From: Burkholderiales bacterium
GTDB lineage: Bacteria > Pseudomonadota > Gammaproteobacteria > Burkholderiales > SG8-39
NCBI GenBank assembly: GCA_014860355.1
Contig: JACZJV010000050.1
Coordinates: forward strand, 14,733-78,732
Direction: 5' to 3'
DNA length: 64,000 nucleotides
Both the position numbers and the translations under genes were made by a program. Below, piece after piece: positions 1 to 64,000 of the stretch (position 1 is the stretch's first letter; every line of letters starts with the position of its first letter). Under the pieces are notes generated by a model. That model saw nothing but the letters and a program-made list of their open reading frames with translations, did no database searches and was not told where the DNA came from.

Positions 1-89
1 AGCTGGCGTCGCACGTATATCGAGCGGGTCCGCCCGACATTTACGCCACGGCCTGCTTGGGGTAGATTTTGTCGTCGAAAGAACGACAT

Positions 90-701
90 ATGCTTGACAG
101 CGCAGGAGCATTCATGGACAGGACGCAGGAACGCAAACTGGAGATAGATTCCGCGGTTGCCGACATTCGCGCCCTCGAGCAAAGCGCGGGCGTTACGCGC
201 TCCAGCCTCGCGAAAATCAGGCAGCGGCTGATCCGGCTAGCCGCGCGCACCGATCTGTTCACCATGCAGGATTTCCCGCCGCCCGAGCCCGGTGGCAAGC
301 GTCAGTCCTGCCTGTATCGCCTGGCCGAGGACGCGGACCACCGCTACGCGCTGTATGCGAATTCGTCCTTGGGCGGATACGCCACGCCGGCGCATAACCA
401 CACCACCTGGGCGGTCATCGTCGGCGTGAGCGGCGAAGAGCTGAACCGTTTCTACGAGCGCACCGCCGATAACGGCGTGCGCGAAAAAGGGCAGCACGTG
501 GTGCGCCAGGGCTCGGGTGTGTCCTTCATGCCGGAGGACCTGCATTCGATACACATCGATGCGCCTTTGCTGAATTTTCATATGTACGGCCTTGCCCTGG
601 AGCAGTTGCACCGGCGCGAGTTCTACCAGCCGGAACTGCGGACCTGGGATATTTTTCCGCCGCATACCGACATCCGCGAAGCCCGGCCGGAGCGCGCATG
701 A
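90..701 (+). CDS. cysteine dioxygenase type I-like cupin protein
   Basis: ORF 69..701 opens with TTG; the first in-frame ATG is at 90. Cupin motif 1 is PAHNHTTWAV (H-x-H) and motif 2 has the His in EDLHSIH, giving a 3-His metal site as in CDO-like cupins. The stop overlaps the next start (ATGA at 698-701). Confidence 0.7.
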   Translation: MLDSAGAFMDRTQERKLEIDSAVADIRALEQSAGVTRSSLAKIRQRLIRLAARTDLFTMQDFPPPEPGGKRQSCLYRLAEDADHRYALYANSSLGGYATPAHNHTTWAVIVGVSGEELNRFYERTADNGVREKGQHVVRQGSGVSFMPEDLHSIHIDAPLLNFHMYGLALEQLHRREFYQPELRTWDIFPPHTDIREARPERA

Positions 702-2299
702 ATCGCAGCATTTCAGCTGCGGCGCTGCGCGAACTGCTGCTCGCGGACACCGAATTCGCCCTGCTCGACGTGCGCGAACAGGGCGTGCACTGTCAGGGAC
801 ATCCGTTCTTCGCCTGCGCGCTGCCGCTCTCCAGGCTGGAAATGCTGGTCGACGACCTGCTGCCGCGGCGCAGCGCTCCCCTGGTGCTGCTCGACGGCGG
901 CAGCGAGGGCCTGGCCGAGCGCGCAGCGGCAAAGCTCTCAGTTCTGGGCTACAGCGACGTCGCGATACTGGAGGGCGGCAGCGCCGGCTGGAAGGCGGCC
1001 GGGGGCGAGCTGTTTTCCGGCATCAACGTTCCGTCCAAGGCCTTCGGCGAATTCGTCGAGCACCACTACGACACCCCGCGGGTGCCGCCGCAGGAAATCA
1101 AGCGGCTGCAGGACAGCGGCAGAAAACTTGTCATCCTCGATTCGCGGCCTTACGAGGAATACCAGCGCATGAACATTCCGGGCGCGCTGGACGCGCCGGG
1201 AGCGGAACTGCTGTATCGGGTGCACGAGCTCGCGCCCGACCCCGACACGCTGGTGGTGGTCAATTGCGCCGGCCGCACGCGCAGCATCATCGGCTGCCAG
1301 TCGCTCAGGAACGCCGGCATACCGAACCAGGTGGTGGCGCTGAAGGATGGCACCATGGGTTGGGAACTGGCCGGCTTTCAGTGCGAGCGCGGCTCGACCG
1401 CGCAGGCGCCCGTGCCCGGCCCGGAGGGCGAAAAGCGGGCACGTGCCGCCGCGGAACACGTAGCGCGGCGCTTCGAAGTGAAATTCGCCTCGCGCGCGCA
1501 GGTCGAATCCTGGCAGCGCGATTCCAGCCGCAGCCTGTACCTGCTCGACGTGCGCACCGCGCAGGAATTCGAGCGCATGCGCATCGCCGGTTCGCGTCAT
1601 GCGCCCGGAGGACAGCTGATTCAGGCGACCGACGAATACGTCGGCGTGCGCGGCGCGCGCATCGTTTGCATAGACCCGGCGCGGGTGCGCTCGGTGATGA
1701 CCGCTTCCTGGCTGAATCAGATGGGCTGGAGCGAGGTCCATGTGCTCGAACCCGAAGGCGGGAACGGTTTCGCCGGCTGGAAGCTGGAGGCCGGCCCGCG
1801 CGTGCGGACTGCGGCCGGGTTCAAGCCCTGGCGCACGACGAGCGCGCGGGAACTGGCGCTGCGCCGGCAGCAGGGCGGGATAGCCGTGATCGATCTTGCC
1901 ACCAGCCTCAGGTTTCGCGAGCGCCATATTCCGGGCGCCTGGTGGGCGGTGCGCGCGCGACTCGACGAGGCGCGCGCGAAACTGCCCGATGCGCGCGCGC
2001 TGGTGCTGACTTCGGACGAGGGCACGCTCGCGCATCTGGCGGCGCCGGAGGCCGCGGCGCTATGGCCCGATGCCGAGTTGAGCGTGCTCGAAGGCGGCAA
2101 TGCGCAATGGTTCGCCGAGTCGCTGCCCGCCGAGACGGGAATGCAAAGGGCGACGAGCTCGCTCGACGACGTCTGGTACAAGCCCTACGACCAGGCCCGG
2201 GACTACGAGAAGCACGCGCGTGCCTATCTCGACTGGGAAGTCGCGCTGGTCGAGCAAATCAAGCGCGACCCGGCCATCCGTTTTCGCGCGTACGACTGA
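698..2299 (+). CDS. multi-domain rhodanese-like sulfurtransferase (four tandem modules)
   Basis: 533 aa with four ~110-aa rhodanese-like repeats. Catalytic-loop Cys is present in module 2 (VNCAGRTRS) and module 3 (VCIDPARVRS). Modules 1 and 4 carry D/S at that position (LLDGGSEG, LTSDEGT). GC3-rich coding frame. Confidence 0.85.
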   Translation: MNRSISAAALRELLLADTEFALLDVREQGVHCQGHPFFACALPLSRLEMLVDDLLPRRSAPLVLLDGGSEGLAERAAAKLSVLGYSDVAILEGGSAGWKAAGGELFSGINVPSKAFGEFVEHHYDTPRVPPQEIKRLQDSGRKLVILDSRPYEEYQRMNIPGALDAPGAELLYRVHELAPDPDTLVVVNCAGRTRSIIGCQSLRNAGIPNQVVALKDGTMGWELAGFQCERGSTAQAPVPGPEGEKRARAAAEHVARRFEVKFASRAQVESWQRDSSRSLYLLDVRTAQEFERMRIAGSRHAPGGQLIQATDEYVGVRGARIVCIDPARVRSVMTASWLNQMGWSEVHVLEPEGGNGFAGWKLEAGPRVRTAAGFKPWRTTSARELALRRQQGGIAVIDLATSLRFRERHIPGAWWAVRARLDEARAKLPDARALVLTSDEGTLAHLAAPEAAALWPDAELSVLEGGNAQWFAESLPAETGMQRATSSLDDVWYKPYDQARDYEKHARAYLDWEVALVEQIKRDPAIRFRAYD

Positions 2300-2340
2300 T
2301 TGCCCGGGGGGCGCTTGCCTTTCGGGATCGGCCCCTATCG

Positions 2341-2547
2341 TCAATCCTCCGCGTACATGCTGACCGCACGCGTGCGCTTCGGTCCGGCGGCATAGCGTTC
2401 CATTTTCACCAGGATGGGGAATAGCTCCTCCAGCTTGGCGTGGGCGGCGGCTTCGGTTTGGAAGGTCAGCAGCTTTCCATCCGGCCCCTTGACGTCGTGC
2501 CAGGCCTGCGAGTCCTGCTCGTCTTCCTGCACCTGCAGCTTGAACAT
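2341..2547 (-). CDS. small acidic hypothetical protein (68 aa)
   Basis: ATG preceded by GAGGGGG at SD distance. Consistent GC3-rich codon usage. No family recognised. Confidence 0.6.
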   Translation of the reverse strand: MFKLQVQEDEQDSQAWHDVKGPDGKLLTFQTEAAAHAKLEELFPILVKMERYAAGPKRTRAVSMYAED

Positions 2548-2651
2548 GATGATCCCCCTCAGAGTCTGGCGCTATTGAATCAAATTGTGCCGTCTGACCG
2601 CGTGGCGGTGTTGATATTGATCATACAGCCTGAAGGCCACTGGCAGTGGCT

Positions 2652-3047
2652 TCAGTTGTCGCCGATATGCGCGATTGCCTCGATTTCCACCAGGACCTCG
2701 GGGGTGCCGAGCGCGCTGACTTCGACCAGGGTGGAGGCAGGGAAATCGCCGACGAAAAATTCCTGCCGCGCGCGCCAGACTTCCTTGTTCTGCCTGATAT
2801 CGACTACGTATATCGTCACTCTCACCACGTCATCGGTCGTACCTCCGGCGGCTTCGACCAGGTTCTTGATCTTGGTGAATATGATTCTCGCCTGCTCGTA
2901 TTCGCCTTTGCCCTCGATGGTGCTGCCGTCGCTGGAACGCGAGACCTGCCCGGAAATGAAAAGAAATGCGCCCGCGCGAATTGCATTCGACCAGCGCCCG
3001 GGCGGGGCTTCGGCAACAGCGGGACTGTAGACGCGTGTCTTCGGCAT
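2652..3047 (-). CDS. RidA/YjgF/endoribonuclease L-PSP family protein
   Basis: Start taken at the internal ATG (MPKTRVYSP...) of ORF 2652..3131. Typical RidA length (131 aa) and motifs (ISGQ..., IYVVD, EIEAIA). Confidence 0.85.
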   Translation of the reverse strand: MPKTRVYSPAVAEAPPGRWSNAIRAGAFLFISGQVSRSSDGSTIEGKGEYEQARIIFTKIKNLVEAAGGTTDDVVRVTIYVVDIRQNKEVWRARQEFFVGDFPASTLVEVSALGTPEVLVEIEAIAHIGDN

Positions 3048-3185
3048 GAGGCGCTCCTTTTGTGGAGGATGGAAAAATGTTGTAGCCTGCCTGTGAGCAT
3101 TCTTGCCGCAATTTACCGGGACGGCAAGCAAAGCGAGGTTCTGCCGGCCGGGCTACACGGTTTCGCCGGGAACGAAAGGAGGCTT

Positions 3186-3938
3186 GTGCATTCCGACGCA
3201 TTAATCGATGCCGTGCGCGATTGGATAGCCGCCGCAGAGCGCGTGGTGGTCCTCACCGGGGCGGGCATTTCCACCGAATCGGGGATTCCTGATTTTCGCG
3301 GGCCGCAGGGAGTGTGGACGCGCGATCCGCAGGCGGAGAAGCTCTCCAACATCCGCTATTACATGGCCGACGCGGAAATACGCAAGAAGGCGTGGCAGCA
3401 GCGCCTGGTGCATCCGGCCTGGGAGGCACAGCCGAACGCGGGCCACCAGGCCCTGGTCGCACTCGAGCGCCGCGGCAAGCTGCACGCGCTGATCACGCAG
3501 AATATCGACGGGCTGCACCAGAAGGCGGGGAATTCGCCCGAGCGCGTGATCGAGGTGCACGGAACAGTGCTGAAAGTGGTGTGCATGAGCTGCGGCTGGA
3601 AGGGGCCGATGCAGGAGACGCTGCTGCGCCTGCTCACCGGCGAGGACGACCCGCCCTGCACCTTGTGCGGCGGCATCCTCAAGAGCGACACCGTCTCCTT
3701 CGGCCAGAATCTGGTGCCCGAGGTGATCGAGCGGGCGATGCGCTCCGCCGGCGAAGCCGACTGTTTCGTTGCGGTGGGCACCAGCCTGCAGGTCTATCCC
3801 ATCGCGGGCGCGGTAGCCGAAGCGAAGTCGGCCGGCGCTCGCGTGGTGATCGTCAATGCCGAACCGACGCCCTTCGACGATATCGCCGACGCGGTGCTTT
3901 CCGATTCAATCGGCAAGACCCTGCCGCGGATATTTTGA
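3186..3938 (+). CDS. cobB: NAD-dependent protein deacylase, Sir2 family
   Basis: C-terminal 250 aa of ORF 2646..3938. Motifs GAGISTESGIPDFRG, QNIDGLH, and zinc ribbon CMSCG...CTLCGG. Start is uncertain: GTG 3186 sits just after AGGAGG, and ATG 3070 is the alternative. The ORF part before 3070 overlaps ridA antisense and is not coding. Confidence 0.85.
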   Translation: MHSDALIDAVRDWIAAAERVVVLTGAGISTESGIPDFRGPQGVWTRDPQAEKLSNIRYYMADAEIRKKAWQQRLVHPAWEAQPNAGHQALVALERRGKLHALITQNIDGLHQKAGNSPERVIEVHGTVLKVVCMSCGWKGPMQETLLRLLTGEDDPPCTLCGGILKSDTVSFGQNLVPEVIERAMRSAGEADCFVAVGTSLQVYPIAGAVAEAKSAGARVVIVNAEPTPFDDIADAVLSDSIGKTLPRIF

Positions 3939-4018
3939 AGGGCCGTTTCAGAACGACCGAAATGGCCCCGGATCGAGGGGGGTACGGGGGGAGCGCCCCC
4001 GGAATTCCTGGTCTGCCC

Positions 4019-4231
4019 TCAATGCCTGGCGGGCGTTGCAAACATCGCTTTGACGCCGTGCGCCACACCGAGGGCGCCCGAGCGTATGCCCGCGAGCGCG
4101 CGCGTAGAAATGTCGGCAATGCGTTCGCCGTCGTGGATGTAGGCATTGATGTGCAGACGCTCGCGCCTGCTCAGGTGCAGATCGTCCAGCCGGCCAAACA
4201 TGCCGGAGCTGGATTGTGGGTCATATATCAT
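4019..4231 (-). CDS. hypothetical small protein (70 aa)
   Basis: ATG-initiated and mostly GC3-rich. Lies directly downstream of the 4283..4666 gene on the same strand. No family recognised and the SD is weak. Confidence 0.4.
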   Translation of the reverse strand: MIYDPQSSSGMFGRLDDLHLSRRERLHINAYIHDGERIADISTRALAGIRSGALGVAHGVKAMFATPARH

Positions 4232-4282
4232 GGCGTTCGTCTCGCTTTGCGATTGGAGATCCGGGATCGGCGCAGATCCCGC

Positions 4283-4666
4283 TCAGTAGTGGGTCATTCC
4301 GGTGCGTTCGTAATGACGCTGGCGTTGTTCCAGGTCAGACAGGTTCTCGGACGCGGCGAAGAAGCTGTCGCGCAGGAAGTTGTCGTCGTGGTCGAACCAG
4401 GCGCCCACCGCAGCGAACCATGCGCCCACGGCAGCGAACAGCGGTTTGAGCATGCGCGCGATTTCGGCATTGCGATGGCTGCGCGCGATCTGCTCGATCG
4501 CATGAATGTCGAGCGCGGTTTCGTTCGCGGCCTCGATCTGGATATTGCTGCGCACAAAATCCGGCGCGGGGGCAGGTGATCTGAAAACCCTGAGGGCAGA
4601 CTCGCCTAAGGCGGCGTCGGGGCGTAGAATGCTGTCACCTTCGTACAGCGGAGCATAAAGTCTCAT
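4283..4666 (-). CDS. hypothetical protein with DUF3563-like C-terminus
   Basis: ATG 4666 (MRLYAPLY) is preceded by GAAGGGA with a 6-nt spacer. The C-terminal W-F-D...FFAASENLSDLEQRQRHYERTG resembles the short Burkholderiales DUF3563 proteins as I remember them. Contains an in-frame AAVGAWF x2 duplication. Confidence 0.6.
   Translation of the reverse strand: MRLYAPLYEGDSILRPDAALGESALRVFRSPAPAPDFVRSNIQIEAANETALDIHAIEQIARSHRNAEIARMLKPLFAAVGAWFAAVGAWFDHDDNFLRDSFFAASENLSDLEQRQRHYERTGMTHY
4394..4435. repeat. in-frame 21-bp tandem duplication (2 copies, 19/21 identical)
   Basis: GAACCAGGCGCCCACCGCAGC / GAACCATGCGCCCACGGCAGC. On the minus strand both copies encode AAVGAWF, and both differences fall at third codon positions. 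Confidence 0.9.
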
Positions 4667-4747
4667 GGCAATTCCCTTCAAAATCCGGTTGATTCAGCAC
4701 AGATATCGTGCCGTATGTCCAGGATAATAAGGACTTAATTGCGCAAT

Positions 4748-4767
4748 ATCCAATCGCATGATCGGAT
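4748..4767. promoter_or_regulatory. candidate LysR-type operator (ATCC-N12-GGAT dyad)
   Basis: ATCCAATCGCATGATCGGAT lies in the AT-rich divergent region between the LysR gene and 4283..4666. Confidence 0.3.
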
Positions 4768-4868
4768 AGCCGCCATCGCTTTAGCTTATACTCGACATAA
4801 ATCCATGATGCATTGCAACAATTTTGCCGGGGTCCGGCCCTGGTTCAACCAAAAAGAACGGAACTGAC

Positions 4869-5783
4869 ATGGAGCTTTATCAGCTGCGCAGCTTTGTCGC
4901 GGTAGCCGAGGTCGGGCACCTGACCCGTGCCGCAGAGAAGCTGCACGTGAGCCAGCCGGCCGTCAGCGCGCAGATCAAGGCGCTAGAGGACGAACTCGAT
5001 CTCGCGCTGTTCGAGCGCACTTCCAGCGGCATGACCCTGACCCGGGCCGGGGAGCGGCTGCTGGCGGACGCGGAGAAGGTGCTTGCTGCAGCGCAAGGCA
5101 TGCGCAACGAGGCGAAAGCGCTCAAAGGCGAGGTCGCCGGCAAGTTGCGCGTGGGCACGACCTCGGATCCGGGCTTCATCCGCGTCGGCGAATTTCTCAA
5201 CACCACGGTCGAACGCCACCCCCTGCTGCAGGTGGAACTGCATCACGAGATCACCGGCGCGGCGTTCGCCATGGTGCGCGACGGCGAACTGGATGCCAGC
5301 TTTTACTATGGCGATCTGGAGCACCCTAGCGTGGAAGGCCTGCGGCTGCGCGCGAGCGCCTATCGCGTTGCCGCGCCGGCGGCCTGGTCCGGCCGTGTGG
5401 TGAATGCCGACTGGGGCGCCATAGCGAACCAGCCCTGGGTCACCACGCCGTCGATCAGCACCCACCACAAGCTGCTGCGGGCATTGTTCGACAAGCACGG
5501 CATGGAGCCGACCACGGTGGTCGAGGCCGACCAGGAGTCGGTCATCGCGAACCTGGTTGTATCCGGGGTCGGGCTGTCGCTGATCCGCGAGGATCTTGCG
5601 CTCGAAAAAGCGGCGGCGGGCGAAGTATGCCTCTGGGGCGATGTGCGCCTGGAAACCATACTCTGGTTCATCTACCTGCGCGCGCGCGCGGACGACCCGG
5701 CGATACGCGCGCTGCTCGGAGTATTGCGCGACACCTGGAAACTGGGCGATCAGCCGGCGCACAGGATCGGCCAGCCCGCCTGA
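4869..5783 (+). CDS. LysR family transcriptional regulator
   Basis: Internal ATG (MELYQLRSFVAVAEVGHLTRAAEKLHVSQPAVSAQIKALE) gives the canonical LysR N-terminal wHTH plus a substrate-binding domain. Divergent from 4283..4666. Confidence 0.9.
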   Translation: MELYQLRSFVAVAEVGHLTRAAEKLHVSQPAVSAQIKALEDELDLALFERTSSGMTLTRAGERLLADAEKVLAAAQGMRNEAKALKGEVAGKLRVGTTSDPGFIRVGEFLNTTVERHPLLQVELHHEITGAAFAMVRDGELDASFYYGDLEHPSVEGLRLRASAYRVAAPAAWSGRVVNADWGAIANQPWVTTPSISTHHKLLRALFDKHGMEPTTVVEADQESVIANLVVSGVGLSLIREDLALEKAAAGEVCLWGDVRLETILWFIYLRARADDPAIRALLGVLRDTWKLGDQPAHRIGQPA

Positions 5784-5802
5784 GCCGGGCGCCGGACTGG
5801 CT

Positions 5803-7038
5803 TCAGGCGGCGTAAGCCGGACGCGCGCGCGAGCGATAGAGCAGGGCTGCGACGATCGCGATATTGACCAGGTTCCAGGCTATGCCGTTGAGGAAAGCTG
5901 CGCGATACGAGCCGGTGAGGTCGAATATCGCGCCCGACATCCAGCCCCCCAGCGCCATGCCGAACAGGGTCGCCATCAACACCGTACCCACGCGCGCGCC
6001 GGCTTCGCGCGGCGTGAAATGCTCGCGCACGATGAGGGCGTAGGCGGGCACGATGCCGCCCTGGAACAATCCGAACATCGCGGATACCAGGTAGAGCGAT
6101 ACCAGCCCGTCGAACGGCAGGTACATGAACAGCGCAATGCATTGCAGCGTGGATCCTAGGAGCAGGGTGCGCAGGCCGCCGATATGATCCGAAATCCAGC
6201 CGAAGCCGAGCCGGCTGACGATGCCAAAACCGAGCATCAGCGAGAGCATTTGCGCGCCGCGCGCGGGGCCATAGCCCAGATCGCCGCAATAGGCGACGAT
6301 GTGCACCTGCGGCATGGACATGGCGACGCAGCAGGCGACGCCGGCCACGCATAGCAGGGTCAGCAGGGTTGCCGGCGAGAGCCCGAGCTTGCCTTCGGCG
6401 CCGGCCGCGGACCCTGGCGCAGTACCCGCAACGAGTTGCGCCAGGACCGGCGGGCGCCGCCGCAGGAACAGGGCGAGCGGCGGCATCGCCGCGAGGCAAA
6501 ACAGCCCGATGCCGACATAGGTCTGGCGCCAGCCGGCGCTGTCGATGAAATGCTGGATCAGCGGAGGCCAAAGCGAGCCTGCGAGATAGTTGCCGCTGAT
6601 GCAGATCGCGACGGCGATGCCGCGGCGGCGCGTGAACCAGAGCGAAATGTCCGCCACCAGCGGCGCAAACGTAGCCGAGGTGCCGAGCAGTCCGATCAGC
6701 AGCCCCTGCGCGAGGTTGAATTGCCACATGCTGCCGGCATTGCCAGCGGCGACGAATCCCGCCGCGAGTCCGATGGCACCGACGAGGACCGGGACCATCA
6801 CGCCGTAGCGGTCCGACAGGCGTCCCATGAGGACGCCGCCCAGCCCGAAGCCGATCATGGTAAAGGCATAGGGCAGGGACGCATCCGAGCGCCCCACGCC
6901 GAAATCGGCCTGCACGCGCGGGAGCACCACGGTGATCGCGTACATGCCGGAACCGCCGATGGTCATCAGCGCCAGCGCGGCGCACAGCCGCGCCCAGGCG
7001 TAGCGCGACTCGACCAGGGATTTGGGCTCTGTCGGCAT
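5803..7038 (-). CDS. MFS transporter (oxalate/formate antiporter-like)
   Basis: 411 aa, about 12 hydrophobic segments, MFS loop motif GRLSDRYG. Confidence 0.85.
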   Translation of the reverse strand: MPTEPKSLVESRYAWARLCAALALMTIGGSGMYAITVVLPRVQADFGVGRSDASLPYAFTMIGFGLGGVLMGRLSDRYGVMVPVLVGAIGLAAGFVAAGNAGSMWQFNLAQGLLIGLLGTSATFAPLVADISLWFTRRRGIAVAICISGNYLAGSLWPPLIQHFIDSAGWRQTYVGIGLFCLAAMPPLALFLRRRPPVLAQLVAGTAPGSAAGAEGKLGLSPATLLTLLCVAGVACCVAMSMPQVHIVAYCGDLGYGPARGAQMLSLMLGFGIVSRLGFGWISDHIGGLRTLLLGSTLQCIALFMYLPFDGLVSLYLVSAMFGLFQGGIVPAYALIVREHFTPREAGARVGTVLMATLFGMALGGWMSGAIFDLTGSYRAAFLNGIAWNLVNIAIVAALLYRSRARPAYAA

Positions 7039-7079
7039 TCAGCACACGAGCGGTGAATGCCTACAGACCCTAGCCGCTG

Positions 7080-8096
7080 TCAAAACCCCTCGAGCGCGAT
7101 CTTGCCCAGCGTGTGACCGCCCTCGATCAGTTTGTGCGCGCGCTTCAGGTTGGCGGCGTTGATCTTGCCCAGATTGCTCGTGAGCGTCGTCTTCAGCGTG
7201 CCAGCTTCGATCAGCGCCGCAGTTTCGTTGAGCAGATTGTGCTGCTCGATCATGTCCGGCGTGTTGAACGTGGAACGGGTGAACATGAATTCCCAGGCGA
7301 GCGTCACGCTCTTGCCCATGAGCGGCGTCAGATCGACCGGCTTTTGCGCCGACACGATGGCGCACATCTTGCCCAGCGGCTTGATGATGGGCGCGAATGC
7401 GGGCAGCCAGCGGTCGGTGTTGTTGAGGCAGAAAATGTAATCGACTTCCTTCATCCCCAGCGCTTCGAGCTGCGGTGCCAGATCCTTGTTGTGGTCGATG
7501 ACCTGGTCCGCGCCCAGGGCGCGCACCCAGGCCAGCGATTCGGGCCGCGAGGCGGTGGCGACGACCTTGAGGCCGGCAAGCTTTTTCGCCAGCTGTATCG
7601 CGATCGAGCCTACGCCGCCGCCGCCCGCGATGATGAGCAACGACTTGCCGGCGTGCGCGCCCGATCGGGATATGCCCATGCGGTCGAACATGCCTTCCCA
7701 GGCAGTGATGGTGGTGAGCGGCAAGGCGGCCGCTTCGGCGAAATCCAGATTCGCGGGTTTCCTGCCGACGATGCGCTCATCGACCAGGTGGAATTCGCTG
7801 TTTCCCCCGGGCCGCACGATGCTGCCGGCGTAATACACCGCATCACCGGGCCTGAACAGCGAGACCTCCGCCCCCACCGATTTGACCACGCCGGCGACAT
7901 CCCAGCCGAGCACCCTGGGGGTCTTTTCGACCAGGTCCTTGGGTGCGCGCCGCTTGGTGTCGACCGGATTCACCGAGATGGCCTTCACTTCGACCAGCAG
8001 ATCGCGCCCGCTTGCGCTGGGCGTGTCCAACTCCAGGTCGAGGAAGGATTCCGGATCGTCGATGGGAAGATAGCGGTAGAGTCCGACTGCTTTCAT
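7080..8096 (-). CDS. zinc-binding alcohol dehydrogenase family / quinone oxidoreductase-like protein
   Basis: 338 aa MDR-superfamily fold with nucleotide-binding AGGGGVGSIAIQLAK. Confidence 0.9.
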   Translation of the reverse strand: MKAVGLYRYLPIDDPESFLDLELDTPSASGRDLLVEVKAISVNPVDTKRRAPKDLVEKTPRVLGWDVAGVVKSVGAEVSLFRPGDAVYYAGSIVRPGGNSEFHLVDERIVGRKPANLDFAEAAALPLTTITAWEGMFDRMGISRSGAHAGKSLLIIAGGGGVGSIAIQLAKKLAGLKVVATASRPESLAWVRALGADQVIDHNKDLAPQLEALGMKEVDYIFCLNNTDRWLPAFAPIIKPLGKMCAIVSAQKPVDLTPLMGKSVTLAWEFMFTRSTFNTPDMIEQHNLLNETAALIEAGTLKTTLTSNLGKINAANLKRAHKLIEGGHTLGKIALEGF

Positions 8097-8122
8097 ATAT
8101 TCCTCCTGAACCGGCCAGATGA

Positions 8123-9892
8123 TTACTTTTGCCAGGCGTCCTTCAGCGTCACCGCGCGGTTGAACACCGGCGCGCCGGGTTTCGAGTCGATGCGGTCGGC
8201 AACGAAGTAGCCGTGGCGCTCAAACTGGAAGCGCTCCTCCGCTTGGGCCTGCTTCAACGCGGGTTCGAGCCGCCCGCTAACGACTCTCTTCGCGTCCGGA
8301 TTGATATCCAGCAGAAAATCGCGCTCGCCCGCGCCCGGATGTGCGACGCGGAACAATCGGTCGTAGAGCCGCACCTCGCACGGGTAGGCGTGAGCTGCCG
8401 AGACCCAGTGGATATTGCCTTTGACCTTGTAGGTATCCGCGCCGGGTGTGCCCGATTTGCTGTCGGCGAAATAATTGCAATGCACCGCGACGATGTTGCC
8501 CGCGGCGTCCTTGTCGCAGCCTGTGCATTCGATGACGTAGCCGTAGCGCAGGCGCACATTGTTGCCAGGGTAGAGGCGGAAGTAACCCTTGGCAGGGACT
8601 TCCATGAAATCCTCGCGCTCGATCCACAGCTCGCGCGAGAACGGCAGCGCGCGCTTGCCGAGTTCGGGGTGCTGCGGATGGTTGGGCGCGAGGCATTCCT
8701 CTTGCGCGCCCTCGGCATAGTTGTCGACGATCAGTTTCAGCGGTTCGAGCACGGCGATGCGCCGCGGCGCGACCTGGTTCAGGTGCTCGCGCATGCATTC
8801 CTCGAGCACGCTGTAGTCGATCCACGAGTCGGACTTGGATACGCCGATGCGCTCGGCGAACAGGCGAAAGCCCTCGGGCGTGTAGCCGCGCCGGCGCGCG
8901 CCGACCAGCGTAGGCAGCCGCGGATCGTCCCAGCCGGCTACGTGCTTTTCCTCGACCAGCTGGATCAGCTTGCGTTTCGAGAGCACTGCGTAGCTGAGGT
9001 TGAGCCGGGCAAACTCGATTTGCTGCGGCAGGGGATGTGCGAGCAGCCCGCCTTCTGCCAGGCGCGCGAGCAGCCAGTCGTAGAACGGGCGCTGGTCCTC
9101 GAACTCCAGGGTGCAGATCGAGTGGGTGATCTGCTCCAGCGCGTCCTCGATCGGGTGCGCGTAGGTGTACATCGGATAAATGCACCATTTGTCGCCGGTG
9201 CGGTGATGCGTGGCTTTCTTGATGCGGTAGATCGCCGGGTCGCGCAGGTTGATGTTGGGCGAACTCATGTCGATTTTCGCGCGCAGCACCATGCTGCCGT
9301 CCGCGTGCCGGCCGTCGCGCATTTCGCGCAGGCGCGCCAGCGACTCCGCGGCAGGGCGCTCGCGCCAGGGGCTGTTGCTGCCGTGCTCGGTCAGCGTGCC
9401 GCGCGCCGCGCGCACTTCCTCGGCGCTTTGCTCGTCCGCGTAGGCGTGGCCCGCAGTGACCAGGTATTCGGCCGCCTGGTACATGGCGTCGAAATAGTCG
9501 CTCGCGTGGTACAGGTGCTCGGTGCCGTAGGCAGCCCAGCCGAAGCCCAGCCAGCGCACCGCGTCGAGTATCGAATCGACGTACTCCTGCTCTTCCTTTT
9601 CCGGGTTGGTGTCGTCGAAGCGCATGTGGCAGACGCCGCCGTAGTCGAGCGCAAGGCCGAAATTGAGGCAGATCGACTTGGCATGGCCGAAGTGCAGGTA
9701 GCCGTTGGGCTCGGGCGGAAAGCGGGTGCGGATTTTCGCCGGATCGCCGGGCGCGCCCGCGTGCGTCGCCGCCGGTCCGGGCGCGCCGCCCCAGGTGCGC
9801 GAGGCATACCTGCCGCTGGCGAGGTCGGCATCGATCGCGTTGCGGATGAAGTTGGTGACGTGGGCGGCAGCCGCGTCGGCGGGCTTATTCAT
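8123..9892 (-). CDS. glnS: glutamine--tRNA ligase
   Basis: Class I signature PEPNGYLHFGHAKS (HIGH) and VLSKRKL (KMSKS), with GlnRS-type C-terminal anticodon-binding domains; 589 aa. Confidence 0.95.
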   Translation of the reverse strand: MNKPADAAAAHVTNFIRNAIDADLASGRYASRTWGGAPGPAATHAGAPGDPAKIRTRFPPEPNGYLHFGHAKSICLNFGLALDYGGVCHMRFDDTNPEKEEQEYVDSILDAVRWLGFGWAAYGTEHLYHASDYFDAMYQAAEYLVTAGHAYADEQSAEEVRAARGTLTEHGSNSPWRERPAAESLARLREMRDGRHADGSMVLRAKIDMSSPNINLRDPAIYRIKKATHHRTGDKWCIYPMYTYAHPIEDALEQITHSICTLEFEDQRPFYDWLLARLAEGGLLAHPLPQQIEFARLNLSYAVLSKRKLIQLVEEKHVAGWDDPRLPTLVGARRRGYTPEGFRLFAERIGVSKSDSWIDYSVLEECMREHLNQVAPRRIAVLEPLKLIVDNYAEGAQEECLAPNHPQHPELGKRALPFSRELWIEREDFMEVPAKGYFRLYPGNNVRLRYGYVIECTGCDKDAAGNIVAVHCNYFADSKSGTPGADTYKVKGNIHWVSAAHAYPCEVRLYDRLFRVAHPGAGERDFLLDINPDAKRVVSGRLEPALKQAQAEERFQFERHGYFVADRIDSKPGAPVFNRAVTLKDAWQK

Positions 9893-10043
9893 GGTTGTGT
9901 AGGCGCGTGGCGGTGGGCATGCGCGATTTTACCCCACTGGGAAACGGCGACGCAGTCATCGGCGACTGCCCGGTCCTGCGCCGGGGTCCGCAAACTTATT
10001 GTATGATCGAGTCCGTTCGCTCCCGCCTATACACGGAATCCCA

Positions 10044-10592
10044 ATGAAGAAAAATGCCGACCCCGCCTGGCCCGACGAGGTGCATGCCCTGCTGCAGGAC
10101 GCCGATGTGCGCCAGGTCGCGATCGTGCCCGATGCCGGGCATGCGCGCCTGATCCAGCTGTGCGAAAAAGACAAATCCATGCGCGTGGTCAGGCTGACCA
10201 CGGAGGAAGAGGGCGTGGCGCTGCTCGCCGGGGCCTGGCTCGGGGGCGAGAAGGGCGTGCTGCTGATGCAAAGCAGCGGCGTGGGCAATTGCATCAATAT
10301 GCTCACCCTGCCGATCGCCTGCCAGTTTCCGCTGCCGATGCTCGTCACCATGCGCGGCGACCATGGCGAATTCAACCCGGCGCAGATTCCCATGGGCAAT
10401 GCGACGCAGGCCGTGCTCGAGGCGATGGGGGTGATGGTCAAGCGCGCAGACAGCGCCGCGGACGTGCCGGAAATGGTGTCGAGCACGCTGCGCCTCGCAT
10501 TCAACACCTATCGCCCGGTCGCGCTGCTGATCGGCCAGCGCGTATCCGGCGCCAAGGATTTCAGAAAACTCACCCGGAGCGGGCCACTATGA
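10044..10592 (+). CDS. ThDP-dependent decarboxylase, alpha subunit (sulfopyruvate/phosphonopyruvate decarboxylase-like, pyrimidine-binding half)
   Basis: Internal ATG (MKKNADPAW). About 180 aa with TTEEEGVALLAGAWLGG...LMQSSGVGN, typical of the N-terminal ThDP PYR domain of ComD-type proteins. Confidence 0.8.
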   Translation: MKKNADPAWPDEVHALLQDADVRQVAIVPDAGHARLIQLCEKDKSMRVVRLTTEEEGVALLAGAWLGGEKGVLLMQSSGVGNCINMLTLPIACQFPLPMLVTMRGDHGEFNPAQIPMGNATQAVLEAMGVMVKRADSAADVPEMVSSTLRLAFNTYRPVALLIGQRVSGAKDFRKLTRSGPL

Positions 10593-11179
10593 GCGGACTG
10601 TTGCGCCGTCGCGAAGTCGTATCGGAACTGCTCGCCCCGCGTGGCGACGCCCTCGTGATCGCCGGCCTGGGCGCACCCGCCTGGGACATCACCAATGCGG
10701 GCGACCACGAACTGAACTTCCCCCTGTGGGGGGCGATGGGCGGGGCGGCGATGATCGGTCTCGGGCTCGCGCTGGCGCAACCGAAGAAGAAGGTGCTGGT
10801 GTTCACCGGCGACGGCGAGATGCTGATGGGCCTGGGCGCGCTGGCCACCATCGCCGTGCAGGCACCGCGCAATCTGTACATCGTGGTGCTCGACAACGAG
10901 CGCTACGGCGAGACCGGCATGCAGGAGACGCACACCGCACATGGCGTCGACCTCGCCGGGATGGCCAGGGCTGCAGGCTTCGCGCAGACCCTGGTGGTGC
11001 GCACCGAGTCCGGGGTGTCGCGCTTGAAGAAGGCCATCTACGCAGGCGAAGGCACGCTGTTCGCGCAGATCAAGGTGGATCCGCAGAAGTTGCCGCTGGT
11101 GCTGCCGCCGCGGGACGGTTGTTTGCTGAAGAACCGTTTTCGCGCCGCAGTGCTGGGTCCACAAGCGGCGCAGCAGTAG
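10589..11179 (+). CDS. ThDP-dependent decarboxylase, beta subunit (ComE-like, pyrophosphate-binding half)
   Basis: ATG 10589 overlaps the alpha stop (ATGA). ThDP motif GDGEMLMGLGALATIAVQAPRNLYIVVLDNERY. Confidence 0.8.
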   Translation: MSGLLRRREVVSELLAPRGDALVIAGLGAPAWDITNAGDHELNFPLWGAMGGAAMIGLGLALAQPKKKVLVFTGDGEMLMGLGALATIAVQAPRNLYIVVLDNERYGETGMQETHTAHGVDLAGMARAAGFAQTLVVRTESGVSRLKKAIYAGEGTLFAQIKVDPQKLPLVLPPRDGCLLKNRFRAAVLGPQAAQQ

Positions 11180-11235
11180 CAGCGCCGATTTCGAAATCGT
11201 TTTTGTTTGCCGATCGATCATCAAAGGAGAGAACC

Positions 11236-11619
11236 ATGGACCAGAAACGCTACGACGAAGGCCTGGCAGTCAGAAGGGCGGTGCTCGGAGCCGAATACGT
11301 CGACAAGTCGGTGAAAGCGCCCGACGAGTTCAGCAAGCCGATGCAGGACCTGGTGACCGAATACTGCTGGGGCGCGGTCTGGACCCGGCCGGAACTCGAT
11401 CGCAAGACGCGCAGTTTCCTCAACCTCGCCTGGCTGACCGCGCTCAACCGCCCGCACGAAATCAAGCTGCACGTGCTCGGCGCGCTGAACAACGGCATCA
11501 CCCGCACCGAAATCCGCGAAGTGTTCCTGCAGGCCGCGGTCTACTGCGGCGTCCCCGCCGCGCTCGACGCGATGCGCGTAGCCAAGGAGGTGTTCGCCGA
11601 GGTCGATAGCAAAAAATGA
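11236..11619 (+). CDS. carboxymuconolactone decarboxylase family protein
   Basis: 127 aa. The VTEYCWGAVWTRPELDRKTRSFLNLA...GVP pattern is typical of PcaC/CMD-family proteins. Confidence 0.85.
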   Translation: MDQKRYDEGLAVRRAVLGAEYVDKSVKAPDEFSKPMQDLVTEYCWGAVWTRPELDRKTRSFLNLAWLTALNRPHEIKLHVLGALNNGITRTEIREVFLQAAVYCGVPAALDAMRVAKEVFAEVDSKK

Positions 11620-12527
11620 GCACCGGCGAGGGCAAGTACGCGGTCGGCTTCGTCGGCATCGGCAAGATGGGCGTGCCGATGGCGACGCGCATCGCCGCCG
11701 CAGGCTATCGGCTGCACGCCTACGACGCAGCGCAGTCCGCGCTGAACGCGATTTCTGCAGTCGGCGGGGTGAACGTGGCGAAGAGCCTGGCCGACGTCGG
11801 GCGCGAGTGCGCAGTCGTGATCCTGATGCTTCCGGACAGCAAGGTAGTAAGGAAAGTGCTCTACGGGGACGCAGACGGTCTGGCCGCGCACCTCAAAAAG
11901 GGCGCGGTGGTGATCGACATGAGTTCGTCCGAACCGGCGGTCACGCGCGAGCTCGGGGCGCGGCTCAAGGCCGCGGGCGTGGACCTGATCGACGCGCCGG
12001 TTTCGGGCGGGGTCAAGCGCGCCGTCGACGGATCGCTCGCGATCATCGCCGGCGGCGAGGCGCAGCTCATTGCACGGGTAAAGCCGCTGTTGCTGACCAT
12101 GGGCAAGTCGGTCATCGAAACCGGGGTGCTGGGATCCGGGCACGCGATGAAGGCGCTCAACAACTATGTCTCGGCGGCGGGGCTGCTCGCGGCCTGCGAG
12201 GCGCTGAAGGTGGGCGCCGATTTCGGCATCGCCCCGGACAAGATCGTCGCGGTGCTCAATGCCTCCAGCGGCAAGAACAACAGCACCGAGAACAAGCTGA
12301 TGCAGTTCATCGTTTCGGGACAGTTCAATTCCGGCTTCAGCCTGGGGCTGATGAAGAAGGACATCAACATCGCCACCGACCTGGCACAGAGCCTGGGCGC
12401 GCAAACGCTGCTGGGCGAAGTGCTGCTCAAATCCTGGGCGGAGGCGGAGGCGAAGCTCAGCGGCGCGGCGGACCACACCGAGATCTATCGCGCGCTCGAA
12501 CGCGGCGAAGGCGGCGGGCGCAAATAG
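11616..12527 (+). CDS. NAD(P)-dependent oxidoreductase, 3-hydroxyisobutyrate dehydrogenase family
   Basis: ATGA overlap with the CMD gene. Rossmann motif VGFVGIGKMGVPMA; the catalytic Lys context GSGHAMKALNN is typical of beta-hydroxyacid dehydrogenases. Confidence 0.85.
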   Translation: MSTGEGKYAVGFVGIGKMGVPMATRIAAAGYRLHAYDAAQSALNAISAVGGVNVAKSLADVGRECAVVILMLPDSKVVRKVLYGDADGLAAHLKKGAVVIDMSSSEPAVTRELGARLKAAGVDLIDAPVSGGVKRAVDGSLAIIAGGEAQLIARVKPLLLTMGKSVIETGVLGSGHAMKALNNYVSAAGLLAACEALKVGADFGIAPDKIVAVLNASSGKNNSTENKLMQFIVSGQFNSGFSLGLMKKDINIATDLAQSLGAQTLLGEVLLKSWAEAEAKLSGAADHTEIYRALERGEGGGRK

Positions 12528-12567
12528 TCGCGGAAACCGCGCGCCTGGCGGGCTTGGCGGCGCGGAT

Positions 12568-13608
12568 TCAGGGTGCGACCGGGGTCGCTTGCGGCAGCGG
12601 CAGTTTCTTCTCGGCCATCACCTCGCGCAGGTAGTCGGGACGGTCGGTGATCAGGCCGTCGACGCCCCAGTCGATGAAGCGGGCCATGTCCTCGCGCTTG
12701 TTCACCGTCCACGGGATCACCTGCAGGCCGAGCGCATGCGCCTCTTTGACCAGGTCCGCGCTCAACTCGGGGTGGTAGGGCGACCAGATCGCGCCGCCGG
12801 CAGCTTGCACCATTTTCGGAATCGAACCGTGATCGCTGAACTGGGTCCCCGCGGTCCAGGCCGAACTTTCCGCCTTGCCCGCGGCGATATTGTCCAGAAA
12901 GCGCTGTTGCGCGCTCAGATAGCCGGTCGCAATTTTCGGCGCCAGGGCCTGCACCGCTTTGAGTCCGCGCCAGTCGAAGGACTGAATAATGACCCGGGAA
13001 CTCATGCCTTCGCGCTCTATCAGCGCCAGCAGCGTTTGCGCGAATTCCTCGGGCGCGAGCGTATCTTCGGGCGCCTGCGGCGAGGTCTTGATCTCGATGT
13101 TGAAGCGCACCTCGGTGTTGCCCGCGCGGCGCGCGAGCTGGAACACCTGCGCCAGCGTCGGCATGTACACTCGGTCCATGCGCTGCTGATCAGGGAAGCG
13201 GCGGCTGTATTCGCTGCCGGGCCTGATGCGGCCGACATCGAAATGGCTGACATCATCCAGCGTCAGCCCGCGCAGGGCGCGCGTGGGCGCGTTGAGCCAG
13301 CGCCCGTCGGTCCCGCGGGTGATGTCCGGATTGAGGCGCGCGTCGTGGCTCACCACCACCACGCCGTCCCTGGTGATCGCCGTGTCCAGTTCCAGCGTGC
13401 TCACGCCCAGCGACAATGCGGCGGCGAAGGCGGGCAGGGTGTTTTCAGGAGCAAGCCCCCGCGCGCCACGGTGGCCTTGCAAGTCGAATGCCGTGGCGAG
13501 TAAAGGTGTAAGCGCCAGGACGAGGGCGGCAAGCAGGCGAGCGGCGCGCGCGCAGGACAAACCAGTCAGCGGAACGGGGGTCACGATGGAGGAAGCGAGT
13601 TTACTCAT
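12568..13608 (-). CDS. glycerophosphodiester phosphodiesterase, secreted
   Basis: Internal ATG (MSKLASS...) avoids overlap with the upstream gene. Signal peptide, then the GDPD signature LQGHRGARGLAPENTLPAF. Confidence 0.85.
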   Translation of the reverse strand: MSKLASSIVTPVPLTGLSCARAARLLAALVLALTPLLATAFDLQGHRGARGLAPENTLPAFAAALSLGVSTLELDTAITRDGVVVVSHDARLNPDITRGTDGRWLNAPTRALRGLTLDDVSHFDVGRIRPGSEYSRRFPDQQRMDRVYMPTLAQVFQLARRAGNTEVRFNIEIKTSPQAPEDTLAPEEFAQTLLALIEREGMSSRVIIQSFDWRGLKAVQALAPKIATGYLSAQQRFLDNIAAGKAESSAWTAGTQFSDHGSIPKMVQAAGGAIWSPYHPELSADLVKEAHALGLQVIPWTVNKREDMARFIDWGVDGLITDRPDYLREVMAEKKLPLPQATPVAP

Positions 13609-13615
13609 GCTTCGC

Positions 13616-14677
13616 CTATTCCGAGTCGAGGACTTGCACCTGCGCACCCAGCACAGCGGCAAAGCGCGCGGCATAGGCGGGCCACACTTCGGGATTGATC
13701 AGGCGCGGTGGCCGCCCGCCCTTGAGCACGCCGACGATCTGCTCGGCGGCGATGGCTGCCATGTTGCGCCGCGCCTCGTGGGTTACGCCGGCGGTGTGAT
13801 AACTAGCGACCACGTTCTCGAACTGGAGCAGGGGATGGTCTGGCGGCGGGGGCTCCTGCTCCCATACGTCGAGTCCGGCGCCGGCGACATGCCCCGACTG
13901 CAGCGCAGCCAGCAATGCGGCCTCGTCGTGGATGCCGCCGCGCGCCGTGGTGATGAACAGGGCGCCGCGCTTCATCCGCTGCAAGGCGCGCGCGTCTATC
14001 ATGCCCAGGGTGTCTTTCGCGCGCGGGCAATGCAGCGAGACGATGTCGGAGCGATCCAGCAAATCGTCGAGCGCGGCAGGTTCGGCGCCGCGCCGGCTGA
14101 TCTCCTCCTCGGTCAGGTAGGGATCGGTGGCCACGACGCTCATGCCGAAAGCGCGGGCCAGGGCAGCCGTACGGGTGCCTACGTGGCCGATGCCGACGAT
14201 GCCCAGGACTTTGCCGCCGAGTTCGTGTCCCATGACATCCTCGCGCGAGAAGCCCGTCTCCTGCCTGAGGCGCCGGTTGCACTCGATGATGCGCCGCGAC
14301 AGCGCGAGCATCAGGCCGAACGCGTGTTCGGCGACCGAGTTGGCGTTGCCGCCCGCCTGGTTCACCAGCGCGACGCCGGCCCGGGTGCAGGCGGCGACAT
14401 CCACGGTGTCGTAGCCGGCGCCGGCAGAAGAGACGCACAGCAGCTCGGGGCAGCGCGCAAGCAAGTCCGCGCTGACGAACCAGCGGCGCGGAAGCTCGTC
14501 CTTGGTCGCGGACACATGGTAGACATGCGCGCGCGAGAGCGCCGCCCAGGCGGTCTCCTCCGGGGCTGCGCGCAGGCACAGCGTGAAATCGATATCGGAC
14601 TCGCGTGCCAGCCTTTGTTCAAAAGCCGGATTCACCGGCAGGTCGAAGCGGACGACGCTCTTGCGTTTTGCAGACAT
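13616..14677 (-). CDS. D-isomer-specific 2-hydroxyacid dehydrogenase family protein
   Basis: 353 aa. NAD motif GIVGIGHVGTRTA, and a catalytic R...E...H arrangement (TARGGI, ...ASYHTAG). Confidence 0.85.
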   Translation of the reverse strand: MSAKRKSVVRFDLPVNPAFEQRLARESDIDFTLCLRAAPEETAWAALSRAHVYHVSATKDELPRRWFVSADLLARCPELLCVSSAGAGYDTVDVAACTRAGVALVNQAGGNANSVAEHAFGLMLALSRRIIECNRRLRQETGFSREDVMGHELGGKVLGIVGIGHVGTRTAALARAFGMSVVATDPYLTEEEISRRGAEPAALDDLLDRSDIVSLHCPRAKDTLGMIDARALQRMKRGALFITTARGGIHDEAALLAALQSGHVAGAGLDVWEQEPPPPDHPLLQFENVVASYHTAGVTHEARRNMAAIAAEQIVGVLKGGRPPRLINPEVWPAYAARFAAVLGAQVQVLDSE

Positions 14678-14701
14678 TGATACCTTCCCTTGATTGCGCG
14701 G

Positions 14702-15223
14702 CTAGGGCTTGGACAATCGCTTCAGGTCTTCGATCACCTCGACCGAATGGCGCGAGGTCTCGACGCTGGTGTAGACCTTCGCCACCCTGCCGGCGGGATC
14801 GACAAGGAAGGTGTAGCGCCTGGCGTAGCGGCTGCCCTCGGGCAGCGCGCCGTAGCGGCGCGTAACCGCGCCAGTAGTGTCGGCCAGCAGCGGGAAGGGC
14901 AGGCTGTATTTTTTCGCGAACTGCGCATGGCTCGCGCCGTCGTCCAGGCTCACGCCGATCACCTGCGCGCCCATCTGCTCCAGCGCGAAAATGTCGTCGC
15001 GGAACTTGCACGCTTCTTCGGTGCATCCCGGGGTGTCGTCTTTGGGATAGAAATACAACACCACCCACTTGCCGCGGAACTCGGCGAGCGTGCGCGTCTT
15101 GCCCGCCTGGTCTGCCAGACTGAAGTCCGGGGCCGCTGTGCCGGTGGCCGGCAGGGCGGCGCAGGCGCCGGACAAGGCCAGCAGCAGGGCGGCAGCGCAA
15201 ATTGCGGAAACGAAGCTGTTCAC
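14702..15223 (-). CDS. bcp: peroxiredoxin, Bcp type, with N-terminal signal peptide
   Basis: YFYPKDDTPGCTEEAC active site. The N-terminus MNSFVSAICAAALLLALSGACAA looks like a Sec signal. Confidence 0.9.
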   Translation of the reverse strand: MNSFVSAICAAALLLALSGACAALPATGTAAPDFSLADQAGKTRTLAEFRGKWVVLYFYPKDDTPGCTEEACKFRDDIFALEQMGAQVIGVSLDDGASHAQFAKKYSLPFPLLADTTGAVTRRYGALPEGSRYARRYTFLVDPAGRVAKVYTSVETSRHSVEVIEDLKRLSKP

Positions 15224-15313
15224 GCGGGCATTCTAGGCTCAATTCCCGGTGACTGTCGCGGCCAGTGTCGCGGCTGCAAGGCGAAGCGGGCGCGCTTCGC
15301 TTAGAATCGGGCG

Positions 15314-16579
15314 GTGCCTTTTCGAACCCCAACACGCGCCGACCGCTCGCTTGCGCCGCGGCTGCTCGCCCTGGTATTCGCGCCGTTTGCGGCGGGCTTT
15401 TTCCTGTCCTACGTGTTTCGCAACGTCAACGCGGTCATCGCGCGCGAGCTCGCGCTCGAGTTCTCGCTCTCCAGCGCCGATGTGGGCCTGCTCACCAGCA
15501 TGTACCTGCTCAGTTTCGCCGCGATGCAAGTGCCGGTGGGTGTGTTTCTCGACCGTTACGGGCCGCGCCGTGTGGTGGCCGCGCTATTGTGCATTGCCGG
15601 ACTGGGTGCGCTGGGATTCGCGCTGGCCGGCAGCTTCGGCGAGCTGGCGCTGGGACGCGCGGCTATCGGCCTGGGCGTTTCGGCCTGCCTGATGGGCAGC
15701 ATGAAGGCGTTCTCGCTGTGGTTTCCGCTGGAGCGCCTGGCGACCCTGAACGGATGGATGATCGCCATCGGCGGTCTCGGCGGCCTCGCCGCGACCTCGC
15801 CGCTGGAGGCCTTGCTCGCACCGCTGGGCTGGCGCGCGATCTTCCTCGGGATGGCCCTGGGCTGCGCGCTCGCGGCCGCGGCGATTTTCTTCATCGTTCC
15901 GGAAAAGCCCCTGCCCGGGGCGGGCGAACGCTGGGGGCTGGCATTCGCGCGCATGGGCCGCATATTCGGCACGCTGTCGTTCTGGCCCATCGGCCTGCCC
16001 CTGATGGTCTGCCACGGCGCCTACCAGGCGATGCAGGGGCTGTGGCTGGCGCAGTGGCTTACCGACGTCGGCGGCCTCGCGCGCCCGGCAATGGCCGCGC
16101 ACCTGTTCGCCACCGCGCTCGCGTATGCGGTCGGCGCGCTGTTTTTCGGCTGGTTCGCCGATTTTCTGGCCGACCGCGGCGTGTCGCGGCTGGGCCTGTA
16201 CAAGCTGGGCACTGCGTTGGGGGTGGCCGCGTATATCGCGATCGCGTTCGACCTCGTGCCGGCGAAGCTGCCCCTGCTCATGGTGTACGGTTTCTCCACC
16301 ATTTCAGGCGCGCTCGCCTACGCGCTGCTCACGCGGAATTTTCCGCCGGAGATGACCGGCCGCGTGAATACCGCGGCCAACGTGGCGTTTTTCTTCGTCT
16401 CCTTCCTGTGCCAGTTCGGTGTCGGTGTGGTGCTGCGCATGTTCGCGGTGGTAGACGGCCGCTACTCGCCCGACGGCTACATGCTCGCCTTCGGGCTGAT
16501 CGCCGCGGCGCAGTGCGCGGTGCTCGCCTGGCTGCTGCCGATGAAGGAACATGCGGTCCAGGCGGCGCGGCGCAGCTGA
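15314..16579 (+). CDS. MFS transporter
   Basis: GTG start, 421 aa, multiple TM segments, motif FLDRYGPRR. Confidence 0.8.
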   Translation: MPFRTPTRADRSLAPRLLALVFAPFAAGFFLSYVFRNVNAVIARELALEFSLSSADVGLLTSMYLLSFAAMQVPVGVFLDRYGPRRVVAALLCIAGLGALGFALAGSFGELALGRAAIGLGVSACLMGSMKAFSLWFPLERLATLNGWMIAIGGLGGLAATSPLEALLAPLGWRAIFLGMALGCALAAAAIFFIVPEKPLPGAGERWGLAFARMGRIFGTLSFWPIGLPLMVCHGAYQAMQGLWLAQWLTDVGGLARPAMAAHLFATALAYAVGALFFGWFADFLADRGVSRLGLYKLGTALGVAAYIAIAFDLVPAKLPLLMVYGFSTISGALAYALLTRNFPPEMTGRVNTAANVAFFFVSFLCQFGVGVVLRMFAVVDGRYSPDGYMLAFGLIAAAQCAVLAWLLPMKEHAVQAARRS

Positions 16580-16676
16580 AGGCAGCGGCGCGCATCATCG
16601 CCTTTCCCCGCGGCCGTGCCGGGCCAATCCAATGTAACATTGACCGGCGCATAACGGAACGAAAAGGGAGAGAGGC

Positions 16677-18431
16677 ATGGCCGAAATCAGCGGTGGCGAA
16701 GTCATCGTACGGATGCTGCAGGCCGAGGGGGTGCAGAAGGTATTCGGCATTATCGACGGCACTTATTTCGGTTTCTATGCCAGTCTGCGCAGCCACGGCA
16801 TCGACCTCGTCACGCCGCGCCACGAAACCAGCGCGGTGCACATGGCCGGCGCGTATGCGCGCTTGAGCGGCAGGCTCGGCGTATGCATGGCATCGAACGG
16901 TCCCGGCGTGGCCAACGCGCTGCCCGGCATCGCAGTGGAGCAGGCCGAAGGCAACCGCGTGCTGGTGGTCACCTCCTGCCGCCGCCCCGGCATCGCCTAT
17001 CCCGACCGCGGCGGCAGCTACCAGTGTTTCGACCAGTCCGGGGTGATCGGGAAAATGGCGAAATGGAGCTGCGTGATTGCCTCGTTCGAGCGCATTGCCG
17101 AACTCGTGCGCATGGCGCTGCGCAAGTCCTGGGAAGGCCGCCCGGGTGTGGTGCACATCGACGTGCCCGAGAACATCATGAACACCAGGGTGAAGGCCGA
17201 GCCGGCGTACTGGGCGCCGCACCAGTACCGGCGCACTAGCCCGACGGCGCCTGCGCCCGAACTGGTCGAGCGCGCCACCGACATGCTGATCGCGGCCGAG
17301 CAGCCGCTGATCCACGCGGGCAGCGGCATCATCCATGCAGCCGCGTACGCGGAGCTGGCCCAGGTGGCCGAACTCCTGTGCGCGCCGGTGAGCACCAGCT
17401 GGTCGGCGCGCGGCGTGCTCTCCGAGACCTCGGAACTCGCGCTGCCGATGATCCACGTCAAGCTGAACCAACTGGCGCGCAACGACGCCGATCTGGTGCT
17501 GGCGCTGGGCACGCGCCTGGGCGAGACCGACTGGTGGGGCAAAGCGCCTTACTGGCGCCATCCGTCGAAGCAGAAAACGATCCAGGTCGACGCGGACGGC
17601 GAGATGCTCGGCATGAACAAGCCCGCCGACCTCGCAATCCTTGCGGATGCCAAGCTGTTTCTTGCGGCGCTGGCGCTGCGCCTCGCGGCGAGGAAGGGTG
17701 AGATCCGCAGTGATGCGCGGCAGAGGAACATCGCGCGCTACAACGAGACCAAACAGCGCGACCGCAAAGGCTGGGACCGCGCGCTTGCAGATCGCTCGGC
17801 GCCGATGAACCCGGCGCATGTCGCCAGCGTGTGCCGCGACTTCTTTCCCGACGACGCGATCCTCGTGGCCGACGGCGGCAACACCACCATCTGGGCGAGC
17901 TTCTATCACCAGATGCGCGTGCCGAACACGCTGCTCTCGACGTTCAAGTTCGGCATGCTCGGCGCAGGCGTGGCGCAGGCGCTGGGCGCCGCGGTGGCGT
18001 TCCCCGGGCGGCAGGTGGTGTGCATCATCGGCGACGGCGCGATGGGCTTTCATCCGCAGGAAATCGAGACTGCGGTGAGGAACAAGCTCCAAGTGGTCTA
18101 TCTGGTGCTGTGCGACCGCGCCTGGGGCATGGTGAAAATCAACCAGTCCTTCGCCCTGAGGCCGATCAAGACGCTGCTGAAGAAACACCTGGATCCGGAC
18201 GAGAACATCGGCACGGATCTGGGCGAAATCGAATTCGACAAACTGGCGCTGTCGATGGGCGCGCACGGCGAGCGCGTGTCAGATCCGAAGGAACTCAAGC
18301 CCGCGCTCGAGCGCTGCCGCGCAAGCGGCCGCTGCGCCGTCATACATGTGGACGTGAATCCGGTAAAGCACATGTGGGCGCCGGGACTGGTCCACTTCAA
18401 GGACATGCACCAGGAACCCAAAGGGAAGTAG
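16677..18431 (+). CDS. thiamine diphosphate-binding protein, acetolactate synthase large subunit-like
   Basis: 584 aa with three-domain ThDP architecture. Motif GDGAMGFHPQEIETAVRNKLQVVYLVLCDRAWG (GDG...N-type variant). Confidence 0.85.
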   Translation: MAEISGGEVIVRMLQAEGVQKVFGIIDGTYFGFYASLRSHGIDLVTPRHETSAVHMAGAYARLSGRLGVCMASNGPGVANALPGIAVEQAEGNRVLVVTSCRRPGIAYPDRGGSYQCFDQSGVIGKMAKWSCVIASFERIAELVRMALRKSWEGRPGVVHIDVPENIMNTRVKAEPAYWAPHQYRRTSPTAPAPELVERATDMLIAAEQPLIHAGSGIIHAAAYAELAQVAELLCAPVSTSWSARGVLSETSELALPMIHVKLNQLARNDADLVLALGTRLGETDWWGKAPYWRHPSKQKTIQVDADGEMLGMNKPADLAILADAKLFLAALALRLAARKGEIRSDARQRNIARYNETKQRDRKGWDRALADRSAPMNPAHVASVCRDFFPDDAILVADGGNTTIWASFYHQMRVPNTLLSTFKFGMLGAGVAQALGAAVAFPGRQVVCIIGDGAMGFHPQEIETAVRNKLQVVYLVLCDRAWGMVKINQSFALRPIKTLLKKHLDPDENIGTDLGEIEFDKLALSMGAHGERVSDPKELKPALERCRASGRCAVIHVDVNPVKHMWAPGLVHFKDMHQEPKGK

Positions 18432-19405
18432 TGGATGCGCCGCGGGTACTGGTGACGGGGGCGGCCGGTTATCTCGGCAGCCAGCTGATCGCGGCCCTTG
18501 CGGCCGACCCGATGCGCAAGCCCGCGGTGCTGGTGGCCATGGACCTGCGCGAGCTTGCGCCCGAGGAACGCCTGGCGGACGTGATCTATGAAACCGCCGA
18601 CATACGCATACCCGATCTGGGTGCGCTGCTCAAGCGCCATGCGATCGACACGGTGGTGCACCTCGCCTCCATCGTCACGCCGGGCAGGCAAAGCCGGCGC
18701 GAATTCGAGTACTCGGTCGACGTGCTGGGAACCGGGAATCTGCTGCGCGCCTGCGTCGCCGCGGCGGTGCGAAAAATCATCGTGTCCTCCAGCGGCGCGG
18801 CCTACGGCTATCACGCCGACAATCCGGCCTGGATCAGCGAGGATGCGCCGGTGCGCGGCAACCGCGAGTTCGCCTATTCCTGGCACAAGCGCCTGGTCGA
18901 AGAAATGCTCGCCGACTACCGCGTGCAGGCGCCGCAGCTTGCGCAGGTGGTGTTCCGCATAGGCACCGTCCTCGGCGAGACGGTGCGCAATCAGATCACC
19001 GACCTGTTCGACAAACCGCGGCTGATTGCAATCCGCGGTTCGGACAGCCCTTTCGTGTTCATCTGGGACCAGGACGTGGTCGGCTGCATGCTGCATGCGG
19101 TGCATTCGGAGCAGGCCGGCGTCTACAATGTCGCCGGCGACGGCGCCATGCGCATACATGAGATCGCCGCGCGCCTGGACAAGCGCTGTGTGGTCCTGCC
19201 CGCATGGCTGCTGCGCTCGGCGCTGGCGCTGCTCAAGCCCCTGGGGCTGACGCAGTACGGACCGGAGCAGGTGAATTTCCTGCGCTATCGACCGGTGCTG
19301 TCCAACCGCCGGCTGAAGGAACATTTCGGCTACGTGCCGAAGAAGACCACAACCGAGGTGTTCGAGTTCTACCTTGCCGCGCGCGAGCGCCGGGGCGGTT
19401 TGTGA
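18431..19405 (+). CDS. NAD-dependent epimerase/dehydratase family protein
   Basis: GTG 18431 shares one base with the upstream TAG. N-terminal VLVTGAAGYLGSQL Rossmann motif; YxxxK present (YSWHK). Confidence 0.8.
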   Translation: MDAPRVLVTGAAGYLGSQLIAALAADPMRKPAVLVAMDLRELAPEERLADVIYETADIRIPDLGALLKRHAIDTVVHLASIVTPGRQSRREFEYSVDVLGTGNLLRACVAAAVRKIIVSSSGAAYGYHADNPAWISEDAPVRGNREFAYSWHKRLVEEMLADYRVQAPQLAQVVFRIGTVLGETVRNQITDLFDKPRLIAIRGSDSPFVFIWDQDVVGCMLHAVHSEQAGVYNVAGDGAMRIHEIAARLDKRCVVLPAWLLRSALALLKPLGLTQYGPEQVNFLRYRPVLSNRRLKEHFGYVPKKTTTEVFEFYLAARERRGGL

Positions 19406-19551
19406 CGCAGCGCTTGCGTGCCGGGATGGATGCGCGGACCTGAGGCAAAGCCGCGGCATTTGCGATCCGGCGACTGCCCCGGCCTGGCCGATGGTGGTAT
19501 ATTGAGAACCGTTCCTGTTGCACAGGCAGTTGCCGCGCCTCCCCGATTGCA

Positions 19552-22500
19552 TTGAATCAGAGTCGCGGCCGCGAACCCGGCTGGAGGGGGTTCGCAAGCA
19601 GAGTGAAGATAGGCCCGGGTCATTTGATTCTTCTGAACCACCGTCTTTCGATACGCAGCCAATTGCTGGTGCTGGTGCTGTTCGTGGTGCTGGCGTCGGT
19701 GGCGTTTACCGCATGGCACATCGCCGACGACGCGCGGCAGGCGCGCGAGGCCGCCTACGCCAGGGTGAGCCTGGTTGCCGACGAGATCGCGAAACAACTT
19801 GAACTGACGCTACGCGATCATGAAGTCATGCTCGGTCTGGTTGCCGCGGAATTCCGCGGCAACCCGCCGGTGCGCGCGCCGCGCTTCGATCCCGAACAGT
19901 TCGTGCGCAACCGCCCGCAGCTCGCCAATCTCGGCGTGCGCGATCTGCAGGCCAACAACATTTACTCGCATCGGCCCAACCCGACCCCGCCTGAAGCTGC
20001 GCTGAAGTTTCCGTGGGTGGCGCAGGGGCTGCGCAGCGAATCGTTTGCGGCAGGCAATGCCTTCCTCGGCACTTTGAGCGGCCGCTGGGTTACTGTGCTG
20101 ACCTACCCGGTGCGCGACGCGGAGGGCAGGCGCTCCGGCTTCGTCAATCTTTCGCTTGAATTGCTCACGCTCAATCGCAGAGCGTTTGCCTCCGTCCCGA
20201 AGAATGCCCTCGTATCCGTGTTTGACGGCGAAGGCCGGTTTCTGCTGCGCTCCGCCGATCCCGAGTCCTGGATAGGCAAAGCGCTGGGCAGCGCACAGGC
20301 GCAGGCAATGCAGGCTGTGCGCGCGGGCACATTTACCGCGCGCGGCGAGGACGGCGTATCCCGCGTCTACGCCGGTGTCATGGTGCCGGGCGCGGGCTGG
20401 CGCGTGGTGGCCGGGCTGCCCGAGAGCGAGGTGTTCGCCGACTACCGCGACACACTGATGCACAGCATCGCCATCGGCCTTGCCGCGCTGCTGCTGGTGC
20501 TGGCGTTCGCACGGCGCATCAGCCAGGCTATCGCCCGGCCGATACACGAACTTGCCGGGGCAGTTGACAAAATCTCCAGGGGCGAGCACGAAGTACGCGC
20601 GCGGGTCGAAGGATCTACCGAAATCGATCAGGTGGCACGCGAGTTCAATCGCATGCTCGATGCGCTGGAACGCCAGCGCGAGGAGCGCGCCGCGCTGGTA
20701 CGCCATATCGAAAAGCAGTTCCAGCTGGCGCGCGATGTCATCCTGCTGATCGATCCCGAGGGCAATATCGTCCAGGCGAACAACGCCGCCGTCGCCGCCT
20801 ACGGTTACAGCGCCGACGAACTCCAGGGAATGAACATACGCAGCTTGCGCTCGGAGGAGACGCTGTCCGAGATCGAACGCGACTGGCAGTCCACGGCCGG
20901 CAAGGAGGGCGTATTGTTCGAGACCCTGCACCGGCGCCGCGACGGCAGCGTATTTCCGGTGGAAGTCAGCGGGCGCACGATAGACATCGAAGGCAGGTCC
21001 TACCGGCAAAGCTTAATCCGCGATATCAGCCAGCGCCATGCAGCCGAGGCGAAAATCAGGCGGCTGAATACTGCATACGCGACGCTGAGCGCAACCAACG
21101 AGGCGATCGTGCGGCTGCACGATGCGAGCGAACTGTTCCCGCGCATCTGCCGCATAGCCGTCGAATACGGACAATTTGCGGGCGCCTGGGTCGGCATCGT
21201 CGATGAAAAGACCCGGCAGCTGGTGCCGGCGGCATTCGACGGCAACATCGGGGACTACCTGCAGCGGATCAGGATAAGCACCGATTCCGCGCAGCCGGAG
21301 GGCCGGGGGCCGATGGCACTCGCACTGCGCGCAGGTCAGGCGTACTACTGCCAGGACTTCCAGGCCGATCCGGCTACCGAACCCTGGCAGGCGCAGGCGG
21401 CGCAGTTCGGCATACGCTCGGTGGCCGCGCTGCCCTTGCGCCGCGCCGGTGCCGTGATCGGCACGCTCAACCTGTATTGCGCCGAACCCCGCATATTCGA
21501 TGCCGAGACGCGCGCGCTGCTCGAAGAAATGAGCGCGGACATCAGTTTCGCGCTCGACAATTTCGAACGCGAAGCCGCGCGCCGGCAGGCCGAAGCGCAA
21601 TTGTCGCAGAGCGAGGCGCGTTTTCGCAGCATCATCGAAACCGCGCACGACGCGTTCATCCTTGTCGGCAGCCGCGGTGAACTGCTGGATACGAACCAGG
21701 CCAGCTGCGAGCTCACGGGATACGGCCGAGAAGAATTGCTGAAAATGTCGCTGCGCGATCTCGAGGCGATAGAAACCGAAGAGGAGATCGCCAAGACCAC
21801 CGCGCAAGTCATCGCGGCGGGCCACGCCCGCTTCGAGCGCGCCTGGAGGCGCAAGGACGGGCGGGTGCTGAACGTCGAAATCAGCACGACCCACGCGGGA
21901 GCGGAGCGCGGCGGATACTTCTTCTCTTTCGTTCACAACATCACCGAGCGCAAGCAGGCGGAACAGGCGCTGCGCGACGGCGAGGAGCGCTTTCGCGGCA
22001 TGCTCGAGCAAAACGTCTCGGCCATGTTCCTGCTCGAGGACGGCGTGCTTACCTACGTCAACCAGCGCGCAGCCGAGATCCTGGGCCATAGGGCAGCGGA
22101 ACTGATCGGAAAGACCATGCTCGATGTGGTCGCCGAAGCCGATCAGGCGGACGTGGCCGAGGCGATGCGGCAACTGTTGTCCGGGGAACGCAAGAGTGCG
22201 GAGCGCAGCTTCGGTGTGCGGCGCAAGGACGGAAGCCTGGCCGAACTGGGGGCGCACGCAAGCGTCGCCACGCTGCAGGGGAAAAAAGTGATCCTGGGCA
22301 TTGCGCAGGACATAGGCGAGCGCAAGAAGGCGCAGCTGGAGATCAACCGCTATATCGAACGCCTGGAGCATTCCATGGAGTCGACGCTCCAGGCCGTGTC
22401 GGGCATGGTGGAACTGCGCGATCCCTATACCGCAGGGCATGAGCTTCGCGTGGGCGAGCTCGCCGCGGCCATAGGTAAGGAAATGGGCCTGCCTGAAGCC

Positions 22501-22944
22501 AAAATCAAGGGACTGCGCCTCACCGGCTACGTGCATGACATCGGCAAGATCAGCGTGCCGGCGGAGTTATTGAGCAAGCCCGGGCGGCTGACACCGATGG
22601 AGTTCGAATTGATCAAGGGCCACAGCCAGAGCGGCTACGAGGTGCTCAAGGATGCGGATTTTCCCTGGCCGGTGGCCAAGGTCATCTTGCAGCACCACGA
22701 GCGCATCGACGGCAGCGGCTATCCCGGCGGGCTGAAGGACGGCGAGATCATACTCGAGGCACGCATCATGGCGGTGGCCGACGTGCTCGAAGCGATGTCT
22801 TCCCACCGGCCGTACCGGCCGGGCCTGGGCCTGGAAGCCGCGCTGGACGAAATCGCCAGGAACAGCGGCAAGTCCTACGACCCGCAGGTCGCCGCGGCCT
22901 GTTTGCGGCTGTTTCGGGAAAAGGGTTACGCGCTGCCCGAATAG
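19552..22944 (+). CDS. membrane sensor: Cache-like periplasmic domain, HAMP, PAS, GAF, PAS, PAS, HD-GYP phosphodiesterase
   Basis: Two TM segments flank a ~240-aa periplasmic region. A HAMP follows (IARPIHELAGAVDKISRGE). PAS blocks carry PAC-like ends and a GAF is present (IGTLNLYCAEP). The C-terminus has HD-GYP motifs GYVHDIGK, HHERIDGSGYPGG. Start is uncertain (TTG 19552 or GTG 19603). Confidence 0.85.
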   Translation: MNQSRGREPGWRGFASRVKIGPGHLILLNHRLSIRSQLLVLVLFVVLASVAFTAWHIADDARQAREAAYARVSLVADEIAKQLELTLRDHEVMLGLVAAEFRGNPPVRAPRFDPEQFVRNRPQLANLGVRDLQANNIYSHRPNPTPPEAALKFPWVAQGLRSESFAAGNAFLGTLSGRWVTVLTYPVRDAEGRRSGFVNLSLELLTLNRRAFASVPKNALVSVFDGEGRFLLRSADPESWIGKALGSAQAQAMQAVRAGTFTARGEDGVSRVYAGVMVPGAGWRVVAGLPESEVFADYRDTLMHSIAIGLAALLLVLAFARRISQAIARPIHELAGAVDKISRGEHEVRARVEGSTEIDQVAREFNRMLDALERQREERAALVRHIEKQFQLARDVILLIDPEGNIVQANNAAVAAYGYSADELQGMNIRSLRSEETLSEIERDWQSTAGKEGVLFETLHRRRDGSVFPVEVSGRTIDIEGRSYRQSLIRDISQRHAAEAKIRRLNTAYATLSATNEAIVRLHDASELFPRICRIAVEYGQFAGAWVGIVDEKTRQLVPAAFDGNIGDYLQRIRISTDSAQPEGRGPMALALRAGQAYYCQDFQADPATEPWQAQAAQFGIRSVAALPLRRAGAVIGTLNLYCAEPRIFDAETRALLEEMSADISFALDNFEREAARRQAEAQLSQSEARFRSIIETAHDAFILVGSRGELLDTNQASCELTGYGREELLKMSLRDLEAIETEEEIAKTTAQVIAAGHARFERAWRRKDGRVLNVEISTTHAGAERGGYFFSFVHNITERKQAEQALRDGEERFRGMLEQNVSAMFLLEDGVLTYVNQRAAEILGHRAAELIGKTMLDVVAEADQADVAEAMRQLLSGERKSAERSFGVRRKDGSLAELGAHASVATLQGKKVILGIAQDIGERKKAQLEINRYIERLEHSMESTLQAVSGMVELRDPYTAGHELRVGELAAAIGKEMGLPEAKIKGLRLTGYVHDIGKISVPAELLSKPGRLTPMEFELIKGHSQSGYEVLKDADFPWPVAKVILQHHERIDGSGYPGGLKDGEIILEARIMAVADVLEAMSSHRPYRPGLGLEAALDEIARNSGKSYDPQVAAACLRLFREKGYALPE

Positions 22945-23093
22945 CCTGCAGGTCCAGGGCCATTGCAGAACTGCCGCAACGGCCACGGGTTCAGCGGGGC
23001 ACGGGGGCGATGCCCTCAAGGCAAGCACCGGCCGGGGATAGGCCCTACTCAAAACGGGCCCCTGGGTCGGTGCAGCGGCGCTCGCGTTAGTCG

Positions 23094-23534
23094 TCAGCGC
23101 TGGCCGAGTTCGGTCACTTCGCCTCTGACCTGGGTCGATTTGCCGCGGAACAGCGCCACGAGCTCGCCTTTCTGGTTCTCGACGCGGATGTCGTACACGC
23201 CGTTGCGGCCCTCCAGCCCCTGTTCCCGCCCGCTCGCCGTGAGCAGGTCGCCTACATGGGCCGGGCGCAGGTATTCGATCACGCAGGTGACCGCGACTGC
23301 GTTCCGGTTGTGGCTGTTGCAGGCGTAGGCGAAGGTCGAGTCCGCCAGCGTATAGATCAGCCCGCCATGGCAGGTGTCGTGCACGTTGGCCATGTCCTCG
23401 CGCACCGCCATCTGCATGCTCGCCGAGCCCGGGCCCACTTCGAGCAGCTTCATGCCCAGGGCGAGCGATGCGCGGTCGCGCGCCTGCATTGCCGCGGCGG
23501 CGGCTTCGGCCAGTTGTTGCGCTGTTCTATGCAT
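23094..23534 (-). CDS. paaI: hotdog-fold thioesterase, PaaI family
   Basis: Internal ATG (MHRTAQQ). Motif NVHDTCHGGLIYTLADSTF is typical of PaaI/4HBT class II thioesterases. Confidence 0.8.
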   Translation of the reverse strand: MHRTAQQLAEAAAAAMQARDRASLALGMKLLEVGPGSASMQMAVREDMANVHDTCHGGLIYTLADSTFAYACNSHNRNAVAVTCVIEYLRPAHVGDLLTASGREQGLEGRNGVYDIRVENQKGELVALFRGKSTQVRGEVTELGQR

Positions 23535-23611
23535 GGCGAAAGTCGAAAATTGAGGTTTCAGAGCATACACCAAGCGCAGTAAAATGAGCGCTTTGCGGCA
23601 GGCTCCCCCCC

Positions 23612-24229
23612 ATGGTCAAAGTCTATTCCATCGACGGCCTCACGCCGGTGGTACACCGCGAGGCCTATGTGCATCCGAGCGCGGTGCTGATCGGCGATGT
23701 GCACGTGGGCGCGGGCGTATACATCGGGCCTTCGGCCAGCCTGCGCGGTGATTTCGGACGCCTGCTGGTCGAGGCCGGCGCCAACATCCAGGACTGCTGC
23801 ATCGTGCACGGTTTTCCCGAGTCGGACACGGTGATCGAGGAGGACGGCCACATCGGCCACGGCGCCGTCATCCACGGCGCGCGCATCTGCCGCAGGGCCC
23901 TGGTCGGCATGAACGCGGTGGTCAATGACAACGCCGTGGTGGGCGAGTCGGCCTTTGTCGCCGCGATGGCCTTCGTCAAGGCGGGGATGCGGGTGCCGCC
24001 GCGCACGCTGGTGGCGGGCATACCGGCAAAAGTGCTGCGTGATCTGAGCGCCGATGAAATGGCGTGGAAGGCGGACGCGACGCGCCTGTACCAGAACCTC
24101 GCCGTGCGCAGCCTCGCGAGCATGCGCGAAACAGTGGCGCTGACCGAGGCCGAGCCCGGGCGCAAGCGGCTTGCGCTGGAGGAAGTGCTGCCGCTGTCGG
24201 TGTGGAAGAATCGCAAGGCCGGCGCCTGA
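23612..24229 (+). CDS. hexapeptide-repeat gamma-carbonic-anhydrase-like protein (PaaY-like)
   Basis: Left-handed beta-helix repeats ([23 protein letters not shown]...). Divergent from the paaI-like gene. Confidence 0.8.
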
Positions 24230-24263
24230 GGGCGCCGCCAGGAGCCGGCGATACACATTCCGT

Positions 24264-25031
24264 ATGAGCCATCCATCCATAGCTGAAATCAACGCCGGAT
24301 TCGCCGCGCGCCTGCGCGCCCGGGAAATCCTGCTGGGCAGCATCATCGCGCTCCCCTGCGCCGAGGTGGCGGAGCTTTTCTCGCGCGCCGGTTTCGACTG
24401 GCTGCTCATCGACACCGAGCATGCGCCGCTCGATCCCCTGGCCGCGCAGGGCCTGCTGCAGGCGGCGCGCTGCCCCTGCCTGGTGCGCGTGCCCGCGGGC
24501 GAAGAGGCGCAGATCAAGAAGGCGCTGGACATAGGCGCGGCCGGCGTGGTGGTGCCGCAGGTGAATACCGCCGCGGACGCGCAGCGCATCGTGCGCTACT
24601 GCCGCTACCCGCCGCGCGGCAGCCGCGGCGTGGGCATCGTACGCGCTCAGGGCTACGGGCTGGATTTCCAGGAATACGTGGCGCTCGCCAACGACCATGT
24701 CATCGTCATGCTGCAGATAGAGCACATCGACGCGGTGAACAACATCGAATCCATCGTGCGCGTGCCCGGCGTGGATGCGCTGATGATCGGGCCCTACGAT
24801 CTGTCCGGAACCATGGGCAAGCTGGGCCAGGTGAACGACCCCGAGGTCGAGCAGGCGATCGAAACGGTGCGCGTGGCCTGTGCGGCCGCGGGCATGCCGC
24901 TGGCGATCTTTGCCGCCACTGCCGAAGGGATGAAGCCCTATATCGGCAAGGGCTACACGCTGCCCATCGCCGGGATGGACCTGATGCTGCTTGCGGCGGC
25001 CGCGCGCGGCATGGTGCAGGCGTTGAAATGA
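24264..25031 (+). CDS. HpcH/HpaI aldolase family protein
   Basis: Internal ATG (MSHPSIAE). FDWLLIDTEHAP, RVP...IKKALDIGA and GPYDLS motifs of class II pyruvate aldolases. Confidence 0.85.
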   Translation: MSHPSIAEINAGFAARLRAREILLGSIIALPCAEVAELFSRAGFDWLLIDTEHAPLDPLAAQGLLQAARCPCLVRVPAGEEAQIKKALDIGAAGVVVPQVNTAADAQRIVRYCRYPPRGSRGVGIVRAQGYGLDFQEYVALANDHVIVMLQIEHIDAVNNIESIVRVPGVDALMIGPYDLSGTMGKLGQVNDPEVEQAIETVRVACAAAGMPLAIFAATAEGMKPYIGKGYTLPIAGMDLMLLAAAARGMVQALK

Positions 25032-25123
25032 TGTTTTCCGTACCGTTTTCTGACGACAGTCGTATGCGGCCGGAAGGCTTGCGCGCTGCGCCGCGAAGCA
25101 AGTCCTCCCGGGGGACGCGCGCC

Positions 25124-25174
25124 AACCGTGGTTTCTGTACGGATGAAAAGCGCATCCGTACAGAAACCACGGTT
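25124..25174. repeat. perfect 22-bp-stem inverted repeat (hairpin) in the hpcH-ech intergenic region
   Basis: AACCGTGGTTTCTGTACGGATG - aaaagcg - CATCCGTACAGAAACCACGGTT. No U-tract follows. A second, smaller hairpin (GCGCGGACG-gcttct-CGTCCGCGC) lies at about 25263-25286. Confidence 0.8.
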
Positions 25175-25372
25175 ACGGTTAACCCCGAATACAGCGCGGG
25201 GGTTTTGTACAAGATCGCCAATTGCGTGCGGACAGGGTCATCGTCCGTGCGCAATCGGCGATCCGCGCGGACGGCTTCTCGTCCGCGCATCATCGCTACT
25301 CGGCGATAGAGGCGGCGCAGTTGCGGTCGCCATGGATCTCACGATTTTCAATCTTCTTCACGAGGCACCGCA

Positions 25373-26149
25373 ATGTCATACGAAAGCATCCTGGTTGAAA
25401 CCCGCGGCCGCGTAGGCCTGATCACGCTGAACCGCCCCAAGGCGATGAATGCGCTCAACGATGCGCTCATGGACGAGCTCGGCGATGCGCTGGCGAAATT
25501 CGACGCCGACGAGAACATCGGCTGTGTGGTGATCACCGGCAGCGACAAGGCTTTCGCCGCCGGCGCCGACATCGGCGCGATGAAGGACTGGAGCTACATG
25601 GATGTGTACAAGAGCGAGTACATCACGCGCAACTGGGAGCGCTTGCGCTCGGTGAGAAAGCCGGTCATCGCCGCGGTCGCGGGCTACGCCCTCGGCGGCG
25701 GCTGTGAACTGTCGATGATGTGCGATTTCACCATCGCCGCGGAGACGGCGAAGTTCGGCCAGCCCGAGATCAAGCTCGGCGTGATACCCGGCGCGGGAGG
25801 CACGCAGCGCCTGCCGCGCGCGGTATCGAAGTCCAAGGCGATGGACATGGTTCTGACCGCGCGCATGATGGACGCAGCCGAAGCCGAGCGCGCCGGACTG
25901 GTGTCGCGCGTGGTGCCGGCGGACAAGCTGCTCGAAGAGGCCTTCGCCGCCGCCAACCAGATCTGCGAATACTCGCTGCCCGTCGTGATGGCGGCCAAGG
26001 AATCGGTCAACCGCGCTTATGAAAGTACGCTCAACGAAGGCATACTGTTCGAGCGGCGCGTGTTCCATTCGCTGTTCGCCACCGAGGACCAGAAGGAGGG
26101 CATGGCGGCTTTCGTCGAGAAGCGCAAGCCGAAGTTCAAGCACAGGTAA
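25373..26149 (+). CDS. enoyl-CoA hydratase (crotonase family)
   Basis: 258 aa with the classic short-chain ECH pattern: [49 protein letters not shown]. Confidence 0.9.
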
Positions 26150-26230
26150 GCAGTCTTCGACCAAAGTCGCAGCACGCGCATTCGAGCGACGCTGCGGCGA
26201 TCGCCTCCGGCTTTATTGCCGCCGCCGCGC

Positions 26231-26857
26231 CTATCTGGACACACCCAGGCCCTGCATGAATCGGCCCCGGATCTTGGCCGCGTCACGCTCGGTCACACCG
26301 GCAGGCGGCTGCGCATCGGTGCGCGCCGCGATGAACCAGGGACCCTCTGCCTTCAGCGCGGCATCGACCAGCCGGTCATAGTGCGCCTCGTCCGCCGCCC
26401 AGGCGCTCTGCGCCAGGCCCGCGCCCTTCGCCATCGCGACCAGGTCGGTGCGGTAGGACGTGAGCGTAGGCTGCGAGCCCGTGATCTGATAGACGCCGTT
26501 GTCGAACACGACGATCGCCAGATTTTTCGGGGCATGCATCGCGACGGTGCCTAGCGCCCCCAGCTGCATCAACAGCGAACCGTCGCCCTCGAGCGCAAAC
26601 ACCCGGCGCTGCGGCTGGGCCAGCGCGACGCCGAATGCGATCGGCACGGCCAGGCCCATGCTGCCGAGCATGTAGAAGTTCTGCGGCCGCTGGCCGCTCG
26701 CCCAAAGGTCGAAGTGGGTGTGGCCTATCCCGCCGACGACAGCCTCTTCGTGAACCAGCTTTTCCACCAGGCGCCGGCACAGATCCGAGCGGTTCATCAG
26801 TTTTGCGCTGTCGCGGCTGGCCGATTTCATTTCATTTGCAGGCATGGTGGTCCTCAT
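26231..26857 (-). CDS. ThDP-dependent decarboxylase, beta subunit (second, divergent copy)
   Basis: ATG 26857 overlaps the alpha stop (ATGA). ThDP motif GDGSLLMQLGALGTVAMHAPKNLAIVVFDNGVY. Confidence 0.8.
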   Translation of the reverse strand: MRTTMPANEMKSASRDSAKLMNRSDLCRRLVEKLVHEEAVVGGIGHTHFDLWASGQRPQNFYMLGSMGLAVPIAFGVALAQPQRRVFALEGDGSLLMQLGALGTVAMHAPKNLAIVVFDNGVYQITGSQPTLTSYRTDLVAMAKGAGLAQSAWAADEAHYDRLVDAALKAEGPWFIAARTDAQPPAGVTERDAAKIRGRFMQGLGVSR

Positions 26858-27396
26858 TTCCTTGCTGTTTTTTTCGTCAGGAGCGGGGACAGGATCATCG
26901 CCGCCGGCGCCTGGGTCGCGAACGCCTGCCTGATCATGCTGTCGACGATGAACTCCACATCCTCGAGGCGGGTGATCGCATGGTGTTCGATGCCCAGCGA
27001 CTCGAGCACCGGCCGCATGGTGCGGCAGACCATGGCCTGCCCGAGCTGGAAGTCGCCCAGCGTGCCGCGCTCCGAAATCATCATCAGCACGGGTATCTGG
27101 AAGGGCACGGCCAGCGAAGCGAGCACATTCGGCAGGGTGGCAAAGCCGCTGGTCTGCATCAGCACGATGCCGCGCCGTCCGCCCATGTAGGCGCCGGCGA
27201 CGATACCCACCGCCTCTTCTTCGCGCGCCGGACTCAGCACGGCAAAGTAATCGTCGGCGTGCAATCGCTTGATCAGGGGCGCCAGCACCTTGTCCGGCAC
27301 ATAGGCAATCAGCTCGACCTTGTTTGCCTTGAGCACGCGCACGACGATCTCGTCCCACGCTTCGGATGGCGCACGCGCGGCATTTTCTACCGACAT
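26854..27396 (-). CDS. ThDP-dependent decarboxylase, alpha subunit (second copy)
   Basis: ATG 27396 (MSVENAA) is preceded by GAGGAGA. REEEAVGIVAGAYMGG...LMQTSGFAT PYR-domain pattern. Confidence 0.8.
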   Translation of the reverse strand: MSVENAARAPSEAWDEIVVRVLKANKVELIAYVPDKVLAPLIKRLHADDYFAVLSPAREEEAVGIVAGAYMGGRRGIVLMQTSGFATLPNVLASLAVPFQIPVLMMISERGTLGDFQLGQAMVCRTMRPVLESLGIEHHAITRLEDVEFIVDSMIRQAFATQAPAAMILSPLLTKKTARK

Positions 27397-27485
27397 CTCA
27401 CTTCTCCTCGCAGTCACTTGAACGGCAACGGTCAGGGTGCCGGCGCACGCGCCCGACTATCCCGGCAACGATACTCCTGCCCCCT

Positions 27486-27746
27486 CTAGCCCCCTTCGAT
27501 CTTGGGAATGAAGTAGATTTCGCTGCCCGGGTGCACCGGGTGGAAATAGGCGACCTCGTGAATCTCGCCGTCGATGGCGACGCTGGTCTCCTCCTCCAGG
27601 TGCTCGCCCAGGCCGGGGTAGCGCCGGTCCAGCACACGGATGACGTCGAGCAGCGTCCGCGCCTCGATCTCGAATTCCTTCACGCCGCCGGTGTAATGCC
27701 CGCTGTGGCTGCTGATGAGTACCACGCGCACCGGCGCCCCGCCCAA
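27486..27746 (-). CDS. MoaD/ThiS-family ubiquitin-like protein ending in Gly-Gly
   Basis: 86 aa (or about 80 from internal GTG codons) with a beta-grasp-like pattern. The C-terminus ...YFIPKIEGG lies directly before the stop. Located 4 nt after the Mo-subunit gene. Confidence 0.65.
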   Translation of the reverse strand: MGGAPVRVVLISSHSGHYTGGVKEFEIEARTLLDVIRVLDRRYPGLGEHLEEETSVAIDGEIHEVAYFHPVHPGSEIYFIPKIEGG

Positions 27747-27750
27747 GTCC

Positions 27751-30048
27751 CTACTTCCCCGGCGCCGTATGAATCGCGGCCAGAACCTTGGGCGGCGACA
27801 TGGGCAATTCAGTCATGCGCCTGCCGATCGCATTGTTGATCGCGTTGGCGACCGCCGCCATGACCGGGACGATGTTCACCTCGCCCGCCCCTTTCGCGCC
27901 AAAGGGGTGGTTCGGGTTCGGCACCTCGACCAGCACCGTCTCTATCATCGGCAGGTCGGATGCGACCGGAATCCGATAGTCGAGGAAGCCCGCGTTCAAC
28001 AGGTGCCCGGCATCGTCGTAGACATACGCTTCGTTCAGGGCCCAACCGATACCCTGCACGGCGCCACCCTCCATCTGCCCCTCGACATAGCTGCGATGTA
28101 TCGCCCGTCCCACGTCCTGCGCGACGACGAAGCGCAGGATCTTCACGCTGCCCGTCTCCGTGTCGACCTCGACATCGCACAATTCGCTGGCGAAGCCCGG
28201 CGCCGCGCCGCCTGCGTTGACCGAGGCCTCGGCGCCGATCGGCCCGCCGGTCAGCGCCCTCTTGGCGGCAATGGCCTTGAGCGACAAGGGCTCGTGCTTG
28301 CCCGCGCCTGCGCGTCTGGCACTGCCGTCCTCCCAGCTCACCTGGTCCTTTTCCACGCTCCAGATCATCGCGGCGCGCGCGCACAATTCGGTGATCACTT
28401 TCCTGCACGCCTCGACCACGGCGATGCCGGTGGCGTAGGTGACGCGCGAGCCGCCCGTCACATGGGTGTAGCCGATCGACGCGGTATCGGCCACGATGGC
28501 GCGCACATCCTCGTATTCGATGCCCAGGGTCTCGGCCGCCATGATCGCCATCGACGCGCGCGAACCGCCGATGTCCATGCTGCCGGTTGCGACGACCACC
28601 GTCCCGTCCTCGTTCACGTGCACCGTCGCGCTCGATTCGCCGCCGTTGTTGAACCAGAACCCCGAAGCCACCCCGCGCCCCTGGTTCCTGCCCAGCGGCG
28701 CCGCGTAGGCTGGATGGGCGAGCAGTGCCTTGAGGGTCTCGGCGCAACCGTCGTGCGCATGCTTGGGCCCCCAGACCGTGGGCGTTCCCGTCCTGCACGC
28801 ATTCACCAGCCTGAACTGCAGCGGATCCATGCCGATTTTGGCCGCGACCGCGTCCATGACGCTTTCCACCGCGTATGCCGAGATGGGCGAGCCGGGCGCG
28901 CGATACGCGGCCGACTTGGGCCGGTTGCAGACCACGTCGTAGCCTACCGAGCGCACATTCGGGATGTTGTAGGGCGCGAATCCGCACATGGTCGCGTTCA
29001 TCACCGGCGAGCCCGGGAATGCGCCCGCCTGGAACTTGAACACGCCGTCGGCGGCGACGAGCTTGCCGTCCCTCTTGACCCCGATCCTGACCGTCATGGA
29101 CGCCCCGGAGGTCGGGCCGGTGGCCTTGAATACGTCCTCGCGGCTCATCATGATTTTCACCGGGTGGCCGCTCTTGCGCGAGAGCGCGGCTGCCAGCGGC
29201 TCGACATAGATGACTGTCTTGCCGCCGAAGCCGCCGCCGATCTCGGCCGGATGCACCAGCACGTCGCCGATGTTCATGTCGAGCAGGCGCGCGGTGAACG
29301 CGCGCACCACGAAGTGCCCCTGGCTCGCCGCCCAGATTTCCCCCTGGCCCTTGTTGTCGAAGCGCGCGAGGCAGGCGTGCGGCTCGATGTAGCCCTGATG
29401 CACCGGCGCCGTCTTGAAGTTCATTTCCACGATCTCGTCGGCCGCGGCGAATCCGGCGTCCAGGTCGCCGATGCTGAACTCGATACGCTTGGCAATATTC
29501 GAAGCTTCGTTCGGCGGCGGATCGATGCCGCGGGTGATCATGTCCTCGAACAGCAGCGGTGCACCCGGCTGCATCGCCTCATCTACGTCGATGACATGCG
29601 GCAGCACTTCGTAGTCGACCTCGATCAGGCGCAGCGCCGCCTCGGCGATGATCTTGCTGGTCGCAGCGACGGCGGCGAGGGCATGACCTTCGTAAAGGAC
29701 TTTCTCGCGCGCCATGACATTGCGCGTCATGTGCCAGAAGTTGATGGCAACGCGCTCGGGGCCGACGAACTCGTACTTCTGTTCGGGAAAATCCGCCGAA
29801 GTGATCACCGCCTTGACGCCGGGCAGCGCGCTCGCCTTCGAGCTATCGATCGAGCGGATGCGGGCATGGGCATGCGGCGAGCGCAGGATGGCGCCCCAGA
29901 GCATGCCCGGCAGGGCGTAGTCCGCTCCGTAGCGGGCGAGGCCCGTTACCTTGGGCACCCCGTCCGGGCGCACCGGGCTGGTGCCGACTATCTTCAGGGT
30001 TCTGTCGCCGCGTCCCTCGGCCTCGGGCTTGATCACTTTGGTGTCCAT
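27751..30048 (-). CDS. xanthine dehydrogenase family protein, molybdopterin-binding large subunit
   Basis: ATG 30048 (MDTKVIKPE) is preceded by GGAGG. 765 aa with aldehyde oxidase/XDH a/b-hammerhead and Mo-binding domains (GGGFGGK, AAYRAPGSP, FGAKGAGE). Confidence 0.9.
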   Translation of the reverse strand: MDTKVIKPEAEGRGDRTLKIVGTSPVRPDGVPKVTGLARYGADYALPGMLWGAILRSPHAHARIRSIDSSKASALPGVKAVITSADFPEQKYEFVGPERVAINFWHMTRNVMAREKVLYEGHALAAVAATSKIIAEAALRLIEVDYEVLPHVIDVDEAMQPGAPLLFEDMITRGIDPPPNEASNIAKRIEFSIGDLDAGFAAADEIVEMNFKTAPVHQGYIEPHACLARFDNKGQGEIWAASQGHFVVRAFTARLLDMNIGDVLVHPAEIGGGFGGKTVIYVEPLAAALSRKSGHPVKIMMSREDVFKATGPTSGASMTVRIGVKRDGKLVAADGVFKFQAGAFPGSPVMNATMCGFAPYNIPNVRSVGYDVVCNRPKSAAYRAPGSPISAYAVESVMDAVAAKIGMDPLQFRLVNACRTGTPTVWGPKHAHDGCAETLKALLAHPAYAAPLGRNQGRGVASGFWFNNGGESSATVHVNEDGTVVVATGSMDIGGSRASMAIMAAETLGIEYEDVRAIVADTASIGYTHVTGGSRVTYATGIAVVEACRKVITELCARAAMIWSVEKDQVSWEDGSARRAGAGKHEPLSLKAIAAKRALTGGPIGAEASVNAGGAAPGFASELCDVEVDTETGSVKILRFVVAQDVGRAIHRSYVEGQMEGGAVQGIGWALNEAYVYDDAGHLLNAGFLDYRIPVASDLPMIETVLVEVPNPNHPFGAKGAGEVNIVPVMAAVANAINNAIGRRMTELPMSPPKVLAAIHTAPGK

Positions 30049-30050
30049 GT

Positions 30051-30527
30051 TCAGCCTCCCCGCATTTCGCGTGCCGCATCCAGCACCGCTTCGATGATCT
30101 TGTTGTACCCCGTGCAGCGGCACAGGTTGCCCGCGAGCCAGAAACGCACTTCTTCCTCGCTCGGATCGGGGTTGCGCTCGAGGAGCGAGCGCGCCGCAAT
30201 CAGGATGCCCGGCGTGCACACGCCGCACTGCAGCGCGGCGTGCTCGAGGAACTTGCGCTGCAGGGGATGCAGGCTGGTGCCTTCGGCCATGCCTTCTATG
30301 GTCTGGATGGACTTGCCCCGTGCTTCGACGCCGAGCACGAGGCAGGAACACACCAGGCGTCCGTCCAGCGTTACGCTGCAGGCGCCGCAATCGCCCGTGC
30401 CGCAGCCTTCCTTGGTGCCGGTGTGGTGCAGTTCGTCGCGCAGCACCTCGAGCAGCGTCTGCTGCGTTTCGCATAGAAATTCGACATCGTTTCCGTTGAG
30501 CGTCGCGCTTACGTGATGCTTGGCCAT
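30051..30527 (-). CDS. (2Fe-2S)-binding small subunit of molybdenum hydroxylase
   Basis: 158 aa. Plant-type cluster CGTGDCGAC and second cluster QCGVCTPG...CRCTGY. Confidence 0.9.
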   Translation of the reverse strand: MAKHHVSATLNGNDVEFLCETQQTLLEVLRDELHHTGTKEGCGTGDCGACSVTLDGRLVCSCLVLGVEARGKSIQTIEGMAEGTSLHPLQRKFLEHAALQCGVCTPGILIAARSLLERNPDPSEEEVRFWLAGNLCRCTGYNKIIEAVLDAAREMRGG

Positions 30528-31399
30528 CAGCCCTTCCTCCTTGCTCTATCGAGCGCAATGCCGGCGGCGCGCCGCGCAAGTACACCCGCGACTTCGACGC
30601 GGAATTCCCGGGTGCCGCGCTTGTCGGCTATGGGCCGGCAGGCCGCGCTCGCGGCCGCGGCCAGGCGCCCGAGCGCCCCTTCGTCGACTTTGCTGCCGAT
30701 CAGCGCGGCCGCCGCCTCGGGCACCAGCAAGGCGCGCTCGGCCACGGCGCCCAGGCTGACCCGCGCATGCGTGCAGACCCCTGTTTCATCCAGCGTGAGA
30801 TTGACCCCGGCGCCGACGACAGCGATGTCCATCTCGGTGCGCGGGGTGAAGCGCAGATAGGCGTCACCCGATCGCGCCGGGCGCGGCGGCAGGAAAAGCG
30901 AGACGACGATCTCCCCGTCGGCGAGCGTGGTCCTGCCCGGCCCTGCGGGGATGTCCTCGACGCGCGCCTCGCGCGTGCCGCCTGGCCCCACGATGCGCGC
31001 CACCGCGCCGGCGGCGATGAGGGCGGGTACGCTGTCTGCCGCAGGCGAGGCGTTGCACAGATTGCCGCCCACGGTCGCGCGTCCCTTCACCTGGACCGAG
31101 CCGATCAGCTTGACCGCGTCGGTCACGCCGGGCCATTCCCGCGCAAACGCCTGGTGTTCTACCAGCTCCATGCAGCTGGCGGCCGCGCCGAAGCGAAATC
31201 CGCCGTTCTCCGCGACGATCGTAGTCATTTCCACGATGCCCTTGATATCGACCAGCAAGCCCGGCACAACGCGCCCGGCACGCATCTGTATCAGCAGATC
31301 GGTGCCCCCGGCCAGCACCCGCGCCTGCCCGCCTGCGCCCGCGAGCAGCGCAACTGCGGCCTCCAGCGTCTTCGGGGCCTCATAAAGAATTTCGCTCAT
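30527..31399 (-). CDS. FAD-binding medium subunit of molybdenum hydroxylase (CoxM/XdhB-like)
   Basis: Internal ATG (MSEILYEAP). LAGGTDL and TVGGNL motifs. The stop shares one base with the next start. Confidence 0.85.
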   Translation of the reverse strand: MSEILYEAPKTLEAAVALLAGAGGQARVLAGGTDLLIQMRAGRVVPGLLVDIKGIVEMTTIVAENGGFRFGAAASCMELVEHQAFAREWPGVTDAVKLIGSVQVKGRATVGGNLCNASPAADSVPALIAAGAVARIVGPGGTREARVEDIPAGPGRTTLADGEIVVSLFLPPRPARSGDAYLRFTPRTEMDIAVVGAGVNLTLDETGVCTHARVSLGAVAERALLVPEAAAALIGSKVDEGALGRLAAAASAACRPIADKRGTREFRVEVAGVLARRAAGIALDRARRKG

Positions 31400-31856
31400 G
31401 TCTTTCCCTGAAAGTTGTTCCACCCATTATCCAGTGTTGCGTGACTCCATGACAAATTTTCGAATGACCGTCCCCCGCCCGGCGGTTCGCGCCTGTGCGC
31501 CGTGGGCATGGTCACGCGCGGTTCCACTGTATTTTACCCAAACTATCCTGCCGGGTTCCCTGGAGGCGGCCATTTCCCGCAAGGCGCCTGCTTGCAGCCG
31601 CGCGCTGCCGGCCACACGAATGGCGTGTCGCCGCGTGCATCGCTGCATCTGATTGCGATGGCAACCGTGTCATTCGTCGGCATTTGTCGTTGCTCGGCCA
31701 GAAGCGGTCCGCGAAGATTATCTTCTATATAATGGCCCGGTCATCGCGCCGGGAAGCCCGGATAAACGAGCCGACAGTCCATTGATTTTCCTGTTACCGC
31801 GCAACAGCGAATATTCGACTTTGTTTTGCCGACTGATCCACCAAGAGGAGAACATC

Positions 31857-32834
31857 ATGAAATTCCAATCCCTGGTCGCAGCTGCCGTTTCCGCAATGGC
31901 GCTGGTCGCCGCGATGATGCCCGCCGCGGCAACTGCCGCAGCCGATATTCCGTGCAACACTGCAAGGCTGATCGTGCCGTGGAAGGCGGGCGGCGCCACC
32001 GACGTGATTTACCGCATCATGGCCAACGCGGTGAACGAAAGCGGCGGCAAGCCCGGACTGCAGGTCGTGAATGTCAGCGGCCAGGGCGGCAACAAAGGCG
32101 CCAAAGAAGCGCGCGAATCCAAGAACGACGGCTGCACGCTGTTCGCCATCCACCAGAGCGCGATGTCCAGCTACTTTACCGGCCGCGTGGACTTCAGTTT
32201 CGAAGCCTTCGAGCCGGTGGCAAACATGACCCGGACCCCGGGCTTCATGGGTGCGGCAGTAAAAACACCCTGGAAAGATCTGAAGGAACTGATTGCCGAC
32301 GCGAGGAAGCGTCCGGGCCAGATACTCGCCGGCGGCACCCTGGGCTCGACCAGCCAGTTCTTTTTCCTGCTGATCGAAGACGCGACGGGCGTGCAGTTCA
32401 AGCACGTGCCCTATGAGGGCGACGCCGATCGCATGACCGCCCTGCTGGCCGGCAACATCGATCTGGCCGAGACCAACCTGACTGCCGCCGGCAGCCATAT
32501 GAAGGCCGGCACGATGAAGGTGCTGGGCTTTTCGGGACCGGAGCGCACCTTCCTGAAGGATGTTCCCACGTTCAAGGAACAGGGCATCGACATGAATTAC
32601 GGCGTGGAGCGCGGCATCGTACTGCCCAAGGGCACTTCGCCCGAGGTCATCAAACACTGGGAGACCGCGCTGCTAAAAGCATGCAAGGACCCGAAGGTCG
32701 CGGAGGCGCTGATCAACAAGGGAACCATCGCGATTTGCGAGGGCTCGGCGCAATACGGTCCCTACATCAAGGCAACCTTCGACAAATGGAAGGCCATCGC
32801 CAAGAAGGTCGGCGTCTACAAGCGCACGGACTAG
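31857..32834 (+). CDS. tctC: tripartite tricarboxylate transporter substrate-binding protein (Bug/TctC family)
   Basis: Internal ATG after GAGGAGAA. Signal peptide, then RLIVPWKAGGATD, typical of Bug proteins. Confidence 0.9.
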   Translation: MKFQSLVAAAVSAMALVAAMMPAAATAAADIPCNTARLIVPWKAGGATDVIYRIMANAVNESGGKPGLQVVNVSGQGGNKGAKEARESKNDGCTLFAIHQSAMSSYFTGRVDFSFEAFEPVANMTRTPGFMGAAVKTPWKDLKELIADARKRPGQILAGGTLGSTSQFFFLLIEDATGVQFKHVPYEGDADRMTALLAGNIDLAETNLTAAGSHMKAGTMKVLGFSGPERTFLKDVPTFKEQGIDMNYGVERGIVLPKGTSPEVIKHWETALLKACKDPKVAEALINKGTIAICEGSAQYGPYIKATFDKWKAIAKKVGVYKRTD

Positions 32835-32919
32835 CAAGAAGCAATAAGCGGCCTCCTCTCGTATCGTTCGAGGGGGGCTGGCTCTGTTCCATCAGTTTGC
32901 CAATCGGGGAATTACTGCC

Positions 32920-33405
32920 ATGGCCCGCTTGAACACGGACACGGTGTGCGCGATCGTCATTTTGGCGGCGGGCGGCGTCTTCTTCTGGGCGACCTTCCAT
33001 ATTCCGAAAATGGGCTACGCATCGCTGGGCGCCGAGGTCTGGCCGCGGGTGGTTCTGGTGCTGCTGTTTGCGCTTACCTTCGCCTATTTGTTTCAGTCCT
33101 TGAAGCGGGGGCCTGACGAAAAGGGCGAAGGCGGCGGGGTGATGGGCTGGATCGGCCGCTATCAGAACGCGCTATGGTGCTATGCGCTGTTCGGGGGCTT
33201 TCTGTACACGCTGAACTACCTCGGCATGCTGATCGGCGGAACGCTGTTCGTATTCCTCACGCTGACGGCCCTGGGCGAGCGTACGCTGCGCGCGCACGCG
33301 GTGCACGCAGCGGTTGCCTTCATCTCCATCGCTTTCATGTGGTCGATCTTCACCTACGGGCTCAAGGTCATCCTGCCCCAGGGCGAAATTTTCTCCGCCT
33401 GGTAA
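32920..33405 (+). CDS. tctB: tripartite tricarboxylate transporter TctB family small membrane protein
   Basis: 161 aa with four hydrophobic segments, positioned between tctC and tctA. Confidence 0.75.
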   Translation: MARLNTDTVCAIVILAAGGVFFWATFHIPKMGYASLGAEVWPRVVLVLLFALTFAYLFQSLKRGPDEKGEGGGVMGWIGRYQNALWCYALFGGFLYTLNYLGMLIGGTLFVFLTLTALGERTLRAHAVHAAVAFISIAFMWSIFTYGLKVILPQGEIFSAW

Positions 33406-33427
33406 GCAAGGCAAAGGACTGCGCGCC

Positions 33428-35122
33428 ATGATGTGGGAGAATTTCACCGAAGCCCTGTACGCGGTCTTCCAGTTGAAGACCATGCTGTTGATGTTCCTGG
33501 GCACCGGCGCAGGCCTGATCGCAGGGGCGATCCCGGGTTTCACCATAGCCATGGCGGTGATCCTTACGCTGCCCTTTACCTTCGCCATGCCGCCCTTGCA
33601 GGGCCTGGCGACGATGATCGGGGTGTTCGTCGGCGGACTCTCGGGCGGTCTGATGTCGGGCATACTGACCGGAATTCCCGGAACTCCGTCCTCCATCGCC
33701 ACCACGTTCGACGGATTCCCCATGGCGCGCGCGGGCAGGCCCGGGCTGGCGCTGGGTCTGGGCGTCTGGTCCTCGTTCTTCGGCGGCTTGATCAGCGCAG
33801 TGGCCCTGGTGCTGCTGGCGCCGCTGTTGGCCGATTTGGGGCTGGAATTCGGGCCCTGGGATTACTTCTCGCTGGTGCTGTTTGCGCTGACGATCACGGC
33901 CAGTCTGGCCGGAACGAATATGCTGAAGGGACTGATCGCCGGCGTCGTCGGCCTGCTGATCAGAACCATAGGCGAGGACGACATCAACGGTATTGCGCGT
34001 CTGGACTTCGGCATGGAAAGCCTGAAGTCGGGCTTTCAGTTCCTGCCGGTGCTGATCGGGCTGTTCGCCTTCGGCCAGCTGCTGAGCGACGTCAAGGACC
34101 GCGTACAGGCCAGGCAGCCCTTGATGAAGGACACCGGGGTGGCGGTCAAGGTCGAGCACCTGGAGGCGATCAAGACCATATTCCGCAGTTGGATCAACCT
34201 GCTGCGCTCGTCTTTCATCGGCATTTTCGTCGGCGTGCTGCCGGCGGCGGGCGGATCGATTTCCAACATCCTTGCCTATGACCAGGCGAAAAAAGCGTCG
34301 AGGACGCCGGAGAAATTCGGCACCGGCATCGCCGACGGCATCATTGCGCCGGAGAGCGCGAACAACGCCACCGCCGGCGGCGCGCTGATGATCCTGATGG
34401 CCCTGGGCATACCCGGCGACCTCGTCGCCGCCGTGATGCTGGGCGCGCTCCTGATCCACGACGTGGCGCCCAGCCCCACTTTCATTACCGAAAACGCGGT
34501 GCTCGCCTACGGCATTTTCATTGCGTTTTTCATCGCGCACCCGATCATGATCATGTTGCAGGCGGTCTGCCTGCGCGGCTTCCTGCTGGTCACCCGGGTG
34601 CCGATGTATACGCTCGCCGCGGTGATCCTGGCCTACTGCGCGATCGGCGTGTTCGCGCTGGAGAACTCGACCCACGACCTGTGGACGGTGCTGATATTCG
34701 GCGTGCTCGGTTACGCGATGCGGGTGTTGCGCTTTCCGATCGCGCCGATGATTCTGGGCGTCGTGCTCGGCAACATGGCCGAGCTCAACCTGTCGCGCGC
34801 CTACGCCACCGCGAGCGACATGACCATGTTCGTGACTTCGTTCGCGCTGCGGCCGTGGTCCGCGTTCTTCCTCCTGCTCGGCGTTTTCTCCGTCGGCTTC
34901 CCCTGGTATCAGAAGGAGTACGGCAGGAAGAAATGGACGCTGGTCTATATCCCCGCGATGGCGGCTGCCCTCGCCTTGCCGATGTTCTTCATGCAGGGGT
35001 CGGTACGCACCTTCGTGGCCGCGGCGTTGCTGGCATGGGCCGCCTATGCGCTGTGGAAACGGCACGCCGGGGGCTGGAAGCTCGAGGCCCAGGAAGACCA
35101 TATAGCGGCGATGAAGGAGTAG
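33428..35122 (+). CDS. tctA: tripartite tricarboxylate transporter permease TctA family
   Basis: Internal ATG (MMWENFTEAL). 564 aa polytopic protein with GAIPGFT and GIPG motifs. Confidence 0.9.
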   Translation: MMWENFTEALYAVFQLKTMLLMFLGTGAGLIAGAIPGFTIAMAVILTLPFTFAMPPLQGLATMIGVFVGGLSGGLMSGILTGIPGTPSSIATTFDGFPMARAGRPGLALGLGVWSSFFGGLISAVALVLLAPLLADLGLEFGPWDYFSLVLFALTITASLAGTNMLKGLIAGVVGLLIRTIGEDDINGIARLDFGMESLKSGFQFLPVLIGLFAFGQLLSDVKDRVQARQPLMKDTGVAVKVEHLEAIKTIFRSWINLLRSSFIGIFVGVLPAAGGSISNILAYDQAKKASRTPEKFGTGIADGIIAPESANNATAGGALMILMALGIPGDLVAAVMLGALLIHDVAPSPTFITENAVLAYGIFIAFFIAHPIMIMLQAVCLRGFLLVTRVPMYTLAAVILAYCAIGVFALENSTHDLWTVLIFGVLGYAMRVLRFPIAPMILGVVLGNMAELNLSRAYATASDMTMFVTSFALRPWSAFFLLLGVFSVGFPWYQKEYGRKKWTLVYIPAMAAALALPMFFMQGSVRTFVAAALLAWAAYALWKRHAGGWKLEAQEDHIAAMKE

Positions 35123-35310
35123 GCCCGGCGACACTTGCCGGAGAGCCTGGATCGATTTCCAGGCGCGGCTTCCCCAATAACAGCCCTGCCAGAGTAGCCC
35201 TCCCGCCGCTTGTCGGCACGCCCCCCAGGCTAGGAGCCTATTTCAAAATTAGGGGACCCCCCTCATACTCGCCCAAATCAGGGGCCATATCGTTGATTCC
35301 GAAATGGCCT

Positions 35311-35493
35311 CTAAGTCTTCTTTAAATCCACGACCGCCTGCTTGACGTCGCCGAGGCCTTTTTGCGCCTGTCCGGTAATCTGTTTGGAAAGCCCCTTGAT
35401 TTGTTGTTCCTTGCTTCCGACCAGCTTGCCCGCTTGTTCCTGGACTTTGCCGACAACGTCCTTCGCCGTGCCCTTCACTTGGTCTTTGTTCAT
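35311..35493 (-). CDS. CsbD family stress protein
   Basis: Internal ATG. MNKDQVKGTAKDVVGKVQEQAGKLVGSKEQQIKG is the canonical CsbD repeat pattern. Confidence 0.8.
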   Translation of the reverse strand: MNKDQVKGTAKDVVGKVQEQAGKLVGSKEQQIKGLSKQITGQAQKGLGDVKQAVVDLKKT

Positions 35494-35548
35494 GTACGCT
35501 TGCTCCTGTTGCATGAGCCACACTCGGCTCGATAGAAGAAATTGGGGG

Positions 35549-35707
35549 CTATATCCTGCCTAGCACCAGCAAAATCAACACGATCAGCAATATCAGGCCA
35601 ACTCCGCCGCTGGGACCATAGCCCCATTGCCTGCTGTGGGGCCAGGTCGGAATCACGCCGAGCAGCGCTAGTACCAGGATGACCAGAAGTATCGTTCCGA
35701 TGCCCAT
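35549..35707 (-). CDS. DUF3309-like small membrane protein
   Basis: 52 aa, MGIGTILLVILVLALLGVIPTWPHSRQWGYGPSGGVGLILLIVLILLVLGRI. Two TM segments flank a WGYGPSGG core. Confidence 0.6.
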   Translation of the reverse strand: MGIGTILLVILVLALLGVIPTWPHSRQWGYGPSGGVGLILLIVLILLVLGRI

Positions 35708-35860
35708 TGGGTTCTCCGCTATTGGACTTGCTGCCGCGCTCCCTGAACACGGCTCCAGATAGCAGATGCTAAGTCTTTGCGCACGGTACCGATGTGCGCT
35801 GGCGTACATAAACGCGCAATTCTTTAAAGACCGGGCGCTGCGCCTGGTTGCTGGCGATCG

Positions 35861-36079
35861 TCATCGGCGGGCAGGTAGCGCCTGTCTGGTTTCGTTTGGC
35901 CGGACGGAAAGCTCATAGGGCGGCAAGCGGCCGTAATCCTTCTTTAGCAGCGCGTAGCACTCGCATACGCGCTTTTCCAGCTGTGCGCGATTGGGTCCCT
36001 TGATATGGCCGCGGCTGTAGTCCTCGGCCGGCAATGCCGCGAGAAGATGGTGTTGCTGCGGTGAATGCGGTGAGGTCAT
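35861..36079 (-). pseudogene. Crp/Fnr-family regulator remnant (internal deletion of cNMP-binding domain and most of the HTH)
   Basis: The 72-aa reading frame joins a typical family N-terminus (MTSPHSPQQHHLLAALPAEDY) directly to a typical C-terminus (GHIKGPNRAQLEKRVCECYALLKKDYGRL). Full-length relatives are about 230-250 aa. Confidence 0.55.
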
Positions 36080-36187
36080 CGCGGTCGTGTGGTCGTGTCC
36101 GCCATACAGCTCAGGCACTATGCGAAAGCAGCGAATTTCGGGAATGCGCCAGATTGAGGAAACGCACCTCCTGGAATTTACATCATA

Positions 36188-36203
36188 TGTGCGATATCGC
36201 ACA
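36188..36203. promoter_or_regulatory. perfect 16-bp Crp/Fnr-type palindrome
   Basis: TGTGCGATATCGCACA (TGTG-N8-CACA) lies about 116 bp upstream of the decayed Crp-family gene start. Confidence 0.5.
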
Positions 36204-36236
36204 GAGTCGGCTGTGGCGGCGGCGGACAATTCAAGT

Positions 36237-36320
36237 CCCTCCCCGCCAATCGTTCCTCCTCCTTGATCGTTTGGCGGATTCCAGCCCCCGGGTAGGCTTG
36301 CTTCCGGGGGCTGTTTTCTT
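36237..36320 (+). ncRNA. candidate small RNA (hypothetical)
   Basis: Elements seen, in order: palindrome, GACAAT (36225-36230), hairpin 36243-36277 with loop UUCCUCCUCCUUGAU, then the terminator. The alternative reading is a minus-strand SD plus a 23-codon ORF (see findings). Confidence 0.2.
36282..36320 (+). terminator. rho-independent terminator with no upstream plus-strand gene
   Basis: Perfect 10-bp GC-rich stem CAGCCCCCGG / CCGGGGGCTG, a 12-nt loop, then TTTTCTT. No T-tract on the opposite strand. Confidence 0.6.
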
Positions 36321-36582
36321 CGCGTGGGCCAGGTTGCACGAGCGCACCCCCCTACTTGGGTCCGCTTTCCGGCGAGCGCCCCGGCTTTCGCTCCAGTGGC
36401 CGAGCCGGGATGACAGGCTTTGCCTCAAGCACCAATTCCATAAAAAATACGCAGGTGTCCGCGACGCCGACTGGCGTCCGATTCGGGGCTCACCAGGACC
36501 CCTGCGTCAAAAATGGTTTCAGGGATCATCCACCAACGAGCCTAAACCTGGGCCCCGCCGGGTTGCGCGTCAGCACCCGCAC

Positions 36583-36933
36583 TCACTTCGAGCGTCCGTC
36601 GAACATATTGACCGGAACAGACTCAAGATCGATTCCCTCCAGGCAGCGTATGTTGATTGCCGCCATGGCATTGCCCTTGGGGTCGACACCTTCCCCATAC
36701 GGATGCATGCCGCAGGTCGGGCAGAATCGGTGTTTGATGACGTGCTTGTTGAAGGTGTAGCTCCTTGCCGCATCTTCAGCTGAGAGCAAACGCATCTTTT
36801 CGCGCGGCACAAACCACAGCAGCGAACCCTTGCGCTGACAGATCGAGCAATTGCACGCCATTGCGCCAGTGATGTCACCCTCAACTTCAAACGAGATTCG
36901 CCCGCAATGGCAACTACCTTTATGCATCACCAT
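36583..36933 (-). CDS. GFA family protein (CENP-V/glutathione-dependent formaldehyde-activating enzyme fold)
   Basis: ATG 36933 follows GGAGAAG. Zinc Cys pattern CHCG...CNCSIC...CPTCG. Confidence 0.8.
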   Translation of the reverse strand: MVMHKGSCHCGRISFEVEGDITGAMACNCSICQRKGSLLWFVPREKMRLLSAEDAARSYTFNKHVIKHRFCPTCGMHPYGEGVDPKGNAMAAINIRCLEGIDLESVPVNMFDGRSK

Positions 36934-37365
36934 GCTTCTCCTCCGGTCTAAGCTCGCAAGTATTGCTAATGGCGAGTCGCGGATCCGGACGTCCAGACGG
37001 TCCAAGGTCCGCTCTCCAACGCGCGCTCAGGCGCCATCATGCGTAGTCCTCGCCTGGATCTGCGTGAACTCATCCAAACAGGGGCATTATAAAACCGAAG
37101 AAGCGGAGCCTGGCACACTCAAATTACGTTCAAGCCTTTGCTACTTCAAGCATGGCAAACACCATGGAAAACGAGAAAGGCAGCTGCACACTCACACGAT
37201 AGAGGCACCAATTGGTGAGTCGTGCCGTCATCGCACATCGAGCGACTGCCATCGAAGAAAATCGCGATGGTCCGGTCGCATTGGCCTGTTCCCGGGCTGC
37301 CTGCGGCATTCTTCGGTACAGTTACGCCTCCGGCCGGGACGCTGCCTGGCCGACAGGGAGATTTC

Positions 37366-38568
37366 TTGACAATAAAGAAAATTACCGGCAACCCCGTCGG
37401 CCTCATCGCCTGGGTCTGCCTCGCGCATGTCGCGAGCATGCTGTGCTATGCGATCTACCCGACCCTGCTGCCGCAACTGCAGCTGGAATGGGGTGCAAGC
37501 AATTCCGCCGCGGGCCTGATCTCCGGCATGTTCTTCGCCGGCTACATGGCCTCGGTGCCGGTGCTGAGCGGCCTCACCGATCGCATCGACGCGCGCCGCG
37601 TGTATTTGTTCTCCAGCCTGCTCGCCGCCATCGGCTGCCTCGGCTTCGCACTGTTTGCCCAGGGTGTGTGGTCGGCAGCGCTGTTCCAGGGGCTGACCGG
37701 CGCGGGCATCGCCGGCACCTATATGCCCGGCCTGAGGGCGCTAACCGACAACCTCGCTGACAAGGCGCAGGGCCGCGCCGTGTCCTTTTACACGGCGGTG
37801 TTCGGCATAGGCGCGAGCTTCTCCATCCTGCTTGCGGGCGGGATCTCGTCGTCCCTGGGCTGGCGCTGGGCGTTTGGCTTGTGCGCGCTCGGCCCGCTCG
37901 CCGCCGGCCTGATGATTCTCGCCGCGTTGCCGCCCCGCCGCCCGCCTGCCGCCGGAACCAGGGCCTTGCTCGACTTGCGCCCGGTGCTCGCCAATCGCGC
38001 GGCGCGCGGCTATATATTCGGCTATACGGTGCACTGCTGGGAGTTGTTCGGCTCGCGCTCCTGGATGGTGGCGTTCTTCGTGTTCAGCCAGAGCCTGTCG
38101 GGGGGCGGCCTGTGGCCGTGGAGCCCGGTGCTGATCGCGGCCATCGCCAATCTGTTCGGGCCGGGCGCGAGCGTGCTCGGCAACGAGCTGGCGATGCGCT
38201 ACGGGCGCAATCGCGTCGTGCCCGTGATCATGGTCTGCTCCGGACTGTGCTCCTGCCTGTTCGGCATGGCTTCGGGCATGCCCTGGTACGCGATCGTCGC
38301 CCTGTCGTTTGTCATGCTCAGCCTGCACATGGGCGATTCCTCGGCCCTGACCACGGGCATGGTGGCAAACTCCGATCCGACCATGCGCGGCGCCAGCATG
38401 GCGCTGCATTCCATGCTCGGCTTCGGCGCCGGCTTCATCGCGCCGCTCGCTTTTGGCGCGGTGCTGGACGCGGGCGGGGGCAACGCCAGCCCCGGTGCGT
38501 GGATGCTCGCCTACGCCAGCCTGGGCGTGCTCGGCGTGTTCGCGCCGCTCTTCCTGAAGCTGCGGTGA
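37366..38568 (+). CDS. MFS transporter
   Basis: TTG 37366 follows AGGGAGA and keeps TM1 intact (the track ORF begins at 37222). Motif GLTDRIDARRV. Confidence 0.75.
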   Translation: MTIKKITGNPVGLIAWVCLAHVASMLCYAIYPTLLPQLQLEWGASNSAAGLISGMFFAGYMASVPVLSGLTDRIDARRVYLFSSLLAAIGCLGFALFAQGVWSAALFQGLTGAGIAGTYMPGLRALTDNLADKAQGRAVSFYTAVFGIGASFSILLAGGISSSLGWRWAFGLCALGPLAAGLMILAALPPRRPPAAGTRALLDLRPVLANRAARGYIFGYTVHCWELFGSRSWMVAFFVFSQSLSGGGLWPWSPVLIAAIANLFGPGASVLGNELAMRYGRNRVVPVIMVCSGLCSCLFGMASGMPWYAIVALSFVMLSLHMGDSSALTTGMVANSDPTMRGASMALHSMLGFGAGFIAPLAFGAVLDAGGGNASPGAWMLAYASLGVLGVFAPLFLKLR

Positions 38569-39773
38569 ATCCGGCCGACAAACCCCTGGTGCGCGAGTGG
38601 GCGGTCCTGCTGGTGCTCGCGGGCGTGCAGATCAGCCACATACTGGACTTCATGATCCTGATGCCGCTGGGGCCGCAGTTCATGCGCATGTTCGCGATCG
38701 GCCCGACGAAATTCGGCTTGCTCGTGTCGGTTTACACCTTCTCCGCGGCCGCGGTCGGATTCGCCGCGGCGTTTTTCATCGACCGCTTCGACCGCAAGCA
38801 ATCGTTGCTGATCCTGTATGCCTGCTTCGGCGCGACCACGCTGCTCGCCGCCTCCTCAGAAAGCTATGCCATGCTGCTCGCGGCGCGGGCGATGGCGGGC
38901 GCTTTCGGGGGCGTGCTCTCGGCAATCGTATTCGCCATCGTCGGCGATCTGATTCCGGAGGGCCGCCGGGGCGCGGCCCTGGGCGTCGTCATGTCCTCCT
39001 TCTCCATCGCGGCGACGGTCGGCGTGCCGGTCAGCCTGTCGCTCGCCACGCAGTTCACCTGGCGCGCGCCCTATTTCTTTCTGGCCGGCTTGTGCATCAT
39101 CGTCTGGAGCGGCGTGCTGTGGCTGCTGCCGTGCATGCGCGGCCACCTGAACGCCGCGCGCTCGCGCCGCCCGCTCTCGCGGGCGCTGGAGGTGTTTCGC
39201 GAGCCGAATCTGCGCCGGGCGTTCCTGTTTTCGGCCACGCTGTTTTTTTCCGGTTTCGCCGTCATCCCGTTCATCAGCCCCTATATGGTGGCCAATGTCG
39301 GGGTGAGGGAAGCGCAGCTGCCGCTGCTGTATCTGGTCGGCGGAATGCTTACGCTCGCCATGGTGCGGCTGGTGGGGCGCTTGACCGACCTGCACGGCAA
39401 GCAGCGCGTGTTCACACTGGTAGCCTGCGCCTCGGCGCTGGCGATGCTCAACCTCACCCACCTGCCGCGCGTGCCCATCTATCTTGCGATCGCCTCCTCG
39501 GCATTCATGATGTGCATGATGTCCGGGCGCTTCGTTCCGGCGATGGCGCTGATGACCTCGAGCGTGGCGCCGCGCCTGCGCGGCAGCTTCATGAGCTTCA
39601 ATTCGTCCGTGCAGCAGTTCGCCTCGGGTACGGCGACATTTGGCGCGAGCCTGGTCATCGGCAGAAGCGCGGCGGGCGAACTGACGCACTACGGCACGGT
39701 GGGCATACTCGCCGCAGCAGCGACGCTCGCCAGTATTTATCTGGCACGGCGCATACGCGCCGCGGCCGACTGA
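38565..39773 (+). CDS. MFS transporter
   Basis: GTG 38565 overlaps the upstream stop (GTGA). 402 aa, motif FFIDRFDRKQ, 12 hydrophobic segments. Confidence 0.8.
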   Translation: MNPADKPLVREWAVLLVLAGVQISHILDFMILMPLGPQFMRMFAIGPTKFGLLVSVYTFSAAAVGFAAAFFIDRFDRKQSLLILYACFGATTLLAASSESYAMLLAARAMAGAFGGVLSAIVFAIVGDLIPEGRRGAALGVVMSSFSIAATVGVPVSLSLATQFTWRAPYFFLAGLCIIVWSGVLWLLPCMRGHLNAARSRRPLSRALEVFREPNLRRAFLFSATLFFSGFAVIPFISPYMVANVGVREAQLPLLYLVGGMLTLAMVRLVGRLTDLHGKQRVFTLVACASALAMLNLTHLPRVPIYLAIASSAFMMCMMSGRFVPAMALMTSSVAPRLRGSFMSFNSSVQQFASGTATFGASLVIGRSAAGELTHYGTVGILAAAATLASIYLARRIRAAAD

Positions 39774-39915
39774 GCGCCAGGAACAACGGGGTCGGAGCAA
39801 CTTTTCGCTGCCGCTGCGATTAATGGAATAATGGCGTCGGACCAAGTCACTCAGACCCCATAACTTCACCAGAATCCGGCAATTTCCGCACTATCCATCG
39901 AGGAGGACGCACTAT

Positions 39916-41592
39916 ATGGAAAAGATCTGGCTCAAGCACTATCCCGCCGGCGTGCCCGCCGAAATCGACCCCGACAAATACCAGTCGATCCGCGACCTGT
40001 TCGATGAAAGCGTGGCCAACTACGCCGAGCGCCCGGCCTACCATTGCATGGGCAGGGAAATCAGCTTCGCCGACGTCGATCGCATGTCGGCGGCCTTCGG
40101 CGCCTGGCTGCAGTCGCGGGGCCTGCACAAGGGCGATCGTGTGGCGCTGATGATGCCCAACGTGCTGCAGTATCCGGTGGCGCTGTTCGGCGTGCTGCGC
40201 GCGGGCCTGGTGGTGGTGAACGTTAATCCGCTGTACACGCCGCGCGAGCTCGAGTACCAGCTGGTCGATTCTGGCGCCAAGGCGATCGTGATCCTTGAGA
40301 ACTTCGCGCATACGCTGGAGCAGGTCATCGCGAAGACCGAGGTGAAGCAGGTCGTGGTCGCGGCGATGGGAGACCTGCTGGGCGGGGTGAAGGGCGCGCT
40401 GGTGAATTTCGCCGTGCGCAACGTAAAGAAGATGGTGCCGGCGTTCGAGTTCGACAACGCCGTGCGCTTCAACGACGTGCTGCGCGCGGCCGCTCAGATG
40501 ACGCTCGAACGCGTCGAGATCAAGCCCGACGACATCGCCTTCCTGCAGTACACCGGCGGCACCACCGGCGTGTCCAAGGGCGCGATGCTGCTCAACCGCA
40601 ACATCACCGCCAACCTCACCCAGGTCGACGCCTGGCTGGACCCGTTTTTGACCGAATACGACCGCAAGCACTACATCATCATCACCGCGCTGCCGCTGTA
40701 TCACATTTTTTCGCTGACGGTGAACTGCCTGATGATGCTCAAGATCGGCGGCAAGAACGTGCTGAGCGTGAATCCGCGCGACACCGCCGGCTTCGTCAAG
40801 GAGCTGGCCAAGCACAAGTACACCACCATCACCGGGGTCAACACCCTGTTCAACGCACTGATGCACCATCCGGACTTCGAAAAGCTCGATTTCAGCGCGC
40901 TGCGCATTTCCAACGGCGGCGGCATGGCGGTGCAAAGGGCGGTGGCGGAGAGATGGAAGAAAATTACCGGTGTCACGCTGACCGAGGGCTACGGCCTCAC
41001 CGAGACCTCGCCCGTCGCCACCACCAATCCGCCCGACCTGAAGGAGTTCAACGGCTCGATCGGGCTGCCCGTGTCCTCCACCGAGATTTCAATCCGCGAC
41101 GACGCCGGCAAGGAACTGCCGCTGGGCGAGCCGGGCGAGATCTGCATCCGCGGGCCGCAGGTCATGGCCGGATACTGGCAACAACCGGAAGAGACCGCGA
41201 AGGTGATGACTGCGGACGGCTATTTCCGCAGCGGCGACGTCGGCATCATGGACGAGATGGGTCACACGCGCATCGTCGACCGCAAGAAGGACATGATCCT
41301 GGTGTCCGGCTTCAACGTGTATCCGAATGAAATCGAAGGCGTGGTGATGATGCTGCCGGGGGTGGTGGAGTGCGCCGCGGTCGGCGTGCCCGACGAGCAT
41401 TCGACCGAAGCGGTCAAACTGTTCGTGGTGCGCAAAGACCCGGATTTGTCGGAGAAGGAAGTGCGCGAGCACTGCCATCAGAACCTGACCGGCTACAAGT
41501 GCCCCAAGTACGTCGAGTTCAGGACGGAACTGCCCAAGACCAATGTGGGAAAAATCCTGCGGCGGGCGCTGCGCGACGCAAAAGCCGCCTGA
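39916..41592 (+). CDS. fadD: long-chain-fatty-acid--CoA ligase
   Basis: 558 aa. AMP-binding motif [16 protein letters not shown], plus [11 protein letters not shown] and the FadD-type C-terminus [10 protein letters not shown]. Confidence 0.95.
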
Positions 41593-41704
41593 CAACGTCG
41601 GTTGCGGATCAATGCAATATAGAGCCGGGCTAGCTCTATTGCCGGACCGCGGAGCAGGGCGATTACGCCCGGCGCAATTGGGTTAGCGACGAGGCATCGA
41701 CCGC

Positions 41705-42133
41705 CTAGACTATCGGGGTCGAGCCGTAATCCGGGGGATTGGTCCGGCCTTTGGTCCTGCTCAGGCAGGCTTCGATCGACTCGAGCAGCTGGTCGCGCGT
41801 CACCGGTTTGGTAAGGTAATCCGCTGCGCCCAGTTCCACCGCCTTGGCCATGGTGTCGCCGTCGCTGCGGCCGGAGAGCAGTATTACCGGAATCGAAGCA
41901 GTTTCCTCGTCCCCGTGCAACAAGCGCAACAACTCGAAACCGTCGAGGAAGGGCATGTTGAGATCGGAAACGACCAGGTCCGGTGTTTGTTCGAGCAGCG
42001 CCCTTCCCCCCGTGACACCGTCTTCGGCGACCCGCACCTGGTAGCCTGCCGCCGCCAGATGAATTCGCAACAAATCGCGAAAGCCGACGTCGTCGTCGAT
42101 GATGAGAATCCGCGTTTTCCTGTCGCTCTGCAT
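41705..42133 (-). CDS. single-domain response regulator (CheY-like receiver)
   Basis: ILIIDDD, phospho-acceptor context DLVVSDLNMP, and K in DYLTKP. No output domain and no adjacent kinase. Confidence 0.85.
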   Translation of the reverse strand: MQSDRKTRILIIDDDVGFRDLLRIHLAAAGYQVRVAEDGVTGGRALLEQTPDLVVSDLNMPFLDGFELLRLLHGDEETASIPVILLSGRSDGDTMAKAVELGAADYLTKPVTRDQLLESIEACLSRTKGRTNPPDYGSTPIV

Positions 42134-42438
42134 CGCTTGCCTTGGTTCGGGCGGGACGCCCGACGGAAAATCATTTTATATGAAATCCCTGTGCCCCAGA
42201 TTGACTATTCTCAATTGCGCGCTTGCGCCTGGCAGGTCCCAGACTTGCGCCATCGCGCCGGGGTGTGATTGAACCGCACTGCCGCCGTGAGCGCGCTCGT
42301 CGTGTAATATCGCGGGGCGCAGCGCCCCGGGCAACGCGTTTCGCCGACTCAGGGGAGCATGAGTGCGGGGCAGGGCGAGGGGCACTACTTTCCATGCCCC
42401 GGCCCCTGTGATTTGCAACCGATCCTTCAGGACATTGC

Positions 42439-43359
42439 GTGCAGACCAATCAGTTCAAGGGCGTGCTGGTCATGCTGATCACCGTGCTCATTTGGGGCGG
42501 TACCTTCCCGGTGGCGAAAGCCGCGCTGCTGAGCCTGGACGCGTTCTGGATGTCGAGCATCCGCTACAGCGTCGCGGCGCTGGTGCTGCTCGCCCTGCTG
42601 TACTGGCGCGAGGGCGCCGGCGCGCTGCGCTACCACGGGAAGTTGCTGCCTGCATCGTTTTTCGGCGTCCTGGGTATCACCGGCTTTTCCGTGCTGGTAT
42701 TCGTCGGCCTCGCGCGCTCGAGTCCGGAGCATGCCGCCATCATCATGGCGCTGCAAGCGCCGATCGTGGCGTTTGTGCACTGGGCGCTGAAGGGGACGCG
42801 GCCGGCGAACTTCACTTTGGCCTGCGTCAGCATCGCCATTTTCGGCGTGTTCCTGGTCATAAGCAAAGGCGACCCGGCCAGCATTGCCTCCAGCGGCAGC
42901 TTTCTTGGCGACATTCTGGTTTTTCTCGGCGCCATGTGCTGGATCAGCTACACCATAGGCGCGGTCAGCTTCCCCGGCTGGTCGGCGCTGCGCTTTACCA
43001 CGCTCACCTGCCTGCCGGGGACGGTGGGAATATTCCTTGCGACCGGGATCGCGACCCTGAGCGGCCATGCGAGCGTCCCGGCCGCAGCGACGGTGATCGC
43101 CGTCGGCTGGGAACTGGCCTACCTGGCGCTGTTTACCGTGGTGCTGGCGGTGCTCTTCTGGAACATGGCCATCGGCTACCTCGGCGCGCTCAACGCCATG
43201 CTGCTCGGCAACCTGGTGCCGGTGGTGACCTTCGCCATCCGCATCCTGCAGGGACACCGCTTTGCGACGATAGAGCTCGCGGGCGCCGCTCTGGTGGTGG
43301 CGGCGCTGATCGCCAACAATCTTTATCTCAGGGGCAGGATCACCGCGGCTGCAGCTTGA
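42439..43359 (+). CDS. DMT superfamily (EamA-like) transporter
   Basis: GTG start, 306 aa, 10 hydrophobic segments in two EamA repeats. Confidence 0.85.
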   Translation: MQTNQFKGVLVMLITVLIWGGTFPVAKAALLSLDAFWMSSIRYSVAALVLLALLYWREGAGALRYHGKLLPASFFGVLGITGFSVLVFVGLARSSPEHAAIIMALQAPIVAFVHWALKGTRPANFTLACVSIAIFGVFLVISKGDPASIASSGSFLGDILVFLGAMCWISYTIGAVSFPGWSALRFTTLTCLPGTVGIFLATGIATLSGHASVPAAATVIAVGWELAYLALFTVVLAVLFWNMAIGYLGALNAMLLGNLVPVVTFAIRILQGHRFATIELAGAALVVAALIANNLYLRGRITAAAA

Positions 43360-45724
43360 GCGTGCCGAGCGATCCGTCGGCGGCATCGCCGCGCTTCATC
43401 GACATCGGGATGTATTCCACCCGCGACCAGCGCTCGGCGAAATTCCGATACAGCGGCGAGAGCAGATTGCCCGACTGACCGGTCGAGTGGATGTACACCG
43501 ACTTGTCCAGGTCGGCCAGATCGTAGATCGCGCGCAGCGACGCGGCGTGGCGGCTGGCGAAAGGCGCGTACTCATTGGTGAGCGTATTGCGGCCGACGTC
43601 GATGGTGTAGGTATCCCCGGGTGTGGGCACGCGGATATCGAACAGCCTGGCGAGCTGCGCCTGGCGGCCGAACGGGCGGTGTTCGGACAGGGCGTAGTGC
43701 GCGTCGCCCCAGCGCCATTGCCTGCGATCTTCGCCGTAGCGCTGCCTCAGATCGGCCAGTGCCAGAGCCAGCGCCTTGGGCAGCAGGTCGGCGCAGGTCT
43801 CCTTTGCCGGCGTGTTCACATCGTCGCACCAACGGCCCTGGCCGCCGCTGTCGGCGAGCACGTGGACCATGAAGCCGGCGCGATGCGCCCAGGCGCCCTC
43901 GAACAGCTCGCCCAGTTCGTCGGCGTAGATCAGCCGCCCGAGTTCGCGCAGCCAGGCGCTGACGATCAGCGGTTCTGCACCGTCGACCGACATATTCGCA
44001 TTCCAGCGGCGCAGCTGCTGCAGCACCTGCAGCGCCTCGGCATCCGCAGTCCGGGTCTTGAGCAGCAGCGGCAGGATTTCGCGCACCTGCAGCGATACCG
44101 TGTCGGCCTGGATTTTCGCAAAGCTTTGCAGGGTGTGCTTGGGCGTGGCGTCCAGCAGTTGCTGGATGCGCTCGGCGCGGTAGGGCAGGGACCACTCGCT
44201 GGTGATGTAGTGCGGGTAGTCCTTGGGCACGATTTTGTGATTGGCGGTGATGATTTCGCCCGAGGCCGGGTTGTAGCTCTGCGGCAGATCCTCGAAGGCG
44301 ATGTAGCCGTCCCAGTCGTATTTCGCCTCCCAGCCCGGCGCGGGCGCCAGCCCTTTGAGATCGTTCCCGGGCTTGCGCACCGGCACGCGCCCGGGCGCGA
44401 TGTAGCCGATGTTGCCCTCGGTGTCGGCATACAGCATGTTCTGCTGCGGCGAATGAAAATCGCGCGCCGCCGCGAGAAATTCGTTCCAGTTGTCGGCACT
44501 TGCCAACTTGCCCGCGGCCTGCATCGACAAATCGTCCTCGCGCAGCGTGGTCCAGGCGAATGCCAGCGCATAGTTTTGTGGCAGCGCAGCGGCGGCCGGT
44601 CTGAACACGTCGGAGATCAAGGGCCCGTGGCGCGAGGCGCGCACCGTCAGCGTCACGTCCGCCTCGCCCTTGACCTTGATCGCTTCCTCGCGCACGGTGA
44701 GTTTTTCCCAACCTTGCGGCGACAGCACCTGGCCGGCGCCATCCACGCGCTCTATATAGAGGTCCTGCACGTCCGGACCGGTGTTGGTGAAACCCCAGGC
44801 GATATGCCGGTTGCGTCCCAGCACCACGGCGGGCACCCCCGGAAGGGTCGCTCCCATCACTTCAAGGCCCGGTGCCGACAGATGCGCAAAATACCAGATT
44901 GCGGGCGCGGCCAGGCCCAGATGCGGATCGTTGGCGAGCAGCGGCTTGCCGCTTGCGCTGCGGCGGCCGGCGAGCACCCAGTTGTTGGACGCGCCGTCCT
45001 CGGTCACGCCGGGAAGCGCAAGTGCGGCGAGCTTGCCTGCATCGAGCCGGCGATACAAGCTGGTGAAATCGGCGATGGCGAGCGGCGCATCGCCCGGATA
45101 GGGCGGCAGGAATTCGCCGATCTGCGCGGCGGAAAGCTTTTTCGCTAGGCGCAGGCGCAGCAGTTCCGAGCGCCAGTTCGCGCCCAGGTCCCAGGCCATC
45201 ATCTTGACCCAGGCGACCGAGTCCGCGCTCTGCCAGGGTTCGGGCGTGATTCCGGTGAGCAAAAACTCAGGTGGCAGCGGTCCCGAGCGTTGTGCGAGAA
45301 AAGCGTTGACCCCGGCGGCATAAGCGTCCAGCTGGCTGCGTGTGCTGGCGTCCAAAGCGCTCAGCGTTGCTGCGGCAACGCGGCGCACACCCAGGGTACG
45401 CAGGAACTTGTCCGCATCCAGGGTCGCCGCGCCCAGCGCTTCGGACAGGCGTCCGCCGGCGATGCGGCGGTTCATTTCCATCTGCCACAGGCGGTCCTGC
45501 GCGTGGACGAAGCCGAGCGAGAAATAGGCATCTTCGATGCTGGCGGCATAGATGTGGGGCACGCCGTGGCGATCGCGCAGGATTTCCACCGGTGCCTTGA
45601 GCCCGGAGAGCGCGAGCTTGCCGTCGAGCTGCGGCAGGGACTGGCGCAGCCAGGCGTAGCCCGCGGCGCCGGCCAGCAGCAACACGAGTATCAGCGCCGA
45701 GATAGTGCGCAATGCAACTTTCAT
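43340..45724 (-). CDS. penicillin acylase family Ntn hydrolase (acyl-homoserine-lactone acylase-like)
   Basis: Internal ATG (MKVALRTISAL, signal peptide). The autoprocessing site GASNNWV carries the nucleophile Ser. 794 aa. Confidence 0.9.
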   Translation of the reverse strand: MKVALRTISALILVLLLAGAAGYAWLRQSLPQLDGKLALSGLKAPVEILRDRHGVPHIYAASIEDAYFSLGFVHAQDRLWQMEMNRRIAGGRLSEALGAATLDADKFLRTLGVRRVAAATLSALDASTRSQLDAYAAGVNAFLAQRSGPLPPEFLLTGITPEPWQSADSVAWVKMMAWDLGANWRSELLRLRLAKKLSAAQIGEFLPPYPGDAPLAIADFTSLYRRLDAGKLAALALPGVTEDGASNNWVLAGRRSASGKPLLANDPHLGLAAPAIWYFAHLSAPGLEVMGATLPGVPAVVLGRNRHIAWGFTNTGPDVQDLYIERVDGAGQVLSPQGWEKLTVREEAIKVKGEADVTLTVRASRHGPLISDVFRPAAAALPQNYALAFAWTTLREDDLSMQAAGKLASADNWNEFLAAARDFHSPQQNMLYADTEGNIGYIAPGRVPVRKPGNDLKGLAPAPGWEAKYDWDGYIAFEDLPQSYNPASGEIITANHKIVPKDYPHYITSEWSLPYRAERIQQLLDATPKHTLQSFAKIQADTVSLQVREILPLLLKTRTADAEALQVLQQLRRWNANMSVDGAEPLIVSAWLRELGRLIYADELGELFEGAWAHRAGFMVHVLADSGGQGRWCDDVNTPAKETCADLLPKALALALADLRQRYGEDRRQWRWGDAHYALSEHRPFGRQAQLARLFDIRVPTPGDTYTIDVGRNTLTNEYAPFASRHAASLRAIYDLADLDKSVYIHSTGQSGNLLSPLYRNFAERWSRVEYIPMSMKRGDAADGSLGTLKLQPR

Positions 45725-45875
45725 GAGTTCGGTATTCCGTCGGAAGTACGGCAATGGGCGACAGGCTAGCATAAGCGCAGCTTATTCCTGCTGGCGAAAC
45801 CGGCACGATTGGGCATTAGTAGGGATGCGCTGCTCCGGGAAGTTTGGTATAAACCTGTAACGCATCAGCAACGGA

Positions 45876-47123
45876 GTGCTTAATTTGCTCTATACCCTGC
45901 ACGAAATGAGCCACGCCGCATTGGCGCCCTGGCAGATGTGGGCCAGCATGAACGCCAATATGTTCAGCCACCCGTTCAGCCCGCTGTTCTACTCGCCGCT
46001 CAGCCGCAAGATTGCCGCCGGCAGCGAACTCTTCGTCCGCGTCACCCAGCGTTACCAGAAACCCGAATTCGACATCAGCGAGGTCCGCGTCGAGGACAAG
46101 GCGGTCGCGGTCAGCGAAACCGTCGCGCTCGACAAGCCGTTCTGCCGCTTGCTGCATTTCGAGCGCGAGTTCGGCGCGCGCCGGGGTTCGAATCGGCGCG
46201 CCGACCCGAAAGTCCTGCTGGTCGCGCCGCTCTCAGGGCACCACGCGACGCTGCTGCGCGATACGGTGCGCACGCTGCTGCGCGATCACGACGTCTATAT
46301 CACCGACTGGGTGGACGCGCGCATGGTCTCGCTGTGCCACGGGCCGTTCCATCTGCACGACTACATCGACTACATACGCGAGTTCATCGGCTTACTCGGA
46401 CCCGAGGTGCACGTCATCTCGGTATGCCAGCCGACGGTGCCCGTGCTGGCGGCGATCGCGCTCATGGCCGAAGCGGAAGCACCGGTCCAGCCGCGTACCA
46501 TGATCATGATGGGCGGGCCGATAGACGCCCGGCGCAGTCCGACCGCGGTCAACAACCTCGCCACGAATAAGCCGCTGTCCTGGTTCAAGGCCAACGTCAT
46601 TCAGCGCGTACCGGCGAAATATCCGGGCGCCATGCGCCAGGTCTATCCCGGTTTCCTGCAGCACGCAGGCTTCGTCGCCATGAACCCCTCGCGCCATGCC
46701 GACGCGCACCGTGATTTCTACAATCATCTGGTCGAGGGCGACGGCGACTCGGCCGAGGCGCACCGGCGCTTCTACGACGAGTACAACGCGGTGCTCGACA
46801 TGCCGGCCGAGTACTACCTGGACACGATCAAGACGGTATTCCAGGAATTCTCGCTGCCGAAGGGGCGCATGTTCGTGCGCGAGCAGCTGGTGCGGCCGCA
46901 GGCGATCAGCAAGACGGCCTTGCTGACGATCGAAGGCGAGCTCGACGATATTTCCGGAAACGGCCAGACCCAGGCCGCGCACGCGCTGTGCACCTCGATC
47001 CCGGCGAGAAAGCGCCAGCATCATCTTGCACCCGGCGTGGGGCATTACGGCATATTCAGCGGCCGGCGCTTTCGCGAGCAGCTCTATCCGCGCATACGCG
47101 ACTTCATCCGGCGTCACGCCTGA
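45876..47123 (+). CDS. phaZ: intracellular polyhydroxyalkanoate depolymerase
   Basis: GTG start. LLYTLHEMSHAALAPW...PEFDI...LLVAPLSGHHATLLRDTV pattern of PhaZ (PHB_depoly_PhaZ type). Confidence 0.9.
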   Translation: MLNLLYTLHEMSHAALAPWQMWASMNANMFSHPFSPLFYSPLSRKIAAGSELFVRVTQRYQKPEFDISEVRVEDKAVAVSETVALDKPFCRLLHFEREFGARRGSNRRADPKVLLVAPLSGHHATLLRDTVRTLLRDHDVYITDWVDARMVSLCHGPFHLHDYIDYIREFIGLLGPEVHVISVCQPTVPVLAAIALMAEAEAPVQPRTMIMMGGPIDARRSPTAVNNLATNKPLSWFKANVIQRVPAKYPGAMRQVYPGFLQHAGFVAMNPSRHADAHRDFYNHLVEGDGDSAEAHRRFYDEYNAVLDMPAEYYLDTIKTVFQEFSLPKGRMFVREQLVRPQAISKTALLTIEGELDDISGNGQTQAAHALCTSIPARKRQHHLAPGVGHYGIFSGRRFREQLYPRIRDFIRRHA

Positions 47124-47201
47124 GGCTGGGTCTTGCCGCAGCCGCGCACCATTCCCCAGTAGACCAGGAACACACCCCAGCCCGCGGCAGCGAGGGCTGC
47201 G

Positions 47202-48194
47202 CTACCTCGGCGGCGTGTACCTGGCGACCAGCTGCTCGATCGCGCCGAACAGGGAATGACCTTCGGCGTCGAGCATTTCGATGCGCACGCGGTCGCCGAA
47301 TTTGAGGAAAGGCGTGAGGGGCTCGCTCGAAGCGATGGTCTCGAGTGCGCGTTTTTCGGCGATGCAGGCCGTGCCTGCGCTCTGATCCGCGTTGGACACT
47401 GTGCCCGAACCGACGATGGTGCCGGCCGCAAGCGGCCTCGTGCCCGCGGCATGCGCGATCAGCCGCGGGAAATCCACGCCCATGTCCACGCCGGCGTTGG
47501 GGCGCCCCAGTTCTTCGCCGTTGACCTGCACCAGCAGCGGCAGGCTCAGCTTGCTTCCATCCCAGGCAGGACCGAGCTCGTCTGGCGTCAGCGCCACCGG
47601 GGAAAAAGCGGAACTGGGCTTGCTCTGAAAGAAACCGAAGCCTTTGGCCAGTTCAGCCGGCGCCAGATTGCGCAGGGACAGGTCGTTGACCAGCATCAGC
47701 AGGCGCACGGATTCGCCCGCCTCTTTTTTCGGCAGGCCCATGGGCACGTCGCCGGTGATTACGGCTATCTCGGCTTCCAGGTCCAGACCCCAGTCTTCGT
47801 TCTCCAGCGGAATATCGTCGCAGGGACCGAGGAAGGCATCGGATCCGCCCTGGTACATCAGCGGATCGCTGCGAAACGACTTCGGCATCTCGGCGCCGCG
47901 CGCCTTGCGCAGTCTCTCGACGTGGCTGATGTAGGCGGAGCCGTCGGCCCACTGATACGCGCGCGGCAGCGGCGAGGCGCACTGCTTCGGATCGAAATCG
48001 AAGGCGCGGCTGCCGGGAGCGCGGTTGAGCGCGTCATAGCGGTCGGTGAGCTGCGGCGAGGCGTAGTTCCAGTCGTCCAGCGCCGCCTGCAGCGTGGGCG
48101 CGATGTCGTCGGCCTTGATTGCGTGCTTGAGATCGCGCGACACCACGATCAGCGTGCCGTCGCGGGTTTCGTCCTTGAGGGTGGCGAGTTTCAT
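47202..48194 (-). CDS. fumarylacetoacetate hydrolase family protein
   Basis: 330 aa. The FAH C-terminal domain has the acidic metal site pattern (LDLEAEIAV...). Confidence 0.85.
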   Translation of the reverse strand: MKLATLKDETRDGTLIVVSRDLKHAIKADDIAPTLQAALDDWNYASPQLTDRYDALNRAPGSRAFDFDPKQCASPLPRAYQWADGSAYISHVERLRKARGAEMPKSFRSDPLMYQGGSDAFLGPCDDIPLENEDWGLDLEAEIAVITGDVPMGLPKKEAGESVRLLMLVNDLSLRNLAPAELAKGFGFFQSKPSSAFSPVALTPDELGPAWDGSKLSLPLLVQVNGEELGRPNAGVDMGVDFPRLIAHAAGTRPLAAGTIVGSGTVSNADQSAGTACIAEKRALETIASSEPLTPFLKFGDRVRIEMLDAEGHSLFGAIEQLVARYTPPR

Positions 48195-48253
48195 ATCGGT
48201 TCAGTTTTTCGTGTGCAGCGGCATTCTAACCGTTTGTGCCCTGCGGCGGCCCC

Positions 48254-48538
48254 TCATGAGACGATCTGGACGCCGCGCCAGAATGCCACGTAACCAGCGA
48301 TATTCGCCGCCGCCGGCTTGGGCACCGGGTAATACCAGGCGCCGTCCTTGTTGACCTGGCCGCCGACCACGATGTCGTAATAACTCGCCTCGCCCTTCCA
48401 GCCGCAGGTCGTATGATGATCGCTCGCGCGGAAATAGCGCATGTCCAGCGATTCCGGCGGGAAGTAGATATTGCCCTCCACGGTTTCAAAGCGCGCGGTT
48501 TGCGCAATCACGACATCGTTCCATACTGCTTTCGGCAT
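48254..48538 (-). CDS. DUF427 domain protein
   Basis: 94 aa. ...EGNIYFP...C.WKG.A.YY... core typical of DUF427. Confidence 0.8.
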   Translation of the reverse strand: MPKAVWNDVVIAQTARFETVEGNIYFPPESLDMRYFRASDHHTTCGWKGEASYYDIVVGGQVNKDGAWYYPVPKPAAANIAGYVAFWRGVQIVS

Positions 48539-48619
48539 GATCGTCTCCTCGTGTTAGGCCGAAGTTGCTTGAGTTCCAGATCGATCCGGTCCTCGGCAAA
48601 TGCTGCTTTGGTGATTCCC

Positions 48620-49435
48620 TCAACGCGCGTCGTTGAGCCTCCAGTCGTAATCGAGGAATTCGAGACCGTAGTCGCCGCGCCGGATCCGCGCCTGCGCCTG
48701 CGGCGTATCTGCCAGGCGCTCGGCGTATCTGGCGAATGTCGCCGTGAGCGAGGCGAAGCCGGCGTGGCCCTGCTCGAAGTCCTTGCCGTACCAGTCGAAC
48801 AGCTCGGATACGAGCAGGGTGTTGCGCTCGGCATCGTAGCGGTTGCGCGTACGGTCGGAGAGGAAGCGGCGCATGCCCTCTTCCAGTTGCGCATCCAGCC
48901 GCTCGGCGCTATAGGCCTCGTCGCGCAGCATCGGGCAGCCGATCGAGGCGCACACCAGCGCAGCGTGGATGCGCGGTTCGTCGAAGGCGCCGGGGGCGCG
49001 GATCATGCCCTGTTCGATGTCGTCGAGATGGCGTTCGCCGCCGAGCAGGACGAAGAACCTGCGTTTCCACGGCGACTGGAACACGCTGCCCAGATCATTG
49101 ATCGACGCGAGCTCCGGGTACCTGGAGAGGATCAGTTCGACGGTGTAGGCGTTATAGGCGTTGATCAGAAACGCGAGCCGCTGCTGCCTGGTCCAGCCGC
49201 GGTACTCCGCCATGCTTACGGCGGACAGGCCCTCCAGATAGGCCTTGAGCCGCTGGTGCTCGGCCTGTACGCCGGCATAGCGCAGCTGCGATGCATTGCC
49301 GCCCTGAATCAGCACCACATTGTCTTTCAGCAGCGCGGTCCACGCCGCGTGACTGTGATCGAAAGCGTGTGCCGTGGCGGCCGTGAGCATGAGGACGAGG
49401 GCGGCGAGCCAGCGCTTCGAGGCTGGCGCCTTCAT
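48620..49435 (-). CDS. secreted DUF547 domain protein
   Basis: ATG 49435 overlaps the upstream stop (ATGA). Signal peptide MKAPASKRWLAALVLMLTAATAHA. INAYNA and HAALVCASIGCP motifs of DUF547. Confidence 0.75.
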   Translation of the reverse strand: MKAPASKRWLAALVLMLTAATAHAFDHSHAAWTALLKDNVVLIQGGNASQLRYAGVQAEHQRLKAYLEGLSAVSMAEYRGWTRQQRLAFLINAYNAYTVELILSRYPELASINDLGSVFQSPWKRRFFVLLGGERHLDDIEQGMIRAPGAFDEPRIHAALVCASIGCPMLRDEAYSAERLDAQLEEGMRRFLSDRTRNRYDAERNTLLVSELFDWYGKDFEQGHAGFASLTATFARYAERLADTPQAQARIRRGDYGLEFLDYDWRLNDAR

Positions 49436-51576
49436 CCGCGCCGCCAGGCGTGGAAGCGCTCCACCCATTCGAGCAGCTTTTGCGGCGCGTGCGCCTTCTT
49501 CCACACGCCCGCCGCATACTTGTTCGCTTCCGCCATGGTCGGGTAGATATGGATGGTGCCGAGGATCTTGTTGAGCCCGATGCCGTGGCGCATCGCCAGC
49601 ACGTATTCGGCGATCAGCTCGCCGGCATGCTCGCCGACGATGGTGACGCCGAGTATGCGGTCCTTTCCGGGTACGGTGAGCACCTTGACGAAGCCGTGGG
49701 CCTCGCCATCGGCGATTGCGCGGTCCAGGTCGTCGATGCCGTAGATGGTCACTTCGTAGGGAATCGCGCGCTCCTTCGCCTCGGTCTCGTTCAGCCCCAC
49801 CCGCGCCGCTTCCGGGTCGACGAAAGTGGCCCAGGGTATGACTGAATAATCGGCGCGGAATTTCTTGAACGGATCGAACAGCGCATTGACCGCCGCGTAC
49901 CAGGCCTGATGCGCCGCCGTATGGGTGAACTGATACGGCCCGGCGACGTCGCCGGCGGCATAGATGTTGGGAAATCTGGTCTGCAGGAATTCGTTCGTCT
50001 CGACCGTGCGCTGCGCCGCGATGCCCAGCTCCTCCAGACCGTAGCCTTGCAGATTCGCGACCCGGCCGACGGCAACCAGCAGCGCGTCGAACGGGATGCG
50101 CACGTCCGCGCCCGCATGTTCGGCGACGAGGATCTTTTCGCCGCCTTCGACGACGAACTGCTTCGCCTTGTGATTGACCAGGACGGCTATGCCTTCGGCG
50201 CGAAAGTGCTGCGCCACCAGTTCGGACACCTCCGGATCCTCGCGGATGAGGATGCGCGGCGCCATTTCCACCTGCGTGACTTCGGCGCCGAGCCGGGCAA
50301 AGGTCTGGGTCAGCTCCGAGCCGATCGGGCCGCCGCCCAGCACCACCAGGCGCCGCGGCAACTGGCGCAGGTCCCACACGGTATCGGAGGTGAGATAGCC
50401 GACTTCCTCGATGCCCGGAATCGGCGGAACGAATGGGCGCGCGCCGGCGGCGATGACGATGGAACGCGTGCTCAGGCGCTCGCGCCCGCCGTCATTGCGC
50501 GTGATTTCCACCTCCCAGGGCGAGACGATTTTTGCCGTGCCTTCGATCACCTCCACGCCGAGTCCGGTATAGCGCTCGGCAGAGTCGTGGGGCGCTACGG
50601 TTTTGATGACGCGTTGCACGCGCTCCATCACCTCGGCAAAGTCAAACTCCGCCCGCGCGTCGCGGATGCCGAATTCAGGCGAACGGCGCATGTGGGCAAG
50701 CAGCCTGGCCGAGCGAATCAGGGCTTTTGAAGGCACGCAACCGGTATTCAGGCAGTCCCCGCCCAGTTTGTGCTTCTCCACCAGCGTGACCTTGGCCTTT
50801 ACCGCGGCAGCGATATACGAGGTGACCAGCCCTGCCGACCCGGCGCCGATCACGATCAGGTTGCGCTCGTAGCGCCGCGGTCTGTTCCAGCCGGCATAGA
50901 CCTTGTTCGTGCGCAGGCGCTCGGTGATTTTCTTGGCCAGCAGCGGAAAAATCCCCAGCAGCGCAAACGACGCCACAATCGCGGGCGAGAGGATGCCGGA
51001 CAAGGACTCGATTTTCGCCAGCTGCGTGCCGGCGTTCACATACACGATCGTGCCCAGCAGCATGCCGGCCTGGCTGACCCAGTAAAAGGTGCGCGTGCGG
51101 ATCGCCGTGAGCCCCATCACCAGGTTGATGACGAAGAAGGGGAACAGCGGCACCAGGCGCAGCGCGAGCAGATAGAAGCCGCCTTCGCGCTCGATGCCGG
51201 CATTGACGGCCTGCAAGCGCTCGCCGAATCGCTGTTGCACCCAGTCGCGCAGCAGGAAGCGCGAGGCGAGGAAGGCGAGCGTCGCGCCTGCCGTGGAAGC
51301 GAATGACACCAGGACCGTTCCCCAGAGCAGGCCGAAAACCGCACCGCCTGCAAGCGTCATTACCGCCGCGCCGGGCAGGGAAAGACCGGTGATCGCGACG
51401 TAGGCGAGGAAGTAGAACAGCGCCGCTTTTGCCGGCTGCGCCGCGCGCCAGGTTTCGATGGCAGCCTGCTGGCTCTTGAAAAAATCCAGACTCAGGTAGC
51501 GACCCAGATCGAAGAAGTAATAGCCGAGCGCGACGCCCAGCAGCACGGCAATCAGTACGAGGCGTTGACGGTTCAT
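49432..51576 (-). CDS. bifunctional TVP38/TMEM64 (DedA-related) membrane protein / class I pyridine nucleotide-disulfide oxidoreductase
   Basis: 714 aa. The N-terminal ~230 aa hold 5-6 TM segments of TVP38 type. The remainder has IGAGSAGL, the redox-active disulfide GGDCLNTGCVPSK, and the C-terminal HIYPTMAE His-Glu motif (mercuric/lipoamide reductase-like). Confidence 0.85.
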   Translation of the reverse strand: MNRQRLVLIAVLLGVALGYYFFDLGRYLSLDFFKSQQAAIETWRAAQPAKAALFYFLAYVAITGLSLPGAAVMTLAGGAVFGLLWGTVLVSFASTAGATLAFLASRFLLRDWVQQRFGERLQAVNAGIEREGGFYLLALRLVPLFPFFVINLVMGLTAIRTRTFYWVSQAGMLLGTIVYVNAGTQLAKIESLSGILSPAIVASFALLGIFPLLAKKITERLRTNKVYAGWNRPRRYERNLIVIGAGSAGLVTSYIAAAVKAKVTLVEKHKLGGDCLNTGCVPSKALIRSARLLAHMRRSPEFGIRDARAEFDFAEVMERVQRVIKTVAPHDSAERYTGLGVEVIEGTAKIVSPWEVEITRNDGGRERLSTRSIVIAAGARPFVPPIPGIEEVGYLTSDTVWDLRQLPRRLVVLGGGPIGSELTQTFARLGAEVTQVEMAPRILIREDPEVSELVAQHFRAEGIAVLVNHKAKQFVVEGGEKILVAEHAGADVRIPFDALLVAVGRVANLQGYGLEELGIAAQRTVETNEFLQTRFPNIYAAGDVAGPYQFTHTAAHQAWYAAVNALFDPFKKFRADYSVIPWATFVDPEAARVGLNETEAKERAIPYEVTIYGIDDLDRAIADGEAHGFVKVLTVPGKDRILGVTIVGEHAGELIAEYVLAMRHGIGLNKILGTIHIYPTMAEANKYAAGVWKKAHAPQKLLEWVERFHAWRRG

Positions 51577-51691
51577 CCGGATTCCAGGTCAGGGTTTTAT
51601 AGGGGGGTAGGTAGCTTGCATTGGTCGCGCGAAACCCCCGAATTCTTACGCGCTAGTCCGCCCCCGTTTCGAGGGCCCCCGAAAGAAATGC

Positions 51692-52660
51692 TCACTTTGC
51701 GCGCAAATCGCTGTATTGGGACATTTCGGCGATCAATCGGGCGATGGCCGCGCGCTCGGCCGCCGGGTCGACTTCGTGGCGCCGCGCTATTACCGCGGCT
51801 TGCAGTTCGGCTAGCCAGTCCGGGTCGCGCTGGGCGCGCGCGAGTTGCGCCGCCAGCGCGGCCTCGTCCGCGTATGGGTAGTAGCCCGGATAGTCTGCGC
51901 CTAGCAGGCCGATATTGCCGGGGATGGCCGAGGCGATGACGGGCACGCCCGCGGCTATCGCTTCGGATACGACGTGCGCCCCGCCTTCCATGCGGCTCGA
52001 GATGACCATCGCGTGACTGCGCGCCAGCCAGCGCATCGCGCCTGCATGATCGAGTTCACCCAGCCAGCGATAGCGTGGCTCGGCGCGCATCAGCGCGCGT
52101 GCCTGCTGCCCCATTTCAGCCGTCATCGCCTGGCCCAGCTGCACCACGCGGATCGCGCTCTGCGGCAGCTGCGCCAGCGCGAGGGCGGCGCGAAACGGGT
52201 CTTTCTCCTCGCGCAAATGGCCGATCACGGTGACCAGAAAAAAGCTGCGCGGCGGAGTTTGCCGCCGCAGGGCGCGCTGCGACTGGAAAATTACGCTGGT
52301 TTTCGCGCGCTGCGCCGCGCCCAGTTCGTCCAGGCCCAGAGGCTGCAGCACCACCATGCGGTCAGCGAGGCCTAGCGACGCGCGCGCGTCGGCGTCGCTG
52401 CGTATGTCGCGGTACAAATCGGTGCCGGTGAGCACCAGGACCAAAGGACGCTGCGGGTGCGTCGACTTCCACGCCTTCATCGCCGCGTGGCTGCGGCGCG
52501 CATGCAGGGCAATGAGCAGCTCGCAATCGCGCCCGTCCCAATCGAGCGCAAGCTGCGTCACGTGCCCGAGCGCGCGCAAATGCCGCGCCCAGCGCAGCGC
52601 GGTATTGCGGTTGCCCTGGCGCGAACCCGGCGCGGCGGGCGTTACAATGAGTATGCGCAT
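51692..52660 (-). CDS. senB: GT-B glycosyltransferase of the selenosugar synthase (SenB) type
   Basis: 322 aa. The N-terminus MRILIVTPAAPGSRQGNRNTALRWARHL matches my memory of the selenium-neighbourhood glycosyltransferase family later named SenB. A GT1 C-terminal E-x7-E-like region is present (SRMEGGAHVVSEAIAAGVPV). Divergent from an EgtB-like gene. Confidence 0.75.
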   Translation of the reverse strand: MRILIVTPAAPGSRQGNRNTALRWARHLRALGHVTQLALDWDGRDCELLIALHARRSHAAMKAWKSTHPQRPLVLVLTGTDLYRDIRSDADARASLGLADRMVVLQPLGLDELGAAQRAKTSVIFQSQRALRRQTPPRSFFLVTVIGHLREEKDPFRAALALAQLPQSAIRVVQLGQAMTAEMGQQARALMRAEPRYRWLGELDHAGAMRWLARSHAMVISSRMEGGAHVVSEAIAAGVPVIASAIPGNIGLLGADYPGYYPYADEAALAAQLARAQRDPDWLAELQAAVIARRHEVDPAAERAAIARLIAEMSQYSDLRAK

Positions 52661-52736
52661 GGAGTGCCGCGCAGGCAGGGCTTGCCGGGCGGGAAGAAGA
52701 GGATCGGCTTATGCATGGCAGGTGTGGCAACAGGGC

Positions 52737-53939
52737 ATGAGAGACAATATAGCAGAGCCGTCGCCGCGCGCCGGCTGGCCCGATTTTTCGCTCTACCGGC
52801 CGCATCCGCCGGCAGCCCGACTGCGCGCCTGGCTGGTCGAGGCGCACGACCTGAGCTCGTTGCTGACGCAGTTCCTCGGCGACGAAACCATTGTCGTTCC
52901 GCTGCTGCCGATCGTCAATCCGCCGCTGTGGGAACTCGGTCACATCGCCTGGTTCCAGGAGTTCTGGCTGCATCGCGGCGGGGATTTTTCCCGGCCCTCG
53001 ATGCTGCGCGACGCGGATCGCTGGTATGACTCGGCGCGCGTCGCGCACGACACGCGTTGGTCCCTGGACCTGCCCGACGCACAGGCGACGCGGGGCTATG
53101 TCGAAGGAGTGTATAAGCGTACGCTGGCTTTGTTCGAGCGCGAATCACCGGGCGACGCGCGCGCGTACTTTACCCAGCTGGCGATCTTTCACCAGGACAT
53201 GCACAACGAGGCCTTCTGCCACATGTGGCAGACGCTCAGTTACCGGATGCCGCTAGCCTGGGCGCAAGCGGATGCAGCGGACGCAGCCGATCTGGAGCTT
53301 CCCGCAGGCAGGTTTGCGCTCGGGGCTAGCCGCGGCTCGGGCTTCGTATTCGACAACGAAAAATGGGCGCACGAGGTGGACTTGCGCGACTATGCGATTG
53401 CGCGCCGTGCGGTGAACAACGCCGAGTACCGCGCATTCGTCGAAGCGGGCGGCTACGCCCGGCGCGAATTATGGAGCGAGGCCGGTTGGGCCATGCGCGA
53501 GCGTTTGGCACTGGCGCATCCGCGCTACTGGAGGCGCGCTGCGCAGGGCTGGTCGGTGCGCCGCTTCGATCGCTGGGTGCCGCTGGCGGAGCACGAACCG
53601 GTGATGCACGTGAGTTGGTATGAGGCCGAGGCCTATTGCGCCTGGGCCGGCCGGCGCCTGCCGAGCGAGGCGGAATGGGAACGCGCCGCGGCAACCTGCC
53701 CCGATCGCTTTGACAGCGGCCGGGTCTGGGAATGGACTTCCAGCCGTTTCGCTCCCTATCCGGGCTTCACTGCCGACCCCTACAAGGAATACTCGGAGCC
53801 CTGGTTTGCCGACGAGCATCGCGTGTTGCGCGGCGGCAGCTTCGCCACGCCGCCGCGGCTGCTGCGCAGGACCTGGCGCAATTTCTACGCGCCCGCGCGA
53901 GCGGACATGTTCTGCGGATTTCGCAGCTGCGCGCTCTGA
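52737..53939 (+). CDS. senA: EgtB-like DinB_2 + FGE-sulfatase-domain C-S/C-Se bond-forming enzyme (selenoneine synthase SenA type)
   Basis: In-frame ATG 52737; the ORF part upstream overlaps senB. The iron triad is WELGHIAWF plus FHQDMHNE (H, HxxxHxE). The FGE-like C-terminal domain has RLPSEAEWE and RGGSF. Confidence 0.75.
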   Translation: MRDNIAEPSPRAGWPDFSLYRPHPPAARLRAWLVEAHDLSSLLTQFLGDETIVVPLLPIVNPPLWELGHIAWFQEFWLHRGGDFSRPSMLRDADRWYDSARVAHDTRWSLDLPDAQATRGYVEGVYKRTLALFERESPGDARAYFTQLAIFHQDMHNEAFCHMWQTLSYRMPLAWAQADAADAADLELPAGRFALGASRGSGFVFDNEKWAHEVDLRDYAIARRAVNNAEYRAFVEAGGYARRELWSEAGWAMRERLALAHPRYWRRAAQGWSVRRFDRWVPLAEHEPVMHVSWYEAEAYCAWAGRRLPSEAEWERAAATCPDRFDSGRVWEWTSSRFAPYPGFTADPYKEYSEPWFADEHRVLRGGSFATPPRLLRRTWRNFYAPARADMFCGFRSCAL

Positions 53940-53942
53940 AAT

Positions 53943-54029
53943 CCGGGCAGTGTAGCCGGCGCGCGTGCGCCGCATGCAAGGTATACTGCTTTCCCGCGGT
54001 GCAATTCGACCGCGTAGCTACACGGTCCG
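53943..54029 (+). other. structured senA-phnD intergenic leader (possible three-way junction)
   Basis: Outer helix 53943-53956 / 54017-54029 (12 pairs, one mismatch, one G-U) encloses hairpins 53957-53972 (6 bp, GCGU loop) and 53995-54014 (6 bp). Confidence 0.25.
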
Positions 54030-54078
54030 CCGCGGCGGCCCTTGGTACACCATCCAACATTCTCCGGAGTACGTCTAC

Positions 54079-54936
54079 ATGAGCGCTATCTTCCGCATTT
54101 TGGCCCTTGTGCTGTTCGGCTTGTCCTTTGCGCATGGCACTGCAGCCCAGGGCGTGCTCAGGGTATCCGCCATACCCGACGAAGCGCCGACCGAGCTGCA
54201 GCGCAAGTTCAAGCCGCTGGGCGAATATCTCGCGCAGGAAACCGGCATGAAGGTCGAGTTCACCCCGGTGAGCGACTACGCCGCAGTGGTCGAATCGCTG
54301 GCCACGAAGAAACTCGACCTCGCCTGGCTGGGGGGATTCACCTTCGTACAGACCAAGCTGCGCACCAAGGGCAGCGCCATACCCATCGTGCAGCGCGCCG
54401 AGGACGAAGTATTCACCAGCCGCTTCATCGTGCCCTCCGGCAGCAAGGCCAAGACCCTGGCCGATCTCAAGGGCAAGACCTTTGCCTTCGGTTCGCCCTC
54501 ATCGACCTCCGGACACCTGATGCCGCGCTATTTCCTGCTGCAGGCGGGCATCGATCCGGACAAGGATTTCAAGAACGTTGCGTTCTCGGGCGCGCACGAT
54601 GCGACGGTGGCATTCGTGGCCGGCGGCAAGGCCGAAGCCGGCGTGCTCAACGCCTCGGTCTGGGACAAGCTGGTGCAGGCAAAGAATCCCAACGCGCTGA
54701 AGGTCAGGGTGCTCGCGACCACGCCGCCCTATTTCGACTACAACTGGACCGTGCGCGGCGACCTGGACCCGGCCCTGGTGAAAAAGCTCACCGCCGCCTT
54801 TCTCAAGCTCGACCCGGCCAATCCGGCGGATAAGGCGATACTGGACCTGCAGCGCGCATCCAAGTTCATTCCGACCAAGGCGTCGAACTACGACGGCATC
54901 GAGAATGCCGCCAAATCGGCCGGCCTGATCAAATGA
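54079..54936 (+). CDS. PhnD-family ABC transporter periplasmic substrate-binding protein
   Basis: Internal ATG; signal peptide MSAIFRILALVLFGLSFAHGTAAQ. PhnD-type fold markers (LRVSAIPDE, FGSPSSTSGHLMPR). Confidence 0.8.
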   Translation: MSAIFRILALVLFGLSFAHGTAAQGVLRVSAIPDEAPTELQRKFKPLGEYLAQETGMKVEFTPVSDYAAVVESLATKKLDLAWLGGFTFVQTKLRTKGSAIPIVQRAEDEVFTSRFIVPSGSKAKTLADLKGKTFAFGSPSSTSGHLMPRYFLLQAGIDPDKDFKNVAFSGAHDATVAFVAGGKAEAGVLNASVWDKLVQAKNPNALKVRVLATTPPYFDYNWTVRGDLDPALVKKLTAAFLKLDPANPADKAILDLQRASKFIPTKASNYDGIENAAKSAGLIK

Positions 54937-54977
54937 CCCGACGCAGGTCTGCGCGCTGAATCGATGGAGCGCCTTGC

Positions 54978-55847
54978 GTGAGCTTTGAGCTCGACCGCAT
55001 AGGCTTGATACATTCCAACGGCCAGGCGCAGGGTCAACGGGCTTTGCGTGCGGTGTCGATCAGCGCCGCGCGCGGCGAGCGCCTGGCGATCATCGGCCCT
55101 TCCGGTGCGGGCAAGACTACGCTGCTGCGCATACTCGCCACTTCGATCCGTCCTACCGAGGGACGCGTCAGCGTGCTCGGTACGAATCCCTGGCAGCTTA
55201 GCAGCAGAGAGCTCAGGCGCCTGCGCAGCGGCGTCGGATTCATCCACCAGGCGCCGCCGATACCGCCGCGCCAGCGCGTGATTACCGCAGTGATCGCCGG
55301 GCGCCTGGGCCAGTGGCCCTGGTGGAAATCGGCGCTGTCGCTGATCTACCCGGCCGACATCGCCGGTCCGCGCGAGCAACTGGCGCGCCTGGATCTCGCC
55401 GACCGCCTGTTCGATCGCTGCGACCGGCTCTCCGGCGGGCAGCTGCAGCGCGTCGGAGTGGCGCGCGTGTTGTACCAGCGCCCGGATTTGCTGCTGGCGG
55501 ACGAACCGGTTTCGGCCATGGATCCTGCGCTCGCCGATCTCACCGTGGGCCAGCTGCACGCCGAAGCGCAAAGCCGCGGGGTCACGCTGGTCGCCAGTCT
55601 GCACGCGGTGGACATAGCGCTGCGCTGGTTCCCGCGCGTGATCGGACTCAAAGCGGGTGAGCTCGTATTCGACCTGCCGCCTGCGAAGGTGAGCGAGAGC
55701 GTGCTGCGCGACCTCTATGCCTCCGAAACCGGCGTGTTGCCCTCGCAGGACAATCAGCCGTTCCATGCGTCGTTCGAGGGATATGCCACGGACGACACCC
55801 CGGGCGGCAGCGGGCAGGTCCCGCTCGCGCCGCCGCGCGTGATTTGA
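54978..55847 (+). CDS. phnC: phosphonate-type ABC transporter ATP-binding protein
   Basis: GTG start. Walker A GPSGAGKTT, signature LSGGQLQRV, Walker B LLLADEP. Confidence 0.9.
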   Translation: MSFELDRIGLIHSNGQAQGQRALRAVSISAARGERLAIIGPSGAGKTTLLRILATSIRPTEGRVSVLGTNPWQLSSRELRRLRSGVGFIHQAPPIPPRQRVITAVIAGRLGQWPWWKSALSLIYPADIAGPREQLARLDLADRLFDRCDRLSGGQLQRVGVARVLYQRPDLLLADEPVSAMDPALADLTVGQLHAEAQSRGVTLVASLHAVDIALRWFPRVIGLKAGELVFDLPPAKVSESVLRDLYASETGVLPSQDNQPFHASFEGYATDDTPGGSGQVPLAPPRVI

Positions 55848-55859
55848 TTCCCTTGCGCC

Positions 55860-56696
55860 ATGTCATCTGGTTTGCAACCCCCGCAGCTGCGTGATCCGGA
55901 TGCACCCAGGCGGGCTGGCTGGGTGCTGCTTGCGCTGCTGGTGTTGTGGCCGCTCATGCAGATCGCCGAATTCCGTCCGTCCGACTTGTTCGACGCGCGC
56001 AACCTCGAGGTGATGGGCGGCTTCCTCGGGCAGTTCTTTCCGCCGAATATGAGCGGCGATTTTCTCGCCTACGCGCTCAAGGCGACCATAGAGACGCTGG
56101 CGATGGCGACCGCCGGCATCGCGCTCGCGATGTTGCTCGCGCTGCCGCTGGGCCTGGTGCTCACGCACAGCCTCTCGGTTTCGCGCATCGGCCCCGGGTC
56201 GGGTCGCGGCGCGGGCGAGGCGGTGCGTGCGGCCGCGCGCGCGACGCTGCTGATACTGCGCGGCATACCCGAACTGGTCTGGGCCCTGCTGCTGGTGCGC
56301 GCTTTCGGGCTGGGGCCGGCCGCTGGTGTGCTGGCCATCGCGCTCACCTACGGCGGTATGCTGGGGAAGGTCTATTCCGAGATACTGGAATCCGGCGATA
56401 CGCGCCCCGCGCGCGTGCTGCTCGAATCCGGCAGCGGCCGCCTGATGGCGTTCTTTTACGGACTGTTGCCGGGGGCCGGACAGGAGCTGGCTTCCTACAC
56501 CATCTATCGCTGGGAGTGCGCGGTGCGTGCTTCGGTGATCATGGGCTTTGTCGGCGCCGGCGGCCTCGGGCAGTTGATGGACCAGTCGATGAAAATGCTC
56601 AACGGCGGCGAGGTCTCGACCATCCTGATCATATTCCTGCTGCTGGTGCTGCTCGCCGACGCGCTCAGCGTTTTTCTGAGGAAGCTGCTCGCATGA
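55860..56696 (+). CDS. phnE: PhnE-type ABC transporter permease
   Basis: 278 aa, 6 TM segments, PhnE-like IPELVWALLLV segment. Confidence 0.85.
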   Translation: MSSGLQPPQLRDPDAPRRAGWVLLALLVLWPLMQIAEFRPSDLFDARNLEVMGGFLGQFFPPNMSGDFLAYALKATIETLAMATAGIALAMLLALPLGLVLTHSLSVSRIGPGSGRGAGEAVRAAARATLLILRGIPELVWALLLVRAFGLGPAAGVLAIALTYGGMLGKVYSEILESGDTRPARVLLESGSGRLMAFFYGLLPGAGQELASYTIYRWECAVRASVIMGFVGAGGLGQLMDQSMKMLNGGEVSTILIIFLLLVLLADALSVFLRKLLA

Positions 56697-56724
56697 GCAC
56701 GGCAGCTCGCCTCGAGCTGAGCCC

Positions 56725-57537
56725 GTGAGCACCGCGACTTTTGCCGAGCGGCGCGCGGCCATGGGCTTTTGCCTGCAGTGCTGGCTGACGCTGTTGCTGC
56801 TGGCCTTGCTCGTCTGGGCCAGCTTCGCCTATCTGGCGCTGGATTTGTCGCGCTTGTTCAGCCTGGAATCGGGCCGCGGCATGCTGCAGTTCATCCTGCG
56901 CTTTTTTCCGCCCGATACCAGCGCGCAGTTCCTGCGCAAGATCGCCGGGGCCACGCTCGAAACCCTGGCCATATCCGCGATCGGCACGCTGCTCGCCGCG
57001 GGCGCCGGACTGCTGCTGGCGCTGCCGGCGGCGGGTCGTCTGGGTCCGGTGTTCAAAGCGCTGACCCGCTTTCTCCTCAACGCCCTGCGCTCGGTGCCCG
57101 AACTCGTGTGGGCGGCATTGATGGTGCTGGCTGCAGGGCTGGGGCCTTTCGCCGGCACGCTCGCCCTGGCATTGCACACCTCGGGGGTGCTGGGGCGACT
57201 CTACGCGGAGAGCCTGGAAAATGCGCCGCCCGAGCCGGCACAGTCTCTGGTGGAAAGCGGTGCGCCGCCGGCGCTGGCCTTCGGCTACGCCACGCTGCCC
57301 TTGATCGCGCCGCAGCTGCTCTCCTACAGCCTGTACCGCTGGGAGATGAACATCCGCATGGCCACGGTGCTGGGCTTCGTCGGCGCCGGCGGCCTGGGGC
57401 AGATGCTCTACTACGAGCTGTCGCTGCTGCACGAAGCGCAGGCCTCGAGCGTCATCTTCGCCATGCTCGCATTGGTGGTGTTCGTCGACGCGGCGAGCGC
57501 CTGGGTGCGCCGCCGCCAGATGCGCGCGGGCGGATGA
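56725..57537 (+). CDS. phnE: PhnE-type ABC transporter permease (second)
   Basis: GTG 56725 (ATG 56761 is the alternative). Paralogous to the preceding permease (VPELVWAALMVL). Confidence 0.8.
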   Translation: MSTATFAERRAAMGFCLQCWLTLLLLALLVWASFAYLALDLSRLFSLESGRGMLQFILRFFPPDTSAQFLRKIAGATLETLAISAIGTLLAAGAGLLLALPAAGRLGPVFKALTRFLLNALRSVPELVWAALMVLAAGLGPFAGTLALALHTSGVLGRLYAESLENAPPEPAQSLVESGAPPALAFGYATLPLIAPQLLSYSLYRWEMNIRMATVLGFVGAGGLGQMLYYELSLLHEAQASSVIFAMLALVVFVDAASAWVRRRQMRAGG

Positions 57538-57555
57538 GGCCGCGGCGGTCCAGCG

Positions 57556-58776
57556 CTAATCCGCGAGGCGGGTCGGGATGCTGATTTCGGCGTGCAGCGT
57601 TCGATGTACCGGACACTTATTGGAGATCTCCAGCAGCTTGGCGCGCTGCTCCTCGCTCAAGGGGCCTTCCAGCCGTATCAGCCGCTCGATGCGGTCGACC
57701 TTGCCCTCCCTGGTTTCGCATTCCGCGCAATCTGCCGCGTGAATTTTGTCGTGTCTTAGCTCGACAGTGGCGCGCTCCAGCGGATAGCCCTTGAGATCGG
57801 CATACATGCGCATGGTCATCGAGGTGCACGCGCCGAGACCGGCGAGGAGCAGGTCGTAGGGCGAAAGTCCGCTGTCCAGGCCGCCGGCCGCGACCGGCTC
57901 GTCCGCGCGGATCACATGCTGCCCGACGAGCACGCGCTGACTGAATTTGCCCTCGCGGGTTTCCTGCACCACCACCTTGCCGGGCACCGCAGACGCAGCG
58001 GTGGCCGCCGTGGCGCCGAGGTAGCGCATCGCCCAGGATGCCAGGATGCTGCCGGTGTACAGCGCGTCCTCGCGCCGCGACAGCATGTGGTCGGCCGGAT
58101 CGAGGGAAACAAAACTCTTCGGGTGTTTCGCCGTGGTAAAGATCCGCGTTGCATTGTCGATGCCGACTACGCTGTCGCGCGGCGTATGCATGACCAGCAG
58201 CGCCTTGCCCATGTGCGCGAGTTTGTCGCCGAGCTTGCTGCCCGAGATGTCGTCCAGGAACTGCCTGCGTATGCGAAAGGGACGCTCGCCGATGTCGACT
58301 TCGGCCTCGCCTTCGCGCTCGATCGCGGACTTGTCCTTGATCAGCTGCAGCACATGCGCCGGATCGATAGGCGAGCCTATGGTCGCCACCGCGACCGCTT
58401 CGGGCACGCGCGCCGCTGCGGCGAGGACCGCGGTGCCGCCGAGGCTGTGGCCGACCAGGAGTGCGGGCGCGCTATAGTGCTGGCGCAGGTAGTCTGCTGC
58501 AGACACCAGGTCCTCCAGGTTCGAAGAAAAATTCGTGCTGGCAAAATCCCCGCCGCTGCCGCCCAGACCGGTGAAGTCGAAGCGCAGCACCGCGATGCCG
58601 CGCTCGGCCAGCGCCGCACTGACGTAAGTCGCGGCCTTGCTTTCCTTGGAGCAGGTAAAGCAATGCGCGAACAGGGCGTAGGCGATCGGCGCCGCTGACG
58701 GCGGCAGGTCGAGGCGCGCGGCGAGCAGGGCGCCTATGGCGCCGGGAAAGGAAAGCGTAAGCGACTGTATGGTCAT
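57556..58776 (-). CDS. bifunctional alpha/beta hydrolase / OsmC family protein
   Basis: 406 aa. The N-terminal half has the nucleophile elbow GHSLGG. The C-terminal ~140 aa has OsmC-type Cys pairs (GLGACTSMT ... NKCPVH). Confidence 0.85.
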   Translation of the reverse strand: MTIQSLTLSFPGAIGALLAARLDLPPSAAPIAYALFAHCFTCSKESKAATYVSAALAERGIAVLRFDFTGLGGSGGDFASTNFSSNLEDLVSAADYLRQHYSAPALLVGHSLGGTAVLAAAARVPEAVAVATIGSPIDPAHVLQLIKDKSAIEREGEAEVDIGERPFRIRRQFLDDISGSKLGDKLAHMGKALLVMHTPRDSVVGIDNATRIFTTAKHPKSFVSLDPADHMLSRREDALYTGSILASWAMRYLGATAATAASAVPGKVVVQETREGKFSQRVLVGQHVIRADEPVAAGGLDSGLSPYDLLLAGLGACTSMTMRMYADLKGYPLERATVELRHDKIHAADCAECETREGKVDRIERLIRLEGPLSEEQRAKLLEISNKCPVHRTLHAEISIPTRLAD

Positions 58777-58819
58777 GCAGCCTCCTGGTTTTTGGTGCGT
58801 GCGCTAGAGCTATCGCCAG

Positions 58820-59794
58820 CTAGATCGCCGCGTGGCACAGCGCGAACCAGTCGTTCGCGTCGGTCCACGCCTGGATGCGGTCAAAGCCGGCGCGCGCCAG
58901 CAGCGTCTTGAAATCAGTCAGCGCGTACTTGTAGCTGTTCTCCGTATGGATGCGCTGGCCCTGGCGAAATGCGCGTGTGCCGCCGGGCCAGCGCACGCTG
59001 AGGTCGTGCCTGGCCTCCAGGTGCATTTCGATGCGCGAGGCTGCGGTGTTGAACTGCGCCCGGTGGCGCCAGTCGCGCACGGCGAAATCGCTGCCGATCA
59101 GCGCATTCACGTTGTTGAGCAGGTTCAGGTTGAATGCCGCGGTGACCCCGAGCGCGTCGTCGTAGGCAGTCTGCAACAGGGTTTCGGACTTGAGCAGATC
59201 GACGCCGATCAGCAGGCCGCCGCCATGGGGGCCTGCGCACTGCGCCCGTATGCCGGCAAGGAAAGCGAGCGCCTGCTCCGGCGTGAAGTTGCCGATCGAT
59301 GAGCCGGGGTAGAAGAACAGGCGCTTGTCGCGGCTGACCGCATCGGGCAGGCGCAGGCCCGAGGAGAAATCGGCGCCGATGCCGAGCATTTCCATCTGCG
59401 GAAACTCACGCTGCAGCTGCGACATCGACTGCCGCAGATAATCCACGGAGATGTCCACTGCGACATACTGGCTCGGCCGCAGCGCAGCAAACAGGCTGCG
59501 CGCCTTTTCGCAATTGCCCGCGCCGAGGTCGATCAGCGCCGGCGCGGGGCCGGCGGCGCGCGCCACGCTGTCGCGGCAGGCTAGGAGCAGCGCTTTTTCC
59601 GTGCGCGTCGGATAGTATTCGGGCAGTTCGGTAATGGCATCGAACAGGCGCGAGCCCAGCGCGCCATAGAGGTGCTTGAACGACACCCATGGCGCGTCTG
59701 CCATCAGTCCCGCCACGATCGCGGCGGCCTCCGCGCCCGGCGCAAGCGCATCGGCGGGAAACGAAAAGAATGTCGGGCCGGATTGCAGCGTCAT
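58820..59794 (-). CDS. egtD: L-histidine N(alpha)-methyltransferase (hercynine synthase)
   Basis: 324 aa. FDAITELPEYYPTRTE, DLGAGN, YDDALGVTAAFNLNLL, RIEMHLEA and ENSYKY blocks match mycobacterial EgtD as I recall it. Confidence 0.9.
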   Translation of the reverse strand: MTLQSGPTFFSFPADALAPGAEAAAIVAGLMADAPWVSFKHLYGALGSRLFDAITELPEYYPTRTEKALLLACRDSVARAAGPAPALIDLGAGNCEKARSLFAALRPSQYVAVDISVDYLRQSMSQLQREFPQMEMLGIGADFSSGLRLPDAVSRDKRLFFYPGSSIGNFTPEQALAFLAGIRAQCAGPHGGGLLIGVDLLKSETLLQTAYDDALGVTAAFNLNLLNNVNALIGSDFAVRDWRHRAQFNTAASRIEMHLEARHDLSVRWPGGTRAFRQGQRIHTENSYKYALTDFKTLLARAGFDRIQAWTDANDWFALCHAAI

Positions 59795-59862
59795 GGTTTT
59801 GACCTCGTTTCGATACGCATCGTTTGCCTCAGCAGCGGCAATAGTATCAACTGCGGCGGACG

Positions 59863-60825
59863 TTAGCGGTCCCGCTTCAAAGAACTGCCGTCTCCGGCAT
59901 GGAACACCGCGGTGTGCGGGTTGAACGCGTACCAGGCGAACCAGTAGCCGACCACCGCCGGAAGCTGCCGCCCATCGGCGGCGTGGGCCGTGGCGCGCGC
60001 AGCCTGGCGGTCGAAGCGGATGGTCAGCGCAGTGTCACCTATCCGGTCGGACACCACGCCGGTCGTTTTCCCCAATTCGACGAAGGGATACGCCTTGGTC
60101 TGTTCGCCTATCCTGATACCGAGCACCCGTTCCTTGGGATGAAAGCCCGCAGAGCGGAACGCCACCGGGAACATGATGTCCTCGCTGCTCTCATATCCGG
60201 CGTAGGGGTCGCGCGCGTAAGGTCGCGTCTGCCCGGTATTGGTAGTCAGAACCCCGGTCGCCGGGTGTAAGCTGCGCCAGTCGGCCCAGCTGGTATGGGT
60301 CAGCGGCAGCAGCTTCAGGCGCCGACCTTTCTTCGGGCCGCTGACCGCCTGCGCCAGCAACTGCGACCACAGCGACTGTGTCTGCCGGTCGTACAGCAGC
60401 ACGTCGCTGTTGTAGAGCAGTCCGGAGACGCCGAAGCTGAGCACCTGACCATCGACGCTGGCATCGAAGGCCGCGCCGGTGCCGCACAGCGGACAGAAAG
60501 TGATCACCACCGCCTCCGCGCCGAAACGGTCGTTGACCACTTCGTGCCAGTTGAGTATGCGCACCGGATAGGCGCGCGCGATGCCCTTGCGCACCATGCC
60601 GAGTACGGCGTCATCGTCGCGCAGGAAAGTCGCAAGCCCTGCCTCGGTGAATTCGGGCTGGTCGATCGCGGGTATGCCGTCCCTGGGCGGTCCGCCTGCG
60701 TGGATCTCGTCGCTGGCGATCAATGATCCCTGCAGGTCGAAGCCGTTCATCTGCTGCGCGTAGGAGAGGACCGGCGCGAGGCCGGCGAGCAGGGCGAAGT
60801 ATGATACCAGGCGTCGAAATCTCAT
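59863..60825 (-). CDS. secreted DUF3179 domain protein
   Basis: Internal ATG (MRFRRLVSYFALLAGLAPVLSYAQQ signal peptide). PRDGIPAIDQP, FCPLCGTG and LLYNSDVLLYDRQT motifs of DUF3179. Confidence 0.8.
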   Translation of the reverse strand: MRFRRLVSYFALLAGLAPVLSYAQQMNGFDLQGSLIASDEIHAGGPPRDGIPAIDQPEFTEAGLATFLRDDDAVLGMVRKGIARAYPVRILNWHEVVNDRFGAEAVVITFCPLCGTGAAFDASVDGQVLSFGVSGLLYNSDVLLYDRQTQSLWSQLLAQAVSGPKKGRRLKLLPLTHTSWADWRSLHPATGVLTTNTGQTRPYARDPYAGYESSEDIMFPVAFRSAGFHPKERVLGIRIGEQTKAYPFVELGKTTGVVSDRIGDTALTIRFDRQAARATAHAADGRQLPAVVGYWFAWYAFNPHTAVFHAGDGSSLKRDR

Positions 60826-60937
60826 TCGTCCTCCAGACACATGTCGGGTGCGGATCTGTTTGTCGCAACCAGGCTAGCGTTTCTTACGCCGACTGAGGGT
60901 GCAGGTAATCCGGACCCAGCCGGTTGATGCAATGGCC

Positions 60938-61612
60938 CTAGGTAGGCGGCCGGCGCAACCGGTCGCGCACGAGTTTCACCGCGAACGGGATCAGGGTAAT
61001 GGCACCCAGTGCCAGCACCGATATCATGATCTGATCGGACTCACCGGTGGCCATCTCGCCGCCGAAATGGGCCAGCAGAAAGCTCGCCGGTACGATGCCG
61101 ATGAGCGTCGCGAGCGCGAAGCGCCAGAACGAGAGCACCGTCAGGCCCGCGGCATAGCTCACAATATCGAAGGATATGAACGGCAGGAGACGGCTGACCA
61201 GCACGATACCCATGAGCGTGTTTTGCGATCCGAGCAGGCCCAAGGACAATCGCTCGCCGAACCAGCGCCGCATGGTGTCCCCGCCGAGCCAGCGTGCCAG
61301 GCCGAAGGCGGTGATCGCGCCGATCTCCGCGCCCACGAGCACATAAAGCGTGCCCCAGACATGGCCATACGCGGCGCCGGCAGCCATGGCGATGGGTGCA
61401 CTCGGAATCGGGCTCACCATGATTGCCAGCACCATCAGGCCGATCACCAGCAGCGGGCCCCATGCCCCCAGGCGCGCAATGTGATCGTGCAGTTCGGCCC
61501 GGTTCAGGATGGTCGCCAAGGCGCCGGTTTCGTGCAACAGCCAGTAGGTCGCTGCCAGCAGCGCCAGCAGCGCGAGTACGGCGAGCAGTTTGAACCGCAG
61601 CGACTGCGTCAC
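60938..61612 (-). CDS. TVP38/TMEM64 family (DedA-related) membrane protein
   Basis: GTG 61612 overlaps the SelD-fusion stop (GTGA). 224 aa, 5-6 TM segments, MVSPIPSAPIAMAAGAAYG core. The rest of the 758-aa track ORF is antisense to the SelD fusion gene. Confidence 0.75.
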   Translation of the reverse strand: MTQSLRFKLLAVLALLALLAATYWLLHETGALATILNRAELHDHIARLGAWGPLLVIGLMVLAIMVSPIPSAPIAMAAGAAYGHVWGTLYVLVGAEIGAITAFGLARWLGGDTMRRWFGERLSLGLLGSQNTLMGIVLVSRLLPFISFDIVSYAAGLTVLSFWRFALATLIGIVPASFLLAHFGGEMATGESDQIMISVLALGAITLIPFAVKLVRDRLRRPPT

Positions 61613-63894
61613 GCGCCCAGCCTGAGGACGATAGGCGCCAGCGCTTCGCCCTGCGCGAGCACCCGGCCGATGGCCGCAGCATGCGTGTATCCGAGCGCGT
61701 GCAGGGCGCCGAGGCAGGCCTCGGCGCGCTCCCCGGGGACGCTGGCGAGCAGCCCACCTGCTGTCTGCGGGTCGAAGATCAGCGCATAGCGCGGATGGCT
61801 CAGCGCCTCCTGCTGGTTGCGCAGCGCGCGGCGCAGGCGCACGTTTGCCGGCTGCAGCGAACTCAGGATGCCGGCGGCGCTGGTTTGCTCCGCGCCTTCC
61901 AGTACGGGCAGCGACGCGAGGTCGAGTTCCGCGTCCACGCCCGAGGGGCGTGTCATTTCGACCAGGTGTCCGAGCAAACCGAAGCCGGTCAGATCGGTGC
62001 AGGCGGTCGCGCCGTGCTCGCGCAGACACTGCGCGCCCAGGCGGTTCGATTGGCACATCGAGGCGAGCGCCGCATCGATCCAGCGGCCACGGGCCGCGAG
62101 CAGGGCATGCGCCGCAAACAGCGTACCGGTGCCGATAGGCTTGGTCAGGATCAGGACGTCGCCGGCTCGCATGCCGCTCTTGCGCAGCACCGGCGCCAGG
62201 TTCTCGTCTATCAAGCCGTTCACGGCAAAGCCCAGCGCCAGTTCCTTGCCCTCGCCGGTGTGCCCGCCCACGAGCGCGCAGCCGGCGTCGTTGAGCACTT
62301 CGATCGCGCCCGACATCATCTGAAACAGCAGGTCCTCCTGCTTGGCCTCCAGGCCGGCGGGCACGGTGACGATCGCGGTGGCCGACTGCGCCTCGGCGCC
62401 CATCGCGTATATGTCGCCCAGGGCGTGATTGGCCGCGACCTTGCCGAAGATGTAGGGATCGTCGATGAAGGCGCGGAAGAAATCCACCGTGTGTACCATG
62501 GCCTTGCCCGGCGGCACGCGCACCACCGCCGCATCGTCGGGCGCATGCAGTCCGATGAGCACGTCGTCGCGCGCTACCGGGACTAGCGCGCCGAGCGCGC
62601 GCGAGAGCACGGTGGCGCCGACTTTCGCGCCGCAGCCGCCGCAGCGCATCGCCACTGCCGAGATCGCCTGCGCGGCCTCCTCCTGGTCGAGTTTGATCGG
62701 CGAGGGCGTCGCATGGGCGGGCCCGGCCTGCATTGCGGGAAACTGCTCGAATTTGTGCATGAAGCGGCGGTCGATCCAGTCCTTCCAGCGCCACACCCAG
62801 TCGCCGCGCAATGCCAGCGCAGCGCGCGAGGCCACGGCGTAGCGATCGCCGGTGCTGATCAGTGCCAGCCAGCGTGTTTGCGGGCGGTAGGGCCTCAATG
62901 GCCTGCCTTCCACAGCGCGGCGCAGATTCTCTGCGAGCGGCTTGCCCTGGCGCACGGCGAATACCCCGGCTTTCTCCAACGGCTGGTTCACCATGCCGGC
63001 GATATCGCCCGCGGCAAACACCTTTGGATCGCTCACGGTCTGCAGCGTGTCGCCGACCTGAATGAATCCATCCGCATCGAGTGCGAGGCCGGTTCCGGCG
63101 AGCCAGGGTGCGCCGCCGGCACGCGTGACCCAGACGATCTCGTCGGCATCCACCGACATGCCGGCCGTAGTCTGCAGGCGCGTCGCGGATACCTGGTTGA
63201 CCTCGGCCTTGCAATGCAGTTCGACACCGCGCTCGGCCAGCACGCGTTCGAATGTACGGCGCACCGAAGCATTGTGGGTTTTCAGGATCACCGGGCCGCG
63301 CGTCAGCAGGTGGAAGCTGAGTTCGTCCGGATTGCGCCCAGCCGCGCGCAATTCCTTGCGCAATCGGTATTGCATGGCCAGAGTCAACTCGACCCCGCCG
63401 GCGCCGCCGCCGACCACGGCGATGCGCGTGGCCCCGGCGTGCCGGCGCACGCGCTCGAGCAGCAGCAGCCAGCGCTGGTTGAATCCATTGATCGGTTTGA
63501 CCGGCACTGCGTGCTCGCTCGCACCCGCCACATCGGCCATTTGCGGCGTGGAGCCGATGTTGATCGACAGGTAGTCGTAGGGCACCGGCGGACGATTGCG
63601 GCAGAGGACTTTGCCCGCGTCGCGGTCCAGGCCCAGTGCTTCATCGTGAAAGTAGCGCGCGCCGGCAAAGCGAGCCAGCCTCGACAGATCGATGTGGACT
63701 TCGTCGTAGCTGTAGTGTCCGGCGATGTACCCCGGCAGCATGCCGGAGTAGGGTGTGTGGGTGTCGCGGCAGATGAGCGTCAGGCGGACCCCGGGCACGG
63801 GATGCATGCCGAAGCGCTTGAGCACGACTACATGGCTGTGGCCACCGCCGACCAGGACGATATCCCTGAGTACCGGCTGATCCGGCGATAGCAT
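61609..63894 (-). CDS. selD: bifunctional NDH-2-like FAD/NAD(P) oxidoreductase / selenide, water dikinase
   Basis: 761 aa. The N-terminal ~400 aa has VLVGGGHSHVV and VVGGGAGGVE dinucleotide folds. The C-terminal part has SelD motifs MRCGGCGAKVG (Cys form, no in-frame TGA), GDIYAMGA and LVGGHTGEG. Confidence 0.9.
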   Translation of the reverse strand: MLSPDQPVLRDIVLVGGGHSHVVVLKRFGMHPVPGVRLTLICRDTHTPYSGMLPGYIAGHYSYDEVHIDLSRLARFAGARYFHDEALGLDRDAGKVLCRNRPPVPYDYLSINIGSTPQMADVAGASEHAVPVKPINGFNQRWLLLLERVRRHAGATRIAVVGGGAGGVELTLAMQYRLRKELRAAGRNPDELSFHLLTRGPVILKTHNASVRRTFERVLAERGVELHCKAEVNQVSATRLQTTAGMSVDADEIVWVTRAGGAPWLAGTGLALDADGFIQVGDTLQTVSDPKVFAAGDIAGMVNQPLEKAGVFAVRQGKPLAENLRRAVEGRPLRPYRPQTRWLALISTGDRYAVASRAALALRGDWVWRWKDWIDRRFMHKFEQFPAMQAGPAHATPSPIKLDQEEAAQAISAVAMRCGGCGAKVGATVLSRALGALVPVARDDVLIGLHAPDDAAVVRVPPGKAMVHTVDFFRAFIDDPYIFGKVAANHALGDIYAMGAEAQSATAIVTVPAGLEAKQEDLLFQMMSGAIEVLNDAGCALVGGHTGEGKELALGFAVNGLIDENLAPVLRKSGMRAGDVLILTKPIGTGTLFAAHALLAARGRWIDAALASMCQSNRLGAQCLREHGATACTDLTGFGLLGHLVEMTRPSGVDAELDLASLPVLEGAEQTSAAGILSSLQPANVRLRRALRNQQEALSHPRYALIFDPQTAGGLLASVPGERAEACLGALHALGYTHAAAIGRVLAQGEALAPIVLRLGA

Positions 63895-64000
63895 CGCGAA
63901 CTTCCTTTCAAGGACGGCGCGCCGCGTGGAATTACGGGCGCATATGATGCGCGCGGGCGGGCCGACTCAGTCCGCGTCTTTTTCGAGCACCTCGGGGATT

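Follow-up and report, generated by a model that had tools for sequence, protein, structure and literature searches.

The 64 kb stretch of DNA analysed here (the window) carries a complete binding-protein-dependent ABC importer at positions 54079-57537 of the forward strand, comprising a substrate-binding protein (SBP), an ATPase and two PhnE-type permeases. A full selenoneine island surrounds it, with senB, senA, egtD and a SelD fusion. A selenium role is the best reading of this importer and is well supported by context, since the SBP belongs to the TIGR04553 family and selenium genes adjoin the transporter in 56 of 80 homologous loci. We hold with moderate confidence that this type I importer of the PhnD1/TIGR04553 clade supplies selenium to the surrounding selenoneine pathway and that its ligand is most likely hydrogen selenite.

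Organisation of the importer operon

The four importer ORFs (Table 1) are co-directional and are separated, in gene order, by gaps of 41, 12 and 28 nt. Walker A (GPSGAGKT), signature (LSGGQ) and Walker B (LLLADEP) motifs can be read in the translation of the ATPase, which scores 206 bits against the PhnC model TIGR02315, under the cutoff of 266. Against the PhnE model TIGR01097 (cutoff 216.7), permease 1 remains under the cutoff with 194 bits and permease 2 exceeds it with 236.7 bits. A secreted SBP, an ATPase with the three motifs and two BPD_transp_1 permease domains identify the system as a type I ABC importer. The four forward-strand ORFs and their family matches thus confirm the complete importer that an earlier note on this DNA had placed after senA, and the 139-nt gap that it gave between senA and the SBP gene is exact.

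A GGAG motif precedes the SBP ATG by 10 nt, and a -10-like TATACT (53982-53987) is common to the window and the closest homologous locus. Neither a consensus promoter nor a terminator nor an Rfam family was found in the 139-nt region. Searches for Pho-box-like sites upstream of the importer, in the window and in 77 homologous loci, gave matches at shuffle level only.

Table 1. Features of the importer and the selenoneine island in the window
Feature	Position	Strand	Evidence
DUF547 protein	48620..49435	-	Pfam DUF547
DedA/VTT + MerA/glutathione-reductase-like FAD disulfide oxidoreductase	49432..51576	-	Pfam VTT_dom + Pyr_redox_2 + Pyr_redox_dim
senB, selenosugar synthase, divergent from senA	51692..52660	-	TIGR04348 403 bits, cutoff 300
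senA, selenoneine synthase, 400 aa	52737..53939	+	NF041186 503.7 bits, cutoff 420
senA-SBP intergenic region, 139 nt	53940..54078	+	-10-like TATACT; GGAG before the SBP ATG
SBP, PhnD1/TIGR04553 clade, periplasmic	54079..54936	+	ATG start, 285 aa, N-terminal signal peptide
ABC ATPase, PhnC-like	54978..55847	+	GTG start, 289 aa; Pfam ABC_tran
Permease 1, PhnE-type	55860..56696	+	278 aa; Pfam BPD_transp_1
Permease 2, PhnE-type	56725..57537	+	270 aa; Pfam BPD_transp_1
Alpha/beta-hydrolase + OsmC-like fusion	57556..58776	-	Pfam OsmC, Hydrolase_4
egtD, histidine N-alpha-methyltransferase (makes hercynine)	58820..59794	-	TIGR03438 362 bits, cutoff 290.9
DUF3179 protein	59863..60840	-	Pfam PF11376, 306 bits
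DedA/VTT-family membrane protein	60938..61612	-	Pfam VTT_dom
SelD fusion (senC role), 761 aa	61609..63894	-	TIGR03169 528 bits, cutoff 310; TIGR00476 298 bits, cutoff 125

Genetic neighbourhood

The importer is placed between senA and an egtD-DUF3179-dedA-selD operon. The product of the last of these genes combines SelD (selenophosphate synthetase) with a pyridine-nucleotide-disulfide oxidoreductase domain at its N-terminus, and the GTG start of the adjoining DedA/VTT gene overlaps the stop codon of this fusion. The gene of the alpha/beta-hydrolase-OsmC fusion is convergent with the transporter across an 18-nt gap; its product scores 51 bits against OsmC_like_Se, below the cutoff. The DedA-oxidoreductase fusion, with 502 bits against NF004991 (also below the cutoff), is a candidate for a reductive step or an alternative selenium route, and its stop is overlapped by the start of the DUF547 gene.

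Pfam and NCBIfam scans of about 55 ORFs, chosen over all 64 kb by third-position GC content (a composition heuristic), found no C-P lyase, phosphonatase, PhnW/X/A, PtxD or HtxA family; within that selection, the earlier statement that the window is free of phosphonate and phosphite catabolic genes is borne out. A generic D-2-hydroxyacid dehydrogenase (13616-14701), about 40 kb from the importer, belongs to the superfamily of PtxD, but it matches PGDH and glyoxylate reductase best, in each case under the cutoff. The ORF at 9903-10592 is sulfopyruvate/phosphonopyruvate-decarboxylase-alpha-like, again below cutoff. No recognisable selenate reductase was found in the window.

Family of the SBP and its binding pocket

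The SBP matches the NCBIfam model TIGR04553, 'putative selenate ABC transporter SBP', over its full length (1-266/266) with 373.4 bits (cutoff 250), and fails the cutoff of the PhnD equivalog TIGR03431 (179.7 against 261.1 bits); Pfam Phosphonate-bd gives 244 bits. This profile scoring, proposed in the earlier note, confirms the PhnD-related 'putative selenate' subfamily that the note named and places the SBP clearly within it. The name of TIGR04553 is a hypothesis from genome context, a hypothetical equivalog, and no experiment behind it was found in the searchable literature. In JGI annotation, relatives are called 'phosphonate transport system substrate-binding protein'.

The idea of a selenium importer is already known: NCBI names close relatives in this way, and the literature notes the gene beside sen clusters. 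According to Kayrouz & Seyedsayamdost 2022 (bioRxiv 10.1101/2022.04.13.486033), many sen clusters have a gene for a putative selenate transporter nearby, and prior literature also places an ABC ATPase in the vicinity of orphan selD genes. What is added here, by sequence comparison, is the parallel with PhnD1 proteins that pass TIGR04553, the identity of all ligand-contacting residues and the reasoning that favours selenite over selenate.

The best solved structures for the SBP are 7S6G (E 1.7e-56, 44% identity) and 5LQ5 (E 3.5e-49, 39%), the PhnD1 proteins of Synechococcus MITS9220 and Prochlorococcus MIT9301 (PDB 5LQ5/5LQ8), which serve the PhnD1C1E1 transporter. These are the sole biochemically studied proteins found to pass the TIGR04553 cutoff (338 bits for 7S6G and 302 bits for 5LQ5); tests of selenite or selenate on PhnD1/TIGR04553 proteins were not found in the searchable literature. 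Their affinity follows the order phosphite > phosphate > methylphosphonate (Kd 0.05-4, 7-180 and 17-109 µM, respectively), three-oxygen phosphite being favoured 10- to 1000-fold over tetrahedral phosphate. PhnD1 requires three oxygens in a trigonal arrangement and contacts the ligand through Y44, T65, S123-S126, H156, N174, D203, Y204 and D11 (7S6G numbering); F90 and D205 (5LQ5 numbering) are PhnD1-specific. For the Prochlorococcus protein, the bound form was inferred to be the mono-anion HPO3H-, with D205 drawn in so that the ligand's hydrogen-bond network is complete; for the Synechococcus protein, an essential role as H-bond acceptor was ascribed to the equivalent D203. Only phosphorus compounds stabilised PhnD1 in a screen in which sulfur sources were also present, and sulfate was dismissed, on anomalous X-ray data, as the pocket occupant of the phosphate-bound crystal.

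The pocket of the window SBP (I32, D34, Y67, T88, F112, S141-S144, H173, N191, D220 and Y221) is identical to that of PhnD1. F112 and D220 are the equivalents of the PhnD1-specific F90 and D205, and the Tyr cap is also kept. F112, D220 and Y221 are retained in 80/80 homologues, and the pocket positions checked (N191 excluded) are invariant among them save for one S141A change. The first shell is the same in proteins from selenium-linked loci, from unlinked loci and from cyanobacteria. Since it cannot be distinguished from that of PhnD1, the sequence alone carries no selenium-specific signature, and a preference of phosphite > phosphate > methylphosphonate is predicted for the window SBP as well.

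Homologous loci in other species

The sample comprised 80 homologous loci, taken at species level, in which the SBPs are 72-87% identical; counts from it are non-independent because all loci are Burkholderiales/Rhodocyclales-like. PhnC-like ATPase and PhnE-like permease genes, present in the window, are conserved beside the SBP gene in 74-76 of the 80. At least one selenium gene (selD, senA/senB, mnmH or selA/selB) accompanies the transporter in the 56 linked loci, or in 38/53 where both flanks are long enough. The commonest is selD (51/80), mostly about 1-4 kb from the transporter and in one case up to about 6.6 kb; senA occurs in 27 and senB in 26 loci, and mnmH, selA and selB are recurrent. 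The linkage is carried by at least five different gene orders, which argues for selection and against inherited synteny. The other 24 loci, 15 of them with adequate flanks, have no selenium gene nearby; in one of them (L073), an alkaline phosphatase gene stands directly upstream of the transporter.

A conserved structured 5′ leader, matching no Rfam family, was observed in 68 homologous operons that have no selenium genes beside them. By regulation, homologous loci form two exclusive classes, having either adjacent selenium genes or the leader without them; the senA-SBP region of the window contains no copy of it. This leader RNA, which precedes the operon in a subset of Betaproteobacteria, may be a riboswitch.

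Proposed ligand and alternative explanations

The earlier note took this system to be the selenium oxyanion importer of the island. A selenium role remains the best reading, on TIGR04553 membership, the island and the linkage in homologous loci; the ligand is less secure, as PhnD1 relatives with identical pockets bind phosphite. We infer which ligand is carried, in which direction it flows physiologically and that the importer is expressed together with the sen genes. The periplasmic SBP would capture a small three-oxygen oxyanion, most likely HSeO3-, which mirrors in shape and charge the mono-anionic H-phosphite bound by PhnD1, rather than selenate. The SBP would then dock on the two PhnE-type permeases, with the ATPase driving import. 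Cytoplasmic selenite would be reduced to selenide, for which the SelD-fused FAD oxidoreductase domain and the DedA-fused disulfide reductase are candidate reductases; SelD would form selenophosphate, SenB a selenosugar, which SenA would join to the hercynine made by EgtD, yielding selenoneine. As Se-O bonds exceed P-O bonds in length, the fit of selenite in a PhnD1-type pocket is not assured. The two DedA-family genes of the island are candidates for alternative selenite-uptake proteins, which counts against the importer reading.

Selenate resembles sulfate in being fully deprotonated at physiological pH, a property by which binding proteins classically tell sulfate from phosphate. Hydrogen selenite suits a pocket with three oxygen sites and an Asp acceptor better than selenate does: D220, the counterpart of the essential acceptor, is kept, a mono-anion was inferred as the form bound by Prochlorococcus PhnD1, and tetrahedral phosphate is disfavoured. 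The failure of sulfur sources to stabilise PhnD1 and the dismissal of sulfate from its crystal likewise argue against the sulfate analogue, and no selenate reductase was recognised in the window. A selenate (SeO4 2-) importer, as in the NCBIfam product name and the 'putative selenate transporter' of the sen-cluster literature, is therefore quite improbable, the family name itself being a hypothetical equivalog. A phosphorus importer like PhnD1CE, taking up phosphite and/or phosphate with medium affinity in a selenium-gene neighbourhood irrelevant to its substrate, would agree with the ligands of the closest characterised relatives, the identity of all PhnD1 ligand-contacting residues, the JGI name and the alkaline phosphatase gene of one homologous locus; it is nevertheless unlikely, as ptxD, phnY/Z and C-P lyase were not found in the window, no Pho box was found upstream and chance alone would not give a phosphorus transporter anything near the selenium linkage observed in several gene orders. 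Moreover, in the view of the PhnD1 authors the affinity for phosphite may be fortuitous; expression of PhnD1C1E1 is not phosphorus-regulated, and its host strains are unable to grow on phosphite.

The shared first-shell pocket and the two exclusive regulation classes described above would also suit a promiscuous importer of XO3-type oxyanions (H-phosphite, hydrogen selenite and some phosphate), its role set by locus and regulation rather than by the pocket: selenium supply in sen/selD-linked loci, possibly another role in RNA-leader loci. We regard this, too, as unlikely, the 72-87% SBP identity between the classes suggesting one function. Returning to hydrogen selenite, we propose only tentatively that the whole PhnD1/TIGR04553 clade is a dedicated high-affinity bacterial HSeO3- importer, the phosphite affinity of PhnD1 being hydrogen selenite mimicry. 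If so, the puzzling PhnD1C1E1 of picocyanobacteria, present in 97/97 picocyanobacterial genomes of the Cyanorak database, would be explained as selenium supply for oxidoreductase-fused SelD and YbbB, and with it the phosphorus-independent expression and the inability of the hosts to use phosphite for growth.

Significance

If selenite import is true, the selenoneine pathway would be complete from uptake to product, which would be useful for engineering organic-selenium production; the database name would be corrected from selenate to selenite, and an abundant marine transporter, PhnD1, would be reassigned from the phosphorus cycle to the selenium cycle of the ocean. If selenium import is false, the product name that NCBI has spread widely would be mistaken. 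The PhnD1/TIGR04553 family is the obvious candidate and easily tested, because SBPs of the family have already been purified and crystallised.

Comparison with known systems

The transporter of published sen clusters likewise has PhnC/PhnE-like partners and adjoins senA, senB, SelD and egtD, and differs in nothing essential; local details here are the oxidoreductase-fusion SelD, beyond the transporter, and the two DedA genes. The gene neighbouring PhnD1 is tesA (a lysophospholipase-like esterase), whereas the importer described here has sen, selD and egtD neighbours, and Pfam scans found no tesA-type esterase family among them. Picocyanobacteria nevertheless possess ybbB and a SelD that is likewise extended at its N-terminus by the oxidoreductase.

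E. coli PhnD (3P7I, E 2e-15), of the PhnCDE system for uptake of alkylphosphonate and 2-AEP, belongs to the same superfamily and shares the SBP-ATPase-PhnE operon logic; PhnCDE with C-P lyase was rejected as an identity on the TIGR03431 score and on phnG-M not being found in the window. PtxB of PtxABC (P. stutzeri 5O2J, Trichodesmium 5JVB) has the same fold, three-oxygen site and Tyr cap, is 32% identical to the window SBP (E 9.6e-34) and reaches only 166 bits against TIGR04553. In the window SBP, F112 and D220 take the places of its Tyr (Te_PtxB Y100) and of the Gln that precedes its Tyr cap; this pocket difference, with ptxD not found in the window, led us to reject the PtxABCD phosphite system.

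AioX is an arsenite binder, and both AioX and ArrX act as sensor partners, not as transporter SBPs. These PhnD-like periplasmic proteins (PDB 6ESV, 6X6B) have the same PBP fold as the SBP (E about 2e-17) and are distant from it in sequence, with different pocket residues. ArrX has been described as an arsenate-binding protein; together, the two show a PhnD-like scaffold adapted to a metalloid oxyanion.

According to a 2024 review, no specific selenite transporter has been identified in bacteria. Selenite enters yeast through the phosphate transporters Pho84/87/90/91, the sulfate ABC transporter of E. coli carries both selenate and selenite, and DedA of Ralstonia metallidurans is a known entry route for selenium oxyanions. 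These routes are non-specific and belong to other nutrients, whereas the importer described here would be a dedicated one.

Gene content of the importer and its surroundings

The importer operon occupies the middle of a selenoneine island. It is a string of four ORFs, with spacings of 41, 12 and 28 nt, encoding a secreted substrate-binding protein (SBP), an ABC ATPase and two PhnE-type permeases. The earlier note had described a complete four-gene importer 139 nt after senA, and this description holds: senA ends at position 53939, so the gap is exactly 139 nt. Beyond the importer, a string of minus-strand genes converges with it tail-to-tail; in order of transcription, these encode a SelD fusion protein, a DedA-family protein, a DUF3179 protein, EgtD and an alpha/beta-hydrolase–OsmC fusion. 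On the other side of the island, the gene for a DedA–oxidoreductase fusion is followed by a DUF547 gene, the start of which overlaps the stop of the fusion gene. The sequence of the window originates from a bioreactor metagenome and was found in DNA runs only; its nearest protein relatives are encoded in Burkholderiales MAGs.

About 55 composition-selected ORFs across the whole 64 kb were compared with Pfam and NCBIfam. As the earlier note had stated for phosphonate catabolism, no C–P lyase or phosphonatase gene was found among them, nor any gene for phosphite or hypophosphite oxidation. A D-2-hydroxyacid dehydrogenase considered as a PtxD candidate was rejected; it lies 40 kb away and scores below the cutoffs of the PGDH/glyoxylate reductase models. 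Elsewhere in the window, two small ORFs are similar to alpha subunits of sulfopyruvate/phosphonopyruvate decarboxylases. One of them, at 9903-10592, reaches 130 bits against TIGR03845, below the cutoff of 148, and the other, judged from its sequence alone, lies just downstream of a 109-aa ORF that follows a molybdenum hydroxylase operon; by position, both are unrelated to the importer. A protein with three rhodanese domains is encoded at the end of the window opposite the island; such domains are also found in selenium/sulfur transfer enzymes, e.g., MnmH.

Coordinates of features in the window and in homologous loci (L-numbers denote loci carrying relatives of the window SBP)
Feature	Coordinates	Strand	Remarks
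SBP, secreted	54079-54936	+	ORF
ABC ATPase	54978-55847	+	ORF
Permease 1, PhnE-type	55860-56696	+	ORF
Permease 2, PhnE-type	56725-57537	+	ORF
senA	52737-53939	+	NF041186, 503.7 bits
senB	51692-52660	-	divergent from senA
SelD with N-terminal pyridine-nucleotide-disulfide oxidoreductase domain	61609-63894	-	TIGR03169, 528 bits
DedA/VTT-family protein	60938-61612	-	start codon overlaps stop codon of SelD fusion
DedA/VTT domain fused to MerA/glutathione-reductase-like FAD disulfide oxidoreductase	49432-51576	-	upstream of senB
Three-rhodanese-domain protein	473-2299	+
Decarboxylase alpha-subunit-like ORF	9903-10592	+	below TIGR03845 cutoff
D-2-hydroxyacid dehydrogenase	13616-14701		rejected PtxD candidate
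Second decarboxylase alpha-subunit-like ORF	26854-27456	-
109-aa ORF	27486-27812
Molybdenum hydroxylase operon	27751-31426
Leader RNA, genome examples	L053:9823-9918, L067:9802-9902, L057:9851-9952, L060:9811-9913		11 other genome loci
Leader RNA, metagenome example	L117:6279-6374		one of 53 loci
Fused permeases	L051, L053, L057, L059-L062, L065, L067, L073, L076, L077, L079: ~11.6-13.3 kb		single ORF
Alkaline phosphatase	L073:7747-9792	+	Polaromonas MAG

Family assignment and ligand pocket of the SBP

The SBP scores 373.4 bits (cutoff 250) against TIGR04553, the NCBIfam family of putative selenate ABC transporter SBPs, which has the status of a hypothetical equivalog, and 179.7 bits against the PhnD equivalog, below the cutoff of 261.1. 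This profile scoring, proposed in the earlier note, places the SBP in the PhnD-related "putative selenate" subfamily named there. Near-identical proteins are named putative selenate ABC transporter SBPs by NCBI and phosphonate-binding proteins by JGI. According to Kayrouz & Seyedsayamdost, a gene for "a putative selenate transporter" is found near many of 827 sen clusters, which was taken there as support, and Peng et al. (2016) listed an ABC ATPase among the genes recurring near orphan selD genes. Together with the NCBI naming, these reports mean that the association of the importer with selenium is already published. The selenium reading is the best available one, present both as a database annotation and in the selenoneine literature, and the finding as such is ordinary. 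A literature search found no paper testing the function of a TIGR04553 transporter.

The closest solved structures are those of picocyanobacterial PhnD1 proteins from Synechococcus MITS9220 (PDB 7S6G; E 1.7e-56, 44% identity) and Prochlorococcus MIT9301 (PDB 5LQ5/5LQ8; E 3.5e-49, 39% identity). Their chain sequences, rebuilt from printed alignments, score 338.3 and 301.6 bits, respectively, against TIGR04553. Both pass the cutoff, unlike PtxB of P. stutzeri (166 bits), and the "putative selenate" family thus includes proteins with measured ligands. PhnD1 binds phosphite with a Kd of 0.05-4 µM, phosphate with 7-180 µM and methylphosphonate with 17-109 µM; 2-AEP is not bound by the Prochlorococcus protein, and the affinity of the Synechococcus protein for hypophosphite was not measurable. 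All residues for which ligand contact or pocket closure has been reported in PhnD1 are identical in the window SBP (D34, Y67, T88, S141-S144, H173, N191, D220 and Y221). At the pair of positions distinguishing PhnD1 from PtxB, which has Tyr and Gln, the window SBP carries F112 and D220, as in PhnD1. The pocket positions checked, a set that excludes N191, are invariant in all 80 retained homologues save for one S141A. The earlier note had named one combination as counting against a selenium role, tight binding of phosphonates or phosphite together with no binding of a selenium oxyanion; of this, the phosphite half is in evidence, by proxy of PhnD1 and its identical pocket. The point to carry forward is that the studied proteins passing the TIGR04553 cutoff bind phosphite and share their pocket with the window SBP. 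Selenium is mentioned neither in the two PhnD1 structural papers nor in the supplement consulted.

Linkage to selenium genes in homologous loci

When GTDB was scanned for homologues with each species represented by a single genome, more than 583 relatives were found. Of these, the best 80 were retained; their SBPs are 72-87% identical and all come from Burkholderiales/Rhodocyclales-like genomes. Neighbours in the 80 loci were counted by tblastn and unbiased clustering, and their identities were confirmed with NCBIfam. The ORF caller, which opened each ORF at its first start codon and filtered by composition, fragmented some families in the clustering, so the selD, sen and mnmH counts were drawn from tblastn. 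selD is present in 51 of the 80 loci, mostly about 1-4 kb from the SBP gene, senA in 27 and senB in 26. The gene for tRNA 2-selenouridine synthase, mnmH, occurs in about 20, typically right behind the second permease gene, and selA with selB in about 10, often with genes for a Sec-type formate dehydrogenase. At least one selenium-utilisation gene accompanies the importer in 56/80 loci, or in 38/53 when only loci with adequate flanks on either side are counted; the loci come from related genomes, so the counts are not independent.

This linkage is found in at least five gene orders. In one, selD and the SBP gene diverge and mnmH lies downstream; in another, selD-senB and senA-SBP diverge; in a third, a SelD fusion gene stands directly before the SBP gene and points the same way; in a fourth, selD-SBP is followed by senB and egtD; and a fifth is the arrangement of the window itself. 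Since the linkage is kept despite rearrangement and spans three selenium traits (selenocysteine, selenouridine and selenoneine), it points to an importer serving selenium metabolism; without such a role, its preservation is hard to explain. A selenium role of the importer is considered likely.

In Variovorax and relatives (homologous loci L004-L017, L022, L031 and L032), selA-selB-selD is divergent from SBP-ATPase-permease-permease-mnmH. The intergenic region there contains two shared motifs some 60-110 nt ahead of the SBP start: CGATTATCGAAG, with the inverted repeat CGAT-N-ATCG, and the -10-like TTTCTACAATC; these may mark a common regulator site for selD and the importer. Variovorax paradoxus, a selenoneine producer, has close homologues. 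Two further loci, L044 and L054, have a close relative of the window's SelD gene right next to the SBP gene, on its upstream side and in the same orientation; of the two, only L044 showed the oxidoreductase domain, the upstream sequence of L054 being too short.

Neighbours are mixed in the 15 loci that have adequate flanks and no selenium genes; among them are a sensor kinase paired with a sigma-54 activator, a lactate permease, a peptidase, DnaJ and a TonB receptor. The sole phosphorus-related neighbour among 10 annotated flanking ORFs of loci without adjacent selenium genes is an alkaline phosphatase gene, directly upstream of and co-directional with a leader RNA (described below) and the SBP gene. 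The permeases are two separate genes in the window and in the sen/selD-linked loci; in most loci without adjacent selenium genes, leader-bearing ones included, they are joined in one ORF of about 515-580 aa.

Control signals and a leader RNA

An Rfam scan of the whole window at gathering thresholds gave no match: neither riboswitches nor tRNAs were found, tRNA-Sec included. A promoter and terminator scan of positions 52500-57900 found no site in the senA–SBP gap, and terminator-like matches were at the level of shuffles. A -10-like TATACT common to this gap and that of one homologous locus (L001) is only a hint of a promoter of the importer's own, as opposed to co-transcription with senA. A Pho-box search with CTGTCAT-N4-CTGTCAT covered the sequence preceding the SBP gene in the window and in 77 homologous loci; the best matches were 7-10/14, equal to shuffles. 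As the consensus is that of E. coli, this is a weak negative result.

When all loci were compared over the 130 nt that precede the SBP start, a conserved leader of about 96 nt emerged, located immediately before the SBP gene and confined to operons without adjacent selenium genes. It occurs in Dechloromonas/Azonexus, Comamonas, Delftia, Acidovorax, Polaromonas and others, and its 5′ end lies just past a -10-like TAnAAT box. The leader comprises P1 (GCGGU-N6-ACCGC), P2, a variable hairpin often capped with C(UUCG)G, and P3, a stem of 8-9 bp. The P3 loop contains an invariant UCCG, complementary to the Shine–Dalgarno CGGA 25-30 nt downstream; the two could pair as a pseudoknot sequestering the ribosome-binding site.

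No Rfam 15 family matched the leader at gathering threshold when 117 kb of loci were scanned, and relaxing the limit to E ≤10 on two leaders yielded noise only. When 1.4 Mb of loci were searched with a covariance model built from the 15 genome copies, no other copy came to light, and the window gave no match either. A strict DNA pattern search of metagenomes retrieved 78 stretches, 53 of which fit the model at ≥67 bits. The others were set aside as chance or unrelated matches: 22 had neither a fit nor an SBP nearby, and three had weak scores of 29-31 bits and no SBP match. All 68 leader copies are located 13-110 nt upstream of an SBP homologue in the same orientation. In an alignment of 55 distinct, closely related sequences, fitted to the model, 96.6% of cells pair, compensatory changes occur in 9 of 22 pairs, across P1, P2 and P3, and the covariation score was reached by none of 500 shuffles; the pseudoknot pairing is invariant and so lies outside what covariation can test. 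Single-sequence folds regain P1-P3 with unremarkable energy z-scores (0.02, -2.84 and -0.30), so support for the leader comes from conservation and covariation. It looks like a previously undescribed cis-regulatory RNA dedicated to this importer, possibly a riboswitch, and is a candidate for a new riboswitch or translational leader. Its ligand could tell what the importer carries.

Selenite or selenate

The predominant form of selenite at neutral pH is HSeO3-. This mono-anion has three oxygens, one of them protonated, and carries a lone pair in the place of the P–H bond of phosphite. Selenate, like sulfate, has no proton; the textbook basis for telling phosphate from sulfate in binding proteins is a carboxylate acceptor that rejects the fully ionised sulfate.

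PhnD1 needs three oxygens in a trigonal arrangement, and the form bound by the Prochlorococcus protein was inferred to be mono-anionic HPO3H-. There, D205 is recruited and completes the hydrogen-bond network around the ligand; the equivalent D203 of Synechococcus has been described as an essential hydrogen-bond acceptor. In screens that included sulfur sources, PhnD1 was stabilised under phosphorus-containing conditions only, and sulfate was dismissed as the pocket occupant of the phosphate-bound crystal by anomalous X-ray data, which fits selenite rather than selenate. In yeast, selenite enters via phosphate transporters. The three-oxygen pocket, the Asp acceptor, the PhnD1 data and the yeast route together suggest that selenite, not selenate, belongs in the product name. 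If the importer does serve selenium metabolism, the anion it carries is very likely selenite, and the selenate label of TIGR04553 is probably wrong. The earlier proposal of a selenium oxyanion importer stands as the best available reading, with linkage in 56/80 loci.

Proposed route and comparison with picocyanobacteria

In the proposed route, the SBP would capture HSeO3- in the periplasm, and the PhnE-type heterodimer with the ATPase would import it. Selenite would then be reduced to selenide, for which the candidate reductants are the SelD-fused FAD domain, the DedA-fused disulfide reductase or thiols. SelD would produce selenophosphate and SenB a selenosugar, which SenA would join to EgtD-made hercynine, yielding selenoneine. 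What is shown of this route is its gene content, the family assignments and the linkage; we infer the ligand, the flux through the importer and its co-regulation. Because DedA of Ralstonia metallidurans has been linked to the uptake of selenite, the two DedA genes of the island are candidates for alternative or additional routes of selenium entry, or for reduction.

A 2024 review described the question of bacterial selenite import as open. PhnD1CE is found in every one of the 97 picocyanobacterial genomes in Cyanorak, is not phosphorus-regulated and occurs in hosts unable to use phosphite. SelD of Prochlorococcus and Synechococcus, whose PhnD1 proteins are also the closest characterised relatives of the window SBP, is reported to have an N-terminal extension resembling NADH dehydrogenases; the PhnD1 hosts possess an oxidoreductase-fused SelD type similar to that of the window, plus ybbB. 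On the boldest reading of these features, picocyanobacterial PhnD1CE may in fact be a selenite importer.

Follow-up and report, generated by a model that had tools for sequence, protein, structure and literature searches.

A SelD–flavoprotein fusion in a predicted selenoneine gene cluster of a Burkholderiales bacterium

Gene content of the locus

The stretch of Burkholderiales DNA analysed here (the window, 64,000 nt) encodes close to one end a 761-aa protein (61609..63894, -) in which an NDH-2-like flavoprotein is joined through a linker to a Cys-type selenophosphate synthetase, SelD; the assignment comes from the open reading frame and from Pfam and NCBIfam matches, and the protein is a candidate for the SenC role. 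Four co-directional genes follow it. These encode a 224-aa VTT/TVP38 membrane protein of the DedA superfamily (60938..61612, -; PF09335, 83.8 bits), a DUF3179 protein with an N-terminal signal-like sequence (59863..60840, -; PF11376, 306.6 bits), the histidine N-alpha-methyltransferase EgtD, which makes hercynine (58820..59794, -; TIGR03438, 362 bits against a cutoff of 291), and a fusion of alpha/beta-hydrolase and OsmC-like domains (57556..58776, -; Pfam Hydrolase_4 and OsmC), with gaps of 97, 68 and 43 nt after the VTT gene. The last of these proteins matches NF041052, an 'OsmC-related (seleno)protein' model, weakly (51 bits, under the cutoff of 95). The selD stop codon (TGA, 61611..61609) overlaps the GTG of the VTT gene (61612..61610) as GTGA, and this GTG is the sole start codon before the first transmembrane helix; the overlap bears out the coupling to a TVP38 membrane gene that an earlier note on this DNA had described. 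The same note placed the fusion at the head of the array, and it is indeed the first biosynthetic gene. However, a further co-directional gene reaches into the window from its edge (63967..64000, -); its last 11 codons (63967..63999; IPEVLEKDAD*) stop 72 nt upstream of the fusion ATG, so that the unit probably begins before the fusion. This fragment matches the C-terminus (KIPEVLEKYGD*) of an anti-sigma factor at a related locus, L001, which scores 63.9 bits against NF052368 (cutoff 50) and whose gene is preceded by that of an ECF sigma factor (TIGR02943).

Beyond the alpha/beta-hydrolase–OsmC gene there is a four-gene ABC importer on the opposite strand (53965..57537, +), recognised by the TIGR04553 match of its binding protein. 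It consists of a putative selenate substrate-binding protein (53965..54936, +; 372.8 bits, cutoff 250), an ATPase (54978..55847, +) and two permeases (55860..56696, + and 56725..57537, +), the latter three forming a PhnC/PhnE-like set. The selenoneine synthase SenA (52737..53939, +, start codon located; NF041186, 503.6 bits, cutoff 420) and the selenosugar synthase SenB (51692..52660, -; TIGR04348, 403 bits, cutoff 300) are encoded next. Directly downstream of senB is a gene for a 714-aa protein (49432..51576, -) that Pfam resolves into a VTT domain (VTT_dom, residues 71-184) and a class-I (CxxxxC) pyridine-nucleotide disulfide oxidoreductase (Pyr_redox_2, 239-558; Pyr_redox_dim, 580-688). It contains the motif GGDCLNTGCVPSK, and the nearest NCBIfam models score under their cutoffs; this protein, and not the fused one, is the GR/MerA-like flavoprotein of the cluster. 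SenA, SenB and selD thus occur together: 7.7 kb separates selD from the end of senA, and every gene in this interval is related to selenium or hercynine. As judged from gene content (SenA, SenB, EgtD and the putative selenate importer), the fusion lies in an extended selenoneine (sen) cluster, and the selenometabolite context proposed earlier is upheld by scores above the curated cutoffs for SenA, SenB, EgtD and the selenate-type binding protein.

The fused gene and its family

The ORF listing of the window gives the fused gene as one 761-aa frame with an ATG start and a TGA stop, and its GC3 of 0.84 is the same as that of the neighbouring genes. All domain matches lie well clear of chance. 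Pyr_redox_2 matches residues 11-304 (E=6.7e-28), and the NCBIfam model TIGR03169 (Nterm_to_SelD) is covered in its entirety by residues 11-382 with 528.5 bits against a cutoff of 310. AIRS (453-561) and AIRS_C (576-749) match the other half, which also passes TIGR00476 selD (298.5 bits, cutoff 125). The linker (residues 386-415, 62650..62739, -), about 30 residues long and defined as the gap between the two family models, is poorly conserved across the alignment. The reading frame and both sets of models agree with the single fused frame described before, and the motifs then listed are all present in the translation (GGGHSH at 16-21, GGGAGGVE at 162-169 and MRCGGCGAKVG at 416-426). An identity as the TIGR04369 'fusion_not_SelD' protein was rejected (467 bits, under the cutoff of 700), TIGR00476 passing its own; that NCBIfam curates this sister fusion suggests that the flavoprotein can also pair with a non-SelD domain. 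There are more than 8000 full-length homologues, and SelD is fused to the N-terminal domain in 68 of the 70 metagenome loci that have enough sequence downstream of that domain.

As the earlier note recognised, the fusion is known from comparative genomics: it belongs to the Ndh-SelD family described in 2008 (Zhang 2008; Zhang & Gladyshev 2008; Mariotti 2015), with which it shares the N-terminal extra domain, the catalytic Cys in place of Sec, the CxxC loop and scores above the cutoffs of both models, and from which it shows no structural difference. Reduction of a selenium compound by the flavoprotein on behalf of SelD was also proposed then (Zhang 2008), and the mechanism given in the note is a restatement of that proposal and not new. 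We found no experimental test of it in the literature; TIGR03169 is still a 'hypoth_equivalog_domain' in NCBIfam, in keeping with the statement that the flavoprotein half has no assigned function, and a review from 2026 continues to treat the source of selenium for SelD in vivo as an open question (PMC13188914). What differs is the setting. The published surveys connect the fusion with Sec and selenouridine use, and we found no mention in them of a link to selenoneine, whereas the window and about half of the related loci have the fusion in a selenoneine cluster.

AlphaFold (AF2) predicts the whole 761-residue chain with a pLDDT of 89 and a pTM of 0.89, which in the model implies a defined arrangement of the two domains. 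The lowest pLDDT values (55-71) fall at the linker and the CxxC loop, the flexible parts.

The SelD domain

The SelD domain (residues 416-761 and the stop codon, 61609..62649, -) was delimited by TIGR00476 and by its match to E. coli SelD (3u0o, 9.2e-45), and Foldseek aligns it with solved SelD structures at TM 0.78-0.85. In agreement with its description as a Cys-type SelD, C421 falls opposite Cys17 and K424 opposite Lys20 of the E. coli enzyme in the alignment. Of the Asp/Asn ATP-metal ligands, D454, D471, D494 and D634 do not vary in either of two alignments (A2 and A3), and N489 is kept in 90% or more of A3; these correspond to D51, D68, D91, D227 and N87 of E. coli SelD, respectively. It is well supported, by homology and by the conserved catalytic residues, that the C-terminal half works as an ATP-dependent selenophosphate synthetase of the ordinary kind, whose product would go to SenB for the selenosugar and on, through SenA and EgtD-made hercynine, to selenoneine.

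The catalytic loop CGGCGAK (62623..62643, -; translation and alignment) contains the fusion-specific CxxC as C418-x-x-C421, followed by K424. Both cysteines are present in 87-88% of fused representatives, and none of the unfused SelDs examined (V. paradoxus SenC, L161, L163 and E. coli) has the CxxC. This agrees with the report of CxxC in all fused SelD forms and in <5% of unfused forms; the same survey found the fusion to make up ~40% of Cys-SelDs in ocean metagenomes and to be common in aerobic and in aquatic bacteria (PMC2398784).

The flavoprotein domain

The flavoprotein half (residues 1-385, 62740..63894, -) belongs to the TIGR03169 family and has the NDH-2 fold according to NCBIfam, phmmer and Foldseek. 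By phmmer it matches YjlD (9pxk, 1.7e-17) and C. thermarum NDH-2 (4nwz, 4.6e-16), and Foldseek superimposes it on NDH-2 structures over ~387 columns at TM 0.83-0.88 (target-normalised) and rmsd 2.4-3.0 A. With NDH-2 (4nwz, YjlD 9pxk and S. aureus 5na1) it shares the two-Rossmann fold, the C-terminal sheet and first helix, the FAD and NAD(P)H motifs and the K..ID helix, although identity is only 17-24%. In the FAD-binding motif GGGHSH (63832..63849, -), 151 sequences (150 representatives at 50% identity and the window protein) agree throughout on G16, G18 and H19, and 97% of them have H21; in the NAD(P)H-binding motif GGGAGGVE (63388..63411, -) G162, G164 and E169 are invariant, and the FAAGD motif (the FAD 'GD') is invariant like both GxGxxG motifs. 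Given these motifs and the fold, the flavoprotein half is probably catalytically competent.

There are also differences from NDH-2. In the alignment GVFAVR (residues 310-315, 62950..62967, -) occupies the place of AQxAxQ, which we take to be the defining quinone-site motif of NDH-2 (AQIAIQ in 4nwz, AQIAWQ in YjlD); G310, V311, A313, V314 and R315 of this GVxAVR signature are each 99-100% conserved. T197, which ends the strand following GGGAGGVE, aligns with the Glu after strand 2 of the NADH fold, and the place of this Glu, which marks NADH-specific NDH-2, is taken by Thr, Ser or another non-acidic residue. There is no conserved cysteine, as no column in residues 1-400 is more than 50% Cys in fused or stand-alone members. 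A pyridine-nucleotide disulfide oxidoreductase with a redox-active Cys pair of its own (GR, TrxR, MerA, LipDH) was rejected because there is no conserved CxxxxC or CxxC and the MerA and GR models score far under their cutoffs, and an SQR because there is no conserved catalytic Cys and SQR_III reaches 39 bits (cutoff 525). The GVxAVR replacement, the lack of cysteines and the non-acidic residue in place of the Glu suggest that the flavoprotein half by itself reduces neither quinones nor disulfides. The quinone-site helix of NDH-2 is nevertheless kept (K371, I374 and D375, against K376, I379 and D380 of 4nwz), so that the acceptor might yet be lipophilic. This helix, WVWRWKDWIDRRF (365-381), is Trp-/Arg-rich, amphipathic and conserved, and its aligned counterpart in NDH-2 is the first C-terminal helix, on which the quinone-site Ile sits; beyond it the chain enters the linker and SelD, not the rest of the C-terminal membrane region.

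Distribution of the fusion and its neighbours

The whole synteny of the window cluster is kept in L001. Among genome loci with a flank of 5 kb or more, 24 of 39 have senA or senB beside fused selD, as do 11 of the 26 metagenome loci with 3 kb or more, and in a spot check of SenB 4/4 matches pass TIGR04348. Other sen cassettes, with 69-73% identity to the window in SenB, carry an unfused SelD only 32-33% identical to the window SelD domain; the flavoprotein is thus dispensable for the selenoneine pathway as such. The pathway was reconstituted for V. paradoxus (preprint 10.1101/2022.04.13.486033). SenC of V. paradoxus DSM 30034 (Kayrouz et al. 2022) has the same pathway role, the SelD catalytic residues and adjoining SenA, SenB and EgtD homologues, but is an unfused SelD of ~350 aa with HGGGCGCK that is 33% identical to the window SelD domain. 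The window enzyme has in addition the 385-residue flavoprotein and the CxxC loop. Assays of the V. paradoxus enzyme used Na2Se and DTT and included one by 31P-NMR (preprint 10.1101/2022.04.13.486033).

Orthologues of the VTT gene lie directly downstream of the fusion in L001, L005 and L009, and divergent VTT genes adjoin fused selD in L002, L006, L012 and L014. The VTT-disulfide reductase also recurs near fused selD: of the 160 scan loci (L001-L160), 16 have an orthologue at >60% identity. The alpha/beta-hydrolase–OsmC fusion is found near fused selD in 6/80 loci and the DUF3179 gene in only 3/80. XdhC is encoded directly downstream of fused selD in L042 (confirmed by Pfam) and, by sequence clustering, in two other loci. 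A stand-alone TIGR03169-type homologue is located between selB and selA at L124, and another, at L120, has no selenium-related neighbour. The fusion loci come from Burkholderiales, Halomonadaceae and similar groups with an aerobic or facultative way of life; the host of the window locus is uncultured.

A possible route from selenium to selenophosphate

It is plausible, from conserved motifs and neighbouring genes, that the flavoprotein in the window fusion reduces selenium for SelD. In the fuller form to which we give an even chance, the fusion would be a bifunctional enzyme taking the SenC role, that of the selenium-activating enzyme, in an extended selenoneine cluster: its flavoprotein would reduce a selenium species that its SelD then phosphorylates. 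The N-terminal half would be a soluble or peripheral FAD enzyme of NDH-2 fold that takes hydride from NAD(P)H, possibly NADPH, and passes it to a selenium species, instead of a quinone, in the re-lined acceptor pocket. Because the flavoprotein has no conserved cysteine, C418-x-x-C421 of the SelD loop is the most economical partner, and this pair would be carried on a mobile loop tethered ~30 residues past the last flavoprotein helix. Selenium could arrive on C418/C421 as a selenotrisulfide, perselenide or selenenylsulfide, for example from selenite and thiols, and would there be converted to Cys-bound Se(-II) and then phosphorylated, with no release of free HSe-. Delivery of the oxidised selenium would fall to three neighbours, namely the coupled VTT (DedA-family) protein, the VTT-disulfide-reductase fusion and the selenate-type ABC importer. 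A similar logic of supplying reduced selenium to SelD has been proposed for GR/TrxR, NifS-SelD fusions and the selenocysteine lyases (PMC5187540, PMC4561486), and the flavoenzymes GR and TrxR convert selenite and GS-Se-SG to selenide (PMC5187540). GR and TrxR, however, have their own redox Cys/Sec pairs and act in trans, whereas the window flavoprotein is Cys-less and tethered to SelD.

The invariant motifs, the CxxC loop, the re-lined quinone motif, the pTM of the model, the homologue between selB and selA and the neighbouring genes for selenium uptake and reduction all fit this mechanism without proving it. More tentatively, and with some doubt, the fusion might be regarded as a 'split' selenium reductase, in which the CxxC serves as the dithiol of a Cys-less flavoprotein, and which with the VTT protein, the VTT-disulfide reductase and the ABC importer forms a line from oxyanion to selenophosphate. 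Reduction and phosphorylation would then occur on one polypeptide without free selenide, the VTT-domain proteins could provide an entry or hand-over step for selenium, and the line, if real, would be self-contained and feed selenoneine synthesis. The fusion in its sen cluster offers a practical system for testing how reduced selenium reaches SelD in cells.

Other roles must be weighed against selenium reduction. The flavoprotein and NAD(P)H might only keep C418 and C421 reduced, undoing disulfides or selenenylsulfides in aerobic cells, which would preserve SelD activity and leave the supply of selenide to the general thiol systems (GSH/GR, Trx/TrxR). The strict tie of CxxC to the fusion and the Cys-less flavoprotein, for which the SelD loop is the obvious redox partner, speak for such upkeep, as do the prevalence of the fusion in aerobic and aquatic bacteria (PMC2398784), the aerobic or facultative hosts seen here and the ECF sigma factor and HxxxCxxC anti-sigma factor upstream in L001, a hint of thiol-stress control. 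The two roles differ only in what the cysteines carry. Against upkeep, unfused Cys-SelDs such as V. paradoxus SenC function in aerobes with no such partner, and the selenium import genes co-localised with the fusion suggest a role in supply; we consider upkeep in place of supply unlikely.

Electron exchange with quinone by an NDH-2-type membrane enzyme, docking the fusion beside the VTT or ABC transporters for localisation or respiratory coupling rather than selenium reduction, seems quite improbable. NDH-2 enzymes are the nearest solved folds, the conserved amphipathic helix 365-381 matches their quinone-site helix and translational coupling ties the fusion to a membrane VTT gene, but AQxAxQ has given way to GVxAVR with an invariant Arg, the linker and SelD follow the first C-terminal helix where a membrane region would be expected, and the co-variation of CxxC with the fusion would be left without a reason. 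The chance is slimmer still that the flavoprotein acts on sulfur or some other substrate, or that it disposes of surplus selenide by oxidation to Se(0) in the manner of SQR, the fusion then reflecting co-regulation or detoxification and not selenide delivery. SQR (A. ferrooxidans 3sz0/3t31; A. aeolicus 3hyv) is the second-closest fold (TM 0.72-0.79, target-normalised) and acts on a chalcogenide, 3sz0 having been solved with selenide bound; the stand-alone member at L120 and the curated TIGR04369 fusion are further points in favour of this reading. SQR oxidises rather than reduces, however, and its essential cysteines have no conserved counterpart in the flavoprotein half; SelD is fused in nearly all of the metagenome loci counted above, and the contexts found are overwhelmingly selenium-related (sen, selA/selB and XdhC).

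The fused gene and its family

The gene at 61609..63894 (minus strand, ATG start, TGA stop) encodes a 761-aa protein in a single reading frame, and its description in the earlier note as an NDH-2-like flavoprotein joined to a Cys-type SelD is confirmed by the reading frame, by Pfam and NCBIfam assignments and by all three motifs quoted there: GGGHSH (residues 16-21), GGGAGGVE (162-169) and MRCGGCGAKVG (416-426). Pfam places Pyr_redox_2 at residues 11-304 (E=6.7e-28), AIRS at 453-561 and AIRS_C at 576-749. The N-terminal half matches NCBIfam TIGR03169 ("Nterm_to_SelD"; 528.5 bits, cutoff 310) and the C-terminal half matches TIGR00476 (selD; 298.5 bits, cutoff 125); against the sister model TIGR04369 ("fusion_not_SelD") the fusion scores 467, under the cutoff of 700. 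GC content at third positions is 0.84, similar to that of the adjoining genes, and a GAAAGGAAG stretch lies just 5' of the ATG. An assembly or frameshift artefact is ruled out by more than 8000 full-length homologs (90% clusters; the closest 96% identical), among them 80 loci from distinct genomes.

Such fusions have been described before. Zhang et al. (2008) found SelD fused to a COG1252 NADH-oxidoreductase homolog, and an ocean-metagenome survey found hundreds of Ndh-SelD fusions, amounting to ~40% of Cys-type SelDs, with a CxxC in the SelD active site of all the fusions versus <5% of single-domain SelDs (PMC2398784). Ndh-SelD is by far the commonest SelD fusion, and its protist copies have been ascribed to horizontal transfer (Mariotti et al. 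2015, PMC4561486). The gene is a further member of this known family, inside a known kind of cluster.

A selenoneine cluster with a fused SelD

Judged by its gene content, the locus is an extended selenoneine biosynthesis (sen) cluster in which the fusion is predicted to fill the role of SenC, the selenophosphate synthetase. The selenometabolite context noted earlier is borne out by four proteins that pass curated NCBIfam cutoffs: SenA (52737..53939, plus strand; NF041186, 503.6 bits, cutoff 420), SenB (51692..52660, minus strand; TIGR04348, 403 bits, cutoff 300), EgtD (TIGR03438) and the binding protein of a "putative selenate ABC transporter" (TIGR04553, 372.8 bits, cutoff 250), which is accompanied by an ATPase and two permeases. 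In the pathway of Kayrouz et al. (preprint 10.1101/2022.04.13.486033), selenophosphate comes from SenC, a SelD, and a selenosugar from SenB; SenA then links this sugar to the hercynine that EgtD supplies. Since the fused gene is the sole selD seen in the annotated 39.9-64 kb, the part of the window covered by the family-library scan, it would take the SenC role.

The claimed GTGA coupling to a TVP38 membrane protein also holds, the selD stop codon overlapping the GTG of a gene for a 224-aa VTT-domain (TVP38/DedA) protein. The same strand continues with genes for a DUF3179 protein, EgtD and an alpha/beta-hydrolase-OsmC fusion, separated by 97, 68 and 43 nt. A second VTT protein lies directly 3' of senB (49432..51576, minus strand); its 714 aa comprise a VTT/TVP38 domain, a class-I pyridine-nucleotide disulfide oxidoreductase with GGDCLNTGCVPSK, and a dimerisation domain, and it falls under the cutoff of all named NCBIfam models. 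Two pairings of a VTT domain with a flavin reductase thus occur in the cluster, one as a gene fusion and the other through translational coupling of a VTT gene to the fused selD. Of the 160 scan loci, which were collected for fused selD or N-domain homologs, 16 encode an ortholog of the 714-aa protein (>60% identity) no more than 10 kb from a fused selD. The six loci fetched around SenB relatives, whose selD is unfused where it falls within the fetched stretch, contain none. VTT/DedA proteins are now mostly seen as lipid or polyprenyl-phosphate transporters. For this reason we treat only as a lead the case of Ralstonia metallidurans, where a DedA-family protein has been linked to the uptake of selenite and resistance to it (Ledgham 2005, relayed in PMC3836016 and PMC11422209).

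Distribution and genomic context

Among the closest 120 homologs of the fusion, those with a named source are Burkholderiales or Betaproteobacteria MAGs. Searched by itself, the N-terminal half hits 10,668 clusters (50% identity) at E≤1e-3 and 2,408 at E≤1e-30. For genomic context we used 80 species-representative genomes with a full-length fusion at 71-89% identity, in whose fetched flanks SenB is encoded at 39-40 loci and SenA at 28-29; four of four SenB matches that were spot-checked pass TIGR04348 with 402-431 bits. Because senA or senB stands near the fusion in 24 of the 39 genome loci with at least 5 kb on each side, and in 11 of 26 metagenome loci flanked by at least 3 kb (a more diverse sample, with N-domains 43-85% identical), fused SelD is predicted to serve frequently as SenC. 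Culturable bacteria also carry a fused selD adjoining senA/senB, among them Aquisalimonas lutea, Halomonas flagellata and Billgrantia azerbaijanica (loci L016, L070 and L074).

The converse fails. SenB relatives 69-73% identical to that of the window sit in minimal sen cassettes (L161 5633..8957, L163 5552..8969 and L165 856..3244), and the selD genes of L161 and L163 are unfused, encoding 349-aa proteins with HGGGCGCK that are 32-33% identical to the SelD domain of the window; in L165 the gene beside senA is cut by the contig end. The search took in close relatives of the window SenB only and is hence a biased sample of sen clusters, but within it clusters with closely related SenBs differ in SelD type, so that selenoneine synthesis as such can do without the flavoprotein half.

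Other neighbours link the fusion to a further selenium trait. In L042 a Pfam-confirmed XdhC/CoxI maturation-factor gene (3083..4081) lies ~21 nt downstream of the fused selD, and sequence clustering places XdhC downstream of the fusion in two further loci. XdhC is a maturation factor of molybdenum hydroxylases, and this adjacency gives the fusion a link to the selenium-dependent molybdenum-hydroxylase trait too. When metagenomes were scanned for stand-alone N-domains with an alignment of 16 short representatives, SelD was fused in 68 of the 70 loci with enough sequence downstream of the N-domain, so that many 'stand-alone' representatives may be fragments. Only two genuine stand-alone loci were obtained: in L124 (2497..8586) the gene lies between selB and selA, and in L120 (1152..3517) it overlaps a transglutaminase-like gene, with no selenium-related neighbour found.

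The flavoprotein and SelD halves

An AlphaFold2 model built on a 104-sequence alignment, replacing a single-sequence run (pLDDT 35), has a mean pLDDT of 89.0 and a pTM of 0.89 over the whole chain. With two domains of ~370 residues, this pTM indicates that their mutual arrangement is confidently predicted, an indirect argument that the packing may be fixed; pLDDT drops to 67-74 over residues 301-320 and to 55-71 over 381-430, the stretch with the linker and CxxC loop. Foldseek matches the N-terminal half to the NDH-2 fold (Bacillus subtilis YjlD and C. thermarum NDH-2; target-normalised TM 0.83-0.88, rmsd 2.4-3.0 Å) and next to SQR (TM 0.72-0.79), and the C-terminal half to solved SelD structures (0.78-0.85); no single PDB entry was found with both halves.

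In the window sequence and 150 representatives taken at 50% identity, the N-terminal half conserves GGGHxH, PYSGMLPG..AG.Y, K133-P134, GxGxxGxE, FAxGD, K308.GVxAVR315, N323, P338-Q339 and W368..K371..I374-D375. No cysteine is conserved there, among either fused or stand-alone members, and mechanisms of the SQR, GR, TrxR or MerA type are therefore rejected for this half. Compared with NDH-2, the quinone motif (AQIAIQ in 4nwz) is replaced by an essentially invariant segment, GVFAVR in the window, that brings in an arginine. The helix bearing the quinone-site isoleucine is kept (I374), and the acceptor pocket is probably still there, lined differently. The glutamate that ends strand 2 of the NADH-binding fold in NDH-2 is T197 in the window and serine, threonine or another non-acidic residue family-wide. 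A non-acidic residue at this Rossmann-fold position permits the use of NADPH.

In the SelD half, C421 and K424 occupy the aligned positions of Escherichia coli SelD Cys17 and Lys20. The predicted ATP and metal ligands are four invariant aspartates (D454, D471, D494 and D634) and N489, whose conservation is at least 90%. An extra cysteine, C418, stands three residues ahead of the catalytic one in ~87% of fused representatives, and its equivalent is absent from every unfused SelD examined. The characterised SenC of Variovorax paradoxus differs in being unfused (~350 aa), with HGGGCGCK and 33% identity to the SelD domain of the window; its assay used Na2Se and DTT (preprint 10.1101/2022.04.13.486033). 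A flavoprotein without a conserved cysteine, a CxxC particular to the fusions, and the tethering of that loop ~30 residues past a pocket-lining helix together point to the loop as what would be the most economical redox partner of the flavin, a reading that would refine the 2008 proposal and falls short of proof.

A proposed mechanism for selenium delivery

The mechanism we favour overall, with about an even chance of being right, has selenium enter as selenate or selenite through the ABC importer and possibly the VTT proteins, react with thiols and become bound to C418/C421 as a selenotrisulfide or perselenide; this Cys-bound selenium would be reduced by the FAD domain with NAD(P)H and phosphorylated by SelD, the product going to SenB. 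The SelD/SenC part is well supported. The reductase part is inferred, with a chemical precedent in the reduction of selenite and GS-Se-SG by GR and TrxR (PMC5187540). That the flavoprotein reduces an oxidised or thiol-bound selenium species and passes selenide directly to SelD was the interpretation of the earlier note; it is partly supported and is not original, restating a prediction published in 2008. Searches of the accessible literature turned up neither a biochemical study of the fusion nor any reference to a fused SenC; articles behind subscription, among them the final Nature version of Kayrouz et al., lay outside these searches.

An alternative that keeps the CxxC loop as the site of action is that the flavoprotein is a maintenance reductase holding these cysteines in the reduced state; the restriction of C418 to fused SelDs would suit this as it suits loading of selenium, and we consider it unlikely. 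A quinone-linked NDH-2 that docks at the membrane would agree with the fold and the retained I374 helix, but the quinone motif itself is replaced family-wide, and this reading seems improbable. More improbable still is a sulfur- or selenide-oxidising, or an unrelated, role: SQR is the next structural match after NDH-2, and the half lacks the conserved cysteine of an SQR-type enzyme.

The source of the reduced selenium that SelD uses in vivo is a question of long standing, the donor being described as incompletely elucidated in a 2026 review (PMC13188914), and the Ndh-SelD fusion is very widespread. The value of the present finding is practical. As the SenC of a pathway reconstituted in vitro, the fusion offers a direct assay for the flavoprotein role, and sister clusters found in nature, some with the flavoprotein half and some lacking it, are built-in controls, so that reconstituted pathway and natural variants together can test the function of this half. 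If the favoured mechanism is true, it would show how aerobes avoid free, toxic, oxygen-labile HSe-, and would aid the engineering of selenoneine production from cheap selenite or selenate.

Flanking genes and other features

The fusion was said to head its gene array, and it is the first biosynthetic gene; it is probably not the head of the unit, since the last 11 codons of a co-directional anti-sigma-factor gene (IPEVLEKDAD*; 63967..64000, minus strand, cut by the window edge) stand 72 nt upstream of its ATG. In the syntenic locus L001 (region 9163..9935) the counterpart is a 67-aa anti-sigma factor (NF052368) that carries HxxxCxxC, and an ECF sigma factor (TIGR02943) is encoded ahead of it; a sigma gene lies upstream of the fusion in about 4-5 related loci. 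The pair suggests thiol- or redox-responsive control of the cluster. Promoter and terminator scans gave signals at background level only, an Rfam scan of the window matched no family, and a tRNA scan of the window returned tRNA-Gly (26987..27055) alone, with no tRNA-Sec found.

The DUF3179 protein (59863..60840, minus strand), encoded between the VTT gene and egtD, has a signal-peptide-like N-terminus, and its position is kept in the closest relatives only (3 of 80 loci). The last gene of the array (57556..58776, minus strand) encodes an alpha/beta-hydrolase with an OsmC-like peroxiredoxin domain that matches NF041052, 'OsmC-related (seleno)protein', weakly (51 bits, cutoff 95); it adjoins the fused selD again in L001, L002, L008, L014, L015 and L043. 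On the far side of the cluster (39916..48194) lie genes for an AMP-binding enzyme, an EamA transporter, a penicillin amidase, a PHB depolymerase and a fumarylacetoacetate hydrolase, which look unrelated to selenium.
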